A stretch of DNA of 64,000 nucleotides from positions 1-64,000 of the forward strand of contig NIVC01002213.1 of NCBI GenBank assembly GCA_002269645.1. Direction: 5' to 3'. Each line of letters starts with the position of its first letter. Position 1 is the stretch's first letter. Source of the stretch: Macrostomum lignano. Lineage: Eukaryota. Both the position numbers and the translations under genes were made by a program. Positions 1 to 64,000 of this stretch are shown piece by piece. Below the pieces are notes generated by a model, which saw only the letters and a program-made list of their open reading frames with translations, was not told the DNA's origin and did not search any database.

Positions 1-244
1 TGTGTAAGACTGGTCGGGTCAGGTATCATATTCTTAAGTTGAATATGACGTAAGTTGGAACTGGGGCACCTTTTACGAAATGTTTGAAAGCTGCCATGCA
101 GCTACATGTATACGAGATCATAGAACAGAGAGAAGCTAGCTCATTTAGCCCAACCTCAAGAGCCAGAATTCCGAGTGGGCAGTCGAAAAATTCTGCCCAG
201 CCACTGAAACATCAGTTCTGCGGCGCGCCAAGGGAGCCGACAAA

Positions 245-782
245 ATGATGATCATCGCAGCTACGACAGTTGGCATTATTCTAATCCACCGCATTTCTGA
301 GGGCCAAACATCAACAAAAGTTTTATCGGAGCTTCATAATCCCACCATCTTCGGCCTGCCTTGCGCAAAAAGCGGCCACACAGACCCTGGAACTTGGTCC
401 ACTCCTTCCGCACGACAATGCCAGTTCGCCACACAGCCCGCATTGTGCAGGATCCTACAGGGGACTATAGTGCATGGAGGTGCTGCCTCATCCTACTTAC
501 TCCCCAGACCTCAGTCCCTGCGATTTCAGCCTTTCAAAGCTTAAGAACCAGCTTCAAGGGTATTCAAGGGAACCAGCATCCAGGCAGCGAGATCGGCCGC
601 ATTGCAAAAGACCTGTGCGGAATCTGGCGCTGCTGACGGCGTCCACAAGTTGCTGGCTGCTGTAGCGCACGATTCAAACCAAGGGAAAGTTATTTTGAAG
701 GTTTTTGAGCTGTTCACTGTTCTGACACTCGTTTGCTGAAAATTAATAAGTGTTTTAATGAAACTTTGAGATGACCCTCGTA
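245..782 (+). mobile_element. Degenerate mariner (Tc1/mariner) transposon relic, 3' part with right TIR
   Basis: ORF 474-665 reads MEVLPHPTYSPDLSPCDF, the mariner YSPDLAPxDF motif. The end AAACTTTGAGATGACCCTCG|TA (761-782) resembles the TIR of the intact element at 28282-29592. The coding region is fragmented by frameshifts and the left boundary is uncertain. Confidence 0.85.
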
Positions 783-1398
783 TAGATGGAAGAATATCTT
801 TAATGCCCTCAAGCCTGCTATATGTACACTGTACATTCAGAAGTTACGTGCTCTTTTAGCATGGTATTAGATACTCTACATGTATAACATTAAATACATT
901 GAGTGCAAGATCGTTACATGTACGTCTATATATACAGCATGTATTCTGTAGTCCTTCAACATTATTTTGGTTCGAGTGCCGCGCTCTAATCTTGAGGTGC
1001 CAATGTTTAGAGTTCATAGTCCCCAGTCAAATTGCGGCAGTCACTTGTCGAAGGCCCCAAGGCCAAGACCCTAGGCCCCCTAAATACCATGCAGGATGTT
1101 GGGGACTGAGAGTCCCCTTTCGCGACATTAAATAATTAGTAAATGATCGGAGGCTGAGCCTTATGCGCTGAGCCATACTGTAATATATGAGCCGTACCTT
1201 TTTGTAATCCAGTTTGCCAAAACATATATATACGTACATGTAGAACCAACTTCGGGCACTTCAGGCACTGCGAGTTCACTCGATTCAGTGAAGGGTAGGC
1301 AGAGGCAGAGAGCTTCCAGCTTTCTGCCTTAAACTGACTGACTGAATTCATTCTCATAGCATCGCTCTATGCAAATAAGCCTGTCAGCTGTTATCAAA

Positions 1399-2919
1399 CC
1401 AACAGCTCCGCTGCTTTCCGCCGCTCCCCCCAACAGCTCCGTTGCTTTCCGCCGCTCCCCCCAGCAGCTCCGCTGCATTCCGCCGCTCCCCCCAACAGCT
1501 CCGCTGCTTTCCGCCGCTCCCCCCAACAGCTCCGCTGCTTTCCGCCGCTCCCCCCAACAGCTCCGTTGCTTTCCGCCGCTCCCCCCAGCAGCTCCGCTGT
1601 ATTCCGCCGCTCCCCCCCAACAGCTCCGCTGCTTTCCGCCGCTCCCCCCAACAGCTCCGTTGCTTTCCGCCGCTCCCCCCAGCAGCTCCGCTGCTTTCCG
1701 CCGCTCCCCCCAGCAGCTCCGCTGTATTCCGCCGCTCCCCCCCAACAGCTCCGCTGCTTTCCGCCGCTCCCCCCAACAGCTCCGTTGCTTTCCGCCGCTC
1801 CCCCCAGCAGCTCCGCTGTATTCCGCCGCTCCCCCCCAACAGCTCCGCTGCTTTCCGCCGCTCCCCCCAACAGCTCCGTTGCTTTCCGCCGCTCCCCCCA
1901 GCAGCTCCGCTGTATTCCGCCGCTCCCACCAACAGCTCCGCTGCTTTCCGCCGCTCCCCCCAGCAGCTCCGCTGTATTCCGCCGCTCCCCCCAACAGCTC
2001 CGCTGCTTTCCGCCGCTCCCCCCAACAGCTCCGCTGCTTTCCGCCGCTCCCCCCAACAGCTCCGTTGCTTTCCGCCGCTCCCCCCAGCAGCTCCGCTGTA
2101 TTCCGCCGCTCCCCCCAACAGCTCCGCTGCTTTCCGCCGCTCCCCCCAACAGCTCCGTTGCTTTCCGCCGCTCCCCCCAGCAGCTCCGCTGTATTCCGCC
2201 GCTCCCCCCAACAGCTCCGCTGCTTTCCGCCGCTCCCCCAACAGCTCCGTTGCTTTCCGCCGCTCCCCCCAGCAGCTCCGCTGTATTCCGCCGCTCCCAC
2301 CAACAGCTCCGCTGCTTTCCGCCGCTCCCCCCCAACAGCTCCGCTGTATTCCGCCGCTCCCCCCAACAGCTCCGCTGTATTCCGCCGCTCCCCCCAACAG
2401 CTCCGCTGTATTCCGCCGCTCCCCCCAACAGCTCCGTTGCTTTCCGCCGCTTCCACCAACAGCTCCGCTGCTTTCCGCCGCTTCCCCCAACAGCTCCGCT
2501 GCTTTCCGCCGCTCCCCCAACAGCTCCGCTGCTTTCCGCCGCTTCCACCAACAGCTCCGTTGCTTTCCGCCGCTTCCCCCAACAGCTCCGCTGCTTTCCG
2601 CCACTTCCCCCAACAGCTCCGTTGCTTTCCGCCGCTCCCCCCAACAGCTCCGCTGCTTTCCGCCGCTCCCCCCAACAGCTCCGCTGCTTTCCGCCGCTTA
2701 CACCAACAGCTCCGCTGCTTTCCGCCGCTCCCCCCAACAGCTCCGCTGCTTTACGCCGCTTCCCCCAACAGCTCTGCTGCTTTCCGCCGCTCCCCCCAAC
2801 AGCTCCGCTGCTTTCCGCCGCTCCCCCCAACAGCTCCGCTGCTTTCCGCCGCTCCCCCCAACAGCTCCGCTGCTTTCCGCCGCTCCCCCCAACAGCTCCG
2901 CTGCTTTCCGCCGCTCCCC
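1399..2919. repeat. GC-rich minisatellite, 29-31 bp unit (CAACAGCTCCGCTGCTTTCCGCCGCTCCCC), about 50 copies
   Basis: Direct reading of the tandem units; length varies in the C run. It explains the six long repetitive ORFs. Confidence 0.97.
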
Positions 2920-3494
2920 CCGCATGCCTCCAGATCTAGATTCCTTGGTTCTATCCGTGATCCAAAGATCCAACTATACAATGTCTCTATCAATCAAACA
3001 CTAAGTTTGCTGCTCAATCTGCTTTCCATATACCTTGCTTGAGGAGCATATGGATCAGTGAAGTCTAGCCAGTGTCGTTTAGATCGTCAAAAGCAATACA
3101 GCAAGGCATTACAATGTATTTCAAGCGATTCAAACGGCTATTACGCTAGTAGCATTCAACAAGATTGGTTTTGGCGCCATGCAATGTAAAATTTTTGGTA
3201 CAATGTCACGTCAGTAGATACGAAGTACTATAATAATTGTAATGCAGAACAGCGGCAGTAGCTAAATAATGACACCCGAACTTGAATTTTGCGATAATAT
3301 TACACGCAATAAATAGCATTAAAAAACCGGAAGGCAATAAGTAAAACAGTAATAAGTATAAGCTATTGAATCGCGAGTACGCAATATGCACCATCACAGT
3401 TCGCAGCTAGGCAAATAATTTTGGAAAGAAAATAACAACAAGGCACACCCAGTATTGTTGAGTTAAAAGTAACAGTTCACAATGGGAGGCGGTG

Positions 3495-4360
3495 TCAGAT
3501 CAGTTCTCTCAGTGCGAGCTCTCTAAAGGCGGCAACAGCGTGCGCCTGGCCAATCACCTTAGCGCCATCCAACAGGCAATCCGCGACGCGACTCGCCCGG
3601 CCGTAGCCCCGGTGCCAGGGGCCCTGCATCGTGAGCAGCAGGACGTCTTGCACTGGTTGAGAACAGTAGGCCTCCGCGTGGATGGTGTGGCCCGCCAGCT
3701 GATGTCTTCGCCTGCGGAGGGTCTCGCTAGGTGATCGCAGCAGTCTGGCAGCGCGGCGTTCTGCAGGACGACTCGGATGGAGCGGAAGGCCGCCCAGGCC
3801 AGGCCCCTGCGTCGCGCCAAGTCCTCCTGGACACTGGGCACAAGATCGCCGGGGTACGTGAAGCACGCGCAGCGAGGTAGAACTGCTGCATGACCGTCGG
3901 GTGTCCCAGCAGATGATTTTGATAGGCAGCTCCGCAGGTACAGTCATCACCTCCGTCTTCTCGATGTTCACCGCTAGCCCGACCGATGCCGCAGCTGCCA
4001 CCAACCAGGCTGTCTAGCATGCGCTGAGCTCCCTCAGCCGTAGAGGCGGGCAGCGCCAGGTCGTCGGCGTAACCCATGAGTGACAGCCGCTTCTCCGATT
4101 GGCGGCAGCTTGTTTGCCGGCACAGTAGGAAGCTGTCCTCATCTGTTGGCAGGGCCCTACGTAGCACCCCATCGAGCACCAACACGAAACGGTTGGACGC
4201 AAGCGTGTCGCCTTGCAGCATCCCTGAGGTCGTGTTGAACAGGCCGGATAGTCCGTCAGGTGTCACCACGGCGGCCAGGGTCTCCTAGAAGAGAGTTATG
4301 GTTGCTGCGACCAGTCGCTCCGGCACGTGGTATGACCTCAAGACCGGTGCGAGGACATTC
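3495..4360 (-). mobile_element. Non-LTR retrotransposon (RTE-like) reverse transcriptase fragment, disrupted
   Basis: VLRSYHVPERLVAATITLF*ET..VTPDGLSGLFNTTSGMLQGDTLA...MGYADDLAL...GLAVNIEKTEVM...QEDLARRRGLAWAAF covers RT domains 3-7. There is an in-frame stop near 4286 and frameshifts. Confidence 0.9.
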
Positions 4361-4429
4361 TGAAGAGAGAAAATAGAAATATTATTTTTCACTTCTGAAA
4401 AGGATAATTAAATTTTATTAGCAGAGCTA

Positions 4430-5580
4430 CGAGAAAGGGTGAGGCTGAATAGGAAAATAGGGTGGGGCTGGAGGGGCGAAGAGGTTGAGGCTGGGGTAGG
4501 AGAGGGTGAGGCTGGAGGGGAGGAGAGGATGGGGCTGAAGAGGAGAGAGTGGGGCTGGGGGAAGAAGGGGGTGGGGCTGGAGGGGACATGAGAGCGAGGC
4601 TGAAAGAGAACAAGGGTAGGTCCTGGAGAGAAGGATAGGGGCTGGAAGAAAGGAGAGGGTAGGTTTTTGGGGAGAAAAGGGTGAGGATTCAACTGGAGGA
4701 CATAGTAGGGCTAGAGGGGACGAGGGGGTATTGAAGGAAAGAAGAGAGTAGAGGCTAGAGGGTAGGAGGACGAGGTTGGAGGAGAAAAGGTGATGTTAGA
4801 GAGGAGAAAGGGTGAGGGCTAGAGAGGAGGATGAGGCTAGCGAAGAGAAGAGGGTGAGGCTGCAGGGAAGGAGGGTAGGGCTAGAGGGTAGGAGGGTGGG
4901 GCTGGAGGGAAGGAGGGTGGGGCTGGAGTGGAGAAGAGGGTGGAAGCTGGAAGGGAGGGCGGGGCTGGAGGGAAGGAGGGTGGGGCTGGAAGGTAGGATA
5001 GTGAAACTAGAGGCTAGGAAGGTGGGGCTAGAGGGTAGGAGGGTGGGGCTGGAGGGTAGGAGGGTGGGGCTGGAGTGGAGAAGAGGGTGGAAGCTGGAAG
5101 GGAGGGCGGGGCTGGAGGGTAGGAGGGTGGGGCTGCAGGGGAGAAGAGGGTGGAAGCTGGGAGGGCAGGGCTTGAGGGTAGGAGGGTGGGGCTGGAGGGA
5201 AGGGGGTGGGGCTAGAGGGTAGGAGGGTGGGGCTGGAGGGAAGGAGGGTAGGGCTAGAGGGTAGGAGGGTGGGGCTGGAGGGAAGGAGGGTGGGGCTGGA
5301 GGGAAGGAGGGTGGGCTAGAGGGTAGAAGAGGGTGGAAGCTGGAGGGGAGGGTTAGGGCTAGAGGAAAGGGGTGGGGCTGGAGGGAAGGGGTGGGGCTAG
5401 AGGGAAGGGGTGGGGCTAGAGGGAAGGGGTGGGGCTGGAGAGAAGGGATGGGTCTAGAGGAGAGAAGAGGGTGGAAGCTGGAGGGGAGGGTGGGGCTAGA
5501 GGGAAGGAGGGTGGAGCTGGAGGGTAGGATAGTGGAACTAGAGGCTAGGAAGGTGGGGCTAGAGGGTAGGAGGGTGAGAT
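4430..5580. repeat. Polypurine (G/A) low-complexity tract with a degenerate ~21-bp unit (GGGTGGGGCTGGAGGGAAGGA)
   Basis: About 1.15 kb almost purely purine on the + strand, with recurring GGG/GGGG runs. Confidence 0.9.
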
Positions 5581-7023
5581 TATGAAAAAAGGGTAAGAAT
5601 TTAATGGGAAAACATTGTGGGACTGGAGAGGAGGGCAATACTGAAGGGAAAAGAAGGTGAGGCTCTAAAGAAGAGAATATAGGCTAGAAAGAAAAAGGTA
5701 AGGTCTAGCATTAGAGGGAAAAAAGGTCACAACTAGAAGGATATCATGACTTTATAGTTGATTAGACTATGGCTAATTATTTCAAAAAGATTTTTATTCT
5801 AGGCATGCTTTATCTTATATAGTTATATTCCTACTTTTGATTCCCATAAAACAATATTATTAAAAAATTTTAATATAAAACATTATAAACATAGGCTAGG
5901 CTTAGGTCTTATAAAAAGATAGGCCTAAGCTACTTAAATTAAAGAACCAAATGAATTTTAGATCCAAAGAAAAAAAGATTCTTATTATCATTAAAAAACA
6001 TATTCTAATATAGCATAAAGGCTTTATAACACAAAAGAAAAGAAAATATTTTAGACTTAGACCTACTAGTCGATAGTAGAAAATAATCAATGATTTGAAA
6101 TAGAAGGCTATTAGATTTTAGAAGCCTAGAAAGCTTATTAAATATGCATTTTGCCTAGGCTAAACAAAAAATTGGATAGTTATGTAAATTTTAAATGATT
6201 CCAAAGTCTAAAGAGCAATAAATAAATCTGTAAAGTGTAAGCCTAACTAATTGGCAAGTGGTAAAATTTTATGTATAGGCAGGCTTATTTTAATTTAGCT
6301 AGCTAAAATGCAATTTGAATTGTACACTTGTTTACCAATATCACCCGTGGCTTATAGAACCGGCTGGTGCATACGTGCGCAAATGTATTAAATACAACGT
6401 AAAATAAAGCCAGAAATACATGCAGCGCTACACCGCTGCATTCATTACTGGGCTGCAAGGCCGTGTTTTCCGAGGATAGAATGGCCTCACGAGTGGGACA
6501 CGGCTGGCTGCGCGCATTTTAAATTCTTTCATAGAAAACGGAATTCTACCCGTATTCTATAACACGGTAAAATGTTACGGCTCGATAGACATCGGGAGTT
6601 TTTCATCTTATATTGCGCCGATGTTTATGGAAAACATAGGTGTTCTTTTGTAAAGTAATGGGCTGCATACGCCGATTTATTAAAAAATCAGATGCGAAAA
6701 TTACCAAAATCATCTAAGTCTGGCTTTATTTTGCTTTGCAGAGGTAAAATTCATGCATCTTCGATTTACCTACGTTTTGTTATAATTTGAGAGTTCATAT
6801 AAATTAGAAGTTTTGCCTATATTTGTGCAACCGCACGAGGATACGAATTTTTGCTTCCTTCGAAGTTTTTACTGTTTGTACTCTCTTATGGGTAAGATTA
6901 TTCATTTTTTCCTTTTCTCTCAAATTCTGTATTAATTACTTAACTTGCTATGCATGCTTTCTTTTGCAATACCTGTTTTCTAATTGTAGAGAGTCATTTT
7001 AAAGAGCGTCAATATTTCTGGAA

Positions 7024-10000
7024 ATGAATAACCGGCATCAACAAGACTACCAACAACCGTATCCTTTCTTAAAAATCTTTAAAAAAATATTATATGCTGC
7101 TAAATTAGCTTCATGCCGAATCTAAGAGTGTCTAATTCAATGGTATTTGAATTGGCCAGCTAAATCTTAGCTATATTTGTACTTTGTAATTATGTAAGCT
7201 AAGGACAAGGTTTGAAAATTTCCAAATCAAGAACTGCAATTTTAAATAGACACAGAAGGATTTCTTTATTACTCCTAGATTTTTATATATTTAATTTTTG
7301 TAGAATTACTTAGCATATTAATATCAAATTGAAAATAAATTTTTGGAAATATATAATAAATAAAATGCTATATTATTATATAGTATAGTATATAAATATA
7401 GTATATATTTTATAGTCATTGTATATACTTATAAATGCATTAGTTTTAGAAGGTAAAGTGGCTATTTTTATTGTCATGGAGAAATAGATTTTATTTATAT
7501 TATTAATTAATAATTATATTATGTAAGCCAATTAAAGTTAAAGACAAAAACCACTACTACTAGAAATTTCTATTGTTTTATATCAATATTTTAATGACAC
7601 ATTTTTTTAAAAATTAATAGCCTTCATTGCTTTTTATTTTAAGTTTGTTATTTGATCAAGTTTGATAGTTTTTGTTTTATGTGCTGATTATAAAAATAAC
7701 CATTTTGCTATTTATATAATTATCAAAACAATAACAATTCCTTACCATATTGAATAAATCAACTATTTTTTATTGATTAATTTGGTTTAGAATTATTTTT
7801 ATATCATTTTAAATTAATAATTTGATCATTACCAATATATTAATAATACAATTTTTCCAAATATTTAGTTACAAGGCTAAAAATTATAGCCTTATAGTTA
7901 GAATGTTGGATTTATAACTAAAAGGTTAGGGTTAGATTTCTGATGTATTTGTAACAATTTGTGTCCTTAAGCAAGACATTTAACTATATATTGTTTCAAC
8001 TTGCCTAGCTATAACTAGGAGTCACAAAATCCTAGATTCTGTCAATCCCAAGATTAAGAAATGTCAAATCCCGGGATCCAAGGATTAATATTTTTCCAGT
8101 ACCATCCTTGCTGTAACATTGTTATAATGTTATATCAATGCTGCAAATTACTTTTTTATCACGTGATTAATGTGAGAATATCCGCAAGTTGCAACTAAAA
8201 ATAAGCAAACACTATGCAAAGCTAAATAAATGTATGTACATGTATTACATATTATATAGTAGCACTAGCAGTATGCACATTGCAAAACAAATGCACATGA
8301 CTCATGGACATCCACATGGTTGTGGAGTTGTTGGCCCATGGCATGAGGCACACTCACTAAGTCACAAGGAGTCATAAGGACTCACAGTCACAATACAAGT
8401 TATAACCTACCACCGCCTGGGCATTCACATGGTCACTTGTCAGTCTAGAGTCTAGACTTGCGTGTCCTATGAGTTCAAAATTTAAAATCAAATCTCAACG
8501 TTAAATGATTTAAACAAGACTCAATTCAAACAACATTAAAGACCTTACAAAGTGGGCAATGGAGCATGGACATGTATGCGTATATATTCCATATTTGAAC
8601 TAGCTGCCATTTTATGATAAAATACTTGTGATTATATCAAACATTATAAAAACATAGCATTAACATTCCGGGATTGAATCTGGACCTATGAATCCTGGGA
8701 TCCCAGGATCCTGGAAAAAGCGCTAAATCCCAGGATCCCAGGATTGTGACCCCTAGCTATAACCCATAGTTCGGATCATGGCAGGCATATGCCAGAATGA
8801 AAATTCATGTTTATGCCAATGTAAAATAAATAAAAAATACACCAAGACTAAAATTGTTTATACGACATTTTTAACAAATATATATTTTTAGGAATTCAAA
8901 ATTTTTACTAAACTTTAAAACAGCTATTTTTTGCTAAAAACTGATATTCTTTTGTTTTAATTTTGATTTTCTTGTGATTGCATTAATGTTTTCTATTTTA
9001 GTTTCCAATTATTTTTAAAAAGCTTTCAACATTGGTTGATATTTAACTACACAATTACATTAGCCTTGAACTTGGCAATTTTTTGTATGCTGACTCTGTA
9101 CACTTCATGTTGAACCTGAAAATTCTATATGCCAAGTGTACGCCAAGATTGTCAGCAAGAGCAAAAATATACTAGAAAATTCTGGCATAAAGGCCACCTT
9201 CCAGACTATGGGCTATAACATGGGTACCAACATTAGCCAAGATAAATAAAGGTATATGTGGCAACTTCCTAGTCCTTAAACTAAATAATAGCTATGTATA
9301 TACCCTTTAGATGTGCTACATAATAGTTGCTACTAAGCTATTGGTTGCATATCTCTTAGGGCAGGTATAATAAACAATTATTATATTATTATTAATATTA
9401 TTATTATTAGCCATGGAATTATTCTTTTTTCAAGTTTTGCTTGCCTAATGAATATCTCATAAATAAAAAACAATCTTAAAGCTCATGGTCTATAATAGCA
9501 ATATTTATTTAAACAATTAATATTGTTGCTCTTTGGCAATTAGGCATATGCTACTGAAAATGTTACATAAACAAATGTATAATCTAAGTAGCTATATATA
9601 AAACAGAAGCTAGGAGATAATTGAATTAGCTTTACTTAAACAAGTATACTGTAAGATAATTTAGTTTTAGGATAATAGCTTATAAATTAGTTAACTTAAT
9701 TTAGAATTAAAGAGCTAGCATATAAATGTGACTATTTTTTCAAAATTTCTTTATTTTCCTTAACTGCCAAAATTAACTAACTCTCCAAACAGCCCTTATA
9801 TCCAAGGTAAGATATTGAGATTCCATTTCTTTCTATATTAATTTTCATAATTTTACAAACTTGATATATTCTATTCATTTAGGTCCTTATCAAACGGAAT
9901 TTCAAGAGGGAAATCGTGCGCACTTGGTAAGCAACCAAATTTGTGTAGTACTTTTATTTTCATACAATACTTACATTACCCATGGCTGATGAGTTGTGGT

Positions 10001-13000
10001 CATAATTGTGGTAACAGCATCAACTCTGCTCTGGAGAACTTGGAGGTTGCAGCACAGCATTTTGCCACTTTCACCTGCAGGCTCAGAACTATCGGTATTC
10101 TCAGGGACAGCCGCAGTCCCAGGTGATCTATGGCCAGAACCCAAATGCCGCCTACCAGCAGCAGGGAGCCAGCTCTCTTCAGCCTGGCTGGCCAGCTGGC
10201 AACATGCCAGGCCAGTTTCCGTCCAGCTCGATGCAGCAGCAGTACATGGCGCCGTATGTGCAGCAGCCTGTTCAGCCAATGATGCCCATGCAGCACCCGC
10301 AAGTTCCGCCAGGCTATGTGAGTTAAAAACAGACTGTTGGAGTTGTGCATATCAGCGAGGACAAATCATTAGAAGCACGAGGAACTGTTTAGGGGCTGCA
10401 CTAGCTATCGCCGTTTTGTGTAGGAAAGAAGCCTATCTCCACTGTTTTTTTTTCGCACAAAACCAGCACCCAAAATGTTTTTTTAAGAAACAGTAGGCCC
10501 AAGTTGGTTCTTTATACCTATTGTCGGTGCAAGTTTCTGAAGTGTGCAAACACTAGTATGATTACTCCCTATCTTTCCCATGCTGTCACATTTTCTTGAT
10601 CTGCTTAAAGCCACAGTTCCAGGTGTTCACAATGGCCGCTCCGCTGATTGCAAAAGTGAGAACCGGCCGTTCCAGTTTCGGTGCTTTTTCTGCCGCTCGG
10701 CTGTCTTGTTCGTTTTATGAGCTCGATTTTAGTGCCTGTTAATTATTATATTTTATAACTGTTTATTTCGAATAATTTTAATTGTCTTAAGTTTCTTTGA
10801 GTTTCTTAATAGTTTGGGGACTTGGTATAAAATTATTGAAGTTAAAGAAATAATTGCTCAATATTGTGCTTTAAAATTTGATAATTTCTACTGCTGCCGC
10901 CGTGCTCAAACCGCTGAAATTCTATTGAAGCCCACTCACCCCGTCCACACAGCCGCCAATGCAGCCGTGGAACGCCATGGCCAACTACCCCGGCTCGAAC
11001 CCGCAAACCTACGGCATTCCGGCGATGCAGCAGCAGCCGCCGCCGCCGCATCATCAGCAGCCAAATCCGGCATATCCTCAGCAGTTCGTGCCTGGCGCCT
11101 ACGCTAGCGGCACTCGGCCTCAGACTGGTCAGCTGCACTCCAGGGCTCAGTTCCACCCGTCCGGGCCCGCCCCCGCGCCTCATCAGCCATTCATGCAGCA
11201 CGGCGGGCCCGGCCCTGAGCAGCACCAGCCTGCGCCACAGCAGCAGCAGCAAGCTGGCCAGCAGCAACAGGAGGCTGCGGCCCCAATAAGAGAGAGAAAG
11301 CGGCTGGCCATTGTGAATCCGGACACGAAAGAGGAGGTGCACGTTGAGAAACCAGCGACTTCAACTAGCGCCGCCGGTTCCGCAGCCGCCGGCATTCACC
11401 AGCCGTCGCCACCGCCGCAGCTAAGCGGGCCAGCGCATCGGCCCAGTCGCGGTCTGCCAATCGAGAAGCCGCCGGCCGATGGCCAGACGGTTCAGAAGGA
11501 CCTCCTCAAGCTGCGGGCCACCGCTAAGCCAGCGACAGCAGCAGCCCAACAGCCGACATCCACGACACCTGCTGCCCCACCCGCTACTGTCGAGCCGCAC
11601 CCAGCCGCCCCCTCCGACGCAGCGGAGGCCAAGGCTTCAGCAGCAGCGCCCGCTCTTGCTGCCCAGCCCGAGTCGATCAGCGTCGACCCTTTGCCTCCAC
11701 CAGCCAAGCCACCGACGCCTTCGCCCTCACCAGAGGTGTCGGAGGCTGCTCCGATGCCGGCGCCCGACGCTGAGGCAAAGAAAGAAGGCGCAACAGCTCC
11801 GGCTCTGAAGTCGGAGTCCTCCGCTGCCGAATCGCCCGCCGCGGACTCGCCTGTTCCGACGGCGCTGGCGCAGAAGTCCCCAGTGGCGTCGCCGCCAGTC
11901 AACGGGGACGCAACCGACGGCAGTCGTCAGTCGCCCGCAGTGGCCCCATTGTCGCGCAAGGCGTCTGTCGATGCCGGACGCGGCTCGGCTGGGCCGGAGC
12001 GCAGGACGCAGCAGCCGCCGCCGCTCATTCAGCCACCGGCAAGCGGCAAGTACGAGTTCAAGCCAGAGCCGGGCGAGTCGGACAAGACAACGCTTGAAAA
12101 GAAGCTGAAGTACGACCGGGGATTCCTGCTGAGCCTGCAGTTTACTGATCTCAGCAACCAGCGGCCCGACGAGCTACCGGGAGACATTCCTGAGCTGCTG
12201 CCCCGCAGCGACTCCGTAAGTGCTGCAGTGTTTTTCGATATGTGTATATATCATTTATTAAGGTCCAAAGTGATACCTTATTAGGCGTCGGATTCACGAC
12301 TCGAAGGTCGGGGGTTCGAATCCCGATTCCGGCTGAGCTTTTGTTTGCACATCTGCCCATTCGGACAGGTGTAGTCATTTATTATTAATTATTATTATAA
12401 AGATAAAATCAGTGATTATCTGTTGGAATTACCGTCAGATAATTGCAATTTTTGCATTGCTTGACGTCAAATTTCGGCAATACTGAGTCACCATTCATTC
12501 TTTTGCATTGGTTTCTTTTCATCAGTTCTACGACTGAGATTCACATTTTCAAACTTTTGATACCTTTTTCAGCAGCAGCAGCCGCCTCGAGCCGTTCGCG
12601 GCTTCGATTTCACGCCTTCATACGTGGTGCAGCCGAACTACGTCGCGAAGGACAAAGGGAAGTCCATCTACGGATCTCATCGTGGCAGTGGAGGCCGCGG
12701 TGGTGGCGGCGGCGGCCCGCCGAAACCGGCGCCCAAGCCGCAGCTTGTGATTGAAGTGCGGAAGGATAAGGTCGACCTGCACAAGAGCGACAGTGCCTAT
12801 GTGCCCGGATTCCTGCAGAAGAAGCCTGACGACCAGGAGCAGCTCAAGAAGGTGGAGATCGAGCGGAACATTCGGTCCATCCTGAACAAGATTGCTCCGC
12901 AGAACTTTGAGTCCTGCTTTTCTCAGCTGACCACAACCTGCGATATCGGCAGCATCCAAGGTCTCAATGCCTGCGTTGACATCATCTTTGACAAGGTAAT

Positions 13001-16000
13001 AACTGTCTTGTATTGAGAGAGTAGACTGGTACCTACTTCTCCTATGATGACCGTTATCCCTGACTTATATGCAATGCAGAAAACAGTTTATGTCTGATTA
13101 CGCCATAAATAAAATTCATTTCAACTTATCTGCAGTTGCTCTTGCACCCACCTGGCTAAATATGCGCCCATTTTCTGTCTGCAGGCCACTCGTGAGAAGT
13201 CCTACTCATCCGTGTTCGCTGAGATCTGCAAGCGGCTGGCCTTTGTAAGCGATAGTCACAAATATTATGCAAACACTAAGACGTTTTGTAAGCTCATGAG
13301 CTTAATTGCTAATGTTTTCCATTTTCATACCTGCAGCTCAAGGTGAACTTTCCCGAGCAGTCTCAGGAGAACAAGCAGTTCATCGGTTTCCGGTCCCTGC
13401 TGCTGAAGAAATGCCAGGAAATGTTCGAGACTCCGCTGAAGGAGCAGATGGAGCAGAAGGGGGCGCAGTGGCAAGAGAAGATCGACGCAGAAGAGAAGGA
13501 AGACAAGAAGAAGGCGCTGGAAGAGGAGAGGGACGAGCAGATGAAGAAAGCAAAGGACCAATATTACGGGAACATCAGGTGAGTTTCTGTTAGAAGCTGG
13601 GTTAATAAAATGGGGTCCTTTATTGTGTATTGTGTGATTTCATGCTGCCTCACTGCAGATTCATCGGCGAGCTGTTCATGAAGGACATCCTGACGGCAAA
13701 CATCATCCATCAGTGCATTGTATCGCAGCTGAAGTCAGACCACAGCAGCAAGAGCATGTTCACGGAGTCGCTGGAGTGCCTGTGCGAGCTGCTGAAGACA
13801 GTCGGCAAAAAGCTGGAGAGTGAGAATAACGCCAAGGCTCGAATCGACCAGTACTTCGAGCGGATCAAGAAGCTGATCAACAGCAAGGAGATCGAGTCGA
13901 AGGTTCGGTTCCGCCTGCAGGACATCGTAGAGATGCGACAGCGGAACTGGGAGCGGCGCGAGATGGAGATTCGGCTGCACGAGAGGCCGATGACGAAGGA
14001 GGAGCTGGAGCAGAAGGCCAGGCAGGATGAGTCGCGGAAGCAGCAGCTGGCAGGCATGCAGCAGCAGCAGACTCGAGGTGGCCGGCAGGGCGGCTTCAGT
14101 CGGCCACCTGCTGGGCCGACCCCTGCGGCCAACAGCGAGTGGACCCCAGTAACAACGACTCGCAAGGCACAGAAGATGGACGCTCGCAAGATGGTCATCG
14201 GCAGCAGCCAGGAGCAGGGCCAGTCACAGACTCGGCTGGGCCCGTCTCGACCGTCGTTTGTGGCCAAGGCAAGGCCCAGCGGCAAGGATGACGGAGGCCG
14301 TGGCACGCCGAGGTGAGAATATTAGATGGTTAGACTAGCCATCTACGCCCCCCCAGTTGGGGGGGCAAGAAAGAAAAGAACAATTTCTTGCACCAGCACC
14401 AGCTCTGAAGCCAAACCTTCTACCCTAAGATATCAACAACCCATGTGAGCTTTGACATCCAAGCCTCACTTTAAATTAGTTGGTTGGATTATATTATTTG
14501 GCGTCCTCAATTAGTTTTCCTGTCCTAGGCCTCAGAAATGTTTAGAATTTGTTAAACACAAACTCGCTCCTCCGCTAGGCTGGGCAGTCAGAAGAACTCG
14601 CGAGAGTCCAGCGCCAGTCGTGGCACCAGTCGGGAGGCCTCGCCGCACCTGGATCCGCAGCAGCTGCAGCAGCCCGCTGTGGCAGCGTTGGCGGCCTCCG
14701 GCAAGATGCCGCGCTCTCAGTCCAGCCAGGAGCTGCCGGCGCGGGCCGTTGAGTCGCCACGGTCCGTTGAGCCGCCGCCGATACCGCGGGACGTTCTGGA
14801 GCGGAAGAGCAAAAACATAATGATGGAGTGGCTCGGCTCCCTGTGCTCGCTAGAAGTAAGCTCGTGTCTTGCATGAATGTGTCTGAAGAATCTGAAGCAC
14901 CGCATCCTCTCCCTCACCTTCTTCCATTCAGGACACCAAATCCAACTTCATTGAAATCTCGCGTCACCCAGAAATCAGCGCCTTCGTGGAGGTGAACGCG
15001 GAGCACCTGCTGAATGAAAACAGCAAAGAGCTTCGGGAGAGGGGCGGCCAGCTGCTCTTCGAGTTGCTGCACAGCGAGCTGCTCAGCTCGAAAGATCTTA
15101 TTGAGGGGTGAGTCTGGGCAAAGTGATGAAGCTGCTCACCGCGATGCGTCAGCAGGATGAATTTTGGAATTACCGTCTGACCCGGTGAGGCCCCCGAGGC
15201 CCCCGGCTGACGAAGTTTTTGCTGTCTGAAGCTCGACGCGATCCCAGCTGTCAGGAGCCTAGGAGGCCCAGCTGTCAGGAGCCTGGGAGGCCCAGCTGTC
15301 AGGAGCCTGGGAGGCCCAGCTGTCAGGAGCCTGGGAGGCCCAGCTGCCAGCAGCCTGGGAGGCCCAACTGTCAGAAGCCTGGGAGGTCCAGCTGCCAGCA
15401 GCCTGGGAGGCCCAGCTGTCAGGAGCCTGGGAGGCCCAGCTGTCAGAAGCCTGGGAGGTCCAGCTGTCAGAAGCCTGGGAGGCCCAGCTGCCAGGAGCCT
15501 GGGAGGCCCTCCTGCCAGCAGCCTGGGAGGCCCAGCTGTCAGGAGCCTGGGAGGCCCAGCTGTCAGAAGCCTGGGAGGCCCAGCTGTCAGAAGCCTGGGA
15601 GGCCCAGCTGTCAGGAGCCTGGGGAGGCCCAGCTGCCAGCAGCCTGGGAGGCCCAACTTGGCCCAGCTGCCAGCAACCCGAGAGGACCAGCGGCTCTGGG
15701 CTATGGGTTGTGAATTGATTGCAGTAGATTGCAGACTCCCACCCATCATCCGCTCCCCCGCAGCTTCTCACCCATCATGGAGATGGCGGACGACTTCCTG
15801 TCGGACTTCCCGCTTTTGTCCAGCTACCTGGGAGAGATTTTCTCCTCCTTTGTGCAGAAGGCGGCCTCCTACTTGTCCTGCGTGCAGCAGCTGGTGCTGA
15901 GGATCCCCGCCGACCTGCGAGACTCGAGCCGGCGACCTCTGCGGGGCGAGGTGGTGTCGCGGGCGCTGCACCTGGCCAGCGGGCGGCTCGGCCACGACCG

Positions 16001-16802
16001 GGTGGGCGCGGCGTTCCGGGAGGCGGGGATGGCGTGGCACAGCCTGCTGGAGCTGCCGCAGGCGGACGCGGCGGACTTCGTTGCAGCCAACAAGCTGGAG
16101 TTCACTCTGCATGAGACGATGCTGTCGCCATCGCCCATCGCCCTGGACGTCGTCGGCGAGCGGATCGAGCAGAAAATCGGCAACGCAGACGGCGACGCCT
16201 CGGCGAAGGACCTGCTGTCCGAGGAGCTGATCGCCCTCATAGAGAAGGAGGTGGACAAGAAGCAGATGGAGTCTCGGGAGTTCATCCGGGTTCTCGTGCG
16301 AAGCGTCTGTCGCGGCTGCACTCGTGAGTGGGCAGTCGGTGATGTGCATTTGCAGTGATGGGACATCTTTATGGCAGGTCAGTTGTGACTTGAATTCTCA
16401 CGCTTTGCAGAGAGCAAGAAGCTGAACAAGCCGCTGTTCCTGCTGGTTAAGCCAGTCCTTATGCGGCACATCGAGACCCATGAGCAGCAACAGCAGTGGG
16501 TTCTCAGCGCCACCTGCGACACCATAAAGAGTGCAGGCCTTTCACTTGGTGAGTTTTGCTTTGCTGGTAGCAATGCTCTGACCTTTCTACTCACTGTGCT
16601 TCAGTAGTTTCAACGGCGCATTCCTTCCAAATGCACTGCAGAGTTGATAAACGACCTCTTTTTCGCCTACCTTGATAACGCAATCATCTGCGAGGACTCG
16701 TTCAAGCAGTGGTACCAGGAGGCCGGCAAGGAGCTTCAGGACGCCACTCAGGTGTTTATTAACACTCTGGAGTCCACGCACAGCCCCAGCACTGACTCCT
16801 AG
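7024..16802 (+). CDS. EIF4G: Eukaryotic translation initiation factor 4 gamma (eIF4G), about 1427 aa, 14 coding exons
   Basis: Exons: 7024-7058, 9793-9806, 9883-9926, 10081-10317, 10953-12215, 12573-12995, 13185-13244, 13337-13578, 13659-14312, 14579-14855, 14932-15107, 15764-16323, 16411-16548, 16642-16802 (4284 nt, frame continuous). Motifs: eIF4E-binding YDRGFLL (YxxxxLL), DFTPSY, MIF4G (IRSILNKIAPQNF, IIFDKA, GNIRFIGELF, LECLCELLKTVGKKL, SKVRFRLQDIVEMR), MA3 and W2 domains. The first three small exons are less certain than the core. Confidence 0.95.
8016..8755. mobile_element. Non-autonomous TIR element (hAT-like MITE), 740 bp, 8-bp TSD
   Basis: TIRs TAGGAGTCACAA / TTGTGACCCCTA (11/12). 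Flanked by GCTATAAC at 8008-8015 and 8756-8763. Subterminal AATCCC(G/A)GGAT motifs. Confidence 0.8.
8764..9211. mobile_element. Second non-autonomous TIR element, 448 bp, same 8-bp TSD
   Basis: TIRs CCATAGTTCGGA / TCCAGACTATGG (10/12). Flanked by GCTATAAC at 8756-8763 and 9212-9219. Confidence 0.75.
12283..12335 (+). mobile_element. tRNA-derived SINE-like or tRNA pseudogene fragment in an eIF4G intron
   Basis: GCGTCGGATTCACGACTCGAAGGTCGGGGGTTCGAATCCC contains the B-box/T-loop GGTTCGAATCCC (12313-12324). No recognisable D-arm or acceptor stem. Confidence 0.55.
15243..15674. repeat. Minisatellite, 24-bp unit (CCCAGCTGTCAGGAGCCTGGGAGG), about 17 copies, in an eIF4G intron
   Basis: Tandem units within intron 15108-15763. 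Confidence 0.95.
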
Positions 16803-19281
16803 CCCCTGCATTTTGCGAGCCCAAGCCACCGAATCCCCTGATTGGCCCGATTCGCGATTAACGGCACCGATTTCCGCCTCCCGCACTAAATGCCCTCTTC
16901 AATGATTCGCGCTCCTATGCTGATAGAAATAGTTGTATCCTCTCTTGTTTGTTGTCTTTGTTTTTGTCTTACCTATCTGTAGCTCCTTGCGTTCTTAAAT
17001 CCGGCTTTCTATTTCACTCCCATAGATTTGACAGGCTTAAGTTAAATATAATCCTCTCTATTGCTTCTGCCCCGCTCTTGGACTCTATTTGACTCGCTAA
17101 ATAATTTAATCCAAAAAGCACATTACACTTTACATGCCCGGTTTAGCTTTCCGGCTGAGCTGCATCCCTTAGATTTATTGTTGCCATGGTTACTGCAACT
17201 TGACGAACTTGACGATCGGCTAGCGGATTCGGCTTTGTTTAGTGCCCTTATCTGTATGGAGCAAAGGCGTTAATTAATGTTACTTGCATTAGTCATGCAA
17301 CTATTATTAACAATTTTGATTGTGCATGAATCCGCCGTCTTTTTCTTTATATGTACAATTGGTGGCTTCGTACGCTGCCGAGCTGCCGCAGTGCCGTACT
17401 TTTACGGGACGCAACACTAATATTAATGCTTAATTGCGTGAGTTAATCCTGAAGACAAGCTTTTTGATTGCTTAGTGAAAGCAAGTCTATTATCGGAATA
17501 GAATAAGTGCGCATCCGAGTGATCAGTGATCAGCTTTATGTCTATTCAGCTAAGCCATCATAAAGCTATTAAACTTGAAATTAGACTGAGCAGAAAGCTG
17601 GGCACAATTTCAATTGTGGCTTCTTCTGCAATTGAAGAGTCTCATGTTCTACCGACAGTAGCTATGCAGTAAAGCAGTGATTCAATCACAAATAAATTTT
17701 GAATCCATGTCTGCCACGAATAGCGCAATCCCGATCGAGACTCTTAACAGACCGCGTGCCTATCTTGACTGTGATCTTATTGCTTTTATTGACTGACATT
17801 TGTTCAATGCTTTCAGAAAAAAAACAATTAATAGCACTATACTGTAAGTATCCAAAATTTTCATAGGATTGTTTCTCGTGCCGAAAATTATTTTTGGCAG
17901 GGATCCAAGCTGAAATATTGAGGGAAAGTGACCAGTTTCTGCTCCCAACGCTTATCATGGATGCAGGGATACTCAATACAGTATTCAGTAGTGTATTGAG
18001 TGGTCCCTGCATGGATGTGCACTCTAAGGAAGGGCAGCGACATGCCATATTCACTTTGTGGGGCATGGGGACTCCGGGCAGCTAATTTATTGATTTTAGG
18101 TCTAAAAACAATAATCCCTGAGAAACTTTATTTCAAGGTCATACACAAAAGTGGTGCTAGGGATCCTCATTGATATTACAGTATAACTTCCATGGGCCAC
18201 CACAGGCCATGCAAGTACATGATGTAAGTAAGCTGATCAAGCACTATACTTGTTAAATTAATGCACAGAATTGTGTAGTTAGTCACATGAAAGTTTTTCC
18301 GTTGTTCCTTAATACAGTTAACTTTAAACTTGTTGAAATTTAGGCATGCACTTAAAATCTATGGAATGTATCACGTAATTTTTGGCCGCCCGGCCATTTA
18401 GTTTGCATGCATGTGTTACGCCGAATTGCGATCGGATTAATTGATGCTGGTGGAAGCTGGCTATCCCCTTCTACACTGTACATGTATGTGCGACGTGCAT
18501 GTGCTTCATTTATCTGTTCTCGTACTCTAGGAACTGCTCGGGCAAAAGCCAGCCCGCAGCACCTCCCCACTTCAAAAGTTTACAGTTCATTCTTTGTAAT
18601 GTACTCTTGGCTTAGTCAACAGTCTTTCACTTCTCCGAGTGCAGTGTTTCAGTACAAACCTGTAACAGGAACTTATAGGAACTGCGCGTCAAGAAAACTG
18701 AAATTTATGGCTGCATTGCATGGATTGCAGTCTCAAATGAAAGTCACGGACTACTTAGGTAGAACGACGCGAATCTTGCAAGTGTTATTCAAGGGCTAAT
18801 TAAATTAAATTAATTTTATCCTGGCTCGGCTGCTACTCGTAATTCATGCAGTCTCTAGCGTATGTACATAAATGGTACATGTAAATGTAGGTATCACTTA
18901 ACCCCGGCAGGGTCGAGCCCAGAGAAACACGTTCGAAGCAGTTTTTGCAAGAGACAAGTTTAATTTAATAAGCCCGGTAATTTATTAACGAAAAATTACT
19001 TAAAAGAATACACGCCACTAAGCTTACTGCATTCTTTTTTAAAAGCCTTAGAAAGTTTTATTCAGTTAAAGTAGGTCAAGCTAATTAATTACAATTAAAG
19101 TGGTGAACTTTTGTTTAAACGTTTAGATTTGCTTCGCTTTATAATTTTGACTTAAATGTTTATGATTATATAATAATAGCAGACAGATAAATTACTATTT
19201 TTTATTCTTCTTCCTACTGCCTAAATAAATATTTAAGTATTAAATAACAACAACAGCATTCGTGAAATTAAACAATACAAA

Positions 19282-22200
19282 ATGAACACTCAAACTGGTG
19301 GAATCCAACAGCTTCTCCAAGCAGAGAAGAAAGCACGTGAAAAAATCGAGGAAGCTCGAAAAGGTAAATCTGAAACTTACAACTTACAAGTAAATACTAA
19401 ACAATAGGACGTTGGGTTGGGATTGCATACATGAAAATCCTTTGACTGAAGAGATTTATTTCTAATGCATAACTTTTGCTGACGGGTTCCAGCAATACCA
19501 GTGTAGTATTGATGTGTACATTATAGCTTAACACAAAATTATATTTATAAATTATATAAAAATTGATAAGTAAGTCATTTGTTTTAAACCTAGGCCGCTT
19601 GGGCCTAGGCCTACCATTTAGATAATTTATTAGTTTTTATTTTGTTATGTTTCAAGTTTTTCATTTTTAGAAAAAGTTATAAAGTTAATGCATATATCAT
19701 TTTATTCTATGAAATAAGTTGCCTATCTCAATTAGTATAAAAAGTTCCAAAAGTTTAAACTCAGAGGTGTAGGAAGGGGGAATGGGAATGTACCCCCCCC
19801 CCAAAAAAAACATCTAATTTTTATGGCTGCTTTTTAAGTATATTTCTTCTCTCATCCTAAAGATTATTTCTAGTGGCCTCAAAGAAAATTTCTAGCTACA
19901 TGCCTAGTTAAACAGTGACAGACCAAGGTGGGCACAGACCAATGTTGAGGGAAGAGGGAAGGGGAGGGAAGTGAGAGGGAAGGCTGAGAGGAGGATAAGG
20001 TATAGAAACAGAAGCTCTCTCTCTCTCTCTCTTATCAATTCCTCTTATCTCAATCTCTGAGTCCATATCTTATTTGCCAAACTATCTAGTTTTGGATAGG
20101 CCTAGCTTTTGAGTAACCAATACTATATTATTTACAATTAGGCCTATAATTATTCATTAGGCCTATAGTCAAAGTTAGACATTAAAAATGGTCTTTTGAC
20201 TCCTCTAGCTAGAAGCTAGATTAGCCAATTGTATTTTAAAGAAGTTAAAACAAAGTTATTTCTCTTTGCATAAGCTGATTTAAAGCAATGCCTATATTGT
20301 AGCCACTTTAGTATATGGCCACCTTAGACATGTGCCAGTTAAACTGACTATTTTATAATTTAATGCAAGCATTTACAAATTAAATTTGCTCCTATTTTAT
20401 TTATTAAAGACTAGTTAAATAGGCCTTGATGTTCTATCTGTGATAAAAGTAATTAAGGCCCATAGTCCAGAGTATATAATATGCATGTGAGAATTTTTAT
20501 TGCCCTACACAGTTTATGCCAGAGGGTTGGATCAAATCCACTTAGTGTGTGATAATAGACCAATAGGGCAAATTTCATGGTTGCAACAATAAAAAAACAT
20601 TTTTGGAATTGCAACAATAAAAGACCTTTTTTGGCACTCTGCATTGCTCTGATAGTTGTGGCATGCCAACAAAAAAGTTACACATAATTCTACTACTTAG
20701 AGCATGCCAAAAAACCTTAAAATATTTGATGAATGCCATATACCATATTAGACTGTCTGGGACCTTGTATGCAAAATTAGTAGTAGACCTGTTTTACCTA
20801 TATGTAAAGAAAGCTATAATTTATAACACTATTAATTAATTTTCAAAGACTATCACCATAACAATGTATTTGTTGCATTAGATTATTTAGATAATGATAA
20901 AAAACAAATAATGCCTATCATTAAGTAGAGCACAAAGTAGTAAAACCTAAAATGGGAAATTTTGTAAGTTTGGAGGCACAGGGAGGTACATATAGCAAGT
21001 CATCAATTAGAATTTGGGTGGCTAGCCTATAAATAGAAAATAATAATATAGTATTTTTCCTTTGAAAAAAAGATTTAACATATTTCATAGTGTCTAAAAC
21101 TTAAAAAAATTGACAACAGCCTTTTCTCACTCAAGTTTATCAAATCAAATATAAAATAAAAAATCTTTGTTACTTTTGCAGTGCTACTAAATGCCTTGTT
21201 AATTGAACATTATGTGCATCAAAATCATGGATATTGGCAAAATGCTGCAAATTTGCTTTTTAACTTGCTTAATTGCATAATTGGTAGTATCCTACTACAA
21301 GTATTATGTTGCACGTTATGAGATGTTTTTTCGGCATACATTTTTAATGTTTTGAATCTACGAGCTTTTTAATCTATTTACCCTATCGAAGGCGACATTT
21401 AAACAAAAACACTGCACGGCAAAAATAGTCCTGAAGACGGGGCGGCCATAGTGGTAAACAGCAACGTCAATGCGCTCGTGCGACCCCCTCTCCAAGTTTG
21501 AAGCAGCTTTTGGGTCATAAAAACCGTCTCGCCAGGACAATAGGCAGACAGGCCCGGGGTCTGAGGCTGCTAATATGATAATAAGCTAAAGCAACATGCT
21601 TGAAGAAGCTGTTCACCAGAGCAGGTGTTCACCGAAGCGCATCGAGTTCAATGGGGGCTGTTTTGGCGCAACAACAAAACGTGCGCGCGTAGCTGCATTT
21701 TATTGGCAGGGACGCCTAAAGCTAGAGATCTGGACTGCAACAGGCACCGAGGAACAGGGGGCAGCTGCCCCCCCCCCCCCTACATTTAGATTATCGCTTA
21801 TTGACTGCTATGGAAATCCGTTCAGGTGAGGTCGAGGAGGTCAGTATCTTGGTTTTGCAACTTTTGCCTCCCCCTGACAAAACATGCCGCCCTGCACACT
21901 TCCACAAAGTCCACCCACTATAGAGTTTGTATACTGCTGTTCATATACTAAAAATGAGTTGTCATTCTGAGATGTCAATGGTTTATGTGGGAATTTGCTG
22001 CAAGATTTCAAGGCTCACGGGAAGAATTACTGAGATGTCAAGGCTCATGAGGGAATCGCTGAGATGTCAAGACTCATGGGGGGGAGTTGCTGAGATGTCA
22101 AGGCTCATGGGGGAGTTGCTGAGATGTCAAGGCTCATGGGGGAGTTGCTGAGATGTCAAGGCTCATGGGGGGAGTTGCTGAGATGTCAAGGCTCATGAGG

Positions 22201-22946
22201 GAATCGCTGAGATGTCAAGACTCATGGGGGAGTTGCTGAGATGTCAAGGCTCATAGGGGAGTTGCTGAGATGTCAAGGCTCATGGGGGGAGTTGCTGAGA
22301 TGTCAAGGCTCATGAGGGAATCGCTGAGATGTCAAGACTCATGGGGGGGAGTTGCTGAGATGTCAAGGCTCATGGGGGAGTTGCTGAGATGTCAAGGCTC
22401 ATGGGGGAGTTGCTGAGATGTCAAGGCTCATGGGGGAGTTGCTGAGATGTCAAGGCTCATGGGGGGAGTTGCTGAGATGTCAAGGCTCATGGGGGGAGTT
22501 GCTGAGATGTCAAGGCTCATGGGGGAGTTGCTGAGATGTCAAGGCTCATGGGGGGAGTTGCTGAGATGTCAAGGCTCATGGGGGAGTTGCTGAGATGTCA
22601 AGGCTCATGGGGGAGTTGCTAAGGGGTCAATGCTGCAGATTTCTAGTATTTACTACTATTTTCGTAACCATGCGTACTGTTTAGTAGAACGAACACTTAG
22701 CTACCGGTGGTTTGAAGCCGTACGGGGAAAATGCACTTTGTAAATTTTTCACTTTTCCACGCTCCACACTTCTTTTGTTAAACGAAATCAGATGCTTTGG
22801 TCAGTCAATTCAATCTAGGAAGTTTTGTGCGAAGGGTTTGGACAATTTTCTGCTCAATCTTTCATGCGTTTTTATGGCCTAAGTTTGTTGCTCAGAGCTG
22901 AGTCGCCGCTCCAAATTCTCTGTCTAGGACTCCGCGGTGTTTTTGA

Positions 22947-22983
<37 letters not shown>

Positions 22984-25900
22984 TTGGTGCTAAGTTGCGC
23001 CAGCTCGCATTATAAATAATGATCTAATGAATAGAAGAAACCCAGTGAGACGCCAGCATAACGCTCAAGATGAAGTGCCGCCTTCCTTTGCTGCTTCTGT
23101 CGACGCTGCTGTTGACGTTCGCGCCGCTGTCGACCCTAAGCATCGACCTGGACGAGTACGTCGAGCCTGACATTCCGGACTACGGCGATGAGGACATCGA
23201 TGAAGACGAAAGGTTCCTGGTCAAGACCAGCGTCTGCTACGGAGATCTGGGCTGCTTCAGCATCAAGGGAAAGTACTTCAACCTGCTGCACCGCCCCGTG
23301 GTTGTCGTGCCGCAGTCGCCAGAAGTGATCGGCACGAAGTTCCTGCTGTTCACCCGTCGGAATCCGGCCAGCCCGGCCGAGCTGCACTACAAAAACGCCA
23401 AATCCGTGCTGCGCTCCCGCTTCAGCAACAGGCGGCCGACCAAGCTGGTCATCCACGGCTTCCTGGGCAAGGGCGTCATGGGCTGGATGAACCGCATCAG
23501 GCAGGCTATGCTGAAGCGGGTGGACTGCAATTTGATTCAGGTGCGATTCGCTGCTGTCAGTTGCATAATCCATGCCTCTAGTTACAAGATTCAGATGTCT
23601 GTTTACACCATCGAGAGGTTTAACGCGTGGTGAAGACAATGAATTTCAAGGCAAATATGTAATGGTATTCAATCAGTGGAAGCTCTACAGCGCCGCTCTT
23701 CCTGCCTCTCAGGTGGGCTGGGCCGGCGGATCCGTCACGCTGTACAACCAGGCCACGTCCAACACTCGGGTGGTTGGCGCGGTTGTTGCCCGGATGCTTC
23801 GCTGGCTGCACAGCCGCTTCGGCGTTGACCTGGACAATGTCCACGTCATCGGCTTCAGCCTGGGTGGCCACATCGCCGGCTACGTTGGCCGCCGCCTGCG
23901 GGAGAGGGGCACCCCGCTGGGCCGCATCACCGGCCTGGACCCGGCTGGGCCGTACTTCGAGGGCACGGACCCGGTGGTGCGCCTGGATCCCACCGACGCC
24001 AAGTTTGTCGACGCCATTCACACGGACGGCGCGCTGTGGCGGGTCGGCCTGCCACTGCTCAACGTGAGTGCTTGGCGGGATCGCCACTCCAGATTTGTCC
24101 CTTGGTTCCGTTTGTCTGTGCCAGTTTTCCGGGCAGAGCAGCTCAGCAGTAAACGGGTTCGACTCTCACGCCACGATTTCGGGCTCAATTCCGTGCGCAA
24201 ACACATTCATTTGGGATTTGCGGCTTGCGCGGCTTGTCGTGCGATTCACATCCGTGAGGCCTGAGGGCCAACCCCTAAGCCATAGAAAGTGTACATGTCT
24301 GCCGATTAAAAAGTCAAGGCCGCTGTACACCCTGCGTGAGCGCGTGCCTGCGCACAGTACAGTATTGGCTCAGGAGTCAGCAGAATGGGCAGAATTGCCT
24401 CACCGCTGATTGTGAGACGATGTCGCTGAAGGCGTTGCGCCAGGATGGCCGCAGCCGTCTTGTGATTTTTATGATGTCGCAGTTTGCAAACTTGTAGTTC
24501 AGATGGGGCGGTTTCAGCTCCCAGTCTCAGATTCTTCAGCCTAAAACTCGACGAATCGGTTGCCCATCCGACACTGCAGGGCGGCTTCGGCATCCAGTCT
24601 CCAGTGGGTCACGTGGATTTTTTTGTCAACGGCGGCCGCCACCAGCCCGGCTGCTCCTCGCTGGGCGCCTGCGATCACAGCCGGGCCCCGCAGCTGTACA
24701 TAGACACCCTGAAGACCGCGAAATCGAAAGCGTTCTCGGCTTTCCCCTGCGACAACTACGACAAGTTCATGGCTGGCGACTGCGGCTCCCACTGTCCCAG
24801 CGGCGGCTGCCCGGTCATGGGCCTGGACGCGGAAAAGTACAAGGCCCGGTTGACCGGCTCCCGGCTGCCCCATCGCTACTACCTGCTGACGGGTCCCTGC
24901 GCCCCGTACTCGGTGGTGCACTATCACGTGACCCTGCGCCTGTCCTCCAAGTCGCCGTCGGGCCGAACCGGCGGCCTGAAGGTTCAGCTGAGCTCTGGCG
25001 GCAAGCAGTGCGGCCCAGTTAAACTCGCTGTCGATGAGCGCAGGCTGAGTCCCGGCTCCCGGCAGCGCGGCGTCTTCGGCTGCACTGGCTGGTGGAGCCT
25101 CGCCGCCTCGGCGCCTGCCAAGCTGGAGGTCAGCTGGACTGACGAGTCCACGTTCGGCTCGTGGTTCGGCTACCGGATCAAGTTGGACTCGGCTGTGCTC
25201 ACCGAGATGGTGTCGGGCCGCGCTCACCGGTACTGCGGCTACGGCAGCTTCAAGGGCGGCGACTGGGTCTCCGGCCGGCGCTGCTGACCGAGGCTTGCTG
25301 CGGGGTCCAGCAGTCTGCATGCAGTGCGTAGTGTATAGAGATCTCCTGTGTCAGCTGGGTGTCCAATAGTGTCACCTGAGTGTCAATAGTGGCACCTGAG
25401 TGTCAATAGTGTCACCTGAGTGTCAATACTGTCCGCTGGGTGTCAATACTGTCAGCTGGGTGTCAATAATGTCAGCTGGGGTGTCAATAATGTCAGCTGG
25501 GTGTCAATAGTGTCAGCTGGGTGTCAATAATGTCAGCTGGGTGTCAATAGTGTCAGCTGGGTGTCAATAATGTCAGCTGGGTGTCAATAATGTCAGCTGG
25601 GTGTCAATAATGTCAGCTGGGTGTCAATAATGTCAACTGGGTGTCAATGTCAGCTGGGTGTCAATAGTGTCAGCTGGGGTGTCAATAATGTCAGCTGGGT
25701 GTCAACAGTGTCAGCTGGGTGTCAATAATGTCAGCTGGGTGTCAATACTGTCAGCTGGGTGTCAATACTGTCAGCTGGGTGTCAATAGTGTCAGCTGGGT
25801 GTCAATAATGTCAGCTGGGTGTCAATACTGTCAGCTGGGGTGTCCAATAGTGTCACCTGAGTGTCAATACTGTCCGCTGGGTGTCAATAATGTCAGCTGG

Positions 25901-27577
25901 GTGTCAATACTGTCCACTGGGTGTCAATACTGTCAGCTGGGGTGTCCAATAGTGTCACCTGAGTGTCAATACTGTCCGCTGGGTGTCAATAATGTCAGCT
26001 GGGTGTCAATAGTGTCAGCTGGGTGTCAATAATGTCAGCTGGGTGTCAATAGTGTCAGCTGGGTATCAATAGTGTCAGCTGGGTGTCAATACTGTCCGCT
26101 GGGTGTCAATAATGTCAGCTGGGTGTCAATAGTGTCAGCTGGGTGTCAATAATGTCAGCTGGGTGTCAATACTGTCAGCTGGGGTGTCAATAATGTCAGC
26201 TGGGTGTCAATAATGTCAACTGGGTGTCAATGTCAGCTGGGTGTCAATAGTGTCAGCTGGGGTGTCAATAATGTCAGCTGGGTGTCAACAGTGTCAGCTG
26301 GGTGTCAATAATGTCAGCTGGGTGTCAATACTGTCAGCTGGGTGTCAATACTGTCAGCTGGGTGTCAATAGTGTCAGCTGGGTGTCAATAGTGTCAGCTG
26401 GGTGTCAATAATGTCAGCTGGGTGTCAATACTGTCAGCTGGGTATCAATAGTGTCAGCTGGGGTGTCAATTTATACACAAGTGTCAGCTGGGTTATACAA
26501 GTGTCAGTTGAAGTTCCATACAAACAAGAAGTTGCCCACTGTGGTCTCAATGTCAGCTTCGTTCAACAGCTGTTCCAAGCGGCAGCAAAGCCGGGAGTTT
26601 TGATACCTGCTGACTAATTGAACTGCTGACTGCTCTGATTCCTATAAAACAAATTTTGTTGCAGTTTGAATTCTTTGGTTATTCACAAATCGCTGATCCA
26701 ACAAACCAATTTCTACGAGTATTCTTGCGAGCCTAGGGTTTTGTGTCACGAACCTGCTTAGCACTAATTTATTAACCTATCGATCAATATTCTAACCCGC
26801 AGTTCGGTATTTCACGAAGTAACTTTTACTCAAAATAAATCGCATATTTTTCTTTAAATTAATCCGACTTCGACTTCCTACATTTACTTTGTACATATAT
26901 TTACATAGACTTGTAAAATAGAACTTTCATGCCAGTAATTCGCTTGATACCCTACTGTTGTCAGTAGGCACAGTGGGAAGTGCAATCAGAGTGGAGCTTT
27001 CTGATTGCAGTGCTGAGGTCTGGACAAAGCTGACTGGCTTGAATTTCAGTCCAACCTCAGGCTCAGATTTAACCTCAAGGTTGGACAATGGCGTCAGCCC
27101 ATGAAAATTTATTTGTGTACTTTGTTTCAATTTTAAGTTTTGCTTTTTCATTTGCAAATCATGAGTTTATGGCAGCCGTAACTTTGAAGTCTTCAGTTTT
27201 TAGCATTTGCTATTGCTGCAAATTTGCAACTATGCAAGTTGAATAAGTTCCAAACTCATCGCTCTTCTTCTAAAAGAAGACTCCATCTGTCGCCCGCAGG
27301 CAAGCAGCGCCGCCTGAAGCAGGCCAAGCAGGAGGCTGCCGCCGAGATCGAGGCCTTCAAGCTGGAGCGGGAGCGCGAGTTCAAGGCGCACGAGGCGCGC
27401 ATCCTGGGCTCACGCACCGACTCGGAGAAGCTGGTGCAGGAGGAGACCCGGCAGCGCCTGAGCGAGCTGAGCGGCAGCGTGCGCCAGAACAAGGAGCAGG
27501 CGATCCGCCGGCTGCTCACTCTGCTGTTCGATGTGCAGCCCCGCTTGCACGAGAATTTCTCGCGCGGCAAGATGTGA
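19282..27577 (+). CDS. ATP6V1G: V-type proton ATPase subunit G, 119 aa, 2 coding exons
   Basis: Exon 1 19282-19363 (MNTQTGGIQQLLQAEKKAREKIEEARK-G|gtaaat) joins exon 2 27300-27577 (cgcag|GKQRRLKQAKQEAAAEIEAFKLEREREFK...DVQPRLHENF) in phase 1; 360 nt total. Classic subunit G signature. Confidence 0.95.
22000..22622. repeat. Minisatellite, ~29-31 bp unit (GAGTTGCTGAGATGTCAAGGCTCATGGGGG), about 20 copies
   Basis: Tandem units in the V-ATPase G intron, upstream of the lipase gene. Confidence 0.95.
22949..23047 (+). promoter_or_regulatory. Putative core promoter of the nested lipase gene: (CT)n tract, TATA box, Inr-like site
   Basis: (CT)n at about 22949-22980; TATAAATA at 23011-23018; CCAGT about 30 nt downstream; ATG at 23070. 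Confidence 0.45.
23070..25287 (+). CDS. Secreted pancreatic lipase-related protein (lipase plus PLAT domain, mini-lid), about 509 aa, 3 exons, nested in the V-ATPase G intron
   Basis: Exons 23070-23540, 23713-24063, 24580-25287, all phase 0. Signal peptide, CYGDLGCF, VIHGF, nucleophile GFSLG, LDPAGPYF, IHTD, GHVDFFVNGG..QPGC..CDHSR, and a C-terminal beta-rich PLAT-like domain. Confidence 0.95.
25348..26490. repeat. Minisatellite, 20-bp unit (GTGTCAATAATGTCAGCTGG), about 55 copies, with higher-order structure
   Basis: Exact 20-bp periodicity visible at 25561-25620. Starts about 60 nt after the lipase stop codon. Confidence 0.96.
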
Positions 27578-28281
27578 CTGCGTCGCCATTGGCAACGAGA
27601 CGTTGCATGGGTTTACTAAGTTTATTACCGTTTATTAGTTTATTACCCAGTTTATTACCGAGGCGTTGATAGTATTCCGAAGATGTTTAGGATCCCCGCA
27701 GTCAGCCCATTCCGCTGAGCAGGCGCCGCTCGCACAGGTGTACAGCTTTGCTGGCCTGATTGCCAATGTCAAAGCTTGTATTCCTGCACACTCTGGGCCT
27801 TCCAGTTGGCACTGTCCATGTGTGGACCCCAAACAATCGAGGCCATTTTACCCCAGAACCGAGCTTGGGAACTCTGGTTATCACTAAGTCATTGCTTGCC
27901 CTTTATCAGTTCTGACTTTTAAAAGTTTGAGTCTTTTGTTGAATTTGTAACTCTGTGCAATAAGGCGCTTTATGAATGCTTGAATGATAGATAACTATAG
28001 AATGATAGTTTGATTAGCTAAATTTAGTTATTTAGATTTGAATATCTGGTTGAGTGTCAATCATTTTTAATGGTCATTCGATCAGCTATAGTCTCGCAGT
28101 CCTACAGCTCAGTAGCTCTATTGATATTCCCTACCCGATATTTTTAGCAACGACTGCAGATAGTTACTGCAGTGTTGTTGCTTCTGTTCATTCTATAAGC
28201 AAGTCTTGCAATTTGTTATAAAAATATTTACCTAGTCAAACTTTTTTAGTTTTTTCTTTCTATCTCTTATTCCGCACATTA

Positions 28282-29592
28282 CGAGGGTCACTCAGAAAGT
28301 TCTTAGCTTGAACACGAAAACAGCAACAAATGAACTAAAAAAAGACTACAAGTGCTCAAAATACTCTCCACCGGCATTGATACAGGCTTGCATCCTGTGA
28401 AACCAGCTGTCGAAGCACTGCCGCCAATCCTCATCCCGGAGCTCCTCGATGATGTTTTTAAACTCATTCACAGCTTCTTCCGGTGAAGAAAAGACCTGGC
28501 CCTTCAGAATCTCCTTGCACTTCGGAAACAGAAAAAAGTCGCACGGTGCCAGGTCTGGACTGTAAGCAGGGTGAGTCATCAGCTGGACCCCACAGTCAGC
28601 CAGAAACTCCAGAGTTTGAGCCGCCGTGTGCGCGCTGGCGTTGTCGTGGTGCAGAAGCACCCCACGCATTCCGCACCTTGGGCGCCTCTGGCTCACAGCA
28701 GAAAAGACCTTGGGCAGGCAAACCGTTGTGTACCAGTCAGCGGTGACTGTCTGGCGATCTTCAAGTGAAACGGAAGCCACATGCCCAGTGCGCATGAAGA
28801 AACAGGCCACCATCTGCTTGCCGACACTCCGGCTGCGTCGAAACTTGGTGGGGCTGTCCTCGTCTCCAAAGGTCCACATGGCTGACTGGCGCTTGCTTTC
28901 GGGGTCGTATTGATAAATCCAGGTCTCATCGCCCGTGAGGATGTCCCAGATACGCCGGCTGGTCCCGGATTCGAATTTCTGCAGCATGAATCGGCACCAA
29001 GCCACCCTGGTGTCCTTCTGCACGTCAGACAGCTGATGGGGGATCCACCTGGAAGCCAGCTTCCGCACTCCAAGGTGTTCGTGCAGAATGGCGTGCACAC
29101 TCCCCGATCCAATACCGATCTCCTGCTGGATCTGCTGGTAGGTCACTCGCCGGTCAGCGGCAATCATGCTGGACACAGCGCAGATATTTTCTGGAGTCAC
29201 TGCGTCACAGGGTCTCCCGGATCGATGTTCATCTTCGAGGCTTTCTCGACCTCGGCGAAACTCAGCGAACCAGTTTTTGACGGTTGCGTATGAAGGACAT
29301 ACATGGGTGAAAACGTTCTGTAAAGTTTGATACGATTCGGCCGGCGACTTGCCTTGCTTGAAGTGCAGGTACATCATTGCTCTGAAGTCGCGATTTTCCA
29401 GCTTCATTGTTGAATTGAAGAACTCAGGGGGGTGAACTGACTTTAACTCGCTGCAGTGGACTCAAAAGTGGCTGCTTCTGTTTGAAATTTTTGCTGCGAT
29501 ACTTTTAAAAGTTGGTCTTTACCATAGACAAATTTCATGCTTCTACGTCTCGTGGATCCTACTCAGGCTAAAGACTTTCTGAGTGACCCTCG
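28282..29592 (-). mobile_element. Full-length mariner transposon, 1311 bp, TA target duplication
   Basis: TA|CGAGGGTCACTCAGAAAGT ... ACTTTCTGAGTGACCCTCG|TA: 19-bp perfect TIR, extending to about 26 bp with 2 mismatches. Contains an intact transposase ORF. Confidence 0.97.
28346..29407 (-). CDS. Mariner transposase, DD34D, 353 aa, uninterrupted
   Basis: Two N-terminal HTH regions, WIPHQL (WVPHEL-like), TGDETW, HHDNASAH and YSPDLAPCDF. I counted 34 residues between the second and third catalytic Asp. Confidence 0.97.
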   Translation of the reverse strand: MKLENRDFRAMMYLHFKQGKSPAESYQTLQNVFTHVCPSYATVKNWFAEFRRGRESLEDEHRSGRPCDAVTPENICAVSSMIAADRRVTYQQIQQEIGIGSGSVHAILHEHLGVRKLASRWIPHQLSDVQKDTRVAWCRFMLQKFESGTSRRIWDILTGDETWIYQYDPESKRQSAMWTFGDEDSPTKFRRSRSVGKQMVACFFMRTGHVASVSLEDRQTVTADWYTTVCLPKVFSAVSQRRPRCGMRGVLLHHDNASAHTAAQTLEFLADCGVQLMTHPAYSPDLAPCDFFLFPKCKEILKGQVFSSPEEAVNEFKNIIEELRDEDWRQCFDSWFHRMQACINAGGEYFEHL

Positions 29593-31914
29593 TATAGCAA
29601 AAATAATTAGTTGCAGAATTATTTGGCTGTTTTAATTGCTGCATTATTTTAGTATTTAGCATTACTTTTTCTGGACCTATTTAAATTTTATAAATCAGCA
29701 CCCTACTCTTGTTTAAGTACTCGTATCTACCTAGCAATCTCGCCTCCTTATTCAGTGTTGTGGCCATTAGCTAGGTTAAGTCTAATGAGAATCACGACAC
29801 GGATACTGTTAATTATGTTCACAACAATTAAGTAAAAATTAAATATACTGTTTTATTAGTCTATTACAGCTACGTTGCTGTTCACGTTGTTGCATTCCAA
29901 AATATGTTTTCAGCTTCAGTTTAATCCCATTTAATTCATCCCTATACTGCATATGAAAATCTGTAAATTTGCATGTACATGTACGCATATAGTAAAATAT
30001 AATTAGTTTTAATCTCATCTCTCTCTACCTGTCTACCTAGAATCTACCTGGCTTCTTTCTTAGCCGATTATACGAATATACGAATTAAACTTTAATCCTC
30101 TTTCTAGTGCTGCACGCCTAGCCTAGTAGTACGTCGAGCTTTCCTGCTCTAGCTGTATTGCTTACGCTTAGACACTTGTAAAGGAAGACTAATGCAATTC
30201 GGAAGTCGAAAAAAAGCTGGAAAGTTTGAAAAAATTCTCTACGCGATTTCTATTTGCAGCAAAGTAAATGGGGAGGGGGTTATAAAATTGGTCGATATTG
30301 AATAAACCAACCTACCATGCACCAAGGACTACAAGACTTAAAGGACGCAACACTTAAAAATCGTGCAAGTGGTCCAATTGCGTGCACATGAAAAACAAAC
30401 TAAGAAATCGTCCAATTCCTTAGCTAAAATGTGTCTTACCAAAATACTAAATTCGAAATATATATTCTAGTACTACCAACTAGCATAAAAGGATATATGG
30501 GCATATGAAAATATAGAAGGTAAACTTAAGTGAAGTAAAAAGATGTTATGCACTATTGCTTGCATTACATTGGTGCGTAACAAAGTGCCAAGGCAAGATG
30601 ACGAATTTGCCAGAATTATGAACAGATAAAAATCGTACACTTGTATTTAGTTTTATATAAGTATATCAGCTCAGCGTCCGCTTTTTTGAAATGATCTTGG
30701 AGGCTGGAGCATGGCAAATAATTGCTCGTATGCGGCCTCGAAAATTTTTTGTTCAAAAAGTATAACAAACTGTACAGTTCTGTACAGCTTAAAATTTAAA
30801 CAAAAACAGCGTCTGTCAATTAAATTGTAATAAAAACACAATCTAATGTAAATATATGTTGCCAAAAAAATTAAAAAAAATTGTATCCTATTGGCTTTTC
30901 GTTTCCTGGAAAAAATACAAAACGCATACCAGTCAGTCTTGCAATGATGAGTTTTGTAATTTTGGGAGGCTGTTTGCTTTTTGCTTTCTACAAGAATGCT
31001 CATTTTTTTGTCATTTCATCAATTTAGTTAATTTTGTATTCACTAAGGCAAGATTACTGCAAACCTTCCATACAATACTCATTTGTCGTTGTATTTCCTC
31101 AACGTCAACAATTTTTCGGTGGTGTACTAAGATAATTGAGTTACCTGGCTGCTTGAGTTTGAAATTTTACTGCATGCTGCATCTGCCCTTCTGCCCAATA
31201 TACGCCAAAGGATTTATATCGTATACAAAGAATGTACCAAGACAGAAACAAAAAATGGCAAACTATATTTTAGGCTTGTTTATAATATATAAACTTTGCA
31301 AAAATAGTAGGCCAAAATATTAAAAGTAGTAAATATTTAACTGAACCATGAAGAACTAGTTAATTTTAGCTAGGATATCCAAAAAAAGGTTTGAATATTA
31401 AGCCTAGGCCCTAATCCAAGTATCCAAATATGACTTCTAACCAAATTCAAATAGAAAAGCAAAATAAAAATGTCTTAATAATAGTTTTCTTGGGTGTAGG
31501 TCACATGAGCGAAAAGACATTTTGGCAAAAGTCATACCATGGAGCACAATGCTTCAATGTAAATTTAATCTAATAACAATTAGAGACCTATGAATATTAA
31601 TTTATTAAAAGTTTTCTTTTTATAGGGCTAGCTCTTACATGTTTCTGAGATAGGGTTGTAGTTGCAAAGGGCAAAGGCCCTATACTATATGCAATGATCC
31701 AATAGGGTTGCAAATATATTTGTCTTTGCACATTTTTAAGATTATACATTTGTATATTTATACATTTGACAAAGACATGCTTTTGTTTGAATAATTTTGA
31801 ACTTTTGAAAAATTTGCCCTAAAAATTGTTTCAATTATGACAATTATTTAGAAAAAGGCCATATATGTGTTTCAATTTTTGCTCTATATATTGTCAATGA
31901 TATAGGCATAAAAA

Positions 31915-32440
31915 ATAGGTATAGGAATGTTTCAAAAACTAGAAGGCCAGGTTCAGTGATAGATTTAGAGGGGGGGACACATAGAGTGCACACCTCTATT
32001 GAGTTAGATTTTTCATATGAAAAATGCACAATTATCATGTACTATTATTTTCAAAATCCAGCTTGTCAGCACTCATTTTATCAAGTGCCACAGCCTGTAG
32101 GCACTCATTTTAATGCTATAGGGCCAAGCCCGCATTTTAGTGTCATATGCACTCATTTTGGTGCTATAGGCACTCATTTTAGTGCCACAAGCACTTATTT
32201 TGGTGCCATAGGCACTCATTTTAGCGCTGCAAGCACTCATTTTGGCACCACAGGCACTCATTTTGGTGCTATAGGTGCTATGTTTTGTCGCCATTCATGC
32301 AAAGAAGAAAAAACTAAAAATAAGCAAGAAGTCTATATTTTACATTTAAAATGTGGAGGGGCCAGATACTATTATTGGCCTCCCATTTTAAAACATGGGG
32401 GCCTTGGCCCCACTGCCCCTTCCCTCATTCCTACGCCTAT
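31915..32440. mobile_element. Non-autonomous TIR element, about 526 bp, with an internal 21-bp tandem repeat
   Basis: TIRs ATAGGTATAGGAATG / CATTCCTACGCCTAT (13/15). Flanked by GCATAAAAA at 31906-31914 and 32441-32449. Internal GCACTCATTTTGGTGCTATAG-like units at about 32100-32275. Confidence 0.7.
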
Positions 32441-33259
32441 GCATAAAAATAATTTGGGATCTGCAACTGCAAGAACAAAATTTGTTTCCTATCTATAATG
32501 ACTTTTATAATTATTAATGTTGCACATTAGCAACCCTTTTGTGAAATAATTAACATTATCCAGAAACTCCTAAGTTGCCTATTGCAATGCAAGAAGCAGT
32601 AGTTCTTATACTATATCAGAATATAAAATAAAAAAATCACATTCTAATGCTGAATGATATGCAGAGGCTTATAAAAATGCATGGATTCAAGGCAATTGAT
32701 ATATGCAGAGATAACATAACATAGCTCGCAATAGTGTATAAATTTGGATTCTTCATAAAAACACATAGCTGCATAATATAGTGAAGCATAAAGCCTGAGT
32801 TCAAAACTCTGGAATAAAACAAGTCATTTGATTGATCATTTTCCTTTTACAAAATAACTTGAATTGGCTAGCCTTGAGTTGGTACATTTTAGCTAGTTCA
32901 GTTTTTCTCAGCCTTGTCAAGGTCCTAGTCAACATTAGAAATAAGCATATTCTCATCCTCATCTTCATCCAAGGCAATAAACTTGTTTAGACATGCTATT
33001 GATGGCACTAGCTCTTAACAGCTTTCTAAAATATTGAAAAACTATCAAATTAAAAAATCAAAACCAAGTAGTACAAAGAGCATCAAAGTCAACTTAATTT
33101 TATCTTCACAAAATTATCTAGGTAATATATCTAGGTGTATATCTTTGGCTAAGAAGTCACTGTGGTGTGGTTCTTTAAATCTTTACCCACTTTTGGGTAG
33201 TGACTAGCAATTAGAGCCCCCCGTTGGGGAGCCTAAAAATGCAGTACAAGTTGTTTTAA

Positions 33260-33500
33260 TAAACTACATGTAGCATCTCTGCATTTTACCCCAGCAGTCC
33301 CTTGTAAGCCTTGACATGTCAGCAATTCCCCCCACAAGCCTTAACTGGCTTAACATATCAACTCCCCCCTTGACATCTTAGCAATGCCCCCATAAGCCTT
33401 GAAATCTTAAAAAAATTGTTTACTTTCTAACCCTAGCCTAACCCTAACCCTAAAGCATTGAAATTTCAGTAATTCTCTCTAAGAGTCATTATAGCACATA
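33260..33500 (-). repeat. Degenerate inverted copy of the 22000-22622 minisatellite family plus a short (CCCTAA)n telomere-like stretch
   Basis: AGCCTTGACATGTCAGCAATTCCCCC and CCTTGACATCTTAGCAATGCCCCCATAAGCCTTG match the reverse complement of the 22-kb unit. CTAACCCTAGCCTAACCCTAACCCTAA lies at about 33427-33453. Confidence 0.6.
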
Positions 33501-34839
33501 TAGCATGGAACATATAAAAAACACTGCAAGAGTAATTTAGTTATTGTTTGAGACTTTGTATATTAAGTTTTAGAATGTTGAGGCCTACTTTCTAGATTTT
33601 CATATTGGTCTTTATCTGTCATTTTCTACCATGTTTAATAATTTTATAAATTGTTATTTCAAATCCTGATCAGAAGTATTTCTAAACAAAATTTCTATCA
33701 GTGCTACATCATGTCACACTTTTTCATTCTTTTGTCTCATGTGTTGTGCATTGGGCAACTTTTTGCATCTGTGTTATATATGTGCAAGTTTTTGAAACTT
33801 ACTCCAATAGGCAATGTATGCAGATTTGATATAATTACTACCTGTTGCACCTATAAAAAGATTCAAAATTTTTAATAGACATTAATTTTTTTGTTTTATT
33901 TCTACTTTTTTAGTTGTATAGGCATGTGCATCCCCTATGCACATGTGTCTTGAGCTACCAAAAAGAATCTGTCATCTGCTGAATGTCTACAGCTGCAGCC
34001 GTCTATGGCCAGCACAAGTGGCACCCTGCCACTCACTCTGAGAAAATCCACTGTGGCTGCAGAGCAGCCATCAAAGAAACAGCACATTTTTTACATGCAT
34101 AAGCTCATTAGGTTAAATCCATGGCTATCTGCAGCTATTGGGTTTTCTATTGGGAGCCCTCTAGCTAATTATTGTAGTAAACAAAAACACTTGGATTTTA
34201 ATTTAATGGTTTAATATACAATAGAAATGCGAAAAAAAGAAATCACATTATATAGTTTGTAAGTGATTGTTGCAATCAGTGTCTATTATAAAATTTCAAT
34301 ATAGTCTAATCTGCGGTTGCTTACTTTTGGAGGGGGGTGCTTGCTATCTTGAGGGATGCTTGCTGTCTTGGGAATATTTTCTATTTAGGGGGAATGTCTG
34401 TTATCTTTGTGAAAGCTATATTTTGTTGTCTGTTTGTTAATTTTAGAAAAAAAAGAGATTCATAACAAATATCATTGTCCGTGACAATTTTATATGAATG
34501 AGGTGATTTTTAAAAGTGAAGAAGGAATTGGTGTTTAAGAAAATGTGCTTTTTTAATTGTTTTTCCATGAACTATTTTTGCCCCTTGCTTATTGGTCGTC
34601 CCGAAGGGGGGCAGCACTAGATTGCTAGTACAGTCTAAAACTGCCAGGTTGAGTTTTAGCAAAGATTATCAATGGACAATCTTTAAAAGTAAATAGCTTA
34701 CTTAATTGACTTGGGTTGGCTGAATAATTATGTTGTCTATGAATTTAAAACAAATATTGTCACCTTTTGATAAGAAAGTAATTAATAAACTTATAGGGCA
34801 AATCTTTTTTCTTCACCTGGACTCACACCCGCAGCCACA

Positions 34840-37800
34840 ATGTGGTGCCGCAGGCTGGCCACCCTGGCTCGCGGGCACCCATACCGCAGCGCCTGCGCTC
34901 TGCTGGCCCTGTTCGCCTGCACCCAGCTGATGATCAACTCCAGCCTGGTCTGCTCCGTGCTGTTCAGCCAGCGCGCCGAGCCCGCCATCTACACGCCCGG
35001 CCTGCCACTCGGCGGCCGCCACATCGCCAACGGGACGGCGCCGACTTCGGCCGCTGCTGGCCGCCTCATCGATCTGCCGCTGCTCGATGGCAACAGCAGC
35101 GCCTCGCTGGCCGAGGCCGACTTGGACCCCGCCGATTCGGCCGCCAGCAAGCTGCCGCTGTGCCCCAACGTGCCGCCCAAGCTGCGCGGCCTGCTGCCCA
35201 AGGCGGAGATCCTGTCCGACCCGGTCAGGTCGCCCTCCTGGTCCGAGTTGGCCGCCCAGTTCCCGGACGTCCGGCACGGCGGGTCCCGGCCGGCCGACTG
35301 CCAGGCCCGGCAGCGGGTGGCCATCGTGGTGCCCTTCAGAAACAGGGACGCCCACCTGCGGCTGTTCCTGGCCAACCTGGTGCCCATGCTGCAGCGGCAG
35401 CAGCTGCACTTTAAGGTGTTCGCCATTGAGCAGGTGAGAATGAGCCTTAAATAATTGTTGCCCGAGCTGCTCTTTGTCAGTGACGCAAGAGCCAGCCTCT
35501 GTTGGTAGTAGAATTTTTTAAATTGATTTTTAAAGGCCAATTGATTTTTGACTGCCATTCTGGCATCGGGATTTTCAGGCCTGAGGGCGAATAAATAATG
35601 GCATCTGACGAAAAAAACCCCAATTGTTGATGTAGACGGTTATGTAGGGCCAGGAGATGGAGCCAGGATTAATTAATGAGCCCTGGTCTACTTATCTTTA
35701 CAATCTCACTCAATGTTAAAAAATTGCTAGAGCACAGGTGTGCTCAAACGACATTAGCTAACTGGCTTTCCGGGAATTTTCAGGATCGAACGGGATTAAC
35801 ATTTTTTGGGGTGGATTCCGGGATTTTGGGATAAGCTTAAAAGTTATGGCTGATAAAGTGCGAAAAAAGCCCTGTGTTTCATAGAAAATTGCACCTTCCA
35901 GAAGGAATATGACTCGCTTGACAAAGACTCTTATCGATTGCAAGCGTTCTCCGTTCTTATTCTCCCGCCCTGATCAAATCTTGCTGCAGTTAGTTAATGC
36001 CATTCATTATCCAGGCAGCGACAGCCTGGCGCAGCCTTTTGCTTACTGTTTGTCGCTAGTAATCCTGATAATCGGCTGCCAATGAAAGCCGGCCGGCTGC
36101 TTATGTTATTAAATCATTGCCAGGCAGTGCATTGAGCTCCCCTTCCGCCCAGGTTGGCTCTGTTCTATCCTATCTGCTCAGAGCGGAGCCCCGCCCTGCG
36201 CCTGCCTTTGCCTGTGCATTCCGCTAATTCTTACTGTCGGTTGTCAGTAGATACTCGTAGGCTTCCTTTCCCACAGCTGCCTTTGCTTTGCCTTTCTTTC
36301 GCTATTCGATCTAGGAATGCGCTGTTTGAAGGACTTGACCGGGGTAAAGCTACCTGTCCTGAAGTTGCCGGGGCAGAAACTACCTGTCCTGAAGTAGCAG
36401 AAACCACCTGTCCTGAAGTAGCCGGGGCAGAAACTACCTGTCCTGAAGTAGCAGAAACTACCTGTCCTGAAGTAGCCGGGGCAGAAACTACCTGTCCTGA
36501 AGTAGCCGGGGCAAAACCTGTCCTGAAGTAGCCGGGGCAAAAACTATCTGTCCTGAAGTAGCCGGGTAAAAGCTACCTGTAGTGAAGTTGTCAAGGTAAA
36601 AGCTACCTGTCGTGAAGTTGTCAAGGTAAAAGCTACCTGTCGTGAAGCTGTCAAGGTAAAAGCTACCTGTCGTGAAGTTGTCAAGGTAAAAGCTACCTGC
36701 CGTGAAGTTGTCAAGGTAAAAGCTACCTGTCGTGAAGTTGTCAAGGTAAAAGCTACCTGTCGTGAAGTTGTCAAGGTAAAAGCTACCTGTCGTGAAGTTG
36801 TCAAGGTAAAAGCTACCTGTCGTGAAGTTGTCAAGGTAAAAGCTACCTGTCGTGAAGTTGTCAAGGTAAAAGCTACCTGTCGTGAAGTTGTCAAGGTAAA
36901 AGCTACCTGTCGTGAAGTTGTCAAGGTAAAAGCTACCTGTCGTGAAGTTGTCAAGGTAAAAGCTACCTGTCGTGAAGTTGTCAAGGTAAAAGCTACCTGT
37001 CGTGAAGTTGTCAAGGTAAAAGCTACCTGTCGTGAAGTTGTCAAGGTAAAAGCTACCTGTCGTGAAGTTGTCAAGGTAAAAGCTACCTGTCGTGAAGTTG
37101 TCAAGGTAAAAGCTACCTGTCGTGAAGTTGTCAAGGTAAAAGCTACCTGTCGTGAAGTTGTCAAGGTAAAAGCTACCTGTCGTGAAGTTGTCAAGGTAAA
37201 AGCTACCTGTCGTGAAGTTGTCAAGGTAAAAGCTACCTGTCGTGAAGTTGTCAAGGTAAAAGCTACCTGTCGTGAAGTTGTCAAGGTAAAAGCTACCTGT
37301 CGTGAAGTTGTCAAGGTAAAAGCTACCTGTCGTGAAGTTGTCAAGGTAAAAGCTACCTGTCGTGAAGTTGTCAAGGTAAAAGCTACTTGTCGTGAAGTTG
37401 TCAAGGTAAAAGCAACTTGTCGTGAAGTTGTCAAGGTAAAAGCTACCTGTCCTGAAGTAGCCGAGGTGAAGCTACCTGTTGGACAGAAGGCAAATAGACT
37501 CACTACTAAGACTTGTACCCCGTCAGCTGTGAGTGCGCACTTCCACCCGTTTGCACTGAACCCGCTCATCTAATTGAAGCCGCACTCGCCACTCGCAGGC
37601 GGGCACCACGCGGTTCAATCGGGCCATGCTGTTCAACATTGGCTTCAAGGAGGCCATGCGGCTGTTCAAGCCCAACTGCTTCATCTTCCACGACGTTGAC
37701 CTGCTGCCCGAGCACGATCACAACATGTACAGGTGCGGTGCCCACCCCAGGCACATGAGCGCGGCCGTGGACAAGTTCAAGTACCGCCTGCCCTACGCCA

Positions 37801-38100
37801 CCATCTTCGGCGGCGCCTGCGCCCTCACGCCGCGGCAATTCAAGGCCATCAACGGATTTTCGAATTTGTTCTTCGGCTGGGGCGGCGAGGACGACGACTT
37901 TGCTAACAGAGTGGTCTGGTCCGGCTTCAAGATCAGCCGCTACCCGCTGTCCATCGCCCGCTACACCATGATCAAGCACAAGACCGAGGAGAAGAACAAG
38001 CCCAACCCTATGCGGTGAGCCCGGGCCTGCTAGTTCTGGTGGGGTGGCGGATAGATAGATAGAAAGATAGATAGATAGATAGATCGATAGATAGATAGGC

Positions 38101-38150
<50 letters not shown>

Positions 38151-38209
38151 GCAGATAGATAGATAGGCAGATAGATAGATAGGCAGATAGATAGATAGGC
38201 AGATAGATG

Positions 38210-38303
<94 letters not shown>

Positions 38304-39759
38304 CAGATAGATAGACAGATAGATAGATAGATAGACAGATAGATAGACAGATAGATAGACAGATAGATAGACAGATAGATCGATAGATAGAAAAAGACAG
38401 GCGGTCCCATGAGCCTGTGTAAAGCGAGCATTGGTTGTGCGAGCAAACTGAACGCAAAAGCCGCTTCGTCAAACCGGGGTCATTTCATAAAACCCTAATT
38501 TTCACGTCGAAACTCGAACGTTTTATAAAACCTACATTTTATAAACCCTAATTTTCACAACGTCGAAAAGCCGTGCAAAGAATTTCACAACGCCTAATAG
38601 CACTATAGAGATACGATATTTTACAAGCCACAAATCGTATCTCCATAGTGCTTTTAGGCGTTGTGATGAAATTTAGAGTTTGTGCAGTCTGATGCAAATT
38701 TTGTTATTGACGTCGTGAAATTTAGAGCTTATGAAATTCTGTGCACGACTTTTTCGACGTTATGAAAATTAGGGTTTCTGAAATTTAGAGCTTATGAAAG
38801 TTTGTCTTGAGACGTTGTGAAATTAAGGGTTTGTGAAATTTAGGGCTGTAAAAGCGACCGGCTGAGTCCGGTTTCCTCTTGCCCCTTGTGCCCCTCCCCC
38901 CTTGGCCTGGCCTCCAATATTGAGCTGGATATGTGATGCCCTTGTGGCTTGCAGCCCCATAGGTAGGCTGCTAGGGACTGCCTGATGGGAGACTCGCCCT
39001 CGGATACAAGCCTTTCAGACTCGCTCCAATAGTTAAGCCCTTTCCAAGACTTCTGGGTTTCCCCGCTCTTGGACGGCTTCAGTAGTATACCCAACATTTT
39101 CATTTCCAATTCTGTTTTTCGCGCACTCCCGAGGACTTGTCTGCTGGGGGGGGGGTAGCCTGGGTGGACTCGGTCCTAGCACCGTCCCTGATTCCACTTT
39201 TGGGTTGGCGGTGTCTTAGTCCATAGGCTTGGGTTGGCAGATTCCCCTGGCCCAGACGTCAGGGTCCAATCTCGGGGTATCTCGGGCTATATGCCCCTGG
39301 TAGTGCCCCTCGGCGGCAGAGCCCCTCCCAGGGCTGATCTGCGGGTAGCTCCCGGCTTCCCACCCCCGTTTAACAACAACAACAAAAGCGACCCGGCAAG
39401 CCGATGGGAGCTTGTTCACAGCGCAGATATCGCAGTATTTGCAAAGCCGAAATGCATTGCATTAATCAGTGCAAAGCTGATTAATGTCTGTGTTTGCTCT
39501 AGATTCCCGACTTTCAGGAGTCGGCTGTTCCTGCCTGCATAATCTCAAATCGATTTTTTAATCCCCATTAAACCTGGCCAGCTTCAAGCTAATTAAATTC
39601 GGCAAAAAGCGCTGGCACTCCGACGGCCTGAACAGCCTGCAGTACACGGTGAGCCGGGTGCAGGACCGGCAGCTGGCCTACTTCATCTCCGTAGAGATTC
39701 CCGAGTCTCAAATTCTGCGTAGAGCCGTGAGTTATCGAACTTGTGCGTTGGTTATGTGA
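34840..39759 (+). CDS. bre-4: Beta-1,4-galactosyltransferase family (GT7) enzyme, probably beta-1,4-N-acetylgalactosaminyltransferase (BRE-4-like), about 395 aa, 3 exons
   Basis: Exons 34840-35433, 37599-38014, 39582-39759 (1188 nt, in frame). Type II TM anchor, [28 protein letters not shown] (DxD), [30 protein letters not shown] at 39727 could be the donor for an alternative last exon. Confidence 0.93.
36347..37470. repeat. Compound minisatellite: 21/27-bp units followed by about 29 near-identical 30-bp units (GTCGTGAAGTTGTCAAGGTAAAAGCTACCT)
   Basis: Tandem units in intron 1 of the GT7 gene; homogeneous core at about 36575-37450. Confidence 0.97.
38050..38390. repeat. (GATA)n/(GACA)n microsatellite
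   Basis: Direct reading; starts about 35 nt after the donor site at 38015. Confidence 0.98.
38481..38841. mobile_element. Foldback/MITE-like long imperfect palindrome with internal subrepeats
   Basis: The arm AATTTCACAACGCCTAATAGCACTATAGAGATACGAT pairs with ATCGTATCTCCATAGTGCTTTTAGGCGTTGTG around a 16-nt loop (38618-38633). The outer arms AAACCCTAATTTTCACAACGTCGAAAAG and CTTTTTCGACGTTATGAAAATTAGGGTTT also pair. Confidence 0.75.
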
Positions 39760-39855
39760 GGGGTGGTTGGGCGTTCTGGCGTCTGCTCCTAGTCTTGAGT
39801 GTGCCAGCAATATCATTTACCAGATAGATGGAACCAATCTCCCGAACTAGCTTAG

Positions 39856-40101
39856 GTGGCACCGGGAATCTGCTGTATTATTGATTAGGTAGCACCGGGA
39901 ATCTGCTGTATTATTGATTAGGTAGCACCGGGAATCTGTTGTATTATTGATTAGGTGGCACCGGGAATCTGCTGTATTATTGATTAGGTGGCACCGGGAA
40001 TCTGCTGTATTATTAATTAGGTGGCACCGGGAATCTGCTGTATTATTAATTAGGTGGCACCGGGAATCTGCTGTATTATTGATTAGGTGGCACCGGGAAT
40101 C
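39856..40101. repeat. Minisatellite, 33-bp unit (GGTGGCACCGGGAATCTGCTGTATTATTGATTA), about 7.5 copies
   Basis: Contiguous tandem units without spacers. Confidence 0.95.
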
Positions 40102-40158
40102 TGTGCCCCGGCCAATCCGGTGCGATGGCGGTGGAGGGTACCACTTTCCTACTACTCA

Positions 40159-40217
<59 letters not shown>

Positions 40218-40266
40218 GTGTCTGTGTGTCTGTCTGCCCGCCTGTCTGCCTGTCTGTCTCTGTCTG
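40159..40266. repeat. (TGTC)n microsatellite
   Basis: Direct reading. Confidence 0.95.
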
Positions 40267-43200
40267 TCCCTCATTCAGCCCATTAGGCAGCCAGTCCGCT
40301 CCCATCAGCGCACCCGCCCATCTCATTTCAGAAGCTGCTCTGACGCCGGCTCGGCTGTTGCAACTCACCCCGGCCCGGCAGTCAGGTGTTTTTTTACCAG
40401 AGTCTTTCATATTCCCTCGCACCTTTCAAATCTGTTATCAGTTAATCTGTTTTAATTACCGTGGACATATGTAGCGAGCACATTTTCACTTCCTGTTGTT
40501 TTTCTCATTGGCTGACGTTTTGCTCGCTATCGCCTACTGACAGTAGCGTAGTGCGCGCGAACCTCAAGATTTGTCACTTGCTAAATAAAAATTAATTCGC
40601 TGGGATTTGAATTCCTATAAAGCTGAGTGTTGTTTGTTTTAATCGGTCTTGATTTGCCGTATTTCAATCGGATGAAAGCCGAAGCTCATCCATGCTCGAT
40701 CCTCGCCATGCCTCGCTATGGAGGGCGGCCGCCGTCACTCCTGATCGAATGCAATTTTCTACCTTCAAATTCATTTGAATTCTATTGTCAGCTTGTCAGC
40801 TACTGCACTTATTTAACACTAGGTTAGTCAGTCGTCGAATTTGATTGTAAACTTTTGCTAATTTTATTGCCAGTATTTGATGCTCGCCCGCCTCCCTGTA
40901 AAAGCGATGCATTTCCTCTTGGCTTTTGGCAGACTGTAGGATCTTCCTGCTCTTAAATCTTTGTTGCTCTGAACTTCTTTCATTCCCAACTGTAGAACTA
41001 CTAAGTGGGGTGGCGATGTGAAATTCAAATCAAGCAGAAGGCAAGGGGACAGCTTTGGTAGAATGACAATACATTTTGTTTCTTAAGAAAAAATTGAAGG
41101 CCAACTTCACGAGAATGGTTCATATTTTCAGCCAAGAAATAGCTGTTTCATCTTGTTTTGCGTCTAGATATTCATGTACATCACAGTCTAAGTCTTGTCT
41201 TTGACTAAAAGCTTCAATTCGTCATCCCCTCGAATGCCCCGAATTATCTGTCAGTTTGATGGTGTGTCTGTGTGTCCCAGAGCCTGCAATATCAAACGTT
41301 TGTTGCAGACTTCTACTGTAATAATACTGTAAGATTGATTATTATTCTGCACTAATTGATTATATTAAACATTGATTAAACTCGGAATCAATTATTTCAG
41401 TTTTGCTTTTTAAGATTCACCAAACGGCTGCTTGAATTTTAATGAAGTTTGCTGCTTTTGCAGGCTTGCGATTCCTGAATTAGTTGGGAGCTCAATTGCT
41501 GACCGAACCGCTTTGTTTGACTCATTTACCTGACATTCCTTCGAATTGCTGCCTACTTGTCAGTAGTAAGAGGGTAGTAGCAGCAGGTAATATAATTTAA
41601 TTATTCGTTTAGCCTGCTAAATACATGTAAATATGCTTGTCTAAACTACGAGTAATCTGTCTGAATCAGGTGACGTATTGATGCTGAGATTGCTTTCTCT
41701 CTGCTTTAAAATACAGACTACTACTATAAGTAGCTTATATATTTTTTAGCTACGTGCGATCAAACTGTCCGGCAAACATACAACGCCTGGTCAATTGCCA
41801 AGACGAACAAGAGAGATCATTTTAATCCTGTACAATACATAGTTTTTACCCTCTAGTTCATGGACTCTATATAGGAGGCCTTTTTCCGCTGCAATGAGTG
41901 CCTGGGAGGTGCCTGCAGTGTCGGCAGCAGCACATGCACCGCTTTTAGGCAGTACAGCTGGGCAGAGTCGGCGGCTCTGAGAAACTGATGTCAAATACCA
42001 TCAATTTATTTTATCGAATTCAAGAGTTCCTTTGTAGGATCAATGATTTTATAATTCTTGAGACTTCTAGACTTCTAGCAAATGTCAAATTCGAGTAATG
42101 GAATCTGAAGTGGAGAGTGGAGTCTTCTGCAACTTCTTTGGACCAGACTCCGCAGTGTAGAGGTAAGGTAGAGATGTTGGTATTTATTGATAGTTTGACA
42201 TTGAATTTTTCACCCGATGTCAGCCGGCATCAGACAATCTACGCTGCCATCATTAGTCTGGCATCAGAACCAGACTATAATTACGATAGGATACTTAATA
42301 TATGGTGATGTTGAGCTTGGGTAATTCGCCAGCCGCATCAGACAAAAATTAGTGAAATTCCGTGAAAATGCAGCACTGGAGGCTCGCGGCTCTGTGTTGT
42401 GAGTTGCCACTTCTGTGTTGCCTTGTGTCAACTGTCAGAATAGGCCCTCTGATTCACCCTGATTCGAGCTGAATTGGCCAAAGCCTTGTGCTTTGATTTC
42501 TTGGCCTAGGACGTGATCGATCCGGAAATTCCCTGGCTGTGCGACCGTGTCCCATGGCATAATCTTGTCCGATGTTTCCTTTTTTGCCTAAATAGAATAG
42601 CTTACTAAAGCAGAAGCTGGGAAAGGAGTTTTGGAAGGGTCCCGGCTCTCCCACTCTCTCACTTTTCTTTGTACACCCCCTGTTCCGGCTAAATTGGAAC
42701 TAATCATGGTCACGTGATCACTTGTGCCGCGAGGATTCGCTGTTGTGCGGACGGTTAGGCCTCTCTCCTCTCCCCCCTTCCCGGTCGATTCTTAGTGCAG
42801 CCCCCGTCGCACCCGCCACCCCCACGCCAACCCCCCAAAGCCTGCCCCGAGATGCGATATCTTTCTCTTCAGTCAGCCAGTCATAACCTTATTTGCATAT
42901 GTTAATGACCCCCGGCCTCGACTAGACTTTACTCCAGTGTGATTCAGCCATTAAGATAGCCGGGGCGGCCAGTCCTAACCCCCAAAATAGCCCACCCCAG
43001 TCATCCGGCCTCAGCTCTCGTATATACTTGCTATACTGCTATAGCCCCGGAACCGCAGACACAGCCAGCTCTAGACGAACTCAGATTCATTACTGTTTAA
43101 AGATCGGCGATAACTTCATAGCTCATATTCAAACCAATTTCTCAACAGAAATATACTAACCAAAGGTAAGGAATTTCTGTGATGTTGCTCCGGCTGCTTT

Positions 43201-43562
43201 TTTATAAACTGATTCTACCCAAATTGTCAAATCAATTACATTTATTTTACTGATGGCTTCTTGAATAGAAATTTAAACACTGACTTGATATTGATACCAA
43301 ATTAAAATTTGATAACATTAAATATTATCATTTATTTGTTATACAGCAACACTATTATTAGTATTGCTTCATTTAGGTGTATTGAATTAAGGAAAATGTT
43401 GTTTTGCGTGGAGGGAAGAGGTATTAAAACAAATTAGCCATTTCAAATGTAAATCAAACACTAGATTTATTTATCCAAAACATGCCGAGCTACTTACCAG
43501 TTGGGACGACGAAACAGTAGTATCTCTCACACTGCTAAACAATTTTTACATTGGCAGATTGA

Positions 43563-49877
<6,315 letters not shown>

Positions 49878-50596
49878 GTCACTGTGAGCGGCCTCGAGGA
49901 GGTCGGGTCTCTTAGGCAGACCCAATTAAATCCGAATTTCCCTAAACGCAAGGAAATTCATTGGCGAGTTAGGAAATTTTACACCCCCCCGAATTGCTGC
50001 ATTTTGCTTCCCATTTATGAAGACGAACAAGAAGGTTCAGCGGAAATTTCCCACCTCGCCAATGCATGCCCTCGCTGGAGTGCTTGGCCCCGACCCCATC
50101 CCAAGCGAATCTTTGTGTACAGATGTCGCATGGTTACTCAACTCTACCCGAGAGGGTTTGTTAATATTTTAACTTAGTTAATTAGTCGGGGTGCTTCAGT
50201 GTCCCGCTGTCTCCTTGCGAATCCATCCGGCTGACCTTGTTTTATGCTTTAAAATTCCCTCTTTGTTTTTAGTTGAGGCGGCAGCTCAGTGGGAGTTGCT
50301 CAGCTGCCTGCTTCTTCTCCCGTTGCGCAAGTGCGCTGAGTACGCCTTCCCCTGTTTACTGACATCCCGGGGCTTGCTTATCTTACTGATTATTTAAATA
50401 CTCGTAATAGCAATAAAGATAGTAATAGTTCGATGGTAATAATACCAATAACCGTTCCAATCAGTAATATTGAGCGTTCGAAAATTGAAATTTGCTTTTT
50501 GTTGTCTTAATGGTTTTACAAAACTATCAGCTCGCTAAATTAGAATTTTGCTGTCTATATAAAAGGTTAATAGGGTGATAGACGAGACTCCGTGTG

Positions 50597-50903
50597 TAAC
50601 ACTTGACAGCCAATCTAACACTTGACAGCCAATCTAACACTTGACAGCCAATCTCACACTTGACAGCCAATCTCACACTTGACAGCCATTCTAACACTTG
50701 ACAGCCAATCTAACACTTGACAGCCATTCTAACACTTGACAGCCAATCTAACACTTGACAGCCAATCTAACACTTGACAGCCAATTTAACACTTGACAGC
50801 CAATTTAACACTTGACAGCCAATCTAACACTTGACAGCCAATCTCACATTTGACAGCCAATCTAACACTTGACAGCCAATCTAACACTTGACAGCCAATC
50901 TAA
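50597..50903. repeat. Minisatellite, 19-bp unit (TAACACTTGACAGCCAATC), about 16 copies
   Basis: Direct reading. Confidence 0.95.
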
Positions 50904-50957
50904 CAGAAGACAGTCCCAGTCTAACAGGTCTGCCCAGTCTAATAGAAGACAGTCTCA

Positions 50958-51260
50958 GTTTTGTAGACTTGTAGAAGTTTTGTTAGAAGATTTGTAGATT
51001 CGAGGGAGCCGGCCCAGCACCGGCTGCAGCCGTGACAGCAGAACCCTGTTAAACAGCTTAGCCGTGCAGTACATTGGTGAACTGCCGCGATGCTCTTCGA
51101 TCTTGACGGAGCCTGGTTTCTTTGGTATCCCGACGATATACGCAGTCCACCACTCACCAGGGGCGGGGCCCCCAGCTAGCACGCACTTCATCACTCGCGT
51201 GACTCCCAACGCGACCTGCGAGAAGTCGACGCGACAACAACTACTATACATAGTACATAA
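50958..51260 (-). mobile_element. RTE-like LINE fragment (N-terminal part of RT) embedded in a 21-bp minisatellite
   Basis: EWWTAYIVGIPKKPGSVKIEEHRGSSPMYCTAKLFNRVLLSRLQPVL matches W..A.IV.IPKKG...YRGISL...KLFNR.LL.RL. Confidence 0.85.
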
Positions 51261-51264
51261 TCAC

Positions 51265-51622
51265 ACCCAGTCTAACAGAAGACAGTCCCAGTCCAACAAA
51301 AGACAGTCCCAGTCCAACAGAAGACAGTCCCGGTCTAACAGAAGACAGTCCCAGTCTAACAGAAGACAGTCCCAGTCTAACAGAAGACAGTCCCAGTCTA
51401 ACAGAAGACAGTCCCAGTCTAACAGAAGACAGTCCCAGTCTACAGAAGACAGTCCCAGTCTAACAGAAGACAGTCCCGGTCTAACAGAAGACAGTCCCAG
51501 TCTTACATAAGACAGTCCCAGTCTAACAGAAGACAGTCCCAGTCTTACAGAAGACAGTCCCAGCCTAACACAAGACAGTCCCAGTCTAACACAAGACAGT
51601 CCCAGTCTAACAGAAGACAGTC
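51265..51622. repeat. Minisatellite, 21-bp unit (TAACAGAAGACAGTCCCAGTC), about 17 copies; 2-3 more copies at 50901-50957
   Basis: Direct reading; the array is split by the LINE fragment. Confidence 0.95.
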
Positions 51623-52155
51623 TAATTTGAGGACAGCCCAGCCCATTTGAATGCCGTCAAGGACTCAATGGACAATTAGATGCAGCTTGCGGAATTCCTT
51701 TAACGGGGAAAATAGTTTATTCGATAAAAAAAGCTTTTTGTTGGGCATGGTAAATCGTAATTGGGTATTGTGACGAGACCGCAATGATTTTGTTATAGTT
51801 GATAAGCGTTTGGCGAGCCTTCACACGCTGGGATATCGAAAATTCGCCGAGTCTTGCCGCCTTTTATTATCGCTACTGCACGCGCTGCGCTGGGCGACAA
51901 AAAAACGCACGAGAAGGGGGCGCGCATACAAATTTGCGGGGAGAAAGCAGCTTTAGTGTCTAATGTTCGCAATCACATTGAAAATAAATATTTAAATCAC
52001 ATTTTGCACTGACTAAAACAAAGCGGTGTACCTCCTATAATACAGGTAAGTTAGGCGAGCGGTTCTTGGAAAATAACATTTTCGTCACTGAGGACATCGG
52101 GTCGCCTGCAGACACAGCGCGTGGCCTTCATCAAACTAGGGATCCCCGGCTCGGA

Positions 52156-53172
52156 CTAGTCCTGACCGTGCATCTTGATGTAATCGGCCAGGTCGTCGTT
52201 CGACTTCCACTCCGACGGTGAGGGGAAGTCTGGGCAGAGCGCGAACAGCAGCGACTCGCGGTCGCCCAGCGGGTTCACGACGTCTAGGAATTCGAATCCC
52301 TCCTGGGACTTCATCCAGTCGCGGTAGTACTGGAAGCTGCGGAACTGGATGAGGATGATGTACTCGGGAGCCGTGCTGTTGCCTTTGATGCGCAGGCCCA
52401 GATTGTTGTTAGCAACCACGCGGCCACTGTACTTCTGGATGCCCCGCTTGAGGCCGTTAAGCTTCTCGATGGCGGCCGGGACGTCCTCGCGCTTGCAGAA
52501 CACGTTGTTGAGGAACCAAATGTTGTTGCCTAAAGCGGGTGCGCATGGTGCGGAGGTTTTTTTAGATTATGATGCCCAAAACACTCTACTGAGAGGCAGG
52601 ATAAGTAGTAGCATTCTAAACATTTTATTCCCTTACCGTCTTTTGTTGCCTCGGCCTCGTCCAGCTTGATCAGCCAAGCCTCGTGTGTGTGGCTCAGCAG
52701 GTCGTTGCCCATGAAGTTGGGGTCGCTGTCCATCCATTCGTAACCCTTCTTGCCGTCGCGGAAACGGCAGGCGCCGACTGCGATCCATGACGGGGTGTTC
52801 TTCTCCTTCTCGATCGACATCTGGGGTTCAATGGGATAAAGGAGGTTCCGGGCTCGTAAATAATTCGTAAAACAACAAACTCCCTTGCTGATATCAAACA
52901 AGTCGAGCTCTTACATCGTGTGAAATGCCGAGGTACTCGCCCGTGAGAACTTCAACAACCCGCTTAGACTTCATGGCCAGGTTGCGGTACGTCCGGCGCT
53001 CCTTCTCGTGGAAGCGACTGAGCACGATGACCTGCTTGTTGCGGAATCGGGCCTCGATCTCGTCCATGGAGATGCTGTTGTCACCATCGTCGAGGCCGTT
53101 GCCCCAGACGGCGGGGCAGTTGTTGCGCACGGACTCTGCCGGCGGCTCCTTCGGTGCAGCCCAGGGAAACAT
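52156..53172 (-). CDS. Uncharacterised protein with two DUF1330-like (dimeric alpha/beta barrel) repeats, 271 aa, 3 exons
   Basis: Exons 53172-52915, 52820-52637, 52529-52156 (816 nt, canonical sites, in frame; in-frame stop upstream of the ATG). KYSGRVVA...IKGNSTAPEYIILIQFRSFQYYRDWMKSQE resembles the DUF1330 pattern (kyGGr.lv...leG....vviieFps.e.a..wy.S.eY). The family assignment is by eye. Confidence 0.75.
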
Positions 53173-53890
53173 GCCGGACTTTGCGGTGTTGACGGGTTGA
53201 GCTTAGCTCTAAAAGCAAAGTTCAATTGCGAGGGCTGTTGGGTGTGGGCTGGATTGAGTGCTTGTTAGCTCTCTTAGCTCACTAGTTGGGTTTAGCAGAG
53301 CCGTGGGGAGACTGTACCGCTGGGCCTAGCTGTCTATGAGTCCGAGGGAAAGCCACTGTCTGTGGGCGAAACTAAAGCTAAGGCTTGAATTAAGAGCCGG
53401 AATGGAGGAACTATTAGCAGCCAAGAAGCAGGCGAGGGTAAGCAAAGTTCATATCGAAAAAGTACAAATTGTTTATACACTTCTGACTTCTTACGAATTG
53501 ATACGAAAAATTTTCAATTTAATAACATTTATATTTCAAGTGCAGCATGCTCTGCTTTGCCCTTCCATGTAAAAATGCCATATACTTCGAAGAATGGCTT
53601 TAATTTAGTGTTGAGTAGATAAAATTTTTGCCAGTTAGACAGTTCACAAGTGCGACAAGCTCAGAACTCAACTAGCTGCTCTGGTTGTTATTTAATTTAG
53701 TTCTTATCTGCACGCGCTGCTGCCAGACTCATTTTTTACGAACAGTTATGTTTTCGGTGCACTGCAGCGCACTACTTGCCCGCAACAAACCAAAATCTCT
53801 GTAGTGGTCGCGATTCATTCCAATTTTACGAGTTAACAAACAGCCCCCGGGCCTCACCTCACCTCACTCTATTACTCAGCTGGGGTCTCC

Positions 53891-54106
53891 GCAATAAAAA
53901 ATATATGCGTACATTCTGCGGAGGAAACGACCGACAATGTACACTTGTGGCGGGCTGGCTCCCCTTTGCCCCGCGACCCCTCCCCTAAACAGAAAGGGGG
54001 GCAATAAGATATTTGCGCACATTCTGCGGGGAAACGACGACAATGTACACTTGTATGGGCTGGGCTTCCCCTCTGCCCCGCGACCCCGCCCCCTAGCAGA
54101 ATGGGT
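53891..54106. repeat. About 110-bp diverged tandem duplication in the divergent intergenic region
   Basis: GCAATAA...ACATTCTGCGG...GACAATGTACACTTGT...GCCCCGCGACCCC recurs at 53891 and 54001. Confidence 0.85.
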
Positions 54107-54291
54107 TGTCAGAATGGGCAGACTGTACATTTAATCGCTAAGTTTTCTTACCCCCATTAGCTGTGCGTTGGTGAACTTGGAATTAAAAGCAAGGCCTTGC
54201 TGAATTCGCTCAGATATCTGCCCAGCACTCCCAACCCTAGAGAATTATATACTCGTAAGGACAAGCAAAGGTTAAACTCTGACTAGACAAG

Positions 54292-57200
54292 ATGTCTGGG
54301 ATTTTTCGACCTGGAATCTACCGGCTCCTCAGTTCCAGCCTGCAAGTTAAACTAACGCCATGTCGCGGCTTAGCTGACATACCAACAACTCTGAGCAGCC
54401 TCCCCACCATTGCTCGCAATTACGTTAAAGAGAAGGCCAACATCTGCCAGCCGGACGATGTGTACTTGTGCGACGGCTCCGAGGAAGAGAACAAACGCTT
54501 TCTGGAAATCATGCGACGCGCTGGCATTGCCAAACCGCTGCGCAAGATGGACAACTGCTGGCTGGTGCGCACGGACCCTGCCGATGTTGCCCGCGTCGAG
54601 AGTAAGACTGTCATCAGCACCTCTGACAAGCGCGAAACTGTCCCGGTGCCCAAGGAGGGCGTCAAAGGCCAGCTGGGCAACTGGCTGTCTCCAGCCGAGC
54701 TGGAGAATGCACTGCGGGATCGATTCCCCGGCTGCATGGAGGGCCGGACAATGTACATCATCCCATTCTCCATGGGTCCAGTGGGCGGACCGATCAGCAA
54801 GGTGGGCATCCAGGTCACTGATTCGCCCTATGTGGTGGCCTCCATGCGCATCATGACCCGAATGGGCAAGGACGCTCTTGAGGCTATTCAGGGCGACAAT
54901 TTCGTCAAGTGCTTGCACTCGGTCGGCCTGCCATTCTCAGGTGTCAACAAGCCGCTGGTGCAGAACTGGCCCTGCAACCCGTCCAAAATCCTCATCTCCC
55001 ACATTCCCGATCGCAACGAGATCGCCAGCTTCGGGTCTGGCTATGGTGGCAACTCGCTGCTGGGCAAGAAGTGCTTTGCCCTACGCCTGGGCTCCATCTT
55101 GGCCAAGCGGGAAGGCTGGCTGGCTGAGCACATGCTCATCCTTGGCATAACCAATCCACAGGGCAAGAAGAAGTATGTTGCTGCTGCATTCCCATCTGCC
55201 TGTGGAAAGACCAACTTGGCCATGATGCAGCCTACACTGCCAGGATACAAGGTATGATTTTAAATTCAAATTTATAGATGCAATAATTTAGAAAGTCTGC
55301 TTGGCTTGGCTTTGTTTATTTCTGTATAAATTAAGTTTTTTTGGGTTTTGGTAAATTTTATATTGTTTAAATACTGTTTAATTTTTGGTATACTATATAT
55401 ATATATACTATTCTATTGCTAGAAATGCCCAAACAGTTGTTGCCACCCACACCCATGACCATATGCAGGCCATCTATGGGAGACCCACTGATTTTTTATT
55501 TCTACTTTTTACATCCCATCCTTAGTGTAATAATTTGACATAATGTTTTTCTATATTAAATTTATATTATGTATAAGTTATTTATTTTTGTTTATTTATT
55601 TTTGATAGATCTATAAAAAGTTTATAAAGTTTAATAAAACTGTATAAATATTAATTAATAATAAAATCAAATCCTTGGTTTTTGAGCATTAGCATCATGG
55701 TGCCATTAGGTATCTCTGGATCCAAATTTATGAAGCTAAATTGAAATCCAGAATGCCATGTTAAAAAAGCTAATAATCAAATATAATCTAGCATCTCTAC
55801 TACCCTACCCTTTATACTGCTGAGCATCTCTGCTGACCCACCAAAGTTGCATTGTGTCTCCAGACTCCATGTTTACAGATTGCCTAATATTGACAATTGA
55901 TCAAGAAGTCTTGAAGTCTTAAGAATCCTAACAATAATAAAAATACTGTCTAATATATCTTAATTTATGCATTTATAAACATTTATAGCTCACTTTGCTC
56001 ATCTTGAAGTATAAATGATTATGAAATATTAATGTTATAAATTGTTTGCTATAATTGTTTGTTCCCGGCTCCCCGCGCCCTTCAGGTCGAGTGCGTTGGC
56101 GACGACATCGCCTGGATGAAATTCGACTCCGAGGGCGTCCTGCGGGCCATCAACCCGGAGGCCGGGTTCTTCGGCGTGGCGCCCGGCACCTGCAGCCACA
56201 CGAATCCCAACGCCATGAAGACGATTCAGCGAAACACCATCTTCACCAATGTGGCCGAGACTGACGATGGCGGCGTCTTCTGGGAGGGCCTCGAGAAGGA
56301 GGTGAGCGGGCGGGTGGCTGCCTGCTGGTCCTGGAAATCGATTGGCGTACCTTGGAGAGCAGTGCGCCAAAGGCTCCCTTTAAACAGCACCTGCCCGAAT
56401 CTTCCTCAAAAAGCAACAAAGACCTACCCGAATCTCCCTCAGAAACTAGCAAAGACCTGCCCGAACCTCCCTCAAAAAGCAACAAAGACCTACCCGAATC
56501 TCCCTCAGAAACTAGCAAAGACCTGCCCGAACCTCCCTCAAAAAGCAACAAAGACCTACCCGAATCTCCCTCAGAAACCAGCAAAGACCTGCCCGAAACT
56601 CCCTGAGAAACCAGCAAAGACCTGCCCGAAACTCCCTGAGAAACCAGCAAAGACCTGCCCGAAACTCCCTGAGAAACCAGCAAAGACCTGCCCGAAACTC
56701 CCTCAGAAACCAGCAAAGACCTGCCCGAACCTCCCTCAAGAACCAGCAAAGACTTGCCCGAACCTCCCTCAAGAACCAGCAAAGATCTGCCCGACTCTCC
56801 CTCAGAAACCAGCAAAAATCTGCCAAAAACCTTGAGTTAAGAACATCGATAAGAGTTGAGTCGCAGGCCCGATGCTCTATTAACTGTCAGTAGGCAATCT
56901 GGCATCAACTCTAGAATCTCCATTTTCACGCCCCACCCCGCCGCTGTCCCGCTACCCAGGTGGACACCTCGGTCGGCGTCACCAGCTGGAAGGGCGAGAT
57001 GTGGACGCCGTACAACCGCATCCTGGCCGCGCACCCCAACTCCCGCTTCTGCGCCCCGGCCTCGCAGTGCCCCTCCATGGACCCCGACTGGGAGAGCCCG
57101 GCCGGCGTTCCCATCAGCGCCATCATCTTCGGCGGCCGCCGGCCAGCCGGGGTGCCGCTGGTGTTTGAGGCCAACAACTGGCGCCACGGCGTCTTCCTTG

Positions 57201-57706
57201 GCGCTGCGATGCGCTCGGAGGCCACCGCGGCAGCTGAGCACAACACCAAGGTGATCATGCACGACCCCTTCGCCATGCGCCCGTTCTTCGGCTACAACTT
57301 TGCCGACTACATCGACCACTGGCTGAGCTTCGACGAGAAGCCCGGCCTCCAGTTGCCGAAGATCTTCCACGTGAACTGGTTCCGCAAAGGCGAGGACGGC
57401 AAGTTCATGTGGCCCGGCTTTGGCGAGAACTGCCGCGTGCTGGACTGGATCTGCCGCCGGGTGGACAACGAGGACTGCGCTGTGGACTCGCCCATCGGCC
57501 GCCTGCCCAAGCCGAACGCGCTGAACCTGGAAGGCCTTGACAGCCCCGTCAACGTCGACGCGCTGTTCTCCGTGCCCGTGGACTTCTGGCTGAACGAGTG
57601 CAAGGAGCTGGAGACCTACTTCAGCAGCCAGCTCAACCGCGACCTGCCGCCGCCGGTGGCCGAGGAGCTTCGCCAGCTGGGCGAGCGGCTGCAGCAGAAC
57701 GCCTGA
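54292..57706 (+). CDS. PCK2: Phosphoenolpyruvate carboxykinase (GTP), probably mitochondrial, 640 aa, 3 exons
   Basis: Exons 54292-55251, 56086-56301, 56960-57706, all phase 0. [41 protein letters not shown]-loop [47 protein letters not shown]. Arg/Ser-rich acid-free N-terminal presequence. Confidence 0.97.
56389..56825. repeat. Minisatellite, 33-bp unit (ACCTGCCCGAAACTCCCTCAGAAACCAGCAAAG), about 13 copies, in PEPCK intron 2
   Basis: Direct reading. Confidence 0.95.
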
Positions 57707-58205
57707 GACCAGCTGGTGTGGATCGCATTCATAATTATATTTAACTTGCGGCAATGTCTTTTTTTGAGTAGAAAAGACTGATTGTGAGGCTTCTAAACTT
57801 TTCCTCAAGCGTAAGAGGTGCCGCAGCCGTCTACTGTGAGAAAGACTTCAGATTACCTGTGTTAGAGTAGCGTCTCGCATCCCTGCAGTCTGTTCAGGCT
57901 TCACGGCCATCCGAGTTGTCATCTGGGTCTTGCGGCTGCAATGCTCACAAATCTGCAGACACAAGCGTAACTGTTTATTACATAGCATTATTCTGTTCTG
58001 CTTCTCATTGACACTTCTCTGCTTTTTCTTCTTTACCTGCGCCTCCAGTTTTCTCCTCCGCAGCTCTGCCGCTCCCACCCTGTGACATTAACTAGCGATA
58101 TTCCTTTGGCAAATAGACCGCATTGTGCCAGCAGGAAAAGCTGATTTATTGTTCAAGACGTTGCGAACCGAAGCTTCTGTCTTTTGATCTTTTTCCTGTT
58201 GGTTT

Positions 58206-58225
58206 TGGCTGCTTCTTGTGATACG

Positions 58226-58261
<36 letters not shown>

Positions 58262-58299
58262 ATTCTGTCTGTCTGTCTGTCTGTCTGCCTGTCTGTCAT

Positions 58300-58358
<59 letters not shown>

Positions 58359-58372
58359 TAGTGTCTGTCTGT
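58206..58372. repeat. (TGTC)n microsatellite
   Basis: Direct reading. Confidence 0.95.
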
Positions 58373-59024
58373 CCGTCTGACTGTCCTGTAATTCGGTCTA
58401 TCGTTAATGCCAGACACACTAATTCACAATGAGGCTATTTAATGAATCTACTTTTACATTTCTCTCGGCCGCAGCCAGCTGAAAATAAGGTAACAACAAA
58501 AACAACACACGGAGAGAAACGCTGTGAAATGCGTTGCCCAGTTTCGCTGTGTTGCAGCCGGTTTTGAACTTAATTTGGCATTAGATGATGGCCCACTGAA
58601 AGGTTGCAACGGAGAGGTGGCAGGAATTCGCAGTCTTGTAAACAATGAGAGAAATGGCGGCTGGCCCGGCCGGACCCACCCAGGCGGGCAGGGCGAGCTC
58701 AGGGGGCCCGAGGTTGCCGCTCGTCCAAATCTCACTGCATGCTTTCTTGCTCACTTTGAGCCCGAAAATTGTAGGCGGGAGGAGCAGAAAGAAAAACTTG
58801 CGTGGCCACTCCTGTTTGCCTTTCCTGCATTCGCATCGAGGTTAAAATGGCTCGGCGGGTTGATGGAAGAAACAGAAAGAAAACTGCAGAAAAGGAGTCA
58901 GCCTGCAAGATTTCCGAAAAAAGAAAAGCGACTAGAACCGATTATTAAAAAGTAAGTTTTTTTATTGCTAAAGCTTCTTATCTTCTTTTTCTTTCTTTTT
59001 CTTGATTTTTTCCTGTTCAAGTAG

Positions 59025-59917
59025 CACTGATCTGCACTCACTGATCTGCAGTCACTGATCTGCACTCACTGATCTGCACTCACTGATCTGCACTCACTGA
59101 TCTGCACTCACTGATCTGCACTCACTGATCTGCACTCACTGATCTGCACTCACTGATCTGCACTCACTGATCTGCAGTCACTGATCTGCACTCACTGATC
59201 TGCACTCACTGATCTGCACTCACTGATCTGCACTCACTGATCTGCACTCACTGATCTTCACTCACTGATCTGCACTCACTAATCTGCACTCACTGATCTG
59301 CACTCACTGATCTGCACTCACTGATCTGCACTCACTGATCTGCACTCACTGATCTGCACTCACTGATCTGCACTCACTGATCTGCACTCACTGATCTGCA
59401 GTCACTGATCTGCACTCACTGGTCTGCAGTCCCTGATCTGCACTCACTGATCTGCACTCACTGATCTGCACTCACTGATCTGCACTCACTGATCTGCACT
59501 CACTGATCTGCACTCACTGATCTGCACTCACTGATCTGCAGTCACTGATCTGCACTCACTGATCTGCACTCACTGATCTGCACTCACTGGTCTGCACTCA
59601 CTGGTCTGCAGTCCCTGATCTGCACTCACTGATCTGCACTCACTGATCTGCACTCACTGATCTGCACTCACTGATCTGCACTCACTGATCTGCACTCACT
59701 GATCTGCACTCACTGATCTGCACTCACTGATCTGCACTCACTGATCTGCACTCACTGATCTGCACTCACTGATCTGCACTCACTGATCTGCACTCACTGA
59801 TCTGCACTCACTGATCTGCACTCACTGATCTGCAATCACTGATCTGCACTCACTGATCTGCACTCACTGATCTGCAGTCACTGATCTGCACTCACTGATC
59901 TGCACTCACTGATCTGC
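59025..59917. repeat. Minisatellite, 14-bp unit (CACTGATCTGCACT), about 63 copies
   Basis: Highly homogeneous 14-bp period. Confidence 0.97.
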
Positions 59918-60068
59918 CAGTCATAGAAGAAATCTGTGCAGCGCGGGAAAATCACAGAGCATCAGCTTTCATGTAAATCTTGCATGCAATTTGGGTTCGA
60001 TGGAAGTGCTTGCGAAGCTACCGTGCCGTCCCCTTCTCTTCCCACCGGTGCTTCAGGCTCGCAGCGCG

Positions 60069-60467
60069 ATGTCTGGCGGAACCTTCCAGAGCGGCTCCGT
60101 GTGGATGAAGGCGGGCTTCGTGCTCATCACAGTCGGCCTCGTGGTGTGGCTGGACGCCGGCAGCGTCGGCCTGGTGACCACCAACTCCAGCCTGGCAACC
60201 GCCTACGAGGCCTTCCTCATCATCGGGGTCTGCTCCTACTTCCTGGCCGTGATGCTCAACTTCCTCTACCTGTTCGTGGAGGGCACTGGCAGCTCGGTGG
60301 TGCTCATCGTGGGCCTGGTGTTCGCCTTCATCGCCGGGTTCAGCGCCATCATCGTGCTGGGCATCGGGCGGACCATTCAGCACTCGGACCGCATGGCCTA
60401 CTCGGCGGTCTGTGCCATCGTCAGCGCCATCTTCAGCATCCTGCAGCTGCGCAGCTCGCCGTCCTAA
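60069..60467 (+). CDS. Small four-transmembrane protein (claudin/PMP22-like topology), 132 aa, single coding exon
   Basis: High-GC3 ORF with four hydrophobic segments (AGFVLITVGLVVWL; AFLIIGVCSYFLAVMLNFLYLFV; VVLIVGLVFAFIAGFSAIIVLGIG; AYSAVCAIVSAIFSILQL). Splice acceptor 12 nt before the ATG. Family is uncertain. Confidence 0.75.
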   Translation: MSGGTFQSGSVWMKAGFVLITVGLVVWLDAGSVGLVTTNSSLATAYEAFLIIGVCSYFLAVMLNFLYLFVEGTGSSVVLIVGLVFAFIAGFSAIIVLGIGRTIQHSDRMAYSAVCAIVSAIFSILQLRSSPS

Positions 60468-60781
60468 ATACTTAATACTTTTATAATGTCCCTAGCTTGT
60501 CTACTGACCAAACGGTTGGCAGTAAATTGGAAATTGGAACGGTTGGAAACAAAGTTGGCGGTATCAAAAAAATTTCAACCCACTTTATTGCCTACTTGCT
60601 GGACAGTGTGGCAGTAGTATGCTTGTAGAACCGAAGCTTTGTTATCATCATTCGTGTGAGTTTTTAATAATCGAAATAAATTAAATATTTAATTTTATTT
60701 TTTTTCTTGAAATTCTGCAATGCTGCATCCAATTGATTACTCTAGAATGAGTTAGGAACAGTTGCTGGTATGCAACGAAAG

Positions 60782-61214
60782 AGGGTACGGGCGGCTGGTT
60801 GAAGGATTAAGGAGTAGCGGGCGGCTGGTTGAAGGACTAGGGGGTAGCGGGCGGCTGGTTGAAGGACTAGGGGGTAGCGGGCGGCCGGTTGAAGGACTAG
60901 GGGGTAGCGGGCGGCCCGCTGAAGGACTAGGGGGTAGCGGGCGGCCCGCTGAAGGACTAGGGGGTAGCGGGCGGCCGGCTGAAGGACTAGGGGGTAGCGG
61001 GCGGCCCGCTGAAGGACTAGGGGGTAGCCGGTGGCCGCTTGAAGGACTAGGGGGTCGCGGGCGGCCGCTTGAAGGACTAGGGGGTCGGGGGCGGCCGCTT
61101 GAAGGACTAGGGGGTCGGGGGCGGCCGCTTGAAGGACTAGGGGGTCGGGGGCGGCCGCTTGAAGGACTAGGGGGTCGGGGGCGGCCGCTTAAAGGACTAG
61201 GGGGTCGGGGGCGG
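60782..61214. repeat. Minisatellite, 30-bp unit (GGGCGGCCGCTTGAAGGACTAGGGGGTAGC), about 14 copies
   Basis: Direct reading; variants are ordered along the array. Confidence 0.95.
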
Positions 61215-61784
61215 CATGCGTCAGTGAGTTGAGCTAAGCATTCTATTAGATAACGAACGAGTGAGTGTACGCATTGGGTTATAAGGTTGTGTTTCCGTAA
61301 ATGTACCCAGAAATACCAAAGGCAGAGCAGAGTTGCACAGCTGTACTGTGAATTCGTCAGTTTCTGAATATTTTTTAGGTAGGGGGGGGGCTTATGTCCG
61401 GACGTATTTTCTTAAACCATTTCGTAATATGCGCACATTCCATTTCATTTTTTCAGCATCCCGGTAACTTATACAAACGTTTTTTCTGATCTTACTCCTA
61501 AAATTAGTTCATTGTTTAAAAATAGCCCAGGCGATTATCAATGCCCAGCAACTCCCTAAATCTGCCAAACTCACGAGGTCACGCAATGTCATTGGTGACT
61601 CACTCAGTTACATGTGAAGGAACCCCGGGCAAACATGAACAGCGCCGTCACTGCTTGTGAGTTGTGGCATCAGGGGCGTAGCCAGGAGCGTTTGATGCGG
61701 CCCACGTCTTTTGAGAGCACCATTTCAGAAGCACCCATGACCTTAATGCCAGCCTAGCCCTATATCATGGGCACCAACACCATG

Positions 61785-62190
61785 GGCACCGACACCATGA
61801 GCACCAGCACCATGAGCACCAGCACCATGAGTACCATGAGCACCAGCACCATGAGCACCATGAGCACAAGCACCATGAGCACAAGCAACATGAGCACAAG
61901 CACCATGAGCACAAGCACCATGAGCACCATGAGCACCAGCACCATGAGCACCAGCACCATGAGCACCAGCACCATGAGCACCAGCACCATGAGCACCAGC
62001 ACCATGAGCACCAGCACCATGAGCACCATGAGCACAAGCACCATGAGCACCATGAGCACCATGAGCACCAGCACCATGAGCACTATGAGTACCATGAGCA
62101 CCAGCACCATGAGCACTATGAGTACCATGAGCACCAGCACCATGAGCACCAGCACCATGAGCACCAGCACCATGTGCGCACCAGCACCAT
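61785..62190. repeat. Minisatellite of mixed 15-bp (CACCATGAGCACCAG) and 9-bp (CACCATGAG) units
   Basis: Direct reading. Preceded by a MITE-like end CAGGGGCGTAGCCAGG at 61671. Confidence 0.93.
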
Positions 62191-63341
62191 GTGTCGATAA
62201 ATGTTTTGTAAAAAGTTCCGTAGGAATGTTTCGACGAAAGTTCTGCTTGTACTTTGGTTCCAGCTATATAGAGACGCTGCTAGCAAAGCTTGTTTGCAGC
62301 AAATTTCTTAAGCTCTGGGCCCCTCACAGATCTGCGCCTCGGGTTTTTGAGTCGGTCGCTAGGCGCCATAAAACTTGGTTTTAGAAAGGCGAAAATTTCT
62401 CACCTGCTTCGGCCAGTCGACTTCGCTTCGCCTGGGTAAATTTGTTTAGATTTTATTGCCCCCGCTGACCCTCACCCGCTGAGAATTCACTCCCAGCTCG
62501 GGGCACCGTGAGAATCCAATTTCTGACTTAAGAGAGACTTTAATTGATAGACTGCTAAAATGGCCCTTAGAAAGACCCCGCTGGGCCACACACCACTTCA
62601 GCCCGCCGCCCCGCAACCTCTCCACAGGCTCAGTCCAGTCTCGCACGTCAAGTGGCCCGCATTTGGCTTAGGGGCTCAGGTTGCTCGTGCCCGTGTTTTA
62701 GGGCCGTCTAAAGCTTCATCTCTTCTCTCCGCCTGCTTCCCGCGACTGCGGCCCGGCCAGCTCTCGTCCATACAAATAGGCTCTTCTCTCTCCCTCCATT
62801 TCCCCACCTCAGAGAGCCCTGCCTGCCTCCCTAGGCTGTATCGCGCATGCAGCCCCGGCTGCAGCAAGTCTTCATTGCACTGGCGCTGTTCCTCCCTGGC
62901 TCCAGCTGTCTTGATAGGCTTGCGGTGGTAGGTTTGCACGGCTGCTCTCTGCATTTCATGGGCACGAATGAGAAAGAGTCACGCGCGCGACAAGAAACCG
63001 TTTTGGCCTCTCACCTGTACCTGTGCCTCACCTGGCTTGCTTGCTCTGTAGCTCACCTCAACTCTAAGCTCCTATAGCGAACAGCCAGCCTCAAAGCTCC
63101 AAACAGCGCGGCCTTTACTGTACCGCCCACCCCGACCTCCACCAGGCGACCGCCCTGCGTCACTGTTCTCTCTCCACTTGTCTCAACTCCCTCATATTAG
63201 CGCCAATCTAACGGCCCCGAGACCCCCTCGAGACGCAACGCGAAGCGCTCAAGAGGCCAGCTGCACTTCTCGTTGGCTTTCCTGACGCGGCAGAGAAGCA
63301 ACTCCGGAGGTGCGAAACCTCCGCGTGCATCGCTCGTGGCG

Positions 63342-64000
63342 ATGCCGCCGCCTCGCCGGCCGCAGGCTCCGGGCAGCGCCGGCAGCCTGCAGTCACAGCA
63401 GCCGCAGCGGGTGTTTGAGATCCCGGCCTGCGCCCGGCACCACCTGTCTCCGCAGCGCCGGCGGGAGGCCGACCGCACCGAACTGGAGACGGCCAACGCC
63501 GCCTACCGCATCGTGGCGCGCATCGGCGAGGGCAGCTTCGGGACCACCTACCTGGCCCGCATCGAGTGTGCCAAGCGGCTGAGCCGCCTCCAGGCTCACG
63601 AGGACATGCCGCTGTCCCCAACATCCGTCAAGGACCAGCGCCAGCTGCTCGCCCTCATGCAAGGCAGCTCAGTGGTGGTCAAAGAAATCAAAACTGCGAC
63701 TGGCGACTCCCGCGAAGCCGAAGCCGCCGCGCTGAACTCCAAGACGCTGGAGATTCACGGCCGCACCCTGGAATCGATGGATATCGTGAAGAGCATTGCG
63801 CACATTCAGCACTGCGACCACCCTTTCATCGCTAGGCTGCTGGACTCGCAGTACGCGCTCACCACGCACGACACGCCCTTCGAGGTCTACGAGTACTACG
63901 CTGTCGGGGACGCCATGCGGCTGCTGCGCTACATATCGGTGGACACGGAAGAGACCAACAGCAAGCACCGGGAAGCCACCTTTCTGCAGGCCAGCTCGCT
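63342..64000 (+). CDS. Protein kinase-like gene, N-lobe exon, truncated by the window end (absent from the ORF track)
   Basis: Open frame from 63294 (ATG at 63342) to the end: YRIVARIGEGSFGTTYLA (subdomain I), VVVKEIK (II), HCDHPFIARLLDS (IV), EVYEYYAVGD (V). Acceptor ctgacgcggcag at 63293. Confidence 0.85.
   Translation, partial: MPPPRRPQAPGSAGSLQSQQPQRVFEIPACARHHLSPQRRREADRTELETANAAYRIVARIGEGSFGTTYLARIECAKRLSRLQAHEDMPLSPTSVKDQRQLLALMQGSSVVVKEIKTATGDSREAEAAALNSKTLEIHGRTLESMDIVKSIAHIQHCDHPFIARLLDSQYALTTHDTPFEVYEYYAVGDAMRLLRYISVDTEETNSKHREATFLQASS

Follow-up and report, generated by a model that had tools for sequence, protein, structure and literature searches.

Minor (U12-dependent) introns are already on record in the eIF4G family. 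Human EIF4G3 and mouse Eif4g3 are both catalogued as minor-intron genes in MIDB (Olthof et al. 2019; PMC6717393, Tables S1 and S2), and EIF4G3 is also found among the U12-intron genes listed elsewhere (PMC6239176). With a slash marking the splice junction, the 5′ splice site of this intron reads ACA/GTATCCTTT in both species, and its branch site is TTATCCTTAACT in human and TTTTCCTTAACT in mouse (PMC6717393). 5′-UTR intronic polyadenylation has been reported in EIF4G3 (PMC12548281), and the minor intron of the vertebrate gene may itself be situated in the 5′ UTR. The human intron, at chr1:21,089,214-21,176,174, is 87 kb long, and the mouse intron, at chr4:137,994,145-138,045,342, 51 kb. Both presumably lie within ~1 kb of the transcript start and would thus be the 5′-most introns of their genes. 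Among flatworms, schistosomes (PMC2770079) and the planarian Schmidtea (PMC6312358) possess the minor snRNAs, so that finding an intron of this class in a macrostomid is to be expected rather than a surprise. For Macrostomum itself, our search of the literature found no paper on minor splicing, and neither PMC10639083 nor PMC11347168 yielded relevant data.

The window analyzed here is a stretch of 64,000 nucleotides from the flatworm Macrostomum lignano (positions 1 to 64,000 of the forward strand of contig NIVC01002213.1). It contains an eIF4G-family gene that begins with three small coding exons, the first two of which are separated by an intron that, judged from its sequence, is very probably a true minor-class GT-AG intron, interrupting codon 12 in phase 2 (Table 1). 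The original prediction had placed a minor-type intron as the first coding intron of eIF4G, and this placement was borne out by the splice signals, by complete identity of the predicted product to PAA59908.1, a deposited M. lignano protein, and by conservation in four gene copies. It had also joined the three small exons into one open frame. Spliced to exon 4 at 10081, this frame led into a 14-exon model (exons 1-3 and 11 further exons) whose 1427-aa product is identical to PAA59908.1 residue for residue, and the gene range deposited for that protein, 7024-16802 of NIVC01002213.1 (GCA_002269645.1), has the same coordinates as the gene in the window. Gene modelling in this assembly drew on RNA-seq (STAR, StringTie, TACO), on de novo transcripts mapped to it, and on TransDecoder (PMC5730564). 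Since the 1427-aa model equals PAA59908.1, the annotated junction 7058/9793 is thus transcript-derived, which indirectly supports its use in the mRNA.

Table 1. Coordinates of the eIF4G-family gene and of the features at its 5′ end, numbered from the first letter of the window.
Feature	Position	Strand	Description
eIF4G-family gene Mlig013413g1 (BOX15_Mlig013413g1)	7024-16802	+	14 coding exons, 1427 aa
First coding exon	6990-7058	+	ATG at 7024; encodes MNNRHQQDYQQ + 2 nt
Intron 1	7059-9792	+	2,734 nt, GT-AG, 28% G+C, phase 2, minor-class by sequence
U12-type 5′ splice site GTATCCTTT	7059-7067	+	Preceded by ACC; 9/9 against the consensus
Copy-specific block inside intron 1	8019-9212	+	~1.2 kb; direct repeat CTATAAC at flanks; absent from g2
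U12-type branch-site 12-mer TTTTCCTTAACT	9754-9765	+	Candidate branch adenosines 9762, 9763
3′ splice site AG	9791-9792	+	First AG past the branch site, without polypyrimidine tract
Microexon 2	9793-9806	+	14 nt, CCCTTATATCCAAG, encodes PYIQ; then strong U2-type donor AAG/GTAAGA
Intron 2	9807-9882	+	76 nt, U2-type (GTAAGA...TTTAG)
Exon 3	9883-9926	+	44 nt, encodes GPYQTEFQEGNRAHL; donor TTG/GTAAGC

The assignment to the eIF4G family is based on the domains of the 1427-aa product, in which Pfam detected a MIF4G domain (residues 629-868, E = 2.5e-27) and an MA3 domain (residues 1099-1174, E = 1.7e-05). In addition, exon 5 encodes an eIF4E-binding motif, KYDRGFLL (within KYDRGFLLSLQF), which fits the pattern Y-x4-L-hydrophobic upstream of MIF4G (HEAT-1), with MA3 following. 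No W2 domain was detected above the Pfam threshold in this product; the C-terminus, ending ...ICEDSFKQWYQE, looks W2-like by our reading. When the MIF4G region was used as a query, the best named homologs were eIF4G1/3 of tunicates, amphioxus and fish, at ~35% identity, and the relatives retrieved with this region were all shorter than 700 aa, their N-termini being of no use for comparison. A tunicate source for the window, to which these first hits had pointed, was rejected in view of the PEPCK gene and of the identity to PAA59908.1. A protein search with the spliced N-terminus was dominated by low-complexity candidates and returned a single match, in a cluster that contains M. lignano PAA87386.1, and an exact look-up of this matching protein found no match.

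The first coding exon reads ATG AAT AAC CGG CAT CAA CAA GAC TAC CAA CAA CC, with its last base at 7058. A proposed acceptor, ttgtag/, is located at 6989 and is followed by a 34-nt leader up to the ATG. Within this exon there is an in-frame stop at 7000-7002, the ATG at 7024 is the earliest in the exon, and the start of the coding sequence at 7024 coincides with that of the deposited gene range. Both this upstream acceptor and a TATGG/GTAAG donor at 6891 are kept in the paralog Mlig022532g1, and together they would provide the 5′ UTR structure upstream of 7024. On the downstream side, intron 3 is 154 nt long, and the in-frame join of 7024-7058, 9793-9806 and 9883-9926 to exon 4 yields MNNRHQQDYQQPPYIQGPYQTEFQEGNRAHL/AQNYRYSQ.... 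Exon 4 has a coding character right from base 1 and lacks an in-frame ATG before codon 42, and upstream coding exons are therefore needed. We also searched positions 5600-10080 for alternative ATG exons with U2-type donors that join in frame; these were found only in a repeat or inside an inserted element and are implausible. Exons 1-3 have a G+C content of 43-45% and use CAA as their sole Gln codon, while CAG predominates in the downstream exons.

The splice signals of intron 1 were compared with published consensus sequences. The donor, ACC/GTATCCTTT, matches /RTATCCTTT at 9/9 positions, and TTCCTTAAC, at 9756-9764, matches the branch-site consensus UCCUUAACU at 9/9 positions (PMC2846911). 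The nearest 5′ splice-site 12-mers in the MIDB tables, ACCGTATCCTTC and GCCGTATCCTTT, have scores of ~89-92, and the branch-site 12-mer is identical to the 12-mers of mouse Eif4g3, human HTT and human INSIG1, which have a score of 100 in the same tables. The motif TCCTTAAC(T), present as TCCTTAACT at 9757-9765, occupies positions -36 to -28 of the intron, and the whole 12-mer occupies -39 to -28; the motif is inside the ranges scanned for branch sites by SpliceRack-type methods (-40 to -5), MIDB (-40 to -1) and intronIC (-55 to -5). We infer that one of the two candidate adenosines, 9762 or 9763, is the branch point. The donor at 7059, the branch site at 9756-9764 and an AG about 30 nt further on had all been pointed out in the original prediction and were confirmed in the sequence, with a measured distance of 29-30 nt from the branch adenosine to the acceptor. 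The term "textbook" that it had applied to this intron holds for the donor and the branch site and is overstated with respect to this spacing, which exceeds the short distance that is a criterion of the U12 class: in canonical U12-dependent GT-AG introns (the class of Burge 1998), the optimum is 11-13 nt (PMC3584512). Weaker TTAAC and TAAC motifs are found 16 and 12 nt from the acceptor AG, both of them without the CCTT core.

The 3′ end of intron 1 is A-rich, and its pyrimidine content at positions -25 to -4 is 50%, the lowest of 12 introns compared (59-91% in the other 11), in keeping with the earlier statement that a long polypyrimidine tract is missing. It had likewise been predicted correctly that every other donor is of the major type: all of the other 11 donors compared are GTRAG-type (11/11), and intron 1 is the sole minor-type intron among them. 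Agreement of its donor with the U1-complementary consensus is limited to positions +1 to +3. Moreover, a bias of GT-AG U12 introns away from phase 0 and from purines at position -1 has been reported (PMC7367187). Intron 1 agrees with it: its phase is 2, and the base at -1 is C, or T in one paralog. The position of the junction 7058/9793 is unambiguous, because any shift alters the mRNA, and PAA59908.1 is obtained only if precisely 7059-9792 is removed. An alternative acceptor, AAC/T (9777), would keep the frame; it would create a GT-AC intron, a disfavoured pair, and it conflicts with the deposited PAA59908.1.

The M. lignano intron thus resembles that of vertebrate EIF4G3 in gene family, in GT-AG subtype and in its near-identical signals. 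The 5′ splice sites differ in the exonic trinucleotide, ACC in M. lignano as against ACA in human and mouse, and the branch-site 12-mer is that of mouse Eif4g3, whereas the length of 2.7 kb is far below that of the vertebrate introns. The splice signals of intron 1 suggest that the U11/U12 spliceosome acts on it and that a working U11/U12 system exists in M. lignano. An Rfam scan of the 64-kb window identified no snRNA and no other RNA families. In the mechanism that we propose, U11 snRNA would pair with the donor GTATCCTTT and U12 snRNA with TTCCTTAAC, leaving A9762 or A9763 bulged as the branch point, and the first AG downstream (9791-9792) would be chosen as the acceptor because the polypyrimidine tract is missing. 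Compared with canonical U12 introns, the exon downstream is also unusual, since a microexon of 14 nt is too short for ordinary exon-definition complexes. The long spacing between branch site and acceptor, together with this short exon, suggests the possibility that the strong U2-type donor 14 nt past the acceptor may help to define an acceptor that is unusually distant. Alternatively, the 76-nt intron 2 might be spliced out before intron 1. Cross-talk between the minor and the major spliceosome across exons has been documented (PMC8034651). If intron 1 were retained, the frame would read ...QQPYPFLKIFKK... into the intron, and production of full-length eIF4G from Mlig013413g1 would therefore need the splicing of intron 1, an intron of a slow class. 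Control of the output of eIF4G by minor splicing, which had been raised as a possibility, is a matter of speculation.

Sites of the U12 consensus are sometimes used by both spliceosomes, and the class of an intron by sequence does not prove which spliceosome removes it (PMC10853781). We therefore considered that the junction is real and that the major (U1/U2) spliceosome nevertheless excises intron 1, U12-like as its signals are, which we regard as highly improbable. A branch site of the U12 type is also compatible with the degenerate U2 motif (PMC10853781), and a distance of 29-30 nt between branch site and acceptor is more typical of U2-type introns. However, U1 would find its consensus in the first three intron positions only, in a gene whose 11 other compared donors are strong GTRAG sites, and U2-type recognition of the 3′ end would have to proceed without a polypyrimidine tract. 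Furthermore, without U11/U12 pairing there is no easy explanation for a 9/9 donor combined with a 9/9 branch site in all four copies, and other flatworms do have the minor snRNAs (PMC2770079, PMC6312358). The minor class accordingly remains our preferred assignment.

Three further eIF4G copies are present in the same assembly, namely g3, g2 and Mlig022532g1, and their first introns differ in length (2728, 1799 and 3738 nt, respectively). In each of them GTATCCTTTCT sits precisely where the annotation ends exon 1, TCCTTAAC is followed by an acceptor AG 27 nt on, and the junction equivalent to 7058/9793 is annotated. Positions +1 to +11 of the donor are identical in 4/4 gene copies, the branch-site 12-mer is also kept in 4/4, and the final 36 nt of the intron, from TCCTTAAC to CAG, are identical in 4/4. 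Mlig022532g1 is the most diverged of these copies: its exons are 94-97% identical to those in the window, and the interior of its intron 1 is unalignable. In this comparison, 11/11 positions are identical at +1 to +11 of the donor as against 36/61 of the next aligned positions (5 gaps), and 40/41 are identical at -41 to -1 as against 36/45 directly upstream. These findings fit splice signals that were held constant while the interior of the intron turned over. Nonetheless, the paralogs are likewise 96-99% identical in introns 2 and 3, so that the conserved 3′ segment, taken by itself, is weak evidence for selection. At the protein level, the deposited paralog PAA87386.1 starts with MTIFLEMNNRHQQDYQQLPYIQGPYQTEFQEGNRAHLAQNYRYSQ... 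and contains ...QQLPYIQGPYQ..., with microexon 2 included, and the exon joins that were first read from the window are therefore present in this paralog as well. Some variants were noted between the copies: the codon at the junction is either CCC, encoding P, or CTC, encoding L, and a codon in exon 2 is either ATC or ATA.

The existence of these copies raises another possibility, namely that the copy in the window, g1, is silent or carries another 5′ exon, and that its annotated junction arose from multi-mapping reads of the other copies. Duplicated blocks with an identity of 95% or more account for 180 Mb of the assembly (PMC5730564), and RNA-seq may not single out g1 among four near-identical copies; in g3, intron 1 is 98.7% identical to that of the window, with splice-site contexts that are identical bar one A in a poly-A run, and short reads could therefore hardly assign expression to one copy. 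On the other hand, the copy in the window has no marks of a pseudogene, with an intact reading frame of 1427 aa and intact splice signals at 13/13 introns. Even if g1 were silent, the class of the intron and the junction would hold for the gene family. We consider a silent or differently started g1 highly improbable as well.

We also determined how often the motifs would be expected by chance. The 8-mer cores of the donor and of the branch site each occur exactly once in the 64 kb, both strands counted, where chance expects 1.4 and 1.8 occurrences, respectively. In 3,000 shuffles that kept the local composition, GTATCCTT...TCCTTAAC...AG was found on one strand within 10 kb in 18% of the block-shuffled windows. 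Matches to a relaxed donor, RTATCCTY, occur elsewhere in the window at chance-level counts, with none (0) at the modelled eIF4G exon boundaries. Given single-occurrence cores at the chance level and the 18% obtained with the shuffles, the motifs alone are insufficient for the claim, and the case for a minor intron is made by the match to the annotation and the conservation in the paralogs. A mere chance co-occurrence of the motifs beside a gene model with a wrong 5′ end, to which this shuffle frequency and the short, CAA-only exons 1-3 upstream of CAG-dominated exons might point, can practically be disregarded in view of the exact match to the transcript-derived PAA59908.1, the annotation of the junction in three more copies, and an exon 4 that is coding from base 1 and offers no early in-frame ATG.

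The likeness to vertebrate EIF4G3 allows the idea that the flatworm intron and the 5′-end minor intron of the vertebrate gene are orthologous. The flatworm intron would then be an ancient bilaterian U12 intron, retained for more than 500 million years where the eIF4G reading frame begins, and eIF4G1, as well as lineages like the rotifers, would have lost or converted it. We regard this orthology as possible and on balance doubtful; the N-terminal protein regions of the flatworm and the vertebrates are unalignable. The eIF4G-like protein of the bdelloid rotifer Rotaria sordida resembles that of M. lignano in beginning with MNN..., in its Q/P/Y-rich N-terminus and in having an early coding intron. 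However, the first intron of the rotifer gene is U2-type (AAC/GTAAGA), is 58 nt long and follows codon 32, in contrast to codon 12 in M. lignano. There was thus no sign of a shared minor intron in the first intron at this one Rotaria locus, a result that is neutral with respect to an ancient origin.

The junction (in the gene model), the kind of element, and the gene family as a host of minor introns are all already public, and the result is correct and fairly ordinary. What it provides is a clean, paralog-supported minor intron in M. lignano, a transgenic model of regeneration, which would imply that the minor spliceosome has been kept in an early-branching rhabditophoran flatworm. Intron 1 of eIF4G, available in four copies of differing length, would make a convenient reporter for knock-downs of the minor spliceosome. 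Given the near-identical intron of EIF4G3, a deep connection of eIF4G supply with minor splicing is possible and becomes testable through intron positions. If the orthology is true, distant animals would couple the production of a scaffold for cap-dependent translation to the activity of the minor spliceosome, and in M. lignano this link would be tighter owing to the suboptimal 29-nt spacing and the 14-nt microexon.

Finally, we compared the interior of intron 1 between the copies. The original prediction had described the intron, at 2.7 kb, as long for this locus, and it is indeed the longest intron of the gene. Its inflation had been attributed to MITEs. The part of this claim that stands is the presence of insertions specific to the window copy relative to g2, comprising the block listed in Table 1 and an additional 122 nt at 7603-7724; the identity of the window's block as a MITE is less secure, its internal inverted repeat being marginal. 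No further copies of this block were found in the window or at the Mlig022532g1 locus. With the direct repeat at its flanks, the block looks like a mobile-element insertion, and by this comparison intron 1 is enlarged by copy-specific insertions of what appears to be the mobile-element kind. In g2 this site is occupied by another element, 369 nt long and with 15-nt terminal inverted repeats, GGGTCT[T/C]CCTAAAAC. Metagenome scans with exon 3 and with exon 5 gave no match, and neither did an exact look-up of a mariner ORF. A PEPCK gene, whose closest match is an M. lignano protein, shares the 64-kb window with the eIF4G gene.

Four copies of the eIF4G gene are present in the M. lignano assembly. 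The product of Mlig022532g1 (L001), the most diverged copy, is 1617 aa long and carries an additional, diverged MIF4G-like block inserted downstream of the eIF4E-binding region; this gene lies on one contig with copy g2, about 13 kb away and in the opposite orientation. Within intron 1, the target site GCCTAGCTATAAC is occupied by two different elements in different copies, namely a 1.2-kb block in the window copy and, in copy g2, a MITE-like element of 369 nt with 15-nt terminal inverted repeats. This sharing of the GCCTAGCTATAAC site suggests either an insertion hotspot or the replacement of one element by another.

The coding microexon between the minor intron and the 76-nt major intron is only 14 nt long and is kept in all four eIF4G copies, with a single synonymous change, in L001. 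Conservation equal to that of the exons was also found in intron 3, which is identical to that of the most diverged paralog at 153 of 154 positions and whose G+C content rises from about position 9985. Such conservation could stem from gene conversion, or from the presence of either a regulatory element or an alternative start region. Matches to the relaxed U12-donor-like motif RTATCCTY occur in the window at chance level (6 observed, 5.7 expected), and none of them falls at a modelled eIF4G exon boundary.

Coordinates of features in the window and of the further eIF4G copies
Feature	Position	Strand	Basis
eIF4G gene	7024-16802		deposited annotation
V-ATPase G gene	from 19282		deposited annotation
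Lipase gene	from 23070		deposited annotation
eIF4G microexon	9793-9806
eIF4G intron 3	9927-10080
Further eIF4G copies	L001 (Mlig022532g1), 10001-24586; L003 (g3), 3001-12835; L004 (g2), 3001-11638
Intact ORF, 353 aa	28346-29407	(-)
Further genes	34840-38018, 43566-46300, 54292-57706		translations, by eye
G+C-rich minisatellite arrays	1329-3042, 15165-15694, 36544-37569, 38030-38470, 43969-44665, 56300-56830, 61760-62170
RTATCCTY matches	11072-11079, 16935-16942	(+)
RTATCCTY match	6837-6844	(-)
RTATCCTY matches	5737 and 30489	(-)

In the deposited annotation, the ranges given for the genes correspond exactly to window coordinates, the window being the first 64 kb of contig NIVC01002213.1 (GCA_002269645.1). 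An exact look-up in the gene-position index found no protein identical to the 353-aa ORF, which we take to resemble a mariner/Tc1-type transposase. The further genes, as judged by eye from their translations, include a beta-1,4-galactosyltransferase-like gene, a CtBP-like gene with a dehydrogenase fold, and PEPCK (GTP). The first exon of the latter showed 76% identity, over the alignment and with gaps counted, to one UniProt M. lignano PEPCK; this UniProt protein presumably represents either a paralog or a prediction of earlier date.

The G+C-rich minisatellite arrays are numerous, and several are intronic, as in eIF4G intron 11. They contrast sharply with the introns (about 28% G+C) and exons (about 57% G+C), and yield long spurious ORFs on both strands.
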